From Antechinus flavipes (Eukaryota), in assembly GCF_016432865.1 (NCBI RefSeq), contig NC_067403.1:254138001-254202000 (forward strand): a stretch of DNA of 64,000 nucleotides, in the 5' to 3' direction. The first letter of the stretch is position 1. Every line of letters begins with the position of its first letter. The position numbers and the translations under genes are program-made. The notes under the pieces are model-generated. The model was not told the origin of the DNA and ran no database searches. It saw nothing but the letters and a program-made list of their open reading frames with translations. Below are positions 1 through 64,000 of the stretch, piece by piece.

Positions 1-157
1 TGCTGAGGAGAGACTTGGGGGCACTAAGTGAGCACTTGGATCCTTCCTCCAAGGCTGTGGGGAAGCAGGGACTCCAGGGTCTGAGCCTGGGAAGGAGCTG
101 AGTTAATTTTTATCCCCAGAGGAGTGAGGGAAGTAAGTTGGGATCCGAGTTCAAATG

Positions 158-376
158 NNNNNNNNNNNNNNNNNNNNNNNNNNNNNNNNNNNNNNNNNNN
201 NNNNNNNNNNNNNNNNNNNNNNNNNNNNNNNNNNNNNNNNNNNNNNNNNNNNNNNNNNNNNNNNNNNNNNNNNNNNNNNNNNNNNNNNNNNNNNNNNNNN
301 NNNNNNNNNNNNNNNNNNNNNNNNNNNNNNNNNNNNNNNNNNNNNNNNNNNNNNNNNNNNNNNNNNNNNNNNNNNN
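158..376. other. Assembly gap
   Basis: N run. Confidence 1.
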
Positions 377-379
377 AGC

Positions 380-1760
380 TCCCTCTTCTCTCCTTGTCCA
401 CAGGCATTACCAGGACATTTTCTGCCGCTTTTTCCAACATCACCCACAAAGACGTGGTCCTTCTCTTTACCAGACCCCTACCCTCTTCCAGTAGATTCCC
501 CCCTCTGTCATCCCCACTCTTACTTACCATTCTCCCTGTCCATTGGCTAATTCCCTCCCGCCTACAAGCATGCCCATCTCTCTCCCACATCCTGCACAAA
601 ACCCCGCTCTTGATCCCTCTGTCCTCACGGTGAGTTGCCATCCCACATCTCTCCTCCCTTTTGAGACCACACTCAAGAAGGCTGCGTCTGCCCCGATGGA
701 GGCCTCCATTTCCTCTCTCCTGGACTCTTAACATTCAAAAGAAACTTCTCTCTCCGATGTTCCAGACAGTAGTTGCCCGATGGATGAGCTCTTCTCCACC
801 TCCCTTCTCATCAAGTTCTCAGTAGCCCTAGAAAGGTCCATCGCCATCTTTTCCCCACCAGTCTCTTCGCTCTAGATTCCCACAATACTCTGCTCCTTGG
901 CTGGGCTCTTCACCTTGGTCATCTGTCTTTCACTCTTCCTTCCATACATCTTATTGGTGAGCTCCTCGGCTCCCACGGGGTCAATGATCATTTCTAAGCC
1001 TGTTACTCTGAGGTCACTCGGTCTGCCCTAACCTCTCTCTGGACCTCTGGGGTCATATCTCCAAACAATCCACTCCATTAGACTGGAAGCTCTCAGAGGG
1101 CAGGGTCTGGCTTTTGCTTCTTTTTGTCTCCCCGATACTTAGCACGTTGGATACATGCTTAATGATCAATCAAGCCGAATCCTAATTCTGTGCCTATTAC
1201 ACGTCTCTCTCCCTTATGATCCCTCGGCTGCCCGACTGATGTCCTAACATTTCGATCTGACCATGGCGCCTCCCTCTCCTCTGTAAACTCCAGGGACTCC
1301 TTATAACTCCTAAAGTCAACTATAAAATCCATTATGGCCTTTAAAACTTTTTATAACCTGGCCTCCTCCTACTTTTCCAGCCTTCCCACACATTACTCCC
1401 TTCCATATAATGTGCAGTCCAGGAACACTGGCCTCCTTCCTGTTCTTCACACCCAACACTATCTCCTGACTCTGAGTGTTTCCAGTGGTTCACCTCTATT
1501 CCTGGAATAGAAAGAGACCTCCTCATCCCGGCCTCCGGGCTTCCTTGAGGTCTCAGCTAAAGTCCCACCTTCTGGGAGAAGTTTTCCCATCCTTCCTTCA
1601 TCTAACTGATCCTGTAGAGATCTCTTTGTGTGTGTCTCATCCCATTAGTTGGGAAGGTCCTTAAGAAGGGGCACTGGGATTTGTTTTTTGATCTTTCTTT
1701 GTATTCCTAACCATTAGCACACAGTAGGGGCTTAACATATCCTTATTAACTGACTGAAAA
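380..1760 (+). mobile_element. Old L2 LINE fragments
   Basis: L2 3'-end-like text (AGACTGGAAGCTCTCAGAGGGCAGGG...TTAGCAC...TGCTTAAT) twice, plus a degenerate pyrimidine-rich body. Confidence 0.55.
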
Positions 1761-1894
1761 ACATCTCAGAAGGCACGTTTGATGGGGACCTGTCAGGGAA
1801 AAACACAATGGCATATAGTCATGGAAGCCCTTCTAGCCTGGGAGTAAGGAGTCCAGCCAGTTTCTAAGTAGCCCAGGGCAAGCTATTTTCCTTC

Positions 1895-2145
1895 TCAGCC
1901 TTTCCATTTCTTCTCAACCTTTCCCTTCTCAACCTTTCCCTTCTCAGCCTTTCAATTTCCTCTTAACCTTTCAATTTCCTCTTCTCAACTCTCTTTTCTC
2001 AACCTTTCCATTTCTTCTCAACCTTTCCCTTCTCAGCCTTTCAATTTCTTCTCAACCTTTCAATTTCCTCTTTTCAACCTTTTTCTCAACCTTTCCATTT
2101 CTTCTCAGCCTTTCCCTTCTCAATCTTTCAATTTCTTCTCGAAAA
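1895..2145. repeat. Pyrimidine-rich degenerate minisatellite
   Basis: Repeated CTTCTCA(A/G)CCTTT(C/T)C/AATTT units of about 16-20 bp. Confidence 0.8.
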
Positions 2146-5100
2146 CAGGGGACTTAGATTAGCTCTCTGAGTTCTTTGCTGAGAAAGTTCTGGCAGCCTG
2201 TGTTCTAGGGTCACTTTTACTTTTGAAGGCCCTTTGGCCTAGTATCCCAGTTTCTACCATCCTGTGACTCTGTCACTTCAGCTTGGCTATTCTGGGGCCC
2301 TTCCAGCTCTAGCTTCCTGCTCTGACAATTCCATTTTCTACGCTCATAGGGGTCCTTAGGCCAAGCCTGAGGGGCCACATGCGGGGTATTGTGGAGAGTG
2401 GATTCTTGTCCAATCTGGGTTCAAGTTGGCCCCTTCCTGATTCTGCCTTAATCTCGGCTCCCTCAACACGCTCCTTTTGCTTAGGGTCCCCCTCCCCTTT
2501 CATCAGCCAAGCAGGGGTCAGAACAAACCTGCCGCCGAGGCAGGCCCGTGTTATCCTTCTGCAGCCCCCTGCTTCTCTGAACTCTGGGATGTCCCCCCTT
2601 TAGCGCAAGAGGCAGAGGAAGAGTCTGGGGGAAAGGTACTTGCTGGGCACCTGCAGAGACAGGTTCAGGGTCCGTTCTCCCTGGACCTTTAGGAAGACAA
2701 AGGGCACTGATAGAGCTGGGAGCGGGCTGTGGTCTGAGGGTCAGGAGCCAGAAGAAAGAAATTTTGAGCGGAACACGACAGAAGGAGGGAAGTTAAGTGG
2801 GGCAGCACCGGCTCTCCAGATCTCATGCCTTCTTTTTTGAGCTCCGGGGCCCTATTTTGGGGAGTGTGAGGAGCTGTGTATCCTTAGACCAACCACCTAG
2901 TAAAGCCTGTTTGTTATGTCCTTCAGGCCTGCTGGGGCTGGGCGGTGAAGAGTGTAAACCCGAAAGGAAGAGGGCAGAGATGGAGGAAGGAGCCTGGAGA
3001 CACAGGGAGCAAAGGTGGAGAACGACACAAGTATCATCAGAAAGGGGGCTCCTGGGGTGGCCAGCTGGTTACACCCTACCCCTCTCCCACTCTAGTCAGG
3101 TGATCCTGGGTGAGTTATTTACCCCCTCGTAAAGCGAGGGCAATAACCGTTCCGGCATTTAGTCCACGGGGCTGTATGATGGACCAACCGGGAGGCCTTA
3201 GAACAAGGAGTTTCCACTAACTTGATCCACCCCACCCCCCAATCTTACAGACGATAGCTGAGATCCGAAAGGGCCCGGGAATTCATTATGCCTGGAGATG
3301 TATCCGGGAGCTTTTGGGGGAAGGAGAGATTGAGCAAAGGAGTCTGGAAGTCCTGGGAAGGGACCCAAAGACACGCAGCTGGCTCCTGACAGAGCCAGGT
3401 CTACAGTGAACGTGGCCTTAATTTCAGTTCCGTTACCTTGACTTCCAACTGACTGTTGCCAAGGGGGGCCTAGGGCTGGGCCCTTCCACCTGCCAGCCAC
3501 GGCTGGTGGGAGCGGAAGCCCACCTGCCCTTTTCCTTCACCCTTTGGAACGGAGCTTTTAGGCCTTTCCCTTGCTCTGTCCAGGCCTTCAGAGGGTGGCT
3601 GGGACCGTCTACCAAAGGAGAAATTATATCTTGGAAATAAATCTATCCATGTCATGCTCAAGACTGGGCCAAGATAGGCCACCAGTATGGCCCACTGACT
3701 CTTGTCAGTCTAAGAACACTTGGAGTCTTCTCCTGGGGGGAGCCGGTGCCATGGGAGAGCTGTCGGAGGTGGAGGAAGACCTCTATCTAAGGCTAGGCAT
3801 GAGACTTGCCCCTCAGTTCCGGTATTTGACAAAGAATAAAGCAGCCTTATCCACTGTAGAACACCTGAGGCCCAGTCTGGTCCAGACCCGGACATTGTCA
3901 CTTTGCCTCAGTTTCCTGATCTGTAAAATGGGGGGAATAATAGCATCTACCTCCCAGGGTCGTTGAGAGGACCCAGCAAGATCGCATATGTAAGACATTT
4001 TACTATATACGTGCTACGGTGAGTATTATTTTACAGATCTTGGTTTGGGGGCTGCCTTCCTCTGTCAGCATCATTCTAACTTACAGGAAAGCTTCCTTTT
4101 TCCCTTTGTCCATTGGGACATGTAGCTTCTTCGTTCTCTTGACCCTTCCTTCCCCTCTAAGCAGGAGGGCCTACGGCCCAGGGGTCAGCTCTGCATTCAG
4201 CATGGGTGACTTTGGCCAAGTCCTTTTCTGCTTGTGACGTAAAGAGAAGGACTTGGGTGACCCAAGATCTCTGTGGGTCGTAAACCCGGGGTCGCTGCCA
4301 AATGAGAGAGTTACAGCGGCCGACTCTGAATTCAGGGATCCTCGCTCAGCGTGGCTTCAGGAGATTGGGAAGGCCGCCTTCACCAGCGGTCTTTGGTCGC
4401 CCATTCCTCCTGCCCGCAGTGCCCTCTGGCCACCCTCTCCACGCTTTCTTGAAGTCCCAGGCAGCCCGTGGGGCCTAACTCAAGTAGCCCCTTCTCCAGG
4501 ACTGTTTTCCTGCCTCCCCGCTCACAAGTACTTGGTTTGTACCTGGCTTGTAGTATAAAATGTGCATGAAGGTTATCTGTGCTCTCATCTCCTTCCAGGT
4601 TCACAGAGGGAGAGCTGTGAGTGACCTCAGAAGCCATCTCTCCAGTTTCCAGATGAGGAAACTGAGGCCCAGGGATTGGGACTTCTCCAAGATCACTAGT
4701 AAGTGGAAAAGCTAGAATTTGAACCCAGACCTTTTGGCTTCAGAGCTTATGAGCTCCATGATGGTAGGGTGGACTCTGTCTCATGTAAACCTGGCACACA
4801 GTAGGAGCTTTGTTAAAGGAACGGAGAAACCGGAGGGCCTGAACCCAAGAGGATCGCCTCCTCCCTGCGCCCTTTCCACTTGGCTCTTTCCCACGCCAGG
4901 GGGTCTGCCATCCTACTTGGCTCAGATCTCCACTGGCCCAGGGTTCTAGGGCTCTGGTTCTAGAGTCTCCTGGGTTCACTCTGGATCTCCCTTGTGGCTC
5001 TTCTCCTTCTCCTGGAAAATGAAGGCAAACCCCTAAGGGGTCATGACTTCCGTGCCTTTACTTGCTCCTCTCCGGAGGGTTCAGGCTAGACCCTGGCCTC

Positions 5101-5849
5101 CCGTAGCCTGATGGAGCAGCTAAGGAGTAAGAAGGGGCAGAATGGTGGCGAAACAAGCCGGGGCTGGATTTGGATCAGAATGTGGATTCAAATTCTGATT
5201 CTGTTCCTTAGAACTGTATGATTTGAAGCAAGTCACAATTAAATTAACACTAATTTGAAGCAAGTTCTGGGGCTCAGTTTGCTCAGCTCTACACTGAGGG
5301 GGTCGGAACGATAATTTCTACAGTCCCCCCCCCCCCCCTCAACTCCAAATCTATCCTTCTTGAGGAGGAAGCTTTCTGAACTGAAGGCTGAGAGAGAGGC
5401 TTGACCTAGGACCAGCTGCCCACTCTGCCGCAGCAGGGAATGGAGGCAACTGGCAGTCCAGAAAGGGAAGGGCCTTGCCCAGGCTCCACAGGTGGCATAG
5501 GGAGCCCTGGGCATGAGACAGTCTGCAAGGGGCCTGAAAAAACCCCAGGGGAGAGATGCAGCCCTCTCCAGTGGAAGAGCCCCCCCCAGGGAAGCGCAGG
5601 GTCTCCTGGGGAAGTTAATGCCAATAAGTGCTCCTTTCCCCAGGCCCCCCCCCACTATTTTGGGTCCTGGTCTACATTGTTCTATCCCAGAGAAGCTTCC
5701 AGGAATACCAGGCTGGAACCTCTAGCATCTCCCAGAGGAGGCAAAGCAACAAATAAGGAGACAGAATAGTTCTGTTTGAGCCCTTCGATCATTAGAATAG
5801 GAAGGTCCTTAGTTAGGACATAAAAAGTGGGAGCCAAAAGGGACTTTAG

Positions 5850-6535
5850 ATCATGGAACAGAGAATATCAGACTGGAAGGGAACTTGGAACACAGAACAG
5901 AGAATGTCAGAGCTAGAAGGGAGCTTGGAATACAGAACGAATATCAGAGCTGGAAGGGAGCTTGGAACAGAGAATGTCAGAGCTAGAAGGGAGCTTGGAA
6001 CACAGAACAGAGAATGTCAGAGCTAGAAGGGAGCTTGGAACACAGAACAGAGAATGTCAGAGCTGGAAGGGAGCTTGGAATACAGAACGAATATCAGAGC
6101 TGGAAGGGAGCTTGGAACAGAGAATGTCAGAGCTAGAAGGGAGCTTGGAACACAGAATAGAGAATGTCAGAGCTAGAAGGGAGCTTGGAACACAGAACAG
6201 AGAATGTCAGAGCTAGCTAGAAGGGAGCTTGGAACACAGAACAGAGAATGTCAGAGCTAGAAGGGAGCTTGGAATACAGAACAAATATCAGAGCTGAAAG
6301 GGAGCTTGGAACACAGAACAGAGAATGTCAGAGCTAGAAGGGAGCTTGGAATACAGAACGAATATCAGAGCTGAAAGGGAACTTGGAACACAGAACAGAG
6401 AATGTCAGAGCTAGAAGGGAGCTTGGAATACAGAACGAATATCAGAGCTGGAAGGGAGCTTGGAACACAGAACAGAGAATGTCAGAGCTAGAAGGGAGCT
6501 TGGAACACAGAACAGAGAATGTCAGAGCTAGAAAG
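5850..6535. repeat. Young minisatellite, about 17 units of 33/37/40 bp, derived from the CR1(L3)/MIR3 3' tail
   Basis: Unit AGAGCTAGAAGGGAGCTTGGAACACAGAACAGAGAATGTC; core resembles the reverse complement of the L3 tail GGTCCCTTCCAGCTCT..ATTCT. Confidence 0.9.
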
Positions 6536-7794
6536 GATCTCCCATTAGAGAAAGTCTGAGGTGAGAGGGACCTCCGACAGCACATAGACTCAGAGATGAG
6601 AGAGACCTTACACCATTGAATTTCAGAGCTAGAAGAAGGGGAGAACGCAGGGTGTGAGAGCTAGAAGGGGACGTGAAACGCAAGCCGTGAGCACGTTTGG
6701 GTTCGAATGGATGTTGAGGAATGCCAGAGCTAGGAGCAGTCTTGGAATACAGAAGAGCCTAAGAGGGGTTTTACTGGGCCATCATGGGACTCCAAGGGAC
6801 CAGGATGGGAAGGAAAGGAAACAAGCACCTGCCATGAGCCGGAACCGTCTGACTACTCTGAGCTCATTCGGTGCCCACAGCAAGCTGGGAGGGGGTGCTG
6901 GAACCACCCCCATTCTGCACTTGAAGTAGACAGCAAGATTCAGAAGCTTGCTGGTAAGTCTCTGGAGCCAGAACTAGCCACTGAGCCACCCGGCTGTCTC
7001 TGAAGGGAGCTCGGAGAGGGGTGTGGAACTAAGGGGAGAGTTTCTGCTTAGGGAGAAAAAGTAATCCAGGCCGGGCAGCAGCTGGGGGGGTCTCTCCCAA
7101 CCTGTAAAATGCCCAGAAACCTCTGGCGGGCAAGGTCAGTCCCCCTCACCAAGTCTCTTTCACCGTTCGCAGGGAATGTTCATTCAGAAATTCCTCCAGA
7201 AATCGCCGGGAAATGGTAGCTAGAGAAATGCCCTCAAGTAGCCTCAGTTTCCCTATTTGTCAAACAGGGGCAAAGATCCTTGTTCTACCAGGGTTATTGT
7301 AAGAAAGCACCACAAACGTCCGCATAGCAATACTGCGCTTGGAAGCCATCATCGGACACTGCGCCCGGCACCAGAGGCTCCCAGAACGACCCGGTTCCCC
7401 AGAGCATTTGCCAGATGTCCTGCCTTTCTTTCCCCTCCCCTGAATTGGGATTGCCTGGCTCATGCGCCCCCACCCCAAGCTTCCTGGGGGCGAGATATGG
7501 TTTGGGGCTTTTTTGGCCTTTGCGTCCTCAGGGCAGGTAATGGTCCTGGTACATACTGAGCAGCTGACAAACGTTTGTTAGCTTGAATCACATTTGACGA
7601 GGGACCTTTTGCCTTCCCAAGCTTCAGTTCTCCTCATCTGCCAAATAGAATAACAATCTCTGATCTACTGTTCCCTTAGAGCTGTCTGGAGCATCCAAGA
7701 GGATACTGGATGTGGAAAGGGAGGGGTGTGTGTGTGTAATGCTGGGAACATCTTCCAGTTAGCCGATAGCAATCACAAGACTTCCTAGTCATGT

Positions 7795-8257
7795 NNNNNN
7801 NNNNNNNNNNNNNNNNNNNNNNNNNNNNNNNNNNNNNNNNNNNNNNNNNNNNNNNNNNNNNNNNNNNNNNNNNNNNNNNNNNNNNNNNNNNNNNNNNNNN
7901 NNNNNNNNNNNNNNNNNNNNNNNNNNNNNNNNNNNNNNNNNNNNNNNNNNNNNNNNNNNNNNNNNNNNNNNNNNNNNNNNNNNNNNNNNNNNNNNNNNNN
8001 NNNNNNNNNNNNNNNNNNNNNNNNNNNNNNNNNNNNNNNNNNNNNNNNNNNNNNNNNNNNNNNNNNNNNNNNNNNNNNNNNNNNNNNNNNNNNNNNNNNN
8101 NNNNNNNNNNNNNNNNNNNNNNNNNNNNNNNNNNNNNNNNNNNNNNNNNNNNNNNNNNNNNNNNNNNNNNNNNNNNNNNNNNNNNNNNNNNNNNNNNNNN
8201 NNNNNNNNNNNNNNNNNNNNNNNNNNNNNNNNNNNNNNNNNNNNNNNNNNNNNNNNN
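7795..8257. other. Assembly gap
   Basis: N run. Confidence 1.
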
Positions 8258-9285
8258 CCCTCCCCCTCTTCCTCTCTCTCTCTCCATTTTCTCTATTCTT
8301 TATCCCTCCCCCTCTTCCTCTCTCTCTTCCTTTCTCCCTGTTTCTCTCTCGCCTTCGTTTTCTCTTCTCTATCCCTCCCCCTCTTCCTCTCTTTCTCTCC
8401 CTTTCTCTTTTCTTTTTCTCATTCTTTTTCTCTAGCTCTCCTCTCTCTCCCTCTTTCTCTTCCCCTCCCTCCTTTTTTCCTCTCCTTCTCTATTCCTCCT
8501 CCTCCCCTCCATCCCTCCCTCTCCTTTCTCTGTTTGTCTGTCTCTCTTGTCTCTGTCCCTCTCATTTCTCTCTCTGTGTCTCTCTCATCCCTGCCTCTGT
8601 CTCTCCGTTTCTCTTTCTCTCCGATCTCTCCCGCCCTCTCCTTTCTTTCTCTCTCCCTCCCTTCACCCCCTCCGCCCCCCGCATTTCTGTGGCGCCCATC
8701 ACCATGGTACCCACTGCAGAACAGAAGCTGTGCTGGCTTTACCAAGTTCCTTGCGCAGCGCTCACTCCCCACCCAGATGGGAGACATTCAGCCTTCTAGT
8801 TCTTGGCCCCCCCTTTCCTTGCGCCCGAGATTGCTTTGGATCCACAGGTCCCCCCTCCGAACAGGGCCATCTTGCCCTTCTGCCTGGCCTGCCCCTTCCC
8901 AATTCGGGCTACCCCCCCCCCCGGGCCAGCTCCTCCCCCGGGCCCGCTGTCACCTGGCTGGGGCTCCGGTCCATGTCTCTGCCCGCTCTCGGGAGCATTA
9001 GCAGGAACTGGACCCACCTGATGTCCAGGTGGAAGTGGCAAGGGGAGACCCTAAAGGAGAGGAGCTGGTCCCGGGAAAGCGGCCCCCAAAGACGAGGGCC
9101 TGGGGACAGCCGAGCGACTAAATCCTAAGAGAGGCAGAAGGCTCCATGTCATGTGGGCCCTGGGCGGGGGGGGGGGGCTTGCAGGGGACAAGCCTGCCCC
9201 GAACTTGCTCTGGGAGCTTCCTGAAGTTTCAGAGGAAGAGGTTAAAAGGGGGGGCTCCTTCCTACTGGGGTGCAGTGCACAAATG

Positions 9286-9450
9286 TGTGTGTGAGTGTGC
9301 ATTTGTGAGTGTGCGTGAGGGTGGGCTTGCCTGTACGAGTGTACGCATGCGAGTGTGTAAGTGTGTGTGCATGTGAGTGTGTAAGTGCATGTGTGTGAGC
9401 GTGTAAGTGCGCGTGTGCATGTATGTTTATGAGTGTTGCGTGTGCATGTT
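9286..9450. repeat. Degenerate (GT)n/(GTGC)n tract
   Basis: Alternating purine-pyrimidine run. Confidence 0.8.
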
Positions 9451-10737
9451 TCCCCCAAGGAACATAACTAGCCGTCTTTGGACCTCTTTTCAATAACACG
9501 ACCAGTGCTTGGGTTTGTCCGGAACCCACGTGAGGCCGGCAGGGTGGGGGGCGCTCAAGGTCACGGACCCCAGACCCAGAAAGGAATTGAGAGTCCAGGG
9601 TTTGGCATCAGAAGGCCATGTGACCTTGGGCTAGTGCCTTTCCCTAAAATGAGGCGTTTGAAGGAAATGGCCTGCCAGAGGTAAGTCCCCGTGGCAGGGG
9701 CCAGGTGGGGGCCACAGCTGCGGTCTCTCCCCCTCTGGGCGACCCGTCCTGTGCCGTCCCGGGTTCAGGTCTCGGAGCCCGGCCAGGGCTCGTACCCACC
9801 TTGAAGCCTGGTTCCTCCTTCTGCCAGGCCGCTGAGGTCAGTCCATCCTGGCGGGGGCCGCAGGCAGCTGGGGTTAGCCGGGCACAGGGAACCCTGGGGA
9901 CGAAAGGAGTGGGTTCCTGGGCCCGGGGAGCCAGCCTCGGCCCGCTAGCCACCGGCACCAGCTGAGCACCCCGGCGAGGAGCCACCTCCCGGCCAGTTCA
10001 CCTGGTCGGCTGCCAGGTAACAGCTGTCAGCTGGCCCGACAGACCTCGGCCCTGCCCTCCTCCCTGCCCTGCTTCCCTGCCCTCTGGGGCAGCGGCCCCA
10101 GCCCTGGGCGCCCCTTATAGGATCCTATAGGGCCGGGGGTGATGGGGGTGGGGGTGTGTGGGGGGATTGAGCCGTCCTGTTCCGTTCTTATACACAGAGG
10201 GAAATGAGGCTCAGGAAGGGTTAGGGGTTCGCCAGGGTCCCGCCGGAGCCAATCTTTGATTCCCGCCTCTTTTCTAGAGACCTCCGACCCACCGGAGGCC
10301 CGAGCCCCCAGCCCCTCCCCTCCCCCTCCACAATCCCCAAACCCAGCCTCTCCAGCTTCCCTAAAAACATCTGATTCATACTCTTTGGAGGGGGGGGGGG
10401 AGAAGGGAGAAGGATTAGGAGTGGAGATCAGTCTATTCTTTACCCCTCCCCCTATTTACCAACAGTCACATCCCGAGGTCCCCCAGACCGAGCCCCGGGC
10501 TCCCTTAGAGTCCAGGTGTCCTTTCCCCCACCCTAGACCTCCCCCACCCCCGTCCCTCTCCTCTCCCTCTCCGCTCCCGGTCCCACTGAGACAGCGACTC
10601 ACCATGGGGGTGTGCGAGGGAGCGTGGGCGCGCCGGGGTCTCCAGTCCCGCTCCCTCCCCAGGGGGACAGCGTCCTCTCGGGGGACCGGGACACTTGGCT
10701 CCCCCGGGGAGCTTCGTCCTGTGCTGGCAGCAGGAGA

Positions 10738-10866
10738 NNNNNNNNNNNNNNNNNNNNNNNNNNNNNNNNNNNNNNNNNNNNNNNNNNNNNNNNNNNNNNN
10801 NNNNNNNNNNNNNNNNNNNNNNNNNNNNNNNNNNNNNNNNNNNNNNNNNNNNNNNNNNNNNNNNNN
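10738..10866. other. Assembly gap
   Basis: N run. Confidence 1.
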
Positions 10867-12714
10867 GAGAGCGCGCTCTGAGCTGGAGGGGGCCCCTGGA
10901 GGGCAAATCGGGACCCCCCCCCACCCTGGGCAAGGGGTCTGGGACCAGAAGGGGGCAGGGCTGGGGGGGGGGCAGCGTGGAGGCAAAAGCAAAGGGCTCC
11001 AGGATGCACGGGAAGGGGAGCGAAGGCGGATACGGGAGAGAGACAAACACCCACACCCACAGACTGCACACAGCCTCGAAGGCACCGGCAGCTCCGCCAC
11101 ATATACGCGGCCACAGCCGCGCGCAGGATCGCTTTCTAACGTCCCCGTGGGCTCCCAGCCCCACGAACACACCACGAGGGTCCTGCAAAGCCGCTCACTC
11201 TGAATCTCTGCGTGTGTGAGAGCTCCCCCCGTCCCCGCCCCCCAGCTCCCCCGGGCTCCCAACGGCAGTTCGCGCGGGTCAGGGCACTGAGGGGCACGCA
11301 TGCCCCCTGTACCCGGCGCCTGGCTCCATGTGCCTGCTTCACATGGATCTGCCTTCCCTGCCTCATGCAGGTACACGAGATCCCCCCTCGCGTCCCCTCC
11401 CCCCTTGCCCGCCCACACTGCCACCCTCCCACACAGCCATACTTCAGGGCTCTCTGTTCTTGGTTCCCCGTCTGTTTGCAAATGACACATTCGTCCTCAC
11501 GTGAGAATCTCCAGCCTGGAGCGGCCCCGAGGGCTGGGGTGCCAGCGGGACGCGTGCGCTCCCGGGTGGCCGGGGGAGCTGCCGCGCGCGCCCCTGGTTT
11601 GGGGGCCTGGCTCCCTCCCAGAGTCTGGGCGGATGAAGCGCTTGCTAATTCAGGCCCTTTCCCCCCTCCTCGCTCCGCCCCCAACTTTCACTCGGAGAGA
11701 CAGACAGACAGGCAGACAGACAGCTCTCCGCCCTGCCTGTCAAACTGTGTCTCCCCCCACTCCTACGCAAGGTTCACAACATACCTGGAGACGGTAAACC
11801 TCTCCCCTCCTCCCGACCTCGCTGCGACTGGAGCTCAGCCTCCCCCCCTTTCTTTCTGCCCCTTCTTGTGGCTTGTGGGACCTCCCATTTCCCCAGCTCC
11901 CTTTGGAGTCCGCTCGCCCCTCCCCGGTCCTGCTCCTTTGTACTTTGGCAGAGCCCGGAGGCGTATCGCGGAGGGTGGGGATCCCTGACTAGGTGCCCGG
12001 GCAGCCCCCAAGGAAGCGGTGGGAAGTCTGGCTCTTCTTGTCCTCTCTCTGGGCACTCCTCCCTTCCCCGCGTCCAGTCCGGGGGTTTGTGTGTTCAAAG
12101 TTTCCCCAGAAACAGAACCTCCCCGGGAGCCCTTTGCTATAGAGACCTGGGCCCTATCCCTGCCCTTAGGCCCTCTGGACCTCCCGGAGAGCGGAGCAAC
12201 AAAGGCTGCCCCGGTGGCTCCTATCCACTTTCCCAAGAGCTCAGTTCCTGTCTGACCTGTCCACCTCCCTCTGGGTTCCAGGGAAGTGACTTAGGAGGGT
12301 GGATGGTGGGGAGGGGGCCTCCTGGCAAGGGCCCAGAGGACCCCCAAAATGCCATGCAAAGCAATTTCTCTTCCCAAGGTGTCGGTGGCCGCCCTGTGCC
12401 TCCCCAACTCCCTTCTAATCCTCGCCTGGGATGATCCCCTCCTCCTCCAGGCTCTTGGAATCTTGGCTTCCCCCTAGACCCCGCTCCAAGGCCAGCTTTT
12501 AGGGGAGACCTTCCCCTTGGAACGTGCCCTTTGGTCTTCCCTATGTAACTGTGGGAGCTCCTGCTTATGTCACTGTCTCTATAAGAATGTGAGCTCCCAG
12601 AGGGCATCCATGGATTCCGCATTGGCACACTGCTCACTTCTTGTTGATTGATTGATTTGGGGAACAAAATGGGAGAACTCACCTGGGGCCTCAAAGACAG
12701 AACTGGAAGAAACA

Positions 12715-13200
12715 TGGAATATCAGAGCTGGTTGCAGCCTTAGAACATGGTGGGAGGGGCCTTAGAACAGGGAATGTCAGAGCTGGAGGGCCTTTAGAAC
12801 ATAGAACCTCAGGGACCTTAATACATAAAACATTAGAGCTTGGAGATCTCAGTATTTAAAATGTCAGAGCTAGAAGGGTCCTTAGAACATAGAATGTCAA
12901 AACACGAATGTCAGAGCTGGGAGGGAGCTTAGAATATGAGATGTTAGAGCTCTCTCAGGACAAGGAATATCAGAGCTGGAAGGGTCCTTGGAATAGGAAA
13001 TGCCAGAACTATCAGGGACCTTAGAACATGGAATATCAAAACTGAGAAGGATCTTAGAAGATAGAATGTTCTTTAGATCATAAAATGTCAGAGATGAGGT
13101 GATCTTGAACATGGAATAGCAGATCTCAGAGGGATCTCAAGACATGGAATGTCAGAGCTGAGAAAACAGAATGTAAGAGTCTGAGAGATCATGTGATCAC
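12715..13200. repeat. Older degenerate array of the same L3-tail unit
   Basis: Repeated GAATGTCAGAGCTGGA(A)GGG.CCTTAGAA. Confidence 0.75.
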
Positions 13201-16200
13201 TCCTTTCATCCGGGGACGAATGGCCATGGGGAAGGACATGAGTGGCCCCTAACTCATGCTCCCCATTTTCCAGGGAGGTCAGCTGCCGAGACGCTGAGGG
13301 TAGGGCTTGAATTCTAAGGTTGCCTCCAGATGTTCAGGAGGTGGGATTCCATAGATCTGCATTGCTCTGCCCCTGGCTGCTACTAGGACTGTCCTGGGGT
13401 GGCTCCCAGGTGCCCGGGGCCAGCTGTAGCCAGGATCCTGTGGGTCAGTGGGCAGTCTAATGTGCAGGAGGTGGAATTATATGGTCCTGCATTCAATGGG
13501 AGGGAAGGGATTACTCAGATCTGCCAGGCCTCCTGCTCCACTGACAGGGCGGTGACCTTCCTGCCTCACCCTACCTACTGCCCTCCTTTTTCCAGGAAAG
13601 TTGACAATGAGCTCCTTGGTGTATTCGACAGGCCGGGATGCATGAATCAGATTGGCCGCTGTGGGTCCTTGAGGATGGTCCTCTGGGTGTGGGCAGTAAG
13701 TGAAGCTGGGAGGGACAGAGCCAGCCTTCCTTGAAAATACTTCTCCACCTACTCCCACAACTGGTTGTTTCTTTTTTTCCTTTATCCTCTTATTCTCTCA
13801 AGTATGACAGATGTTGCTCCCTAAGCCCTACCTTGGGGATGCAAGCAAAGGCTTTTTCTCTCCGATCAGTAGAAGATTCAGGGATCATAGGATGGGGGGG
13901 GTGGGAGAGGAGAAAGCTTTGGAGATTTTCTTGTCATTCGAGTCTGGCTTAACAAAGCTGATAAGTGACTTGGAACCCGAGTCCTCTGGCCCCTGAGGGG
14001 CTGGAGCTGTTGTTCTCTGCTGCTTCTCCGGGGCCTAGGCCAGCCTGTCCAGGCCAGCACAGTCGGATCTGATGAGCTTTTAGCAAGCACCCACCGTGTG
14101 CCAGGCATTGTGCCATGCGCTAGAGATGCAAAGACAGAAGGGAAAAGGGTCCTTGTCTTCCAGGAGTTTACATTCTAGAGGAGGGGATGCAACATGGAAA
14201 AAAGAGAAGGAAATCCAGGATGCTCAGGAGAGGAAGAGGGAACTACCAACCAACAGGAACAGGCAAATCCTGCCACGGCGGGTAACCTAGGAGCTGATTC
14301 TTGGAATAGACTGGGGATTCTTTCATCTACGATTGGCCCTGACTGAGACGCAGACTTTAAGGGTCCCCAGGAGTGTGATCTCGCACGAGTTTGCCTTTCA
14401 CCTCCCTGGAGCCTGTCAATCCAAAGGGCTGGATTAGCTGGTCTCCAGGACTTTCTTCCAATGTCCCCGTCCTAAGGATTTTTTTTTTTGGTGGGGGAGA
14501 AGGCCTGTGGGATGATGGGACTATCAGCAGCGGGCTCAAGAGCTCGACTCTCTGTTTTAAAGACTTGGACACCGAGCCAAGAGCTCGATCAAGGCTAGGG
14601 ATGGTCAGCGGGAGGGTGGGTGGCTCAGAGGACCCATCCTCACTGCCTAGCTCAAGCACTGGTCCTGCCGCCCTCCCTAGTCAAACCTCCCCCGCACCCG
14701 AGCCAGATTTAGCCGGGAGGGAGGGAAGCTGGGAACAGTTTTTTTATTTTTTTTATTTTAAGCAGCCTGGAGCGCAGCACGAACGCATTTCTGCGCCACA
14801 AAAGGATCCTAGAAGAGGCTGCGCAGGTGCAGATGGGGGGGGAGGGGAAGATTTGAGTGGCTAGTTCGGTCTCCTCCCTCCCTGCCCCCACATCCTACTA
14901 GACTGAGGGTGACACTAGCCACTAGCTCTTTGAGCCTTCTCCAGGCCCACTCTTCCCCTTTCTCCCATCACCTCGAATGGGACCTTTCAAAGGTCCTCAG
15001 AAAGCCTTATTTGTCCTCCTGAGAGCCAGGCTAGCCGATCCAAATTCCCATTTGGCATATTGGGAAACAGAGGCTCAGAGAAAGGAAGGGACTGGCTTGC
15101 GCTCACACAGCTCATTGAGCCATCTGGTCCCCGAACGCTTAGGTCCGCTGGTTCTTTGTACTCTGAAGGATGCTAAGAAAGCAGCACTTCCACCCTCCTG
15201 CCCCAACATGGGGAGGAGCGTCTGCAGGGAGGAGGTGGGGGAGGGGTGCCTTCTGGGGAGGCGGGCTTCTGGGGCAGTCCACACAAGAGGTCCTGACCTG
15301 CGCAATCATCAGAGTAGAGACTGCGTGGAAACACCCGGCGCTGATGCCCATTAACAACCGGCTGGCAAAGCACAGCCTCAGACGCTAGCTGGGGCCCAAA
15401 GAGGTTCCTGAACTCTAACGGAATCATAGAGCCTGCAGGGGAGAGGATCCAGATCTTGCTCATTTCAGAGCTCTGCCTCCCTCTCCAGCAGAGCCTTGGA
15501 GAAGAAACCCATTGATCTCAATCAGTCTCTCCTGCACGTCCTCACATAAATCACCAGTTCGGGGATCAGAGCGTTTACAATCAGAAAGCCCCTTAGGGAG
15601 CGCGTTGCTTGTCGGGAACTCAGAGACCATCTTCAGGGCTTCAGGTGTGGGAAAGTGTGGCTGATGACTTGTTCCCCAGTGTCAGAAGCCGGATTTGAAT
15701 CCAGGTTTCTTGACCTTAGTCCCAGGGAGCTTGCCATCTGCTCTAACTCCCCCCGGGGCCGGAAGCAGGGACTCTAAGTACTTAGGGATGTTCAGTTAGA
15801 GCGGCAGCCGAGGGGCCTGCTGGGGGAAGGGGCCGACCTTTTGAGTGCTGGAAGCCTCGGGCAGTCTGCGTGCAGCCCATGGAGCTGTGCCGCCCGGGGG
15901 CAGGCCCAGCCCAGGGGCAGTGGCCAGGCTCGCTCATTACCTCCTCCTATGGCTATTTTTGGTCGCCTCCGAAGGGATTCGCTCTTCTCCACCCCCACCC
16001 CCTGGGCAGAGGCGGGCGAAGGACTGAAATAGAAATGCAGGCTTGGGTGCTCTGATGTCTGTCTCCTCCTCCTTCGGAGAGGAAGCCGTCCTGGCCCCCC
16101 CCCCCCCCGGGGCGGCGGGGAGGGTGGTCTCCGATTCGCCTTTGGCACCTGGGGGCTCCTGTCCAGATGACCTCCTTCTCCTGGAGCGAAGGAGCCAGCT

Positions 16201-19200
16201 CGGAAGATTTTGCCCATTGTGAGCACCCGGGGTTGTTCTAAATTTTGAGCCAAAAAGGGCCATTTCCTTCATTGTACAGGTAAGGAAACTGAGGCTGAGA
16301 GGTTAGATGACTTGCTAAAGGCCATACAGCTAGGACATGGTGGAAGCAAAATTCAGCATCCCTAACACGGAGCCAGGGTTTGGAGAATTGTAAGCTGCTC
16401 ATCCCAGATCTGGGGCTCCGGGGGGAAATGTAAGTGTGGGGACATCACAGGGTTCAGGTCACTCGGACAGTCTCTTAACCAAGAGCCGGCCAGGAGGTGG
16501 CACAGGTGTGCCTGGGGCCTGAGCTGGGGAGTCGCCATAGTGCAGTATGGTACTGGGATGGTCTGGCCAGACCACCTGGGGAAGGTGTGACAAGACTCTG
16601 GGCAGTGACATTCGAGCTCCAGAAGTCAGAATCCTGATTTCTGGGGGCTTAAATGGTGTCTCAGAAAGAACCCTTGAAGTGGCTTCAAGAGTTCTGGGTC
16701 CTATTACTAGCTGTGAACAAATCACTTCCCCTCAGAAGCCTCAGTTTCCTTCTCTGTAAAAAGAATGTAATAGCATTGACACTGCTGATTTCCATCTCTC
16801 AGAGATGTGAAAATGGACTTTTGGAAGCAGGAAAATGCCAGCTATGTGGGGGGGGGGGGGGAGAAACCCCTGCGATGCCCCATCCCTTTCCCCATCCCTC
16901 TTTATCACATGCTTGCAAAGGGCTTAGCCCAGTATACAGTAGCCACTCAATAAGTGGTTGCTCTCTTCCTCTAAGTCAAGGTGTTGGAGAGTGAGCTCCA
17001 AGGGCAGGGATCTGGCCGGGATTGTTATTGTTGGAGGTAGCCATGATACCCTGGCCAGGGCAGAGCCTGAGAGAGGCCACCCAAGAAAGGTCTTGCCAGG
17101 GGAGGGAGAGAATGCCAGCTCCTCCCTCCCCCTTCTTACGCCTGCCTCCATTGCTTCTCCCCTCTTCAACTCCTTCTAGCTCCTGACTATAGGACTGAGG
17201 CTGAGGGGACACTCTGGAGGCAGGGACAGGAAGAAGACTCCCTTACAGGCATCACAAGGGGGTCATCTGTGGGAGCAGTGGTCTGGAAGTGAGGATGGGA
17301 GGGGGATTGCGACCCAGGCAGAGAGATTTCCAGGGAAATAAATGGGTTTTCCCAGAGAAGACCTGGGATTTCAGGGAATGTATTCTCTTTATCCATTCCC
17401 AGGGTGCTGAAAGGGCTGTAATGCCCCCCGTTCAAGCGGCCGTCTAGGTAGCTGGTGCAGTGGACCCACTTGGTACGCTATCAGGAACATCTGAATTTAA
17501 ATGTGGCTTCAGACAAGTACTAGCCGTGTGACCTTGGCCAAGTCCCTTAATCTATTGTAAAATGGAAGTAAGAGTGCTTGGAACACCGAAGGCACTTAAT
17601 AAACTCTTGTTCCCTTTCCCTTCGCTTCCTCTCGCCTCAGTTTCCTCATATGGGGGGGTAGTGCTCTCCATGCCTCTCTCATAGGGTTCATATGCACAAA
17701 AAAGTGGGGGATGGGTTCTGGAAAATCGAGCGACAGACCAGTCCCTCTGGAGTTGCCGTTCCCCGTGGGCACAGAACAGGTGCTCACTGGTCCGCCGAGT
17801 TCCGAGCCAGAGCAGGGCAGTCCGACCTCCACTCGGTCTGCACAAACCTTCGGCTCCCTCGCCCAGGGCGCAGCTTCGGGAGCAGAACAGGGAGCTCAGT
17901 CCTTGACTCTTCCCTCGAGCTCCAGGACTCTCCCACGGGGTCACCCGAACCCCGAAGGCTGCCTGTGCCCCCGAGACAAACTCCCCGAGTGGGGCTGAAA
18001 CGAAGCTTCCTAGTCTCTCCTTAATTTCCCATCCAGGGGGGCTGGAGGAGGGGGAGAAGGAGGAAGAAGCTTCGCGGGGAAGGCTTGTTCTCGGACCCAG
18101 AGACAGGAGGCGGTGGTCTGGCGGACCTGGTTCCATCCATCCATCCATCCACGCATCCGTCCCTCCGTCCATCTGTCCGTCCCGATTCCTTCTTCCATTA
18201 TTGGCCGAGCCCGGGCGCAGAGTTTAGAGTCCTAGTGTTGTTGGCTCTGTGGCCTGTGAAACCATGGGAAGCTTCTTTCCGTTTCTGGGCCTCAGTTTCC
18301 CCATTCGTCAAAACAAGATGGCAGGATCGTAGATTCGGGAGAGTTCGAGGTCATCTAGTTCTATTCTTCCTCTTACTGAGGAAGAAGCGGATCTTTTGAA
18401 GTCGTTTGCTTTTTTCAAACGAGTGCCGGGCGCCCAGCTGGGGCTGAAGTCCGGAGGGATCCTCAGGAAAGAAGTTTCGCGAGTCGGCTCCCGACCTCCC
18501 GGCTCCCAGAGACCCCCTCACCTGAGCAGCCGGGCCCCGCGCCACCCCCAGCCTCTTCCCTTGGAGAAGAGCACGCGGGAAGGAGTTGAAACCCGTTCCA
18601 GCTCCGCCACTTCTTTGCTGTGAGATCTTGGGCAAGTACTTTCCGCTCCGCAAAAGGAGGCATTGCACCTGACACTTCTAAAGGCCCTTTTCAGCTCCGG
18701 ATCTTCGGATCCCACGGGAAGGAGGCTGGTCCTGGTGCGAGCGCTCTCTCTCTCACCGCAGGGGCTTTTTACAACAGGTGGCTCCCGTCCCCACCCCCAT
18801 TTCTGTCCCCTCCTGCACACGGGCCTCCTTCTCCTCCCGTCCTCGCGTCCCCGCCTCTGCTCCCCAGCCGGCCGCCATGACGAACCCGCTTCTCCCTACC
18901 CCCATCGAGCTCCTCGCCCCCTCCGGTTCCGGGGGCGCAGCCGGAGCGGGCGGGGGCGGGGGCGGGATGCGTGCTCCAGCTTCTCCCTCCCCTTCTCAAG
19001 CGGCCTCCGATTCCCTCAGGCCTCTGTTCTCTCGGCCCTCGCCGCTTAGGGCCCCCAGACCTCGCTTAATTCCTCCAGGCCAGCCCTCCGACTCCGCGGT
19101 TAACATTTCCGAGATGGGGAGGGCGGGGGGTGGGGTGGGGGGCTGAGGTCTCGGGCCTGCCTTTGCGGGGGGAGGCAGAATTCGGTCTCCAGCCTCTCGG

Positions 19201-19611
19201 ACGGCTCCCCCTCCCCCCCCCCCCCCCGCCACGGTCCCCGGGGCCGCTCCGCCCGAGCGCGGCCTTTTGTCTTTCCAGTCCAAGATCCCGGGTTAGACGC
19301 GTGGGTTTGGCGGGGCGCGGGGAGGGGGCGTAAGAACGGCCTTAGCCTGAATGTGGAGAGATTTTCTTCCTCCCGAGGGGCGGAGGAGAGGGTGCGCCAA
19401 CGAGTCTACGGATAATGGCGTGAATTCTCCCGGGGAGCTGGGCCTCCGAAGGCCATTTCCCCAGCTCTGGGGGCCCCTCGAGCGGGGTCCGGATGCGGGC
19501 CCCGGGGTGGGGGGATTCCAGGCAATCTGAGCCCATTCCCCCGTGAGGTCACTCAGGGCCTGACCCAAGAAGCGGGTTCCGATCTGAGGATGGCACCTGA
19601 GAGGAAAGGGG

Positions 19612-19768
19612 TGTGTGCGCGTGTGGCCGTGAGTGTGCGTGAGTGCGTGTGTGGCTGTGTGTGCGCGTGTGGCTGAGTGTGTGCGTGTGTGGCCGTGTGT
19701 GCGCGTGTGGCTGAGTGTGTGCGTGTGGCTGAGTGTGCGTGGGTGGCTGTGCGTGTGCATGTGCGTGT
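19612..19768. repeat. ~20-bp GT/GC minisatellite inside the CpG island
   Basis: Units like GTGTGTGCGCGTGTGGCTGA. Confidence 0.8.
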
Positions 19769-20976
19769 GGTTCCCAGGGTCCGGACCTCTGCACTTCCAG
19801 ACCCCATCCGCCTCGATTCCCCATCGGCCGCCGACTAGGCGACAGGACAGTAGTAGGGGGGGCCGGCCCCCGTTCCCGCGGGCTGGGTCCCCGGCCCGGC
19901 CGCGCTCACGACCTTCCCCCGCACCCTTCTCCGAACCGTTTCTACGGCTGTAGGGCGGGCCCTGGGACAAAAGGTCTGCTCCAAGCCGGGAGCTCTGTCC
20001 CGAGTCGCAGACGGTCACGGTTGGAGGGGCCCTTCCATGCAGACCCTTATCTCACAGTTGGGGAAACCGAAATCCCGAAAAGGAAAGGGACTAGTTTAAG
20101 GTCACACAGGGTTAACCACCCCGAGATCCTGACGCCTAAGCTAGGGCTCCCCGCCCCCACGCCCTCCCCTCCCCCGCCTCAGTTTGGCCATTGTCCCCGT
20201 TTGGAGGTGGGGCGGGAGGGGATGGGCAGGTGTGTCCTCGCCCTCCGCTCCCTTAAGTCTCGGCTCCCTGCCCTGTCCCGAAGCCTCCGACGCCCGGTGG
20301 CGAGGACCCGGCTCGGGTTCCCTGGGTCCTGGCAGCCGCAGATTTAGCGCCCTCGGGTCACGCCGCCAGAGATGAGACAGCCGATAGAAACCAGAAGCCC
20401 GGGGGCTGGGAGTGGCGCGCGCCCGGGGCCGCTCGGCCGCCTTCTCCCCACCCCCGCCCCCGCGAGCCTCCAGCCGCCTCCGGCCCCTGCCCCGGCCGAG
20501 ATCTCGAGGGCGGCTCTGGGCTGGGGCCGCGGGAGTCCGGGGGACACAGACCCCAGCCCCAAAGGAGCTCACGCAGCGGGGCGCAGGGGGCGGGGGCGGG
20601 GGTCCAGCCTGTCCTGCCCAGACCCTGCTCTGTCCGCCGCACCCCTCTAGCCCAGCCCGGTCCGGCACGCGACACTCCCCGGACCCCTGCCCCCTCTTCT
20701 GCGCCCACCCCTGGGCGGGGCTCAGGGCAAAGACCCCCGGAGTCACTTACCTGGGGTGGCCCCTCACGCCGCGCCCCGGGCTCAGTTCCAACGTCAGGCC
20801 CAGCTCGGGGCTGACGGAGCCGGGGCTCTGGCCCCTGGGCCCTGGGTGGCGTCGGGGCCCCCAGCAGCTCCCTCCACCTCCTCTCCGCCTCCGGAGCGCC
20901 GGGCTGCCGGCCGCTCCTGCCCGCCTGCTTGGGCCGAGCTGCGCTGTGCCGAGGCGCAGCGGAGGCACCTCCCGCC

Positions 20977-20990
20977 GCGCCCCCTAGTGG
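20977..20990 (-). promoter_or_regulatory. CTCF consensus site
   Basis: CCACTAGGGGGCGC on - strand, a perfect match to CCASYAGRKGGCR, inside a CpG island. Confidence 0.7.
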
Positions 20991-21839
20991 GCGTGGGGTG
21001 CCCCGCGCGGCCGAGGTCCCTCTTCGCTATTTCCATCGTCACCCACCCCCTCGGTGGCTCCGGCTCGGGGCGGGGGGTGGGGGTGGGGGGAAATAGTCTG
21101 GAGCGCGGCGCAGCCGGGGCTGTGCTAGCTTCGGAAGGCGCTGGGAGGGGAGCTCGGACCGCCCGGGCCCTGCCGGGGGGTTTGTCCAATTAATCGACCT
21201 CCCCCCTTCCTCCCCATCCGCGTCCCCCTGCCCGGGTCAGCGACACTTGGAGTAGAGGCTGGGGCCAGGGCTGATCCCTGCGAGAAGGCCCGAGCCCCTT
21301 ACCGCCCCCCTCCCCGTCTGGTCCCTTCCCCCTCAAGGAGACCACCCCGGGCCTTGCGGCTGGGCGCTGCCTCCAGCACCCTGGAGCTGACCCGAGTGCA
21401 GCTGTGCTAGTCATTTCTTCTGATTGGAGGCCTCGGAGGCCGCCTGTTTACTGTTCCTGCCGAGTCTGGCGGCGGGGAGATTAATGGGGCACAATTGAGT
21501 TAGGGCCCCGTGGCTGGGGCTGGGAGGAAGGAGGCAGGGGGGAGGGGAGGCTGCCTGCTGGGCCTGGCCAGTGGCACCGGACACGCCCTAAGCTGAGCCC
21601 CCGTGGGGGGGGGGAGGAAAGCCGGGGAGAACTGGGGGGAGCTCAGTATGAAGCCCCAGAGAGATGGCTGCCCCAAATGAGGAGCCCCCATCCTTCTGAT
21701 TTCTGCTTTGAACCTGGCACGCCCAGGCCCCGGAGGGAAGGAGGAGGGAGACGGAAGCTGCTCGGGTTTTCCAGAAGGGAGATGAGGCAAGCCCCCTCAG
21801 CCAAGGCCCTCAGCCAAGGCACAACGTCCAAGAAGACCC

Positions 21840-21845
21840 TTTATT
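21840..21845 (-). terminator. Polyadenylation signal AATAAA of the OAT paralog
   Basis: tttatt on + strand about 220 nt beyond the stop at 22062. Confidence 0.6.
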
Positions 21846-22061
21846 AGCCACCTAATGTTTCTGCTTACCAAAAGGGAAACTGAGGCAAGATCCCAGAGCA
21901 GCAGGCCTGGGGCCTGCCTGCCCGGGCATGGTGTAAATAGGGCTGAGCCTCCTGTTTCCAGGGCTGCCAGCTTTTCAGCCCCGGGGGGACAGAAGGTGGG
22001 TGGGGGTGATGGGGTGAGCCAGTGAGGAGGTGGGAGACTGGCTTTTCTTAGCATCGTCAGC

Positions 22062-22266
22062 CTAGGAAGCCCTTCTGGAAGCAGCTGGCCGCTCCCACTC
22101 CTCCCTGAGGAGGACCAGGCCCGGAACAGCAGGCAGGGGTACGTGTGGACAGGCCAGGAACGTCCCGGGCGTCCTGTCGGCCCCGTGGTCTTGGGCGTGG
22201 GAGACGTCCTCTGGTCGCCACGGAGGCCCGGCTGCCAGCTGCCCTCTCCTAGGGACCCGTGTCCTG
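22062..22266 (-). CDS. OAT paralog candidate terminal exon (acceptor ambiguous)
   Basis: NAGNAG acceptor (exon starts 22266 or 22263) gives a ~67-codon tail ending RRAS*; an alternative acceptor (exon start 22279) gives [10 protein letters not shown]. Confidence 0.4.
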
Positions 22267-23542
22267 CTGTTGGGGGAACCTGAAAGACCCGACAGGTTTG
22301 GGGTGAGTGGGGAGGTTTTAAAAGGAAGGGGGAGTTCTAGGAAAGGCGGGGGAAGGGCTAAGTTGGCACCCACCTGTTCTCCACCTCTTCCACTGTGTCC
22401 TTCAAGGGCCGGTTCCTGGTTTCTGGCAGCCCAAGAGCCACGAGACCCGAGAGCACAGGGATGGAGCCGTAAATGATGGGGGGCACCAGAGGCATCTGCT
22501 CACCCGTCAGCTTTACCAGTGGGGCCACGATGCCCCCCACTCGGGCCATGGTGCTTCCTCCCCCCAGGCCAGTCTGCCTGGGTGGGGGGGAATCCAGTTC
22601 CAGAGGAGAGAGGGCGAGTCAGGGTCAGGCAGGAATCTCCTTGTCCCCACCCAGCACCTCCCAAGCACCCCATCCTAGCCTGGGTGGCCAAGACCCGAGG
22701 TTTTGCAGCTTATCCTGGTCTTTAACATTATTTATTTATTTTTACTGAGGCAATTGGGGTTAAGTGACTTGCGCAGGGTCACCCAGCTAGGAAGTGTTAA
22801 GTGTCTGAGGTCACATTCGAACTCAGGTCCTCCTGACTTCAGGGCTGGTGCTCTATCCATTGCGCCCCCTAGCTGCCCCATCTTATCCTACTTTTAACCC
22901 CCTAGAAAGGAATCAGGGGAGCAGCCTTATCCTTCGTCGACCCCCACATCCTGTCTCCCAGTCTTGGCTCCAGACAAAAGACAGGAAAAGAATCTTGGAA
23001 GGGGCAGAGAGCTAAGGAGTGAGCACAGGCTGCTGTGGTGGAGACAGGGAGGTCAGTCAGCCTCCCTTTTGGAGGCCCGTGCCCTGAACCTCTTCGCTTT
23101 AAATCCAGCACAGCCGGGACCACTTTCCCAGGGCCACCCATTCCCACGCCCCCAACCTCATTCCAAGCAGCAGGGCCCTTCAGGGAAGCCTCAGAGGCTG
23201 GCACCCTCCGGCGAGCCTCGGGAAAGGTCCCCCACCTGCCTTTTCCACTCTGGCATTCCCTTTTCTCCGTGTCAGCCCTGCCCTGTCCGGCGTCCCTCCC
23301 TCAGGGGCCGCCCACCAGCTTCTCAGCCTTAGGAAGGCATCCCAGGTCTGGCCCCCACCACAAGCAGCTGGCTGCCCTGGGAGCTCAGCCGGCCCTACCT
23401 GATGGCCGTGGGGTACAGCTCCCCCGTGTACAGGTACACGCAGTTGAAGGAGGCGGCCAGGCAGCCCTTCCCTAACACCGCCAGAGTTGTCCGAAGGGCG
23501 GCCAGTTCTGAGAAAGGACACAGATGGGATGCTAAAGGTGTG

Positions 23543-23596
<54 letters not shown>

Positions 23597-26500
23597 CTGA
23601 GAGACAGAGAGACAGAGATAGACAGACAGACTGACAGAGGGAGGGGACAGAGAGAGGGAAAAAGACAGGTAGAAGAGACAGTGAAAGAGGGACCAAGGAG
23701 AGTGAAAGAGAAAAGAGGGAGACAGAGACAGAAGGAGAGACAAAGGAGAGAGAAAAATAAGGGGGACAGAGAGACAGGGAGACAGAAAAGAGACAGAGGG
23801 ACAAAGAAAGGAGGGAGAGACAGAAAGACAGAAGGAGGGACAAAGGAGAGAGAAGAAGAAGGGGGAAAGAGAGAGACAGATACACACACACACAGAGACA
23901 GAGGGAGGAAGAGAATGGGTGTGACATGACAGACATGTGTGAGCATGTCTGTGTGCATGTGAATGGTGTATTCACATAGATAGAGCCCATGGGAAGCAGC
24001 TCAGCCCAGTCCTGCAGACCCCCTAGATCTGCTCCATCCCATTGATGTCATTGTTCAAAGCCCCAGAAAACTGGAAATGGAGGCACTCTTGTTCCTGATT
24101 TCCTGGTGACAGCCCAGAGACTTCCCCGGCATCACGTGGCCCCGAATGCCAGCTCGCAGGGTTTCCGGGAGCCCTCTGCCCCTCCATGTGAATGGGCCTC
24201 CCTACCTGCTCCCTTCAGGACCCGGCCACCATCCGGAGTCCCAGGCTGGGGCCCAGCTGCCTTCCTCCTCCCTCCTGGTCGGGTCAGAGTTGAGACTGGT
24301 TGCTAAAACCCCAGGGCTAAGAGGGCGAGAGGGAGCAGGCCCAGGCCTCCTAGGGGACTCCCGCCCCCTCCGTCCTCGGTCCCCTCTCTCAGTTCCTTCT
24401 CTTCCACTCCATGAGTTGCTGGGGGCAGCTTTGCCGTGTTAGGGACGTCACGAATGTGAAGTTAGAGGAAACTGAGTTCTTTGGAACGGGTTGGAACGAG
24501 GAACCCAAGAAAAGGGCGTGCGTGGGGTCCAGTCCCAGCCAAGTTGTCTTGGGTACATCACCTCCCTAGCCTGGCCTTGTCACCTGATAGTAACAGCAGC
24601 CAACATTTCCCCGCCAATCCTGAATCCTAGTACTATTTGAGAATAACTCTTGTGGCCTCAGTTTCCTCATCTGTACAAACAGGAGGTTGGATTAGATGGG
24701 GAGAAGATGATTCTGAGCTCTCAACCCTAAGAATCCATCCATCCGAATCAGAGTCTTGGGCGGGGGGGGAGGGCGGGGGGGGAGAAGGAGAGTTGGCTCC
24801 CTCTGGGTGACCATGAGCTTGTTATAGTGATTTGGGTGCCCTCTGGTGAGGGGAGAAAGTCAGAAGGTACCACTCTGGGGACTGAAGGAAACTTCTGGAA
24901 GATCATAGATCAAAGGATTCAGACTTGAAAGAAGCCATACAATCCAACTCTCTCATTTTACAGATAGGGAAACTGAGGCCCCAGAGATTGTGACTTACCA
25001 AAGATCACAGGTAGTAAGTGAAATCGTATAGCACACTCCTATGTAGCTAGGGAGATCTAAGTTCAAAACTCATTTTACTAACTGGGCAATGATGAACAAA
25101 TCATTGACTTTCCTCAGTTTCCTCATTTGAAGAATGGGGCCGAACCTAGTGGAGACTCGGGCTCCGGGAGGCTCGAGGTTAGTGCTTCAGGCCGGGCAGG
25201 AGGGGGGCCGTCCGGGATAGGCTCTCACCTGTGGGCACCAGGAGGTTGGCCAGGATACCCAGGCCAGCGAGCACCAGGGCGGTGACTTGGGCGACCCTGC
25301 GTCCAGCGCGGCTCATGGCCAGAGTGGACAGCAGCTTGGCTGGGATATCCACCATCCCGAACAGCAGCTGCAACATGTGGACCCGTAGCCCGAAGCCCTG
25401 CAGGTCCATGGCCACTCCATAATAGGCAAAACTGGTAGCGAACCTTTGGGAAGAGAGGGGGGGAGGAAAGGAGATGTGGGGAGTCTCCGCCCCCGTTGCC
25501 CAGCCTGGGACTCTTCTGGGAGGGAGAGATGGGAGGGAATGGAATCAGGAGGAGTGCGGGAGAGAGATGGGGCCCTCCTGCTCTGGGGGGGAGAGAGATG
25601 GGGGCCTCCCACCATTGGGGCGGGGAGAGAGATGGGGGCCTCCCGCCCTGGGATGTCCACTGGTTTCCCATTCTAGACCACAGTTCTACGGCTCCCAAAG
25701 GCTTAGAAAGCCTTTCTCACAGATCTGGAACTCAAGATCTTATAAAAATGAGTGTTGAGAACTATGTTTACGTGTGATTGGAAAAAATAAAATACCATCA
25801 AATGAAAAAGAAACACACAAAAGCACCTTTCAGTCATCGCCTTCTCTCTTTTCCCAACAGCTCTGTGGGCCAGGGGCTCCTAGTTTTTTTATCCCATTTC
25901 TGGAACCCTGTCATCCTCCTCCCGCTTGGGCGTCTCACTCCGGGTGGTCCCCATTAGGCGCCCCCTTTCCTCCACATCCCATATTCCCCTGGGCCTGCCC
26001 AATATCACACGGCTCACTAAGGCTGGGCCTCCTGGGAAGGGTCGCGCTTGAATAAAAACCATCTGCTGGATGTGGTCCATGAGCCATCCCATTTCCTTAC
26101 TTATTATGTTATTTAAGACCCACTCACAGGACGCTTTTGCCTCGAACTAAACAGAGAAGACAGAAGGTCCATGAGCCAGATCATGACTTATTTCCCCAGA
26201 TTTTCCACCCTCCTTTCTCCCCTTGTGGTTCTCGTAGGCGCTACTATGTGGAATAGAAGCTATGGCTTGCTTGTCATCTCAGAGGCATAAGGAACCGGGT
26301 TCAAATCCTGCCTGTGACATGTGCAGGCTGGATGATCCTCTCGGTGTTCTAGGCAACTCCCTGAGAGCTATAAGCTGGAGAAAAGCTGCCCGTCCACACT
26401 GGGATAGGGTTCGTTACTAGGCAAGATTCCGGGTTTAGCGCTGAAAGGACCTTAGTCTGATTCTATAGATGAGGAAACTGAGGTCCAGAAGGGGTCACTA

Positions 26501-29500
26501 GCTTGTCCCAAGGCCATCCAGGGAGTGAGTGACCCTTTATGACCCCAGAGACTTGGCTTTCAGACTCAGTTTTTCTGAATAGAGCAGAGTAGCTTCTGAC
26601 ACTATCGTGATCTGGGGGCTGGACGACATCCCCTGAACATAGCCGGGGCCACCCACAGTTATGGGGCTGCTAGGTGACAGTGGAAAGAGCTCTGGACTTG
26701 GAGACAGAAAGGCCTGAGTCAAACCTTGCCTTAGGTGCTCATTAGCTATGGCCATTTGTTAATCTCTTTCAGCCTCAGTTTCCTCATCTGTAAAATGGGA
26801 CAACAAGAGCACCTACTTCATAGGATTGCTTGGGAAGATCAAATGAGACAATAAAGTGCTTTGTAAACTTTAAAATGCTCTAGGAAGGGTGAGTCCCCAT
26901 CCTAAACCTACTTCAGGATAAAGTCGGGAGGCCTGCCCGCCAAGAACCTCCCAGGGAACCCCAGAAGAACCAAGAAATGTGTCTGTGGAGGGTGGTGGCC
27001 AGACCTGCCCTTCATCATCTAGGCTTTACACGGCTTAAAATGCCAGATAAAGGGTCTGTGTGTCCCTCTGACCAGGGCTCCAGCCCGGCGCCTACCAGAC
27101 AGCGGCGAGACACTTGGAGATGCGCCGAATGGTGGGCGTCTGGATCAGGTCCCAAGGGGTTCCGGGGGCCTGAGCCAAATCCAACTCTTTCTGAAGATGG
27201 GNNNNNNNNNNNNNNNNNNNNNNNNNNNNNNNNNNNNNNNNNNNNNNNNNNNNNNNNNNNNNNNNNNNNNNNNNNNNNNNNNNNNNNNNNNNNNNNNNNN
27301 NNNNNNNNNNNNNNNNNNNNNNNNNNNNNNNNNNNNNNNNNNNNNNNNNNNNNNNNNNNNNNNNNNNNNNNNNNNNNNNNNNNNNNNNNNNNNNNNNNNN
27401 NNNNNNNNNNNNNNNNNNNNNNNNNNNNNNNNNNNNNNNNNNNNNNNNNNNNNNNNNNNNNNNNNNNNNNNNNNNNNNNNNNNNNNNNNNNNNNNNNNNN
27501 NNNNNNNNNNNNNNNNNNNNNNNNNNNNNNNNNNNNNNNNNNNNNNNNNNNNNNNNNNNNNNNNNNNNNNNNNNNNNNNNNNNNNNNNNNNNNNNNNNNN
27601 NNNNNNNNNNNNNNNNNNNNNNNNNNNNNNNNNNNNNNNNNNNNNNNNNNNNNNNNNNNNNNNNNNNNNNNNNNNNNNNNNNNNNNNNNNNNNNNNNNNN
27701 NNNNNNNNNNNNNNNNNNNNNNNNNNNNNNNAAGCTCCCTTCTTCTGGGGCTCTAAGACCTAGGGGAAAATGGGTGTGGAGGAAAGGGGGGAACGTAATG
27801 GGCAGCAGGCTTTCCCAGACTCCTGGAGTGAGACCTCCAGCAGGGGGAGGATGAGAGGGATCCCAGAAACCAGACTCATTGCTCCATGCATGGCCAAACA
27901 TCATAGCTAATGGCAGGGTCCAGCTCTCAGGGTCACTTACATGTCAGTTCTTCTCTCTTCTCTCACCTCCCCTCTCTCCCCACCCTCCTTTCCCTTTCCC
28001 TTCCCTCTCTCCCCACCCTCCCCCCTCTTTCCCTTCTTTTCTCCCATCCCCCCTTCCAGGGGAGCCAGGTCTCCCTGGCAACTCCTTCACCTCGATGCTG
28101 AGGCTGTCTCCTTCTGCTCTCCTCCCGTTGATGCGAGCCACCCTCTTCAGCACCTGGATGGCCTGCTCTGGTCTCCCAGCCAGGACCAGCCACCGGGCTG
28201 ACTCTGCAAACCACCTAGTTGGGGGCAGGGGGCAGAGGTCACGGTCTCTGGGAGCTGTTCCTGACCAGGCATCTTCCCTGCATGTCATTCCCACCCAGAA
28301 GCCCCCAACTCTTGCTTGAGAGAGCAGCCTGTGTGTCCTCAAGCAGCCCCTGTGCTTGGGAAGGCCCTAAGCCACAGACATTCTGAATCCCCCCCACCCC
28401 CCCTTCTTCCTCCCCCCCCCCATTGCCCCAATTCTGCCCTCCGGTGCAGCTTTCTTCCACGTGTTGTTCCTTCGCTTTCCCGTGTCCGAATCTCTGTGAC
28501 CCCATTTGGGGTTTTCTTGGTGGAGATGCTGGAGAGGTTCGACATTTCAGCCCTTCAAATACTTGCAGAAAGCTGACTTGTCATCCCGAGTCTTTTCTCC
28601 AGGCTAAGTGTCCTTAATAGCCCTGTTTCCTTCAATTAATTCACATATAGTCTGATTCGTGGCCCTTCATCCTCCCTGTCTCTCTCTAACTTATCAGCAT
28701 CCTTTCCAGAACGTGGGCCTCAGGGCTGAACACGCTGCTCCTGATGGAGCTGGATCAGGGCATGATACGGAGAAATTGCCATCCGGGTATTCTGGCTTCA
28801 TGAACACAGGACACGGTTCTATTAGATCCTTTGTTTACCATGTTGAGGTCACTTTCCGCTTCATGCCTTGGGTCTTTTTCTTGGTGAGAAGCCATTTCAC
28901 AGTGCTCCAGCTCCCTGTCCCCCCTTCCCCCACTTGCACTGAAGACATTGATTTCTTGAACCCAACTGTAACACTTGACATTTATCTCCATGAAATTTCA
29001 TCTTTTTATCCTGAAAAATTTTTAAGGGGCCTGAGTTTTTCCATTCTGTTAATTATCCTTCCTAGCCTTGTATTATATATGCAAATTTGAAAAAAAAGTT
29101 GTTCTCTTCAGAGGCAGTTTGTCACAGTACGAAGTCACTTAATCTCAGTCTGCCTCCATTTCCTCCTCTTTATAATGTGAATAACAACAGCACCTATCTC
29201 CCAGGGCTGTGGTAGAGATCCAATGAGATACTATTTGCAAAGCATGGATTTTTGTGATTGTTATTCTGTTTCTTTACTCAAAGATACAGGGATGGATACA
29301 GGAAAATGGATAATATTCCAGGCAGCTCAGTGGATAGAGAGTTGGATCTAGAGTCAGAGAGACCCGACTTCAAATAGAGCCTCAGACATTTACCAGCTGT
29401 ATGACCCTGGCCTAGTCACTTAGGTTCTGTTTGCTTCCATCCACTGGAGAAGGAAATGGCAAAGCATTCTGGGATCTCCGGACGGCTTCCGCAGGCACCG

Positions 29501-32500
29501 AGTCAGACGTGACCGAACAGCCACAAGCCGAGCCACGAGTAGGAATGTCAGCCAGCACAGGACAAAGTGGGAGTCCCTGGGACCCTCCCCTGGAGACTCG
29601 GAGATTCACACTCTGTATTCACTTAAGGCTCCGTCCTGTAGCCTGCATCTTGCTGCCTTTCCCACATAATACTTTGTTACAATCTAAGAGCAGGGAAAGG
29701 ATTGCTTGGATACTGTTGCTAATTGTAGCTCCTTCTCTTCCCTGGATATTCCTAGAGGAAAATCCCCCTTCTTCTTCCCACCACAAGGGGGCAGTAGGTC
29801 CAGATTTTCCACCTCTTCCCTCTTCCCAATGGGGAACTCCTGCAGGTCCAAGTTTGGTCTTTTTCATCCTTCATTTCACATGAATATGAATTCATGATAG
29901 TTAATAATTTTTACACCTGGGAAATCACGTGATCCGGCCATTTCTTTTTACAGAGGAGGAAACTGGGGTCCGGTAGGGTCGCCCACTGATGATGGGTGTT
30001 GCTGGGGGAAGCACGGCCCCTCCCGGATCTCCCTGACCCCCACCCCCACTTGTTCCCCCCCTTATGCACCCCTGCCACACGGGGCCATTCGGAGCCGACT
30101 CCTAAGTTTGCCCAAAGAGTTTCAGCCAGTTGCCCCAACCCTAATTCCAGGTTCTAGCTGGACACAAACCCAGTTCTGGATAAAACTAGAACCCTAGTTC
30201 TAGCGTTGATTTTGGGTTCCCGTTACACAGGGTTTCCACCATAGTATGAAATAGAAACGGGGTGGGGGGGCGTGATACGTTTGGCTGCCGTTAACGTGCC
30301 TACCAGGAGTAGCCGAAGAAAGCAAAGAAAGGCATCGAGAGCGTGAGCTGGAGCCAGCGCCAGTTGGGGAGGGCGTACGCCAGGCCTGGGAGAAGTATCT
30401 GCCCGAGGGTGGCAGAATAACTGACCAAGGTCCCCGTCATCGTGCGGGTCCGGGTGGGGGACCACTCTAGAACTGGAGAGAAGAGAAACAGTCACCTTCC
30501 CCCTCTGCCCCCCAGGTTCCTTATTCATTCAACACACATGTTCTCCTAAGTGATTATTGCCAAGATCTCTCCCCTGTGACATTTTAATTTCCTTTTTTTT
30601 TCAGCATTAATATTCTCTATTCTAAGATTCCTTTTATTCCTGGCATCTTCTGTTCTACATTCTAACAATCTAGGTTTTAAGGTCCCTTCCAAATGGGACA
30701 TTCTGAGTTCTAGAACCTCCATGACAACATTCTGTGCTCTTAGGTCCCTTTTGGCTCTGTGAGAGTATGTTTTCTGTTCCATCATTCTGGATTCTAAGAC
30801 CCTTCTCTACTTTGGCATTCTGTGTTCTAGAATACAGAACATAGATTCCCAGTTCTGACAGGCAGTTTTCTAAGATCCCAGCTTTGATGGCCAATTTTTT
30901 ATGTTTTAGCTTTCTAAACTTTAAAATTCCTTTCAGTGTTCTAAGATCCCTCCCAGTTATGGTATTCTGTGCTCTAAGGAACCTTTTAGCTTTAGTGTTT
31001 GGTGTTCTAAGTCCTTTCCAATTTTGATATTTATGTTCTAAGGAACCTTCCAGTTTTAGCATTATGTGTTCTAGGTCCTTTTAGCTATATATTTCTCCCA
31101 GTTATGGTATCTTGTGTTCTAAGGAATCCTCCAGCTCTAGTATTTGCTGTTCTAAGTCCTTTCTAGTTCTGCTATTTATGTTCTTCCAGTTTTAGCATTA
31201 TGTGTTCTAGGTCCTTTCTAGCTCTGATTCCTTTCTAAACATGCTATTTCTCCCAGTTATGGTATTCTATGCTCTAAAGAACCCTCTAGCTTTAGTGTTT
31301 GTGTTCTAAGTCCTTTTCAGTTCTGATATTTATGTTCTAAGGAACCTTCCAGTTTTAGCATTATGTTTTCCAGGTCCTTTCTAGCTCTGATTCTTTTCTA
31401 GCTTTGATATTTTCTGTTCTAAGGAACCCTCCAGCTCAGCAGTCTTAAGCCATTTCCAGGCCTGATAGCTTCTGTTCCATCATTCTGGGCCCCACTCATG
31501 GCCCTGGGATCTGTCCCTCTGCCCATTCCCTTCTTCCTTTCTCATCCCTGCTCCCGACTCCTTCAACCCTACCCTTCCCCACTCCCCAGCTTGCTCTGAC
31601 TCCCGGAACAAGTCATTAGGTTTCTATTCACAAGGAAGCCGTGCCCTTCCCCCCCGGGGACCTTCTTTCTGTCTGCCCTCCCAGAAGCCCCTGAAGGTGT
31701 CTCGCCCCCTCCCCAATCTTCAGGTGGTCATTGGCCTGTGAGCCCGGGCCCCACATCCGGGGCCTGAGGTCCCTGGCCTGGGCTCGCGCTCTGCCAAGCT
31801 GTTTCCCCGGGGACAGAGGGTTAACAGGTCCCGAGCTGAGCCGGCCACGTGCGCTCTCTGGGCCAGAGCCAGGCCGGGGGAGGGGGCGGACAATGGAGTT
31901 GCCTAGAGCGAGCTTGGCGGAGGGCAAGGACTTCAGAAGGGGACGGGGCCGTGTTTATAGTAATCAGAGAACTTTCCCCCCCTGCTTAAGCCTTCAGGGC
32001 ACAGCTTAGCCCTAAGTGAACAGGGAACCCCACAGTGCCCAAACACTTTGTGCTGTGCTCGAGAATTCTGGGTAAGAGGAGGAGGGGGCCCAGAGCTCAG
32101 GTCCAGAAGCCAGGAATCCTGGATTCTAAAGGTGGGGGAAGGGATTAGGGAACGAGGGGGAGAGAGGTTGCAGGGGGAGGGGGGGAGGGGAGAGCAGCCG
32201 CAGGATGGTGGCAAGGGTGGGACAGGATGGGGAAGAAAGGAGCAAAAATGGAGGGATCTAAGGGCAGCGAGCACCAGAAGTCAGGAGGACCTGAGTTCAG
32301 ATCTGGCCTGAGACACTTAACACTTCCTGGCTCTGTGAGGCTCTGGGGTTCCAGAGCTGGAAGGTTGATTCCTTCACTTTACAGATAAGGAAAATGAGGC
32401 CCAGAGAGGGAAGATAACAAGCATTTATTTAATACCTACTGTATGCTAAGAACTTTCTGCAGATATGATCTCTCACAACAACCCTGTCCTAGAGGAGCTA

Positions 32501-35500
32501 ATTAGTATCTTATGGTTGAGGAAACTGAGGGCAAATGGAGATTAAGTGCTTAAGCAGATGGCCTCTAGCGGTGATCCCACAATACCTGAGGTCCTTCAGG
32601 TCCTATAGAGGCCGGCACTGAGCCTCAGACTTTATCCCAAAGTCTCTGGTGCTGAGTGGTTGTGTCTGACTCTGTCTTGAATCCAATAGCCCTCTGGTTG
32701 GTCTGGCTGCCTCATGCCCCCCCCATGCCAGGGCACAGTCTACTCCACGGCTAAAGACACTTCCTAAAGCCCAGTTCTGACCATGGCATGCCCATCCTCC
32801 CTTCCCATCTATAACCATCAATGGCTCCCTATTACCCCCAGGATCAAATACAATCTTTGGTTTAGCTGTGAAAATCCTTCCAAGCCTCCCTGCTCTTCTA
32901 CATTGGTTCCCTCTCCCTGTGACCCTTCCACCCAGCTCCCCTGGCTGCCCCCCACACTTGAAAGTTTTCCTGCTTCACCTTTGCCTGCCGGCCTCCCTGC
33001 CTCCCTTCAAGACTCTGATTGAACTGTACCTTCCCCCAAAGCTCTTTCCTCAAGCTCTCTTACTTCTGCGATAACCTTCAGTCTGACTTGCGCGTATCTT
33101 GTTTGCTCACGGCTGTTCGTATGTTGTCTCTCCTGTTAAACCGTAAGCCCCTGAGACCGGGACCGTGGCACCCCCTGTGCTAAGGGCTCCATGAATGTCG
33201 GCTGGCCCCGGGAAGGGGAGGCTGCGCGGGACACTCACCCAAAGACATGCAGTTGAGGATGATCCCAGAGACGGCCATCCCGACCAGGAAACGCAGGGCG
33301 CAGTAGGTGGAGAAATTGGGGGAGAAGGCGGTGGCGGTCCCCGCCGCCCCCAGCTGCAGGTAGGACCAGCTCAGCAGGGCCTTCCGGCCAAACCTGGCGG
33401 GGGGAGCGGAGGATCAGGGCACGGGGAGGGGACAGAGGGCACTGTGACCGGGACCGGGAGACAGAGGCAGGGCCAAGAATGGGGGGGACAGGGTTCGTGG
33501 CCCTCAGGGACAGGGGACAGAGGGCACTGTGACCGGGACCGGGAGACAGAGGCAGGGCCAAGAATGGGGAGACAGGCCGAGGATGAAAGATCAGGACAGA
33601 GAAGACGGAGCCGAAGGATGCTGGGGAGGAGGGGAAGGAGAGGGAGCTCGGATTAGGAGGGTCTTGGGCCAGAGGTCCAGGATGAGTGGCCGGGGTCGCC
33701 CCTCCGCCCTCCCTCTACCCAGGCCAGAGTACCTGTCTGCCAAGCTCCCAAACGCCATGGCTCCCACAAGGACCCCTGCCATGTAAATGGATTGTGCCAT
33801 CTGGGTCAGTTTCCAGGAGTCACACACCAGGTCCCACTGTTTCAGAGAAAGGAGAAGGGCCTGAGGGGTTAGGAGGGACAAACTGGGAGTTCAAACCGGC
33901 CCCTGATTGTTCTCTCTCACCAAAACACCCCCACCAGGGCGATCGGGAACCCTTCGGACAGAGTCTGTGGTAAAGGTCTCCAGGGTCACTGAGGGTCCAG
34001 TCTCTGAGGTGCAGAATCATCCCCCAAGGTTATGGAGCTGCCAGAATGTCGCAGGCAAGGGATGTTTCCCTTGTGTCTCCCTAGGGTGGCCTGGTATACA
34101 GTAAGCACTTAATAAGTGCTTGCTGATAGGTAGATTGATCTTTCTCTGAGGATTGATTGGTGGTTAAAGATGGAGGAGAAGCCTTCACTTGGGCAGAGGA
34201 TCATGGGAGGAGAAGCAGATCCAAGGGTGGGGGAGTCAAAAGTGTTGTGAATGACCCAAAGGGGAGGCCCTCAGGAGACGCCAGCTTGAACTGGGGAGGG
34301 CCGATGGCGTCTTCGCCCAAGATTGGGCGCTGATGATTCCTCTGTGACAATAAGCTAGACTAAGTCTCTGTTGGTCCCACATCGTCCCTGTCCCAGCCCT
34401 CCCAGTGCTGATCTCCTCCCACTCCTCTGCCCACTTCTTCAACCCCCTAGAGGAATGGCTTCTGCTAGGGAGCTATGGCCATGCTTGGACAGTGCCCTCC
34501 TGAGGCAGCCTCTCTTCCACTTCCTGACGGACCTCAAGCCTCAGTTTACCCCTGGAGATGCCCCCCGTTGCTCCAGCTTCTGCTCCCTGGGGCCGAGCAA
34601 ATTCAATCTAGTCCTTCTCAAAGTCCTTGGGCTCGTTGACCATTGACTCTTGGCCACTTTGACCACTGACTCTTGGCCACTCTACGCGGCCCCGATTCCC
34701 TTCGGTCGGCGCTCCCACGGTGCATCTTGGGTCCCTTCACCCTCTGGGCTCACTAAAGCCCCCCCAGAGCGCTCAAGTAGGAGAGAGGAGGGGGCCGCCG
34801 GGTCACCTTCACGGTTAACTTAGAATCCATTAAACCCCCAACGGCTCCTTCAAGACCCCCTGCTCTCAGCCAGACCTCCCAGAGCTTGTCCCAGGAAAGT
34901 GATTTTTCCAACTGAGGCACATGGTTCCTCACTTAACGTGAGCCGTCACCTGACTGGCATCTCGCGTTAGCCATCCCTCCTGACTTTGGGTCATGAGCAC
35001 ATTTGGGAAGGGGCCATTTCTGTCTTTAGAGGAGCTGATAAAAGTGAGGAGCGGGACGGGGATGAGCCCGGATCCGTGAGGTGCTCCACCAGAGGCCCCC
35101 CAGGCAAGGGGCGCTCAAACGTAGAGGCGGTTCCCGATGGCTTTGTCATCAGCCATGTCGGAAGCCCTCTGACTGTGCCAGTCACCGGAGCTCGCCTTGC
35201 CATCTTTGCCACATGATTAAGTCTATGGCACATCAGGTGATCCTGTGGCGTTCCTCAACTTACCCACTCGGTAACTCTGCTAGGAAAGGACATGGGGTCA
35301 CCCTGGCAGGACTTTTCCCATCTAGTCTCATCTCTCATCTGGCAGATGGAGGCCAGAGGGAAGGGACTTCACCAAAATGACCTGGGGGGGGGGAAGAGAC
35401 CTCAGCTCTCCAGCTCTCACGCTCTGAACCTGCTAGCAGGTCTCTTCCTCAGGCCGGCCCCTCATTACCTCTGTCACGATGGTAGCCTCGAACTCGCTGC

Positions 35501-35855
35501 GGTCATAGGTCCATCCGTCTCGGCACGGTTCAGTGGCGGGGACGCTCCCGTTGGGGGAGGTAGCGTTGGGCTCCAGGATCTGCCAGTGGGGGCGGGAGAA
35601 CTGCCGGCACCTCTCGGGCTGGTGGCCCTCGTCCAGTGGCACCCACAGCCGGAGGAGCCTCTCGGAGCTGAGGTTCCCCGTCTGGCCGAGGGGCACTGGC
35701 GGGAGCCGGCAGTGGTGTGGGGGCACGGCCGCCGAGAAGTTCTGCAGGAGGTTGTGAGAGGCCGTCAGGAGTATGGGGGCCACCAGGGCGAGGATGTGCA
35801 GCCGTTGGAAGAGCCCCAGTCCCCCGAGCTGCTCCAGCAGGCTGGCGAAGGTCAT
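22062..35855 (-). CDS. Second SLC22 organic anion transporter (OAT1/OAT3/OAT6-like paralog), apparently intact
   Basis: Exons 35469-35855, 33733-33836, 33239-33393, 30304-30472, 28091-28214, 27096-(~27211, 5' end in N gap), 25229-25443, 23399-23507, 22374-22577, plus an uncertain last exon. Sizes 104/155/169/124/215/109/204 match OAT1; GT-AG; no stops or frameshifts in visible sequence; Kozak ACCACCATG. Confidence 0.9.
22374..22577 (-). CDS. OAT paralog exon 9 (204 nt)
   Basis: [26 protein letters not shown]...[19 protein letters not shown]. Confidence 0.92.
22727..22879 (-). mobile_element. Full-length tRNA-derived marsupial SINE (WSINE1-like) in intron 8 of the paralog
   Basis: Head GGGGCAGCTAGGGGGCGCAATGGATAGAGCA, B-box GAGTTCGAAT, A-rich tail, diverged flanking repeat CTTATCCT..TTTAAC. 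Confidence 0.85.
23399..23507 (-). CDS. OAT paralog exon 8 (109 nt)
   Basis: [37 protein letters not shown]. Confidence 0.92.
23546..23920. repeat. (GT)n followed by a GA-rich tract next to the exon 8 acceptor of the paralog
   Basis: Seen directly. Confidence 0.85.
24835..24849 (-). promoter_or_regulatory. CTCF-like site in intron 7 of the OAT paralog
   Basis: TCACCAGAGGGCACC on - strand, one mismatch. Confidence 0.45.
25229..25443 (-). CDS. OAT paralog exon 7 (215 nt)
   Basis: [18 protein letters not shown]...[25 protein letters not shown]; AAG acceptor. Confidence 0.92.
27096..27201 (-). CDS. OAT paralog exon 6 (partial; about 10 nt and the acceptor fall in the N gap)
   Basis: [35 protein letters not shown]; donor TG|GTAGGC; 116 nt expected by analogy with OAT1. 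Confidence 0.85.
27202..27731. other. Assembly gap hiding the start of paralog exon 6
   Basis: N run. Confidence 1.
28091..28214 (-). CDS. OAT paralog exon 5 (124 nt)
   Basis: [41 protein letters not shown]. Confidence 0.92.
28640..29090 (-). mobile_element. L3/CR1 fragment
   Basis: Degenerate similarity to the CR1 RT 3' region, recognised by eye. Confidence 0.45.
29318..29526 (+). mobile_element. Mar1-like CORE SINE with an RTE/BovB-type tail
   Basis: tRNA head followed by CCACTGGAGAAGGAAATGGCAAA...AGTCAGACGTGACCGAACA. Confidence 0.65.
30304..30472 (-). CDS. OAT paralog exon 4 (169 nt)
   Basis: [57 protein letters not shown]. Confidence 0.92.
30590..31470. repeat. Degenerate L3-tail array, opposite orientation, in intron 3 of the OAT paralog
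   Basis: Repeated TTCTAAG(G)..CCTTCCAG.TCT; 30949-31085 closely repeated at 31251-31385. Confidence 0.75.
33239..33393 (-). CDS. OAT paralog exon 3 (155 nt)
   Basis: [51 protein letters not shown]. Confidence 0.92.
33733..33836 (-). CDS. OAT paralog exon 2 (104 nt)
   Basis: [35 protein letters not shown]. Confidence 0.92.
35469..35855 (-). CDS. OAT paralog coding exon 1 (387 nt)
   Basis: [17 protein letters not shown]...[18 protein letters not shown]...[21 protein letters not shown]; donor GAG|GTAATG. Confidence 0.92.
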
Positions 35856-36274
35856 GGTGGTTCCGGGGAGCTCCTGGCCTCGGCTCCCCGACTGCTGCCG
35901 TGGGCTGGTAGAGGAAGACTTAGTGCAACGGGGCTGCTCTGGTCCCAGAGTCCCGGCCTTACCAGCTGATCTGTTCAGCCCTTGGAGGCCGGAAACGCCA
36001 GAGCTGTGGGGGGTCCCCCTCCTCCGGGCCAACTGGTCTCAGCTGCAGATGGGAAAAGAGGCCCGGGCCGTCCCCCTGTCCAACTCCCCTCGTCCCTCCG
36101 ACCCTTGTTCCCGAGCGCTGCCCCGGTGCGACTGTGGGGATTCCTGTGGGGACCTGGCTTTGGCAGGGCCTGGCCAGGATTGCGGGGGCCAAGAACCTCC
36201 CCTCCCCGCTCTATCCATCCTCCCACCCAGCCCAGCCGCAGTTACCTCTCCCGGGTTAAACTGTTATTTTGGCT

Positions 36275-36288
36275 CTAAAGGATTAACC
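36275..36288 (-). promoter_or_regulatory. HNF1-like site upstream of the OAT paralog
   Basis: GGTTAATCCTTTAG on - strand versus consensus GGTTAATNATTAAC. Confidence 0.45.
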
Positions 36289-36704
36289 ACTGAGAAGGGG
36301 AGCGGGGGATGTCCCAAGTCAAGGAAAGAACTGTGGGCCAGAAGACTGATGAGCGTCAGCTTGTCCAGGCTGAGCGGCGGGGCACTTTGCCAGTCACTCC
36401 CTGGCACCTCGTCCACATGCAGGGCTTGAGGAGCCTTCTCTGGGCCTTTCTGTGGCCCATGGGTCGCCCCCACGGGGGGGGGGGGAATATTAAGAACTTC
36501 AAGGGCAAGGGGCAAGAGGGATAGTGCCAGAATCTCCAAGTTGGGGGGGGTGTCAGGGGCCAGAGTCCGACCCGTCCCCCGGGGGATCCTCCTTTGCCAT
36601 CCCCGACCAGTGGCGGCTCGTCTGGCTCCTCCTGCCCCCGCTCTTTGGAGACATCCAGCCACGGGGGACTTATTACTTATTACCCATTCCACTTTGGCAC
36701 TCTT

Positions 36705-36717
36705 CTTAATGATTAGG
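36705..36717. promoter_or_regulatory. Second HNF1-like site upstream of the OAT paralog
   Basis: CTTAATGATTAGG, 10/13 match to GTTAATNATTAAC. Confidence 0.45.
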
Positions 36718-37333
36718 AAGTTTTTACTTAGACTGAATGTGATGTGGGGGAAGGAAAAGGGAGGCAAGAAGAGGACAAAGTCCTGAGGGGGGGGAGTAGC
36801 CAAGGGGGTGCTTCCCTTCCTTCCCCTGGCCTTAAAGGCCCTTTTCTGGATTCCCGGGGGGGTGGGGGGAGAGGGGAGAGTCAGCCCCCAGCCCTGCACA
36901 GTGGCAAGGGCACGCTTGGGTTTGGGGGCATGAGGGGAACAAAGACTGCCCCCATTTCAGCTGTTTTGCCTTCCAAATGTGGGTTTCTGCTTTCCTGGTG
37001 AGGACGTTTGTGATTCAGGAGAACCTGTCAGGTCTGGCTCTACCGGGGGAAGGGAGGCTTGGGTTGGAGTGCCGTGGCAGCCGGTGGATGGGATTCTAGA
37101 TGCCCCCATTAAGTAGGTTTCTGGCATGGCCTATATGGCACTGGCTGGAGGCAGGGGGTTGGAGTAGTTGACCCCTGCCCCAGGATGGAGGTTTACATGA
37201 TACTGAACAGAACTGTAGTTGGGAGGTCAAGGGGACCCCTGGTGTTTCACTCATTTTATCTCTGGAGAGGAAAAGGACCGGGTTGGGAAAGGGCGCCGGA
37301 AGCTGATCCAGAAGTACAGACACTGGCAAATCT

Positions 37334-37339
37334 TTTAAT
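37334..37339 (-). terminator. Candidate SLC22A6 polyadenylation signal ATTAAA
   Basis: tttaat on + strand about 250 nt past the stop codon. Confidence 0.4.
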
Positions 37340-37592
37340 AATAGGACCCAGAGCAGCATCTGGGCAAGGGGAGCACAGGATGAGGGGCCATCTGGGAGCT
37401 GGATTAAGGGCGGGATTTTCCTGTTCCAGGCTCAGGTCCCTTTGGTTTTCCTCTCCACTCTTGGTCCAACTCAGCCCTGCCCCAGGAGGCTTCAGGCTCC
37501 ATCGGAAGCAGTTCTTGTTGCTAGGGAGCAGGGAGAGGAGGAGGAATGGACAGGACCCTCTGAAGATCAGCTCCCTCGCCATCCATCCATCC

Positions 37593-37671
37593 TCAGGGTC
37601 CATCCTTCCTCAGGGTTTGCAGGGGGATCGTCTGCTCTCCTGCTTCCTTCTGTTTCTTCTTCCCATGATTC
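37593..37671 (-). CDS. SLC22A6: OAT1 terminal coding exon 10 (79 nt to TGA)
   Basis: Acceptor CCCTTTTCTCCCTGTAG|G; [25 protein letters not shown], resembling the human OAT1 tail MVPLQASAQEKNGL*. Confidence 0.8.
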
Positions 37672-38718
37672 CTACAGGGAGAAAAGGGTCATTGGCTCAT
37701 TAGGGTGGGAGCAAGCTTTCTGGGATGAGGGCAGAGACCCCTGGAGGGCACTGGGGGTCCCTTCTGTTTTAGGGAGATGGTCCCAAGGATGGGCAGATGC
37801 GGGTAGCTGTGCTATGCTGCCCTGGCGTACCCTGGCACAAAACCAGCCAGGATTCCGCCTGAGAGATGGCCTGGGAGTTCTGGAACTTTCAAAAAATCTC
37901 TTGTTAGCAAGAGATGGGTAGAAGGAAGAGGGGAGAGAGCAGGAGATCCCAGTTTGAAAGGAGTTGCTGGTGGCCCCACAGTGGGGAAGAGGAGGAGGAG
38001 GAGGAGGAGAAGGAGAAGAAGAGGAGGAGGAGAAGGAAGAAGAGGAGCAGGAGGCTGGCAGCCTTCACTCACTTGGCCTTCAGCTCTTCCACACTTTCCG
38101 GCAAGGGCATGTTGAGAGTCTCCGGCAGAAAGAAGGTGACAGCACCCCCAGCAATGGGGACAGCTCCATAGATGAGGGAGGGCAATGCAGGATAGAGCTC
38201 TCCGGTCATATTCACCAGAGGGCTCATGATGCTGCCCACCCGGGCCATCATGCTGCCCATGCCCAGTCCTGTCTGCCTGAAATGCCAAGGGTGAGGGAGA
38301 GAGAGAGAGAGACACAGAAAGAGAGACAGAGACAGAGACAACCAGAGAGAGAGATAGGTACAGAGAAAGACAAACACAGTGAGATAGAGAGAGAGGAGAG
38401 AGCAAAAGGGAGAGAAGGAGAAGAGGGAGAGAGANNNNNNNNNNNNNNNNNNNNNNNNNNNNNNNNNNNNNNNNNNNNNNNNNNNNNNNNNNNNNNNNNN
38501 NNNNNNNNNNNNNNNNNNNNNNNNNNNNNNNNNNNNNNNNNNNNNNNNNNNNNNNNNNNNNNNNNNNNNNNNNNNNNNNNNNNNNNNNNNNNNNNNNNNN
38601 NNNNNNNNNNNNNNNNNNNNNNGAGAGACAGGTACAGAGAAAGACAGATAGAGAAAAACACAGAGTGACAGAGAGAGAGAGAGGGGAGAGAGGAAAAGAG
38701 AAAGAAGGAGAAGAGGAA

Positions 38719-38769
<51 letters not shown>

Positions 38770-41700
38770 AGAGGTAGAGAGAATATAAATCTAAGCACAG
38801 TTGATTACCGAGCAGTTGGGGTAAGTTGGAGAAGGCTACTAGCCCAGGAGGTCGAGGGATTCAAACTCTCATCTCCTCATTCTTACTCCTCTCACAAATC
38901 CAAAGGGTTTGTCAAGTTCTGTTGTTTCTACTTTCGCATCTCTTGAACACACCCTTCTCTTTTTTGACCTTGCTCCCACCCTGGTACAATCTCTGCACTG
39001 CTGGGTCTGTCTGTCTCCAGTTTTCCTATTCCAGTCCATCCTCCATTTAGCTGACAGTGATTCTCCTAAAACACAGGGAGCTCGGGAACTCCCTGTTGTC
39101 TCCAGGAACAAATACAAAACGCTCTGTTCGGGGATCAAAGCCCTTCATAACCTGGTTCCTGCTTATGTTTCCATAGCATTTTTCTATAATATGGGGTTTT
39201 TTTTCTGTCTTACTCTTCAGCCCAGAGGCCCTTTGACTTTTTAGCTTCTCCTTGAATGTGACACTCGCTGCCTTTTCCCTTGCTGTCCCCCATGCTTCTA
39301 CCTGTCTTTAAGAGTCATCTCAAATCCCCCCTTCTTCTTCTCCACTCCTATTCCATTGATAGACCTTTTCTTTTGAGATGACTTTCACTCTGCCTTTACC
39401 TTCTTTGTCCATGATCTTTGCCTGCTGCCTCCTCCATTAGATAAGGAGATCATTTTGGGAGGGAGGATGCAGGCGACTTGAGCGATTAGGAAAGACTTCA
39501 TAGAAAAGGTGGCTTTGGAGCTCAGGTTTGAAGGAAACCAAGGCTTCCAAGTGCAGAAAGAAGCGCACATTCTAGACGAAGGGGCAAGTGATGGGTGAGG
39601 TGGTAGGCGGGGAGAGATGGAGCACAGAGTGAGTGGGGGGGGGCAGTGATGTGCACCGAGAACGAGGGAGCACCTATGGCAAGCAGGGAAGGACATTCTG
39701 TTGGATATCAGGAACAAGAGGTAGCCAGGAGGACACCGGCAATCCTTCAGTCTAGGAAAATCCCTTTGGCAACTGTATGGAAGATGTATTGGAGTGGGGA
39801 GAGAGGTTTGAGTCTGGGAGGCCAGTTAGGAGGCTGTTCTAATAGCCCAGATGAGTTGTGATGAGCGCTGAGTGAGTTGAGTGAGATAGGAGAGGATTTA
39901 TGGGGTTAGAATCCTCATTTGGATGAGGGGGGAGAGTGAGGGTGAGGGCGATGTTGGGGTTACAAACGTGGGGTCCTGGAAGGATGGGCTCCTCCGGTTG
40001 ATCCCAATGGTAAGAGGGAAGCTCAGGAGAGGGGAGGGTTTGGGGGCAAAGATGGTAAGTTTAGTTTTGGATGCTTGTGGGACACTGTTTAAAATGTCTA
40101 GTGGGCTGATGGTGAGCAAGACTAAAGCTCATGGGAGAGGCTGGGCATGGGGATATAGAGCCAGGAGTCATCTGGGTAAGGGAAAGCATAAAAGCGTATA
40201 CTTAAAGAACATTTGTTGACTTGATGACTTCTTCTGGGTCTGGTTCCTGCCCCTCCCCCCACCCCCGCCTCCCAGAGGGCAAGAGTTATAGCCAGTCCTT
40301 CTCAGATTGGAAGGGACACAGAGTACCGGAGTGCTTGGACATTGCTCTGGGCACGGATTGACCTGGCTGGAGGAAGGCTTCCATCTCTACCTTCTCCTCC
40401 CCCGCACCCTGGCTCCGGGTCTCTCTCCCAGAAGGACTTTTGATACTCACCGAATTACAGTGGGATAGAGCTCCCCAGTGTACAAGAAGACACAGTTGAA
40501 GGAGGCCCCCAGACAACCCTTCCCTAGGACCGCCAGGGAAGTCCTCATGATCCCCCAGTCTGGGAGGAAGGAGAACAGGGTTGGAGGGACACAGTGAGGG
40601 CTAAGCAGATCTCTCTGTTCCATGATCTTTAGAGCAGGAGCCCTGGCCCATGAGGGAAAAGGGGGCCAGGACCCCTTCATTTCCCCCCACCTCACCTTTC
40701 GGCACCAGTATATTGACCAAGATGGAAATGCCAGCCAACAGCAGGGAGGCCATTTGTGCGGGGCGCCGGCCAATGTAGTTAATGACCAGGAAGCCTATGA
40801 GTTTGGCCGGCAAATCCACTGCCCCAAAGATCACTTGGGTGAGGTAGATGTTGCTTCCAAAATACTGCAGGTCCATGACTAGCCCATAGTAGGCAAAGCT
40901 GGTGGCAAACCTGGGAGACATGGGGAAGTGGTTGCAGTTTGTGGATGACGGATTGAGAGCCAAGAGATTCCTTTATTTACAGATGAGGAAACTGAGGCTC
41001 AGAGAAGAGAACAAAGTCAGTGGTTAGGGTAAAGTTATAAAATATATAGTTATAGTTATAAATTAGAGGATAGAGGGAGGAAAAGGAAGTGGGGAAGATG
41101 GAAAGAGTTGCACACAGGACAGGGGACTGTGAGGAGGTAGTGACCCCAGCCCCCGGTGGACTTTGGTCTGGAAAATCCCAGAATGATCCAAGAGAGGAAT
41201 AAATAGATCTAGGTAGGTGACACAGTACATAGAGAGCTGGGTCTGCAGTCAGGAAAACCTGAGTTCAAACCCAGCCTCAGACACTTACTGGACAAATCAC
41301 TTAAGCTTTCACAGCCTCAGTTTCTTCATCTGTAAAATGAGAATAATAACAGCAGCCCCCTCCCAGGTGGCTAAGAGGATTAAATAAGAGAATATTTATA
41401 AAGCATGTAGTACAGTACCTGGCACATAGTAGGTATTTAATAAAATGCTTGTTTCCTTCCTTGCTTCCTCATTTTCTACCCATAGCAGCAGAGTAGGGAT
41501 TTTTGGGCATGGTGCTTAATATGTTAACACAGAATGGGCCGCTACTTGGTGCCATGGATAGAATGTAATGTTTGGAGTCAGGAAGACCTGAATTCAAATT
41601 CTGCTTCAGGTAGAGAGTCCTGGATAAGTCAGTGACTTACCTTCTCTGACCCTCTGGGCTCCCATTTGTAAGATAAGAGAGGTGAGCTTGATCTCATTGA

Positions 41701-43070
41701 AAATCCTTTCCATGTCTAATTCTATAAACTTTCAGAAGGCCAAAGGCTCAAAGGCTCAGAGAATGGATGGGCCTTCCTTATTCAGGGCTTCCCAGCTTTG
41801 GGGTTAGGTCTGAGCCTAGGAGGAAGGTGTCATTGGGCCTTAACTAGCAATTTCAGCGACCAAGAAGGCTATTTCCCAACAAAGGGCAGTTGGTGGGAAG
41901 CAGGGAAGCAATTAGTTCTGAAGGAACTCACCTAGGATATGGCTGCTTCCTGGGAGATTTCTATTTGAACTAGTTCTTTCAAACTAGGATCATAGACTTA
42001 CATCCAAAAGGGATTCCAGAAGCCATTTAATCCAACGGCCTCATTTTACAGGTGAAGAAATGCCTATGCAGCTTAAAGACTGCTAGTGCTATTGACATCC
42101 CTGTTTTGATGCTTTGGGACAAGGCTCCAATTGCCCCACCCTAGTTCTCATACTGTGGGTAAAATGGTATTCCTCCCTCTGTACCCAACTCCCTACAGTA
42201 ATCCTGGCCCCGCTCCCCTCCTGCCTCAGTAGGTCTACTGTCTGCTCTCCATTTTTCTCCACCTGGCCATCTCCTTCCCCAGGCCGGTGACTGCCCCTCC
42301 CCCAGCCTAAGGGGCCCCCTCAGTGCCTACCAGATCAGGGAGAGGCAGCTGAAGAGGCCTCGGAGCACTGGCAGGCGCACCAAGTCCATGGCGCTATATT
42401 TGCTCTTGGCAAGGTTAATCTCCTTGTTAAGTTTTATTTGGAGCACCTGGTGGAAAGGGACAGCGTGGCAGAGGGGGCTTCAGGAAGGACATCCCTTTTA
42501 TGGACACTATGGCTGAGACAGGTAGACTGAGAGCTGGAGGTCCTGGGTTGGAGTAGGACCGGATCCCAGGAATCCCGGGCGAGCCCCCAGCCTGCGGGCA
42601 GAGCCTTTGGCCTGCCAGGCTCCTTGGAAGGATGGTAGATGGTGTGGGGGGGAATGGCTCACCTCCACGCTCAGCTTTTCCCCTTCCTCCTGCTTCCCAT
42701 TGATCCGGGCTACCTTCTTCAGGGCCCGGAGCGTCAGGTCCAGCCTGCCGGTGGATGCATGCCATCGGGCAGATTCAATGAAGAGCCTGGAGTGAGGAAA
42801 GACCAGATTTCCAGTCAGGTTAGGAGGGGCCAGAGTCCTGTTAGCTGCTCAGGCAGATCAGACCCGGGGCTGATGGAGGTCTGGAATGCCAGGCTCTGCC
42901 TAATGGAATTAGGGTTGGAGGGGGTGACTAGGGAATAAGACACCTGATATGGTACCAATCCCTGGTGGGGTTCTCCAATCCTCTCTGACTGAGAAAAGGC
43001 AGAATAGGAATCAAGGGGGGCTGCTGAGCAAAGGGGGCTTGGAATTTCCCAGAATCCCCTGTGGGAGCCT

Positions 43071-43115
<45 letters not shown>

Positions 43116-46100
43116 AGGGTAACTGGAGACACAGCAGGCACTAGTGATACAAATGGAAGGCAGCCCCTTCCCTCAGGGAGTTTAAACTCTGCTGGGGGAA
43201 ATACCCACGATAAAAAAATGCAATCTGTGTGCAAAATAAATGCTAAATAATTGGTGACTTGTTCTGGCCCCTCCCTATGGGGCATGGGTGCATCAGGGAA
43301 GGCTTCTTGAAGGAGGCAGATGTTTGGCTGAGTCTGGAAAGAAACTAACAGTTCCCAGAGGCAAAAAGGAGAAGGGAGAGCCTTGTAGGCAAGGGCCCGG
43401 AGGTGGGAAATGAATAGTGAATATAAGAAGCAGCAAGGATAAGAATTTGTCTGCAGCCAACATGCAAGGAGATGTTGGAACTGAGCCGGGGAGGACTCTG
43501 GTGCCCCAAAGAAGGGTTTGCAGGAGTCCCATGGGCCGTGGGGAGCCCCCGGGACCCGTCCTTTAGAAGCATCCCTTCAGCAGAGAGGTCCCAGGGTCAA
43601 AGCCTGGGCCAGAAGTGCCCACGGGGTTAGTGTGGGCGGGAGGGACAGAGACAAGGGCCTGGTGTGCCCTAGAGCGAGGGTTCACCTACCAGGAGTAGAG
43701 GAAGAAGAAGAAGAAGGGTACAGAGATGAGGAACTGCAGCCAGCGCCAGTGGGGCACCGCATAGGCACAGCCTGCCAGGATGAACTGCCCGATGCTGTAG
43801 GCATAGCCAACCAGAGTGCCCACTGTGGCCCGGGTATGGATGGGCATCCACTCCACATCTGGGGATGGAGAGGGGGCACACAGGGGTTAACCATGGGGTC
43901 CCCGGGATTCTGCTCCGGACCCCTGCCCAAAGCCAGGACTGTGGCCAGGCCGAAGGCCGGCCCGCCCAGGGGCTCAGGGCCCAGCGAGTAGGAGGCAGAG
44001 GGGGCCAGTCGAGGCCAGAACCTGCCAGCGCCGCGTCACGGCTCCCACATCCATCCTTCTCTTGCCTAGAACTCAGGCTTCTGACTGGGGATCGTTCCTC
44101 GGGCTGGAGGTGCCCCTCCCCTCCCCCACACCATGCTACCTGGGGCCCACCTGTCTACCTGTTCCTCCTCCTCCTCCTCCTGCTTTCTACCTGAGACCTG
44201 TTAAAAATCTCAGCTTAGAAAGACCAAGGCCTCCCATTGCATCCAGGCCCATCACCTGGGCTACGACTGGGCACCGGACCCGGTTGGGCTCTGGAGGGGA
44301 AACTGAGGCAGGTGACCTTGTCCAGCCCTCCTTCATTTCCATCCAACTCACTGCATCCCCCCCCCACATACACCAGGGTTTCAAGGACAAACAGCAAGGA
44401 CCCACTTTGTACAGCCAGCTCGGGGCTCCCCTAGTCAAGGGCCGGCCAGCCTCCGCTCAGTAATGACTCCGTTCTCTTTCCTCTGACTCCCCTCTCCACC
44501 ATCCCCTTTTACGGGCTGGCTGCCTTTACTAGAGTGAGCTCTGAGGGCTGGGCCTAGCTTCAGATCCAAGCTTTGTTCCCTTAGGGCAAGAGGTTTTGGA
44601 CCTCAGTTTCCCCACTTGTAAAATGCCAGGGTCAGAGTAGAAGCTCTCAGGGTTTCCTTGGGACTTGAAATCTAGAAGAAGGGCCTTGGGACCCAGATCA
44701 GGCTGAGAGGTCTCTAGGGGAGAAATAAGGGCCTTTTTTGGGCCCTTTCCTCCCCTCTGGACTAGGAAGGCCCAGGAACTTCCCCTTTGGGGAGGCTGGA
44801 GGCTGACCTGAGCACCGCCTGAAGGAGCAATGCTGGAGTGAGGAGAGGGTCCCGCAATGGAAAGAGCCCATGAGGGATCTCCCTGAGCCTCTGAAAAATG
44901 AGCTCCTCGGGGAGAGCGCTCGGACAGAAGAGAATCTGGGTTCAAATCCCTCTCTAGCTGTGAGCGAGTCTCCTTCTCGGGCCCTTAGCTTCCTTATCAA
45001 TACCCGGGGGATGGAGCTGGATAGTTCTTCCTGCTCCTTGTGGTTCTTCCAGCTGAGCAGCCCCCGGCCCAAGGAGCAGGAGACCCTGGGCTAGAAATCC
45101 TGAACCAAATCTCAACTAGCAGGAAAAATCCTTTGGAAAGAGGCGGGTGGCGGGCGGCTGTCTGGGAGCAGCCCAGGCCCGGGCCCAGGGTTCTAAGCCT
45201 TTTCGGCATCATGGCCCCCCCCGGTAACCTGCCGAAGCCAGCGGACCCCTTCTCTTGAAGCTCAGTTTCAGGAGAGGTTAGAGAAGAGAAAGATGTCACT
45301 TTTCCCCAGAAGTTCTGAAATTGCTGGAATCCCATGTTTGGGCCTTGGGTGAAAGCCCCAGTGGCTCCCCCCTAGTTACGTTTCTGAGACAGAAACGGGG
45401 GCACGTGAGGACTTCACGGCTGGCGATGGGGCGGGGGCAGCTCCTGGCCTGGGGACGCGTGTGAGTGGGAGAGGTGGGTTCTGCAGGCTATTGGGGTGGC
45501 CCCTTCCCCACCATCCTTCCCCCCCTCACTCAGTGTAAGGCTGTTGAGCGCCATGCCAGACAGGGCAATGCCCGTCAGAAACCGGAGGGCGCAGTAGATG
45601 CTGAAGTTGGGAGAGAAGGCGCAGCCGACGCCCGCCACGGCCGTCTGCAGGTAGGTCCAGATCAGGATCTTCCGGCGGCCCAGCCTGGGGAGACACGCAG
45701 AGCACGGTGTTCCCAGGCCTCCCCCCGGCCCTCGGCCAATCCCGGTGATGCTGGCATTCATTCATTCATTCATTCATTCATTCATTCACTAATTCATCAG
45801 TCAATCAATCAGTTGGGATCTCTGACAGGCCTGGTCCTGGGCTCTGCCTAAGGCTGACAATCCGGCACGGAACACTGGCCAGGACCTTTGGTCTCATGTT
45901 TCCTCTTCTGTCAAATGGGGACAAGACTCTTTCTGCCTGGGCCCAGGGATAGTGCTGTGGATAAACCTTAGAGTTCTAGATATGTGACTTATGAAGTCAC
46001 TTCTCAGAACCTCAACTTCCTCATCTGTGAAATGGGCAGATGAGTGTCAGTGTGCAGAAAGTTCTCTCTGAGGGAAAAACCATCGCTTCCTTTTTGTCCT

Positions 46101-47790
46101 TAGATCATGAGGCAAGAGAATGGACGAGAAAGTGTCTCTCCAGGCTACTTAAGGACAATCCAGGGAAGTTTGAGAGGCCTGGAAGTTGTAGGTTGTTAGA
46201 GGGAGAAGGGGGTGAGCACTGGGGGCCGAAGGGGTCTGGGGAGCTGGGTCTTGAAGGGTGGGCATCCGGCTCTCTTCCTCCCAGCCCGGGGCCTTCTCCT
46301 TCCCTTGGCTCTCTGTGCTTCTCTCTCCCTGGGTCTTCCCAGAATGGGAGCCTCCTGTCTCTGACCCGACCCCCCACCTCACACCCGGAGCCCCAACATG
46401 TCCCAGGACTGACCTGTCCGCCAGGTTCCCAAACACGGACGCCCCGATGAGCACCCCCGCCATGTACAAGGACTGGCCCAGTTGGCGCAGGGCCCTGTGT
46501 CCGCAGACGAGGTCCCACTGTGGGGAGAGAGGGGGTTGGGGCGGGGGCTCCCCTCAAGCCGCTCGGAAAGCTTGCTTGGTTCACCTCCCCGGGGAATGGC
46601 AGCTTTGGGGGAAGAAAGTCAAGAGGAAGGGGAGGAGCCGGAGGGGAATGGAGACAGAGAGGGGGAGAGGCTTCTTTCCTCTGCCCCAGCTCCGTGCTGG
46701 CCCCTTCTCCCCCTTTATCCCCCCCAAGCTGGCCCCTTCTCCTTCCCCCCGATGCTGGTCCCTTCTCCTCTATCCCCTCTATGTTGGTTACTTCTCCCCT
46801 CCATCTCTCCCCATCCTGGCTCCTTTTCTTCCTCTGTCCCCCCCATGCTGGCCCCTTCTCCTCCCCCCCATGCTGGCCCCTTCTCCTCCTCCATCTCTCC
46901 CCCATGTCCACCCGCCTACATCTGACCCCCAGTGTCCCTTCTCTCTCTCCCTCTTCTTTCTTCCCCCTCCTTTTATTCCGACCTCTGCCCAGCTCATTCC
47001 CTCGTCCCTTCCCTTCTCCCCCATCCCTCCTTTCCCACAGCCGTCCCTGTCTTTTTCCTCCTCCTCCTCTCTGAGTTTTCTCCCACCTTGTTGCCTCCTG
47101 CCCTGTCCCCGGCCTCCCTCTGAACCCCTTCTCCTCCCCCTTCCTTCTCTCCAGAGCCCCCCTCCCCTCCCCCTTCCTCATCCCCTCTCTCACCCCATCC
47201 CCTAGTGTCTGAGCACTCTTGCCTAAGGAAGCCAGGAGTCTGCTTTCCTCAGCCCTGTATCTTGCCTCTCTCTTTTTTACCCTTGTGTTTGGTCTCCCTC
47301 CCTCAAATAGGGAAACTGAGTCAGAAAGCTGCAGGCCTGGGCTTCCCCTGGCCAGGGAGTCCAGCCAGCCTCGCTTGAGTCCCCGTAATCCCCTCCCCAG
47401 GCCCCTCACCTCGGTCACAATGGTGGCGGGGAAGGTGCTGTGGTCATAGGTCCAGCCGTCCAGGCAGGCCTCGGTGGCTCCAGTGGCATTGGATCCCGTG
47501 CCGTTGGACCAGTGTAGCCCCCTTTGGGGGGCGGTAAAGCGACGGCACGAAGCCGGCCTGCCCTGCTCATCCCGGGGCAGCCAGGCCCGCAGCTCCTCCG
47601 CTCCTGAGCCGTCTCCACTCAGGTTGGCGGAGGGCGGTGGGCGGCAGTGGTGGCCGGGAATGGCGGCCGTGAAGTTCTGCACGGTGTTATGAGAGGCCAG
47701 CAGCAGCATCGGGATGACCACCAGGGTGAACTGGACCCACTGGAAGCGGCCCACCCCTCCCACCTGCAAGAGGATGTCATTGAAGGTCAT
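37593..47790 (-). CDS. SLC22A6: Organic anion transporter 1 (SLC22 family, MFS), 10 coding exons, 1656 nt, 551 aa
   Basis: Exons 47410-47790, 46414-46517, 45530-45684, 43690-43858, 42663-42786, 42331-42446, 40696-40910, 40451-40559, 38073-38276, 37593-37671. All GT-AG, phases join into one ORF. OAT1-diagnostic peptides [58 protein letters not shown]-terminal [11 protein letters not shown]. Confidence 0.93.
38073..38276 (-). CDS. SLC22A6: OAT1 exon 9 (204 nt)
   Basis: [21 protein letters not shown]...[19 protein letters not shown]; donor AA|GTGAGT. Confidence 0.95.
38285..38785. repeat. GA-rich/(GA)n tract (with N gap) in SLC22A6 intron 8
   Basis: Seen directly. Confidence 0.85.
38435..38622. 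other. Assembly gap
   Basis: N run. Confidence 1.
38770..40200. mobile_element. L2 fragments in both orientations, SLC22A6 intron 8
   Basis: L2-like text, e.g. GATCAAAGCCCTTCATAACCTGG and GGAGGCCAGTTAGGAGGCTGTT. Confidence 0.5.
40451..40559 (-). CDS. SLC22A6: OAT1 exon 8 (109 nt)
   Basis: [37 protein letters not shown]. Confidence 0.95.
40696..40910 (-). CDS. SLC22A6: OAT1 exon 7 (215 nt)
   Basis: [18 protein letters not shown]...[32 protein letters not shown]. Confidence 0.95.
41215..41445 (+). mobile_element. MIR/Ther-1 CORE SINE
   Basis: tRNA head, CORE CCTCAGTTTCTTCATCTGTAAAATG, L2-type tail TGGCACATAGTAGG. Confidence 0.75.
42331..42446 (-). CDS. SLC22A6: OAT1 exon 6 (116 nt)
   Basis: [39 protein letters not shown]. 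Confidence 0.93.
42663..42786 (-). CDS. SLC22A6: OAT1 exon 5 (124 nt)
   Basis: [41 protein letters not shown]. Confidence 0.95.
43075..43111. repeat. (GT)n microsatellite
   Basis: Seen directly. Confidence 0.9.
43690..43858 (-). CDS. SLC22A6: OAT1 exon 4 (169 nt)
   Basis: [25 protein letters not shown]...FFLYSW. Confidence 0.95.
45530..45684 (-). CDS. SLC22A6: OAT1 exon 3 (155 nt)
   Basis: [18 protein letters not shown]...[12 protein letters not shown]. Confidence 0.95.
45757..45812. repeat. (TTCA)n/(TCAA)n microsatellite
   Basis: Seen directly. Confidence 0.85.
46414..46517 (-). CDS. SLC22A6: OAT1 exon 2 (104 nt)
   Basis: [35 protein letters not shown]; AG/GT flanks. Confidence 0.95.
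47410..47790 (-). CDS. SLC22A6: OAT1 coding exon 1 (381 nt)
   Basis: ATG at 47790; MTFNDILLQ...FPATIVTE; donor GAG|GTGAGG. Confidence 0.95.
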
Positions 47791-48110
47791 GGGGATGGGA
47801 GGTGGGGCCAAGAGCCGGGAGCCTCAGCGAAGTGGTCGGGGGGCTTCTGCCCGCTGCCCGTCTGGCCTTTCAGTGGGTGGAGAGGGCCCCGGCCGCCTTT
47901 CCTGCTCGGCTCCACGCTCGGTCTGTTCCTGGAGGAAGATTCTGTACTCGCTCAGTGGGAGAGACAGGGGCTGAGTCAGCCCTCCCTCCTTCTCCTGCCT
48001 CTCTCCCCAGCTCTGGGTGAGTCGGGGCCTGACTGGGCCAGAGACAACCCCTCCTTTCCGGACCTCAGCCTCCCACTTGGCCTCTATTCCCCCAGGTTTG
48101 GACAGTCGGA

Positions 48111-48186
48111 GTTAAAATGTGACTCGAGGCAGAAACTGCTGAGAAAACCTGCCGCGTGCTCCTTTTGCCTGTGGGTCAAAAGGGAA
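48111..48186. promoter_or_regulatory. SLC22A6 proximal promoter: HNF1-like site and imperfect nuclear-receptor palindrome
   Basis: GTTAAAATGTGAC at 48111-48123; CCTTTTGCC-TGTG-GGTCAAAAGG at 48161-48183; 320-400 nt upstream of the ATG. Confidence 0.4.
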
Positions 48187-48364
48187 CAGAATGTGGGTGC
48201 TGGGAGCTTCCAAAGGGCCGGACACCTGCCCTGCACGCCGTGGGTCACCTCTTGTGCTTTCCTGTGGGAGGGGGCGGGAACGGGGGAGGGAGAGAAAGGC
48301 AGGAGCGAGGTAAGCCCCTCGAAGTCGGTTTGGGGCCCAGTGTCCTAGAATTGTGCTTGCTTTG

Positions 48365-48412
48365 CAGGTCAGAGGTTATCTTGGCCAGCAGGTCAGAAGT
48401 TATCGTGGCCAG
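48365..48412 (+). promoter_or_regulatory. Tandem 24-bp duplication, each copy a DR1-like element
   Basis: AGGTCAGAGGTTA (48366-48378) and AGGTCAGAAGTTA (48390-48402). Confidence 0.45.
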
Positions 48413-48514
48413 CTCAGAGCATCAAACACCTCCTTCGCAGAGAAACCCAAAAAACGAGAGCACCCCAGAGGTGAGAGTGGGGACTGAGTGGGGAGGTTCC
48501 TTAAAATGTAGGAT

Positions 48515-48830
48515 GTGAGAGTTGGAAGGGACCTTAGAACATGGAATGTCAGAGCTGGGGGGTGGGGACCTTAACGCACAGTGTCTGAGCCGGGAGGGAC
48601 TTTAGAACACAGAACAGAAATCGCCAGATTTGGAAGAGAACTTAGAACAAAGAATTTTAGAGGTAGGTGGGACTTTACTACACAGAAAGAGCAAGATATA
48701 ATGTCAAGAAGGGACCTAAGAACAAAGAAAGTCAGAGCTGGGAGACCTCAGAGAACAGAGAATGTCAGAAGTGGGAGGGATGTTAGAACATGGAATACAT
48801 ATATAATAACAGGAAGGAATATTGTCACCT
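48515..48830. repeat. Degenerate L3-tail array upstream of the SLC22A6 promoter
   Basis: GAGTTGGAAGGGACCTTAGAACATGGAATGTCAGAGCTG and similar units. Confidence 0.65.
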
Positions 48831-49439
48831 CAAAACCTTGAATTCCTGCTGACACAAGACTGAGCCACTTGACCCCCTGCCTCCTTTGACTTTTGAGACT
48901 ATCTCTGTGGGTATCCCAGCTCTTGACCTCTTGGCGATATTCTGGGCCCCGGCCTGGCTCCAACCTCCCATCGAAGCACTCCCTGGGCTCTTGACTGAAT
49001 GCCAGGAGTCTGACCCACTTCTCACTCTGGCCTTCCGTTGTTGCTTGTACCCTGAGTCCAGCCCGTCTCTCAAATCCTGACTGAGATCCCTGGTACCTAC
49101 CTGATCCCTTAAGATCTGTACATGCAAATTATATCTTGTCTAGTCTTCCTGATCACCCTTCCCCCTTTTAATCTTACAGGACAGTGAGTTTTAAAGTAGC
49201 CAGTATAATGGGGCAGGAGTTAGAAATAAGATTGAAGCCCTCGCAAAGATTAAGGAGAATAATCGACAAATTACATCATATAGTAACTAAAAATTATATC
49301 CTGGCAAAAGGGATCAAAGTAGGATGATGCACCTAGGGTTTGCTGTCAAGGCCTTTCCCCTTGTTATATGTATATCTTAGGTTCCAGACACTGAAGGGAG
49401 ACCAATGGAAGGCCAATGGTTCTGACAATTGGGAGGTGA

Positions 49440-49733
49440 TGTGACGGTGTTAACTTTAAAGTTTTATTGAAAACTTTATTTATATTTGAGATGATTTGCA
49501 TACAAATATTTTATTTATATTTGAGATGATTTGCATACAAAAATGAACTAATCCTAAGGTGGCAGAGAAGAATTAGTCTATTTCCCTAAAATTCTATAAA
49601 ATGAGACCTTAAACTCCTGCCCTCCTCCTTCTGTATTGGGTCCATGCTGCCCAGGGCTCCCAACTTTAATCCACAGCAAATTGAATGATTCTCTCTGTGT
49701 CTCATCTATGCGAGCGAAAGTCACAATCCTACA
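49440..49733 (+). mobile_element. Solo-LTR-like 294-bp insertion in the RTE 5' region
   Basis: TGT...ACA termini, ATGT repeated at both junctions, TATAAAA at about 49596; RTE-like sequence resumes on both sides. Confidence 0.45.
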
Positions 49734-51228
49734 TGTAGATGACCCAGGCTACAAAATCATCTTCTCACTGAAATGAAGCAGCAGTGGGAGTCAGCAGTCC
49801 CATTAATGTCTTAGCAGCCTTTTTAAAGGACCATCTTGCTCACCTCCTGGAATGAGGAAAGGGCTAGAAAATATTCCTAAAATCGTTTGTTTCAACAAAT
49901 CTAAGCCAGGCTTGTTTACTTGGCAGGTGGGGAACTTACTCTTCACAATACAAAAAAACTCTTTAAAACACAAAAGACACACAAAAATGGTTGCAAAGGT
50001 GACTCTACTCATAATTGGTACATAGAATATATAAATACTTATAGACAATACAAAATCCAGTAGACCTGAAAGACAAACTTGCTGTGAAAGAACTCAGAAG
50101 GTATCCCATCCTCATAGAAGTCCTGAATGAAACAAGGCTGGCAAATGCAGGTAAACTTCCTGAAGTCAGAGGGGGAAACACACTTTTCTAAAGTGGCTAC
50201 AGTCATAGGGAGTGCCGTGAAGCTGGTATAAGTTTTGCAATCAAAACTAATCTAGTCAACAGGCTTATATGCTTCCCAAAGGGGGTGAATGACAATATGA
50301 TTGCCACTTGCAGGAAAATGCCACATCGCTCCCACCATGACAACCCCGTCTAAGTCAAAGAAAAATTTTATGAAGACTTGGAGACCCTCATCATCAATGT
50401 CCTGAGAGAGGACCAGTTTAAAATTCTGCATGATTTTAATTCTAGAGTAGGTACAGACTATTAGACCTAGCAGAAAGTCCTTGAGAGGAACAGAATGAGA
50501 AATAATAACAATGATTGCTTATTTCTGAAGACGTGTATCTAATGACCTTCTCATCCCCACCTCTTTTTTCTGTTTATCTAAATGCAATAAAACTTCATGG
50601 ATGCACCCTTAAAGCAAATGTTGGCATTTAATAAACTATGGCATCGAAAGGAGAAGAACCAGACAGGATGTGAGAGTGACAAAGGCGATGATGCATGCTG
50701 CAGAATGCTGGACCAATCATAGACTTATGCCCTTCAAGCTAAGCATTTGCATTCCCCAGAGGTGGTGGCCCCAAAATAAGACAAAAGACTCGATGTCAAC
50801 ACATCAGAGCATTTTTCAGAGTGTGAGCTGTTTGTTGCTGACTTGGAGAGAAATCTGATCCAACACATAGTTGGCAACAGTGGAGCAGGAAAGAAGTAGG
50901 CAGCCTTCAGAGATTTGGTGAACAGCACTGCATATACTCATCGTGGTCAGAATACTTGCAAACATCAAGACTCGTTTGACAAAAATGATGGGGAAATTCA
51001 GAAGGTGCTAAATAAAAAAATGAGAACTTCACAGATTTCACCATCAGGATAGTTTGTCCATCTCTAAGAAGGCAGTCTTTAATTCCATTAAAAGTAAAGT
51101 TTAAAAAAAAGTTTAGGGATATGCAGGACTCAGTAAGAAGGCAGATGAAATTCAGTTTTATACTGATAGTAACAACCTAAAGTACTTTTGTGATGCCCTA
51201 AAGGCTATTTATAGGCTAAAGATTTATG

Positions 51229-51310
51229 TAGATCTGAGAGAGCCAGGTTGAGATCCCCCACTAGTATAATTTTGCTGTCTATTTCTTTTTGCATCTCTTT
51301 TAACTTCTTA
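51229..51310 (-). mobile_element. Internal L1 ORF2 endonuclease fragment at the RTE deletion junction
   Basis: Reverse strand translates KKLKEMQKEIDSKIILVGDLNLALSDL, the L1 EN GD(F/L)N motif context. Confidence 0.75.
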
Positions 51311-52962
51311 TACTATATAAGTCATGAGGGCCTGGGGGAAATCGTGGTAAAATCTGATTGCCCGGAGAAACTCATTAATATAATATATCCGTTTCACAAG
51401 GGAGCGCTTGCGAACAGTCACTGAATATTGCCCAGTGCTCTTGCCTCTCCCAATTATCAGTCTTGTATTTTTTAACTTGATGTTTCCAGTGATGTTGTCA
51501 GATGCTTTCAATGAGGATAAACTGGCATCGGGGTCAGGTACCATGCTGTTTAAATCATTTAACTTGAAAAGGCTACAAGCCAAGGCTAAAGTAGAGGGAG
51601 ACTTGGTAGATTTTGACTTTTTGTTTATGCAGGTTTATGGATGTTCATGAACTCAACACAGTCTCTGAGGTCAAGATGAAACAAAGCATGGATCGATTCT
51701 CTGCTGCTTGTGTTAATTTTGGCTTGACAATTAATACCAAGAAAGCAGAGCTTCTCCACCAGCCAGAACTGTCCCCTCCATATATGGGACCATCAGTAGC
51801 AAATGGGAAAATGCCGTCAACAAGTCCACTTACCTCAGTAGTATAGCTTTCAGGACTGTACATGTAGATGATGAAGTGTCCTTGCTAGAACTAGCTCAAT
51901 GTTTGAGGGCAGTGTAAAAGAAAAGAGGTATTAGGCTGCTTACCAAAGAGAAGGTCTACAGAGCCATTGTGCTGACCTTACTATTGTATGCTTGGGAACC
52001 TGGACAGTCTACCAGTGTCATGAAACAGAATCACTTCCATTTGAATTGTCTTAGGAAAATTCTGAAGATTACCTGGCAGGATAAGCTACCAGACACTGAG
52101 ATCCTCTCTCAAACTGAGCTGCTGGGCATTCAGACTGTTCTTCAGAGGAGGGCTGTTCATGGGCTTTGCCTAAATGACTATTTAATGGAGCACTCACACA
52201 AACTAAATGCTCACATGGAGGTCAGAAGAAATGATACAAGGACACTCTCAGGGTCTCTGCGAAGAACTTTGTAATCAATTGTGAGACACAGGAGACACTA
52301 GCACGGGACCATTCAGCATGGTGTACTCATGTCGAAGAAGGCGCTGTGCTCTGTGAGCAAAGAATTACAGTAGCTCAAAAAAAAAAGGGAGATGTACAAA
52401 TTTAGAGACATCTCCACTCCAAATGTTCATGTGAAGCATTTATGTCCAGTTTGTGACAAAATCTTCTGAATTCACATCAGTCTGATCAGCTGCTGTCAGA
52501 TACACCATACCTTCATTCCGACAGAATGCTGCCATTTTGGTTCTCTTTGAGAAATGAAGGACAGCAAATAGACCCTATCTCTGTGGCTTATAAAATCTGT
52601 TTGCAAATAATAATAAATAATAAACTCATACTTCAATATCATTTTAAAGTTTGTAAAGTGTTTCTCACACATGATCTCATTTGATTCCTACAGAGTGAGG
52701 TAGGTGATATTGTCCTGATATTTTACATCTGGGGAAACTGAGGTAACGCATAACTCAGGTAACTGGGAAATGGATAAATGACTTGCCCAAGATCCCACAG
52801 CTAGTTTGCATCTAAGGCTGGATCTGAACTGAGAGTTTCCTGACTCTAGCCTAAGCTCTCTATCCACTGCACACCACCTTTTTGAGTAGTAAATTATAAT
52901 AATATCTAGCTTAGCTCATCTTCCTACAAAACTCAATTATTTTAACTCACTAACTGGATGTT

Positions 52963-53228
52963 GGGAAAAGCTTCCTAACAATTTCAGCTATGAAAAGTGG
53001 CAGAGAGTGTCTGGGTAACCCCTTTCTGGACGTCAAAGAGCATGACATTGGCTGGGAGTATTATGGTACAGATCCCTTCCAAGAATGAGTTGGACAAGAT
53101 AGCTTTCGAGATATCTTCCAAATTCTATGATTCTATAAATGGTGTGAAGGGTGATACTGAGCCAAGAAAACAGGAGGTGCATTGGGGAAAATGGAAAGTG
53201 CATGCAGGAGAAGGGGAGAAAGCAGTGA
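52963..53228 (+). mobile_element. L3/CR1 3' end plus unique flank (arm 1 of an inverted duplication)
   Basis: Tail TTCCAAATTCTATGATTCTAT followed by AAATGGTGTGAAGGGTGA... Confidence 0.7.
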
Positions 53229-54299
53229 GATAACACTTTGTTTCAAGTATACTTCTCCAGAGTTCTGGCCCTCTACAATATAGGACACAGGATGTCCAAG
53301 TAAAGAAAAGACTTAGAACATCGAATGTGATGGTTTTTTTTCCCAGATTCATCTTAGTCTCTTCTTATCTTCTTCCAGTTCTGCTGGCTTCAGCAAGAAA
53401 TGAAAACCCTCCTTATACAAACTTTTGAAAAGATTATTTAAATTGATTTTTTTTCTTATCATCTATGTAAACTTTCCCCTCTCCTTTCAGAGACCATCTT
53501 CTATAATACAAATAATCTTCCTTTTAAAAAAGGAAAAAAAAACCAATCTGGCAAACCTAAGTAACATATCAAACAAGTCTGATGTTTTTTCAGCGTTCCT
53601 TACCCATAATTTCTCAGGTTCTGCAAAGATGTGAGGGAGTACCTCAGTACAGGTGGCACTGGGTAGGGCAGCGGATAGGAGGCTGAACCTGCAATCAGAA
53701 AGACCTGGCTTCCACTACATCTTTAGACATTTACTAGCTGTGTGAATCATGATAAATCACTTAAATTTTCTTCGTCTCAGTTTCTTCATCTGTAAAATGG
53801 GGATGATAACAGTCCTTAGCTCCCAAGATTATTGATTATTACAAATAATAAAGTGCTTAGGATAGTGCTGGTACATAGGAGGTGCTTTATAAATGCTTAT
53901 TTCCCTCTTCCCACCACCATCATATTCATCATTTCTTCCAGAGCAGTAATATTTCATTATATTTGTGTCCCATGACTTGTTGAAAGTCCTCCCCCCATTT
54001 GCTAAGCATGATCTTTGCTTTCAATTGTTTGCTAAAAGGATGTTGGGGTATCTGGTGTCTTTCTGTCACTGACATTCTGGGATCTCTGCTTAGCACTGGC
54101 GTGAACTTGGGAGTCAAAACTCTCCCTGCCCTTTACGTGACTCCAGACCACTTTTCTGAAGGGTAGATCGTTTTCCTTTAGTCCCACTGATTGAAAGCTA
54201 GAGAAAGGAGCGAGGGCAAGAATGTCCTGGAATTACTGGGAAGGCAGAGAGGAGCTCCTGATGACACCATTGAGTCTGTCTGGCTTCTCTCCTGTTTGG

Positions 54300-54312
54300 G
54301 GCTCAAAGGTCA
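54300..54312 (+). promoter_or_regulatory. HNF4/DR1-like site
   Basis: GGCTCAAAGGTCA, one mismatch to RGGNCAAAGKYCA. Confidence 0.4.
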
Positions 54313-54928
54313 ACAACACCTAGAAAAAGCCCAGAGCCTCATGTGCAGATGACCTGGACCTTCTCCCTCCATGGAGGTCGATGACGCCTTTGCTTGAGCA
54401 GGCAATGGAAATATGACCTGTGAAAAGGGATTTCTGCTTATTCCTTGGAGCAGCTCAAGGGAGGGAGTCAAGAGATCTGTCCTGGGGAGAGGAGCCATTT
54501 CCTTTCATTCCAAAGACTTACTAGGTCAGCCCTTTTCCTGAGGTATCTGGCTTGGCCCCAAGGGGGTTCAGAGTTCGGGGAAACTTGACTGGGCGCCGTG
54601 ATTGAGTTTGAGAGTTCAGTACCTTGGCTGGGCTGGGCCCTGTGCCCAAGGCCCCCCTGGGGCCTCCCAGCCTCCTCTACTCAGCCCTCTGTGTTCTCTT
54701 CTTCCCCACCCCATTCTCCCCCAAGGGCTGATGGAATCCTTTTCTTTACAGAGAGTTTGGGTGTTTGTCCAGCTGCCCATATCCAGAGGCAACTAGGATC
54801 TCATAGGGAACTCTGTAGGTCTTAGGCACTGAGCTAAGTTCAAATCCCTGAAACTGATGGTCAGGGCTCTCTCTCCTCTATCTCAACTTAACTAAATATC
54901 TAAATTCAAGACTCTTCCTACTTCTGAC

Positions 54929-55400
54929 TTCACTGCTATCTCCTTTTCTCCATGCACCCTCTGTTTTCCCCAATGTACCTCCTGTTTTCTTGGCTCAGTT
55001 TCACCCCTCACACCATTTATAGAATCCTAGAATTTGGAGGAGATCTCAACAGCTGTCTAATACCTGGAAGGGATCTGTACCATAATACCCCCCAGTCAAT
55101 GATCATGCTCTATGACCTCCAGAGAGGGGTTTCCCAGACACTCTGCCATTTTTTCACAGCTGAAATTGTTAGGAAGTTTTTCCTGATATTCAGCCTAGAT
55201 TTGCTTCCATGAAACTTCCATTGCTCCTGGTCCTGCCTTTTGGAGCCAAACAGAATGAATCTCTCTTTCTCCATATAACAGTCTTTCATATGTTTGTTTA
55301 TACTCCCCTCCCCCAGTTTTTTCTCTTGACTAAATATACCCCGTTTCTTCAACTGATCCTTATACACCATGGACAGGATCCTTAACTGTCCTCTTCTGAA
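54929..55400 (-). mobile_element. L3/CR1 3' region plus the same flank (arm 2)
   Basis: Reverse complement of 54929-55183 aligns with 52963-53228. Confidence 0.7.
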
Positions 55401-56049
55401 TGTTTTCTGGTTTTCTGGGGGGCAGGGGCAAAGAATGAAATTGTGGAATCCTCTGGTCTTTGGTTTTCCTGACCCATAAACAGAACACACCCTAGGTTAT
55501 TATTATCAAATGAACCCTTTCCCTATTTATTCTCCTATCCCTGATCATAGCTTGAACTTTTGAACGTCAGTAAAGCACAGATACATAGGCAAGTATAGGA
55601 AGAGGCAGGTACTGATGGGCCAGAAAAAGATGTATGCCCATCCTAGGTAGTTAAGATTTAGAGCTGAAGGACACAGAGAAAAGCTAATGTAATCTCCTCA
55701 TATTATAATCCAGTTTCAGAAAAGTTAACTTGTACCTATTATCCCATTCCCTTTGTACCTATCTGATGGCTTTTTGCTCAATGCCCAGATCCTCATCATT
55801 CTTCTTTTTTTCTTCTCAAGAATATTTTATTTTTCCAAATACATGTAAGGATAATTGTCAACATGCATTTTTGGAGGACTTTGTGTTCCAAATTATTACC
55901 CTCTTTCCTTTACCTCCCCTCTCCTCAAGATAACAAGTAGTATGATATAGGTTAAAATGTTGTGCAATCCTTTTAAAATGCATTTCCATATTTTTCATGT
56001 TGTGCAAGAAAAACCAGACCAAAAGCCGACAATTCCTTTAAAAAAATCT

Positions 56050-57152
56050 TTATTTGAATACAGGATTGTCTCAAAGGGTATCCTATATTTCTCTTCCCTT
56101 TTCTAGGCTAACTCCTAGAGAAAGCCATCTACATTTATTGTCTCTACTTTCTTTCCTTTTACTTCTCCATTCTTTACAATCCGGTGTTATGATTCAATTG
56201 TAATTGGTCTCTCCAAAGTATCAATGATCTCTTAATTTTCAAACCCAGTGTTTTTTCTCAGGCTTCCTCCATTGTGACCTCTGTAGCATCTGACAATATT
56301 CTGGAAATTTTCTTCTCTCTGGTTTTTTGTGACACACTTTTCCTCTTACTCAGTTAATCACCCTTTCTCAACCTCCATTGCTGGATATTACCCATATTCT
56401 ACTCTCTAGGAAAGAGTGCCTGTGCCCTCTCTCTATGTACATAATTTCCTAGAGATAAATATCTAACTCCAATCTCTCTCCCGATCTCTTATACCACATC
56501 ACCAATTGTCTTTTGGATATCTTATATTGGATGTCCCATAGGCATCTCAAACTCAATATAGCCCTTTCTTCCCGCATCTGCCTCTCTTTCTAACTTCTCA
56601 ACTTTTGCTTGACTATATCTTTTTTTTTTTTGACTATATTTTTTGTTGTTCAATAGCTGTTTCACTCATGCCTACCTCTTCACGACCCCTTTTGGAATTT
56701 TCTTGGCAGAGATACTGGAGTGACTTGCTATTTCCTTCTCCAGCTCATTTTACAGATGAGGAAACTGAGGCAAGCAGGGTATAGTGACTTGTCCAGGAAG
56801 TGTCTAACTGTGTTAAAAAAGCTCGAGTGGTTCCATGCTGCCTCTGGGATCAAATGTAACCTCTCCTGTTTGGCATTTAAAACTCCTTATAACTTTCTTT
56901 CAACTTCACTTTCTAGGTTTATTACGTATTACATGGCTTCCCATAGAAAAGTTGGCTGCTTCAGCCCAGTCATAGTTTACTTTGTTGTTTTCCATATTTG
57001 ACTATCCATCTTTCACCTTTGTACCTTTCCAAGGCTCTTTCCTAGAATATTCTCTACTTTTACCTCTCAGAATCCCTCATTTGCTTCCAAACGCCAGCAA
57101 GGGCCACCACTACTGCTCTCTCCTGTTGCCCCTTTGTATTTATTTGGTATTG

Positions 57153-57198
<46 letters not shown>

Positions 57199-57260
57199 TA
57201 TTTTTCCCAATAGAGTGTAATCTCCTGTAAGGCAGGCACTTTCTTTGTACTGTTGGTGTC
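56050..57260 (+). mobile_element. L2 fragments with a nested Mar1-like SINE (~56660-56790)
   Basis: L2 body text CTCCAAAGT..CAATGATCTCTTAATT and GGATGTCCCATAGGCATCTCAAACTCAA. Confidence 0.55.
57154..57194. repeat. (GT)n microsatellite
   Basis: Seen directly. Confidence 0.9.
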
Positions 57261-58339
57261 TAGCACATAGGAAATGGTGATGATAAAATGCTCATGGGGT
57301 GAATATTATGATTTGAACAAGGTCATAGTAGCAGATGAGGATTAGAATCCTGCTCTCCCGACTTAGAATCCAGTGTGATTTCTGTTAGCCCATGTTTCAG
57401 GCTCTCCTCTTTTTTTTTTTTTAGCTCTTAGAGGCTGCAAGGACTTTCTATTTTCTCTTCCTGTTGGCCTCCACAGGCAGGGCCTACATCTGGGCTGGTG
57501 CATAGCAGGCACTTGATGAACCCAGTCCTGAAGTCGGAAGGACAATCTATCAGCTACACAGGTAACTTCTTCCTCCAGGGAGTCACTGGCTTGTTCTGAG
57601 GATGTGACTCCTTCCCCACAGTGTTCCTGGCTAGGACCAACCAGCCCTGGACAGAGTTCAGAAGAAGCAAGGGGAGATCTTGCTGACCCAGAGCAGCCAG
57701 AGCCCGGGACTGCGTCTCATTATCACTAGAACAGCTTGGCGCAGAAAGCTTTCTATGGCCAAGCTGTTCTCACTCAGGGATGGCTGCCTGAACTGATGGG
57801 ACGGGCGGAGAGGATGAGCAGAGGCTTTTCTTGAAAGAGAAAAAGCAATGAGTGAGGGCTTCCTGGCAAGTGGAAGCTGCAATGGCTCTGAGGAGGTTCT
57901 CTGGTGCTCATGAAAGCCTCTCTCTAAGCTTGCTGATACTGGAAGTATCTTTGCTGCAATGTTTAATATTAATATAACAACATTATCATTATACAATAAA
58001 ATTGCCAATGATATTATATAATATTTATAATAATAAAGTTGTAAAGTACATATATACATGTATATATATATATTTGTGTGTTTCTCTCTGTGCATATATA
58101 TATTATATATAATATATAGTACATATATACATGTCTGTATATATTTGTGTGTTTCTGTGTATGTGTATATACATGCCCTGTTTTTATTCTTCACAACAGC
58201 TCTGTGAGGAAAGTACTAAGATTGTTCCCATTTTATGGATGAAGAGATTGAGTCTCAGAGAGATTAAATGCCCTGCCCTCAGCAATATCATCTAGCAATT
58301 TCAGAAGCAGCATTAAAACCTGGATCTTCCTGGTTTTTT

Positions 58340-58790
58340 TTTTTGGGGGGGGGTAATAATAGCCTTTTATTTTTCAAAATACATGCAAAGACAATTTTCA
58401 ACATTCACCCTAGCAAAACTCTGTATTCCAAATTTTTCTCTTTCCCTCCCTCCCCTTTCCCTAGACAGCAAATAATCCAATATAGGTTAAACACGTGCAG
58501 TTCTTCTACATATATTTCCATATATATCATGCTGCACAAGAAAAATCAGCTCAAAGAGGAAGGATGAGAAAATAAAAAACAAGCAAATAAACAACAACTA
58601 AATAGAGCAAATACTATTTATGATCCACATTCAGTGCCCATAATCCTCTTTCTGGATGCAGAAGTCTCTCTCCATCCCAAGTCTATTGGAATCGGCCTGA
58701 ATCACCTCATTTTGAAATGAGCCAAGTCTATCACTTGTCGATCTTCACAGGATCTTGTTGTTGTCATGTACAATGTTCTCTTGAGTCTAC
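58340..58790 (-). mobile_element. 5'-truncated L1 3' UTR fragment
   Basis: Marsupial L1 3' UTR text TTTTCAAAATACATGCAAAGACAATTTTCAACATTCACC. Confidence 0.7.
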
Positions 58791-60127
58791 TGATTTCATT
58801 TAGCATCAGAAAGCAGCACTTTATTTGCTACATGTGGACTGGGAAGCATCAATAACCACCAAGTATAAAATTAGGGGATCTCTTTCTCACTAGAAGCTGG
58901 GGACCCTAGAACTGAACCAGTTCCCAATCCCATGAATGATGAGGGAGAGGAAGGAGGGGGTGCCCCAGCCTTGCAGGCTCAGCCAAGGCATTTTTCAGGC
59001 AGATTATAATAGGAGTAATGGGTTACTGATTCATGTTTTTGGTAGTTTCAATGTGATCTTAGGAGTCTTTTGTGTTGCAAGCATTTCTTTTGTAGGGGGA
59101 AATAAATAGCTGTCCTATATACCTACTATCTTTTCCTTCCCTTTTGCTAAAAGTCTAAGGGAGAGTTGGCAGAGTCTCAAACCACATGCTCAGTGAGAAG
59201 GAAAGAGAGAGAGATCGGAAGTTGTTTCGATTTTTTAAAAGGCTATTGAGTGAGCAGTTCTTCCAGCTCAGTAACCAGTCCTCTCTGGCACAATGTCTCT
59301 TACCTTCCCCCTCTCTCATCAAAGGGGACCTTAAGTCAGAGCACAGGGCTATCCCAACTTCACAAATATAAAAATAGAGGAGGGATGCTCAGTCAGCAGT
59401 TTGGGGAAGCTCTGGCAATCTCAGGGGACCCCCAGCTCCATCTGAGCGGGACTCAGTGGGATGGAGTACAAAAGCAAGGTGCCCCGGGCTGCATTAAGAG
59501 AGCAGAGCTAGGGACAGGGACATGCTACTGTCTTCTCCCCCAGTAGACTTCATCGGCAGTACTATGTTTCTTTAATTGAATTTATCCGGTTTTTCTGTGT
59601 GATTAGTACAAATACCAGAGCTGATCAGATTAATGATTTTTCTGTGGGATAATTTGGAAAGGCATTTGGCTGAACCGATGTCATCTGACTGGTAATAAAT
59701 TTTGTCTCATGTTTTAAGTACACGGTGTATGTTATTATTGTAGTTCTAAATTCTTTTATATTTAAAAACTGGGAAGCCATTGTGTCTGAATTAGACAAAC
59801 AAGTTTTTAAAAATCTGGATGCTGTTAGATCATGAATTGAGTTTTCAAAAGAATGTGACCAAAATAGATATTTGAAAACTGATAAGTATTTAATGGGGTA
59901 TATTTTATTTTAAAACACATAATCACAAGGAGTTTACTATGAGAGAGTAAATTATTATTTAAAAATTTTTAGCTCTCACATAAAAATTATGAAAATGTGT
60001 AGGATGGGGTAGGTAGGTGAGCAGTGGATGGAGCATCCACTTCTATTTTAAAGTATCTGATAATTTTAAAACATAGAAGAGTTCAATTTCCAAGTTAGAC
60101 CCTTGTGATTTAAAAAAAAAGATTCTT

Positions 60128-61130
60128 TTTAAAAATTATAACCTTTTTATTGGCAGAACATATGCCTGGGTAATTTTTTTTACAACATTATCCCTTGCAC
60201 TCACTTCTGTTCTGATTTTTCCCTTCCCTCTCTCTACCTCCTCCCCCCCAGATGGCAGGTAGTCTCATACATGTTAAATATGTTATAGTATATCCTAGAT
60301 ACAATATATGTGTGTAGAACTGAACAGTTCTCTTATTGCACAGGAAGAATTGGATTCAAAAGGTAAAAGTAACCTGGGAAAAAAATAAAAATGCAAATGG
60401 TTTACACTCATTTTTCAGTGTTCCTTCTCTGGGTGTAGCTGCTTCTATCCATCATTGATCGATTGGAACTGATTTAGATCTTCTCTTTGTCGAAGAAATC
60501 CACTTCCATCAGAATACATCCTCATACAGTATTGTTGTTTAAGTGTATAATAATCTCCTGGTTCTGCTCATTTCACTCAGCATCCGTTCATGTAACCCTC
60601 TCCAGGCCTCTCTGTATTCATCCTGCTGGTCATTTCTTACAGAACAATAATATTCCATAACGTTCATATACCACAATTTACCCAGCCATTCTCCAATGGA
60701 TGGGCATCCATTCATTTTCCAGTTTCTAGCCACTACAAACAGGGCTGCCACAAACATTCTTGCACATACAGGTCCGTTTCCCTTTTTTTAGTATCTCTTT
60801 GGGATATAAGCCCAGGAGTAACACTGCTGGATCAAAGGGTATGCACAATTTGATAACTTTTTGGGCATAATTCCTGATTGCTCTCTAGAATGGTTGGATT
60901 CGTTCACAACTCCACCAACACCATCAATGTCCCAATTTTCCCGCATTCCCTCCAGCATTCATCATTATTTTTTCCTGTCATCTTAGCCAATCTGACAGGT
61001 GTGTAGTGGTATCTCAGAGTTGTCTTAATTTGCATTTCTCTGATCAATAGTGATTTGGAACATCCTTTCATATGAGTGGAGATAGTTTCAATTTCATCAT
61101 CTGAAAATTGTCTGTTCATATCCTTTGACC
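60128..61130 (-). mobile_element. 5'-truncated L1 (ORF2 C-terminus plus 3' UTR) with a 16-bp TSD
   Basis: MFVAALFVVARNWK..CPSIGEWLGKLWY and EMQIKTTLRYHYTPVRLAKM; TSD AAAAAAAAA(G/A)ATTCTT at 60112-60127 and 61131-61146. Confidence 0.92.
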
Positions 61131-62599
61131 AAAAAAAAAAATTCTTATATCAGATACCTGGTATAGATAAAGATAAAAACAGCAAATGGTATGCAAAAAC
61201 AGAAATTCTCTAAGTTTTAGGGGAATTATGGGTTCTCAATTTGATGTTCTTCTTAAAGCCCTGATGGTAATAGGATCAGATGCACTTAAAGGACCCAGAT
61301 TCAAATCCTGTTTCAGACATTTACTATCTCTGTGACTCTAGGCAGGTCACTAATCCCATTGTCTCCAAAAATCCCCAAAGAAACAAAAAAGAAAATGCAT
61401 AGGGTGGTTTAAGCATGTAATTTCAACACATTGTATTGAATGCAATGTATTGAATGTAGTTAAAATGTAGCTAGTTTATTGTAGTTAATTTATAAATGTA
61501 AATATATAAATATAAAATGTAGTTTATTTATAAAGAACAAGTGAAATATAATTGTTACAAAAATACTATAAAATTAATGCTATTCGATCCCTAAGCTGTG
61601 GTTAATGAAATTTGCTATTTGAGGTAAAAATTCTTGCATTGGGTTTTGGTTATGGAGAGGATCACCTTAAATGTCATAAAGCCAATAGTAGAAAATGGCA
61701 TATGTTGCAGTCTGAGAGCCTGGGAAAAGTTGAGGGAACAATCATTATAGGGCCTAAGGTAGAAGCCTTTTGACTCAGTTTCCTCATTGTGCTATTTCCT
61801 TTTTGAACAGAAAATTTCCTCACCAGGTTTATTCTAAGTCTTGCTTTTGATACCCTGGGACTACATGAGTGGCTGTCAGATAGGACACATGCCTGGAATC
61901 AAACAGAATTTAGGGAATTTTCCCTCTGTTATATGATATATGTCAGGTCACTCTGTGTTCTTGAAGGGACAAATCTTGACACTGCTAAAACTACGTACTT
62001 TTCATAGCAGATTTCTCTAAGCAGGGCTGGTGAAGCAGTGCTTTTATTAGTACATTACTAAATCTATAAATTTTAAATAAATGACTGATACTGGAATATT
62101 TCTGATTTATTATAATGGAATGCAAGCAGGAAACATCTTACATTTTTATCTATATTTATTGTCAAAATATAATATAGAAATAGCATTCCCTGTATTATAT
62201 TCTCCTCAAGGGGAAATTAGATAAAGTAATAAGGCAAAGATATAATGTAAAAGTTTTCTAATTAAATGGAATAGTAAAATTTGAGAAAGCAACAGGATTA
62301 GACTGTTTTCTCCAGGAACTATTCTATGTATAAAATTGGCTTCTAAATGCATCTAGCATAGACTGTGTGTATGTTTTAGTAATAAATCTGCAAATTGGAT
62401 TAAGGATTTATTTTTAAAATTGTATTCAGAGTTGAAAGTGAAACTATTCACTTAATCTGATCATTTTAAAAGACAGAAGAGTTCATTTTACGAGTTAGAC
62501 CCTTGTGTATTAAAAAAAAAGATTCTTATATCAGATACCTCATGTAAATAAAGAAAAAAACAAATGGTTACTGAGTCTGTATCTCAAGGAAATCTTAAA

Positions 62600-63260
62600 G
62601 TGTTTGTGACAGATCTTTTTGTGGGGACAAAGAATTGGAAAATGAATGGATGCCCATCAGTTGGGGAAAGGCTAAACAAGTGGTGGTATATGAAGGTAAT
62701 GGAATAGTATTGTTCTATAAAAAAATGATGAACAAGCTGAAATAGAAAGGCCAGAAAAGATTTATATGAACTGATGCTGAGAGAAATAAGTGGAACCAGG
62801 AATACACTGTACACAGTAATAGCAAAAATGTGTGATGATCAATTATAAAAGATTTGGTTCCTCTCAGTGGTTCAGTGATCCAAAGCCATCACAATAGACT
62901 TTGTTTCTTTTCTTTTCTTTGAGGCCTTTGGGGGTAAGTGACTTGCCCAGGGTCACACAGCTAGGAAGTATTAAGTGTCTGAGACCATATTTGAACTCAG
63001 ATTCTCCTGACTTCAGGGCTGGTGCTCTATCCACTGCACCATCTAGCTACCTCCCAATAGACTTTGGGCAGAAAATGCCATCTGCATTCAGAAAAAGAAC
63101 TAAGGAGATTGAATGTAAACCAACACATGCTATGTTCACTTCTTTTTTCTGTTTTTTTTTTCCCTCTCTCCTATGGTTTTTTCCTTTTGATCTGATTTTT
63201 CTCTCCCAACATGATTCATAAAATAATGTGTATTAAAAATAAATCTACAAGAAAAAACTT
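62600..63260 (+). mobile_element. L1 3' fragment interrupted by a minus-strand WSINE1-like SINE (62905-63053)
   Basis: L1 ORF2-end text GAATTGGAAAATGAATGGATGCCCATCAGTTGGGG; SINE head reverse complement ending CCATCTAGCTACCTC. Confidence 0.8.
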
Positions 63261-63512
63261 CAAAACAACAAACAATACACAAAAACAAAAAAAAAAATCT
63301 AAGTTTCAGATGAATTATGGGTTCCCAATTTGACATTCTTCTTAAAGCTCTGTTGTTAATAGGATCAGAACCATAAGGCTTGAGCTGGTTTTCATCACAT
63401 GAACTAGTTATTGGAAAACCAAATTTAAGAGATTGTACTAAATCCTATTAAGTCTTGTTATTGGCAGATTTTATCAGAATTATCTAGGAATCTCTACAAG
63501 TGATTTGGAACC

Positions 63513-64000
63513 AGAAAAGCAGAACTCCCTTCAGAGATGCTCTGGGGCTACCCTTTGATCCAACAGACTAACTACTGGATCTATATCTCAAAGAGATCTC
63601 AAAGAGATCAACAATGTTTGTAGCAACTCTTTTTGTGGTGGCAATTGGAGATTGAGTGGATGCCCATCCGTTGGAGAATGGCTGAGTAAGTTATGGTATA
63701 TGAGTGTAATGGAATATTATTGTTCTCTAAGAAATAACGAGCAGATGAATTTCAGAAAAACCTGGAAAGACTTTTGCCGAGTGAAGTGAACAGAACCAGA
63801 AGAACACTGTACACAGTAACAGCAAGATTATGGGATGATCAGCTGGGACAGACTTGGCTCTGCTCAACAATGTTGTGATTCAAGACGATTCCAATTGACG
63901 TGGGATGGAAAATTCCATCTGTAGCCCGAGAAAGAATTATGGAGAGTGAATGTGAATCAAAGCATTCTCTTTTCACCTTTTTGTTTTTTCTTTCCCATGG
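63513..64000 (+). mobile_element. L1 ORF2 end/3' UTR fragment
   Basis: TTTGATCCAACA..ACTACTGG, GGATGCCCATCCGTTGGAGAATGGCTGAGTAAGTTATGG. Confidence 0.8.

Follow-up and report, generated by a model that had tools for sequence, protein, structure and literature searches.

Organization of the locus and gene model

The window, a stretch of 64,000 nucleotides from the genome of Antechinus flavipes (contig NC_067403.1), carries on its minus strand an orthologue of OAT1 (SLC22A6), here called gene A, and 2.2 kb downstream on the same strand a further gene of the SLC22 organic anion transporters, the SLC22A6-like gene examined in this study. The latter runs from 35855 to 22249 and comprises 10 exons with 537 codons. 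All features are listed below; residue positions are numbered as in the rat OAT1 structure paper (PMC10643130).

38073..47790, minus strand: gene A, OAT1 (SLC22A6) orthologue, coding exons 1-9, upstream neighbour
35469..35855, minus strand: coding exon 1, 387 nt; ATG at 35855, A at -3
33733..33836, minus strand: coding exon 2, 104 nt; fourth loop cysteine (WDLVC)
33239..33393, minus strand: coding exon 3, 155 nt
30304..30472, minus strand: coding exon 4, 169 nt; TM5, Ser at OAT1 position 227, Ala at 230
28091..28214, minus strand: coding exon 5, 124 nt; phase 0 end, donor GTGAAG
27202..27731, no strand: assembly gap (N run), abutting exon 6
27096..27201, minus strand: coding exon 6, visible part, 106 of expected 116 nt; donor GTAGGC
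25229..25443, minus strand: coding exon 7, 215 nt; TM7-TM8; Tyr353, Tyr354, Asp378 and Lys382 kept
23399..23507, minus strand: coding exon 8, 109 nt; TM10; Lys431, Phe438 and Asn439 kept, Phe442 replaced by Tyr
22374..22577, minus strand: coding exon 9, 204 nt; TM11-TM12; Ser462, Thr463 and Arg466 kept; donor GTGGGT
22249..22279, minus strand: coding exon 10, 31 nt; its last three bases are the stop codon TAG (22251-22249)
21840..21845, minus strand: AATAAA about 400 nt past the stop codon, probably the polyadenylation signal of the SLC22A6-like gene, recognized from the sequence only

All readable splice boundaries are GT/AG. The exon sizes of 387/104/155/169/124/[116]/215/109/204/31 nt follow the OAT1 plan and recur in six to seven orthologues, and those of exons 2 to 9 equal the sizes in gene A, exon 6 being entered with its expected 116 nt. 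The exon phases likewise agree with the plan of the family. Six orthologues, the coding sequences of which were assembled by exact-word chaining, were spliced and have the same 10-exon plan. The 104-nt exon 2 is found in gene A and six orthologues; the 31-nt last exon, which encodes a C-terminus common to the orthologues, is present in five marsupial orthologues. An earlier reading of the sequence alone (hereafter the sequence-only reading) had described nine OAT1-sized exons: The sizes were correct, the count has to be raised to ten coding exons, as the last one is located at 22279-22249. An AATAAA which had been assigned to the interval 22062-35855 has to be relocated as well, since the only one downstream of the stop codon sits at 21845, outside of it.

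TM1 and the greater part of the large extracellular loop come from exon 1, including three of the loop cysteines and three N-X-S/T glycosylation sites; exon 2 contributes the remaining cysteine. The large loop between TM1 and TM2 thus has all four conserved cysteines; both these cysteines and the Kozak-type start codon had been recognized before. When exon 1 alone was compared with the PDB, rat and human OAT1 were the top matches (E 3e-36), and the complete protein is 53% identical to rat OAT1 over 522 residues. The orthologues carry the Sugar_tr/MFS_1 domains PF00083 and PF07690. Judged by its sequence, the SLC22A6-like gene is a member of the SLC22 organic anion transporters, belonging to the OAT1/3/6 subgroup.

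The RefSeq protein XP_051819797.1 from Antechinus flavipes ("SLC22A6-like"), a full-length model of 537 aa, agrees with the gene at each of the 533 readable residues. The gene has thus already been annotated automatically, as the sequence-only reading had suspected. Orthologues are annotated in at least 11 marsupial and monotreme species, and the database labels of the lineage disagree, being SLC22A6, SLC22A6-like, SLC22A6-A-like or SLC22A8.

No HNF1 site with up to two mismatches was detected within 1.5 kb upstream of the ATG of either the SLC22A6-like gene or gene A; the scan was measured from the start codons and not from transcription starts, which makes this absence uninformative. In runs labelled RNA, 5-9% of the sampled words were present.

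Integrity of the reading frame and selection

The readable coding sequence comprises 1604 bases without any defect, i.e., the coding sequence of 1614 nt minus approximately 10 nt in the assembly gap, and the readable exons corroborate the former description of an intact OAT-type gene free of stop codons and frameshifts in the visible sequence. The gene is under purifying selection: Pairwise dN/dS, a check which had been proposed beforehand, is far below 1 and ranges from 0.10 to 0.16 over 498 codons, with 0.105 for the comparison of the window gene with its Sarcophilus orthologue.

Within the gap lie the last part of intron 5, the acceptor of exon 6 and about 10 coding bases. Gene A and five orthologues have an exon 6 of 116 nt; if the same length applies here, its first 10 nt (three codons and one base) fall into the gap. 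With exon 5 closing in phase 0 and the 106 readable nt of exon 6 free of stop codons in the frame of exon 7, the reading frames are compatible; continuity across 27202-27731 cannot be proven from the window, because the acceptor and the first nucleotides of the exon are hidden. The gap had been named as the place where a frameshift or stop codon might be found; the visible part of exon 6 has neither.

An alternative is a young pseudogene, broken or silent in A. flavipes with its defect inside the gap. Apart from the hidden acceptor it can draw on the Sminthopsis assembly, in which a net deletion of 1 nt affects the canonical exon 6; the RefSeq model bypasses it via non-standard splice sites. 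It is opposed by the dN/dS of 0.105 against Sarcophilus, by the defect-free 1604 bases and by the agreement of the full-length 537-aa RefSeq model at each readable residue. In related dasyurids, moreover, intron 5 ends in a C-rich/CTG-repeat tract, which could plausibly explain the gap on technical grounds. We consider this alternative unlikely.

Phylogenetic position

For the sequence searches the spliced protein was aligned in MAFFT on a backbone of gecko and hagfish sequences, without exon 6. The main tree is a careful maximum likelihood (ML) tree of 80 rows, with which a second tree of 71 rows agrees. In the main tree the SLC22A6-like gene falls inside a clade with 11 members, all from monotremes and marsupials (support 100/100), which is sister to a clade of crocodilian, turtle and squamate genes (100/99). 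The whole amniote 'SLC22A6-A-like' clade contains 22 rows and no foreign row (100/99; 100/97 in the 71-row tree). OAT1, OAT3 and SLC22A20 form clades of their own, supported by 100/99, 100/100 and 100/97, respectively; the deep branching order among the paralogue clades is not resolved by the ML tree. The SLC22A6-like gene is distinct from OAT1, OAT3 and OAT6. The proposal of a separate OAT subfamily is hereby substantiated, and the ML phylogeny suggested for its examination places the gene outside the SLC22A8 and SLC22A20 clades.

The sauropsid members, among them 'SLC22A6-A-like' genes of Alligator sinensis, Trachemys and Pogona, are orthologues according to the tree (100/99) and show 62-66% identity; from their position in the clade it follows that the duplication predates the amniote split. 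In the literature searched, no functional characterization of these sauropsid genes was found. The protein had also been taken for a mosaic of OAT6-, OAT3- and OAT1-like parts. This idea was not sustained, since each exon is approximately equidistant from OAT1, OAT3 and SLC22A20 and nearest to the alligator member of the clade.

Three alternatives, in which the gene would be one of the known paralogues under another name, were weighed. OAT3 (SLC22A8) is suggested by the opossum orthologue A0A5F8H335, which is named 'Solute carrier family 22 member 8' in UniProt/Ensembl, and by some OAT3-like strings in TM5-TM6; both genes belong to the same subgroup and gene cluster, in which the marsupial OAT3 lies upstream of OAT1 on the same strand. 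But a separate OAT3 with placental, marsupial and monotreme members exists: The genes of Sminthopsis, koala, opossum, Dromiciops, bilby, Trichosurus (brushtail possum), wombat and the monotremes group with eutherian OAT3 at 100/100, and in Sminthopsis OAT3 is located about 30 kb upstream of the SLC22A6-like orthologue on the same chromosome and strand. Identity is only 52-53% (53% to opossum OAT3), OAT3 differs by Gly350, Asn462 and Leu/Val/Thr at 463, and a topology that unites the two is rejected by the AU test (p 0.014). As both genes co-occur in the same genomes, this identity is refuted, and we regard it as highly improbable.

Equally improbable is that the gene represents SLC22A6 itself or a recent marsupial copy. 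This would be compatible with the RefSeq names ('SLC22A6' for Sarcophilus XP_031799509.1 and 'SLC22A6-like'), with the tandem arrangement and with the identical plan of exons 2-9. OAT1, represented by the rat and human structures 8BVR, 8SDU and 9J02, is of the same MFS fold family and also has a large glycosylated loop with four cysteines. The OAT1 orthologue, however, is gene A, which is 71% identical to rodent OAT1 and together with the wombat and echidna genes groups with eutherian OAT1 (100/99), whereas the SLC22A6-like gene is only 53-55% identical to OAT1 and is part of a separate clade which predates the amniote split, as dated by the sauropsid orthologues, and has no placental member. 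Between the two neighbours dS amounts to 0.6-1.6 in each exon and is near saturation, which refutes a recent copy along with the tree and gives no sign of gene conversion with OAT1. The identity to gene A, previously given as 56% in exon 4 and 76% in exon 8, was recomputed as 55% and 75%; gene conversion as a cause of the high value in exon 8 was ruled out by a dS of 1.58 and a dN of 0.15 in this exon.

That SLC22A20 (OAT6), a member of the same subgroup at a similar distance (53%) with Tyr442 in common, was relocated beside OAT1 is likewise highly improbable: The OAT6-like strings formerly noticed in exon 3 and the slightly higher identity of this exon to degu SLC22A20 (63% vs 60% to gene A) are opposed by a separate SLC22A20 clade (100/97; three sequences, from degu, dugong and Pelobates), by Met382, Ile439 and Phe230 in place of Lys, Asn and Ala, and by the AU test, which rejects a clade of the mammalian members of the lineage with eutherian SLC22A20 (p 0.007). 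Human SLC22A20 is encoded at a different locus.

Gene order and distribution

In Sminthopsis OAT3, OAT1 and the SLC22A6-like orthologue follow each other on one strand within 61 kb, and in echidna an OAT1-like gene is located upstream of the lineage member. A position directly 3' of an OAT1-type gene on the same strand is thus found in the window, Sminthopsis and echidna. In opossum the upstream neighbour is a Sugar_tr/MFS gene; in alligator it is a gene labelled '6-B-like', the clade member being the second of a tandem pair. The sauropsid cluster comprises five genes. No coding exon of CHRM1 was found in the window, and positions 1-22000 contain no long GPCR-like ORF.

The lineage is present in monotremes, all sampled marsupial orders, crocodilians, turtles and squamates, and hence in more groups than the marsupials for which it had been proposed. 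Its absence from eutherians, also proposed, is borne out on annotated proteins, on which the statement rests: The search yielded no placental orthologue, and among the best 120 matches to the Sarcophilus orthologue the only eutherian protein was a fused whale model with 52% identity. No bird member of the lineage appeared. We infer losses in placentals and in birds from this distribution.

Taken together, the SLC22A6-like gene very probably represents a selectively maintained fourth lineage in the OAT1/OAT3/OAT6 group and is functional as far as it can be read. The lineage would have originated by tandem duplication before the split of mammals and sauropsids.

Substrate pocket and predicted function

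Most of the OAT1 residues considered are kept in the SLC22A6-like protein, namely Asn35, Tyr353/354, Asp378, Lys382, Lys431, Phe438, Asn439, Ser462, Thr463 and Arg466. The differences are Ala for Tyr230, Tyr for Phe442 and, in marsupials, Ser for Gly227. The combination Ala230 and Tyr442 occurs in all clade members examined (8/8), including the sauropsid ones, and position 227 is Ser in the marsupial members, in contrast to Gly in echidna and sauropsids. The hallmark of alpha-ketoglutarate-driven OATs, an aromatic residue at 230 together with Gly227, is therefore missing in the SLC22A6-like protein.

The protein is predicted to be a 12-helix MFS carrier and would probably act as an exchanger of organic anions in the manner of OAT1. 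Among the residues it keeps are Lys382 and Tyr353/354, by which OAT1 holds the dicarboxylate, the Asp378-Lys431 lock, the gate asparagine Asn35 and the chloride staple Ser462-Thr463-Arg466. In OAT1, Gly227 leaves room for alpha-ketoglutarate; in the human transporter Tyr230Ala leads to deficient transport and Gly227Val to complete inactivity (PMC10643130). Given these defects, the carrier might differ from OAT1 in its mode of action or fail to accept the usual test substrates. Ala230, Tyr442 and the marsupial Ser227 point to a different substrate range and perhaps to another counter-ion preference; transport activity, substrates and the tissue of expression are inferred.

More tentatively, and with slightly less confidence than doubt, we propose a distinct anion transporter with a larger and more polar pocket, the substrates or driving counter-ion of which would differ from what OAT1 and OAT3 use. 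It may have persisted beside OAT1 for more than 300 million years, with a single loss on the stem of the placentals and, as it seems, another single loss in birds.

Significance of the lineage

Models of the evolution and function of the OAT subgroup presume three genes, a picture that is altered by a fourth lineage which is equally old and strongly constrained. Since the names in the databases are inconsistent, studies based on orthologues can be misled. With respect to pocket residues 230, 227 and 442, which were marked as decisive by mutagenesis, the lineage constitutes a natural experiment. In the kidney, drugs, toxins and many metabolites are taken up mainly via OAT1 and OAT3, and the lineage therefore bears on pharmacology and toxicology in marsupials, monotremes and reptiles. 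It would also reveal what placentals lost: If it encodes a distinct transporter that disappeared in placentals, their renal or sensory handling of anions would operate on a reduced set of genes.

Gene Structure and Annotation

Exactly two SLC22 genes were found within the window, both on the minus strand: gene A, the ortholog of OAT1 (SLC22A6), and gene B, an additional gene of the OAT type. The extra OAT gene 3' of SLC22A6 that had been proposed from the sequence alone was thereby confirmed, with corrections to its exon count and to the position of its AATAAA. The exon boundaries of gene B were set from the window sequence.

Features of the SLC22 genes (positions in the window)
47790 to about 37.7 kb, minus strand: gene A, upstream of gene B
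35855-35469, minus strand: gene B exon 1, 387 nt, ATG at 35855
33836-33733, minus strand: exon 2, 104 nt
33393-33239, minus strand: exon 3, 155 nt
30472-30304, minus strand: exon 4, 169 nt
28214-28091, minus strand: exon 5, 124 nt
27202-27731: assembly gap (N run), abutting exon 6
27201-27096, minus strand: exon 6, 106 nt visible
25443-25229, minus strand: exon 7, 215 nt
23507-23399, minus strand: exon 8, 109 nt
22577-22374, minus strand: exon 9, 204 nt
22279-22249, minus strand: exon 10, 31 nt, stop TAG

All readable junctions of gene B carry AG/GT and its exons 2-9 have the sizes of those of gene A, whose exon 6 comprises 116 nt. Ten coding exons were found in place of the nine claimed before, the short exon 10 being backed by the C-termini of orthologs and a good acceptor; the lower count probably arose from reading exon 9 through its donor. 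The sole AATAAA after the stop is located at 21845, outside the range 22062-35855 to which it had been assigned. An ORF of 568 aa at 46105-47811 was rejected as a gene, as it represents exon 1 of gene A read past its donor into the adjoining intron, which is purine-rich. In intron 7 of gene B (23530-23900), spurious ORFs on both strands, the longest of 237 aa, stem from long CT/CA microsatellite tracts. Directly past the 3' end of gene B begins a CpG-rich block (18000-22000, GC 64-70%), a possible promoter of the gene that follows. By placental synteny, CHRM1 would be expected there; neither a long GPCR-like ORF nor a CHRM1 coding exon is present within the window.

The sequence-only reading had regarded gene B as intact, which holds for the visible coding sequence, open throughout, while the acceptor and the first approximately 10 nt of exon 6 lie in the gap. 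Exon 5 ends in phase 0. The visible part of exon 6 begins within a codon, of which two bases are readable, and contains no stop in the frame continued by exon 7. The frames on either side are thus compatible, the exon 5-6 joint itself being inside the N run. When gene B is aligned with full-length relatives, exon 5 and the readable part of exon 6 are four residues apart, which fits an exon of 116 nt with its first 10 nt and acceptor unread. In related dasyurids intron 5 ends with a C-rich and CTG-repeat tract, a plausible technical cause of the gap. As had been suspected, gene B is already annotated automatically: its model of 537 codons corresponds to XP_051819797.1 (“SLC22A6-like isoform X1”, Antechinus flavipes), which is identical at 533/533 readable residues and covers the four gap positions.

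Orthologs and Gene Order

Orthologs were collected by a word-indexed search with a profile (exon translations of gene B on a gecko and hagfish backbone), and a cluster look-up added further proteins. When exon 1 was used in an exhaustive profile search, no representative protein exceeded 59% identity, the best full-length one being a gecko “SLC22A6-A-like” protein (55-57%). Annotated orthologs exist in the marsupials Sarcophilus, Sminthopsis, koala, wombat, bilby, Dromiciops, Gracilinanus, Monodelphis, tammar, Petaurus and Trichosurus and in the monotremes echidna and platypus. They are inconsistently named SLC22A6-A-like, SLC22A6-A, SLC22A6-like or SLC22A6, and SLC22A8 in UniProt.

Several public models are flawed or misnamed (proteins P0196, P0192, P0195, P0201, P0211, P0246). 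Sarcophilus XP_031799509.1, named SLC22A6, retains intron sequence in place of exon 6, which is absent from the Ensembl/UniProt models of Sarcophilus and wombat; the opossum ortholog A0A5F8H335 carries the name SLC22A8. In Sminthopsis crassicaudata a C-run in the canonical exon 6 (L001:20312-20471, the ortholog locus) has lost 1 nt net, which would produce a premature stop and reflects either a genuine change in the lineage or a fault in the assembly; the RefSeq model XP_074132481.1 sidesteps the deletion by extending exon 5 to 132 nt and cutting exon 6 to 90 nt.

OAT genes of Sminthopsis on CM109186.1, all on the same strand
249.051-249.065 Mb: OAT3-like gene
ending at about 249.022 Mb: OAT1 ortholog
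249.004-249.020 Mb: gene B ortholog

Apart from the extra gene at its 3' end, this order matches the placental order SLC22A8, SLC22A6. In echidna and opossum the gene immediately upstream of the gene B ortholog is of the Sugar_tr/MFS type, the last exons of the echidna gene being most like gene A, and in alligator a “6-B-like” gene occupies the position upstream of the clade member.

Phylogeny and Distribution

A maximum likelihood tree of 80 rows (LG+C20+F+G4) was calculated, in which the UFboot values are rough, as their correlation reached 0.982 instead of the 0.99 wanted.

Clades of the 80-row tree (UFboot/SH-aLRT)
Gene B with monotremes and marsupials: 11 rows, 100/100
The gene B mammals with crocodilian, turtle and squamate genes: 22 rows, 100/99
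OAT1 including gene A, wombat and echidna: 5 rows, 100/99
OAT3: 10 rows, 100/100
SLC22A20: 3 rows, 100/97

The clade of 22 rows contains no outside row, and a 71-row tree is concordant; the order of branching among the paralog clades themselves is not settled by the 80-row tree. Grouping the mammalian members with OAT3 or with eutherian SLC22A20 (OAT6) was rejected by AU tests (p 0.014 and 0.007, respectively). Searching with rat OAT3 and dugong SLC22A20 as seeds revealed that marsupials (Sminthopsis, koala, opossum, Dromiciops, bilby, Trichosurus, wombat) and monotremes (platypus, echidna) possess OAT3 genes of their own, with 64-67% identity to rat OAT3, and OAT1-type genes are also found in wombat and echidna. 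Zhu et al. (2015; PMC4633038) did not find OAT1 in monotremes and listed one opossum “A6”, with opossum A8 and A20 absent from the list.

Birds appear to lack the clade of gene B: no bird sequence falls inside it, and birds are placed in another sauropsid paralog clade. Sauropsids harbor about five paralogs of the OAT1/3/6 subgroup, two of them on one alligator contig (L004) and five on one chromosome of the gecko Sphaerodactylus (P0005, P0222, P0252, P0273, P0275). The “6-B-like” clade may be the sauropsid OAT1 ortholog, because of its position in alligator and its place among the rows nearest OAT1.

For placentals, the best 120 matches of a protein search with the Sarcophilus ortholog as single query were examined. 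Marsupials ranked first (84-94% identity), followed by echidna (77%), the sauropsid clade (61-66%) and other sauropsid and amphibian paralogs down to 54%; an annotated placental ortholog would be expected to rank above the sauropsids. No placental ortholog was among these matches, the sole placental entry being a fused two-domain whale model with 52% identity, which supports the proposed eutherian absence from annotated proteins, as distinct from genomes.

Selective Constraint

The coding sequences of six orthologs were stitched, and their translations equal the annotated proteins exactly. Five sequences share the exon plan 104/155/169/124/116/215/109/204; exon 6 of tammar measures 110 nt and the Sminthopsis model is non-standard. 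Pairwise NG86 dN/dS was 0.10-0.16 in 21/21 pairs over 498 shared codons (window versus Sarcophilus 0.105, versus echidna 0.16). The runs labelled or guessed to be RNA are suggestive of expression at most, as they contain 5-9% of the words sampled from a stretch of which exons make up about 16%.

The separate ancient lineage missing from placentals was supported, but not the accompanying view of a mosaic of OAT6-, OAT3- and OAT1-like exons. In single exons, the identity of gene B to gene A, marsupial OAT3 and degu SLC22A20 ranges over 32-75%, the three values lying a few residues apart, and the alligator clade member is nearest in every exon compared. Between gene B and gene A dS amounts to 0.6-1.6 in the eight estimable exons, exon 5 being saturated; the high identity of exon 8 reflects constraint rather than exchange, since dS is 1.58 and dN 0.15.

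Binding Pocket

Comparison with the rat OAT1 structure (PMC10643130) revealed that gene B and its clade retain Asn35, Tyr354, Asp378, Lys382, Lys431, Phe438, Asn439, Ser462, Thr463 and Arg466; position 353 is Tyr in the mammals and Pogona and Phe in alligator and turtle. In contrast to OAT1, Tyr230 is replaced by Ala and Phe442 by Tyr across the whole clade, and Gly227 by Ser in marsupials. In human OAT1, Tyr230Ala is transport-deficient and transport is abolished by Gly227Val, and with Gly227Ala the IC50 for alpha-ketoglutarate is three times as high (PMC10643130).

Marsupial OAT1 carries Met at position 463 (gene A exon 9, 38276-38073), where rat has Thr and gene B retains Ser462/Thr463; wombat OAT1 has Asn462 and Met463. 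As chloride sensitivity is lost in Ser462Ala and Thr463Val mutants (PMC10643130), marsupial OAT1 may be without chloride regulation.

Gene B represents a fourth ancient OAT lineage, missing from annotated placental proteins, strongly constrained and with a distinct pocket, of which no description was found in the literature searched. Judged from its residues, we infer that its product would be an OAT-type anion exchanger, whose reshaped pocket may confer a substrate or counter-ion preference other than that of OAT1.
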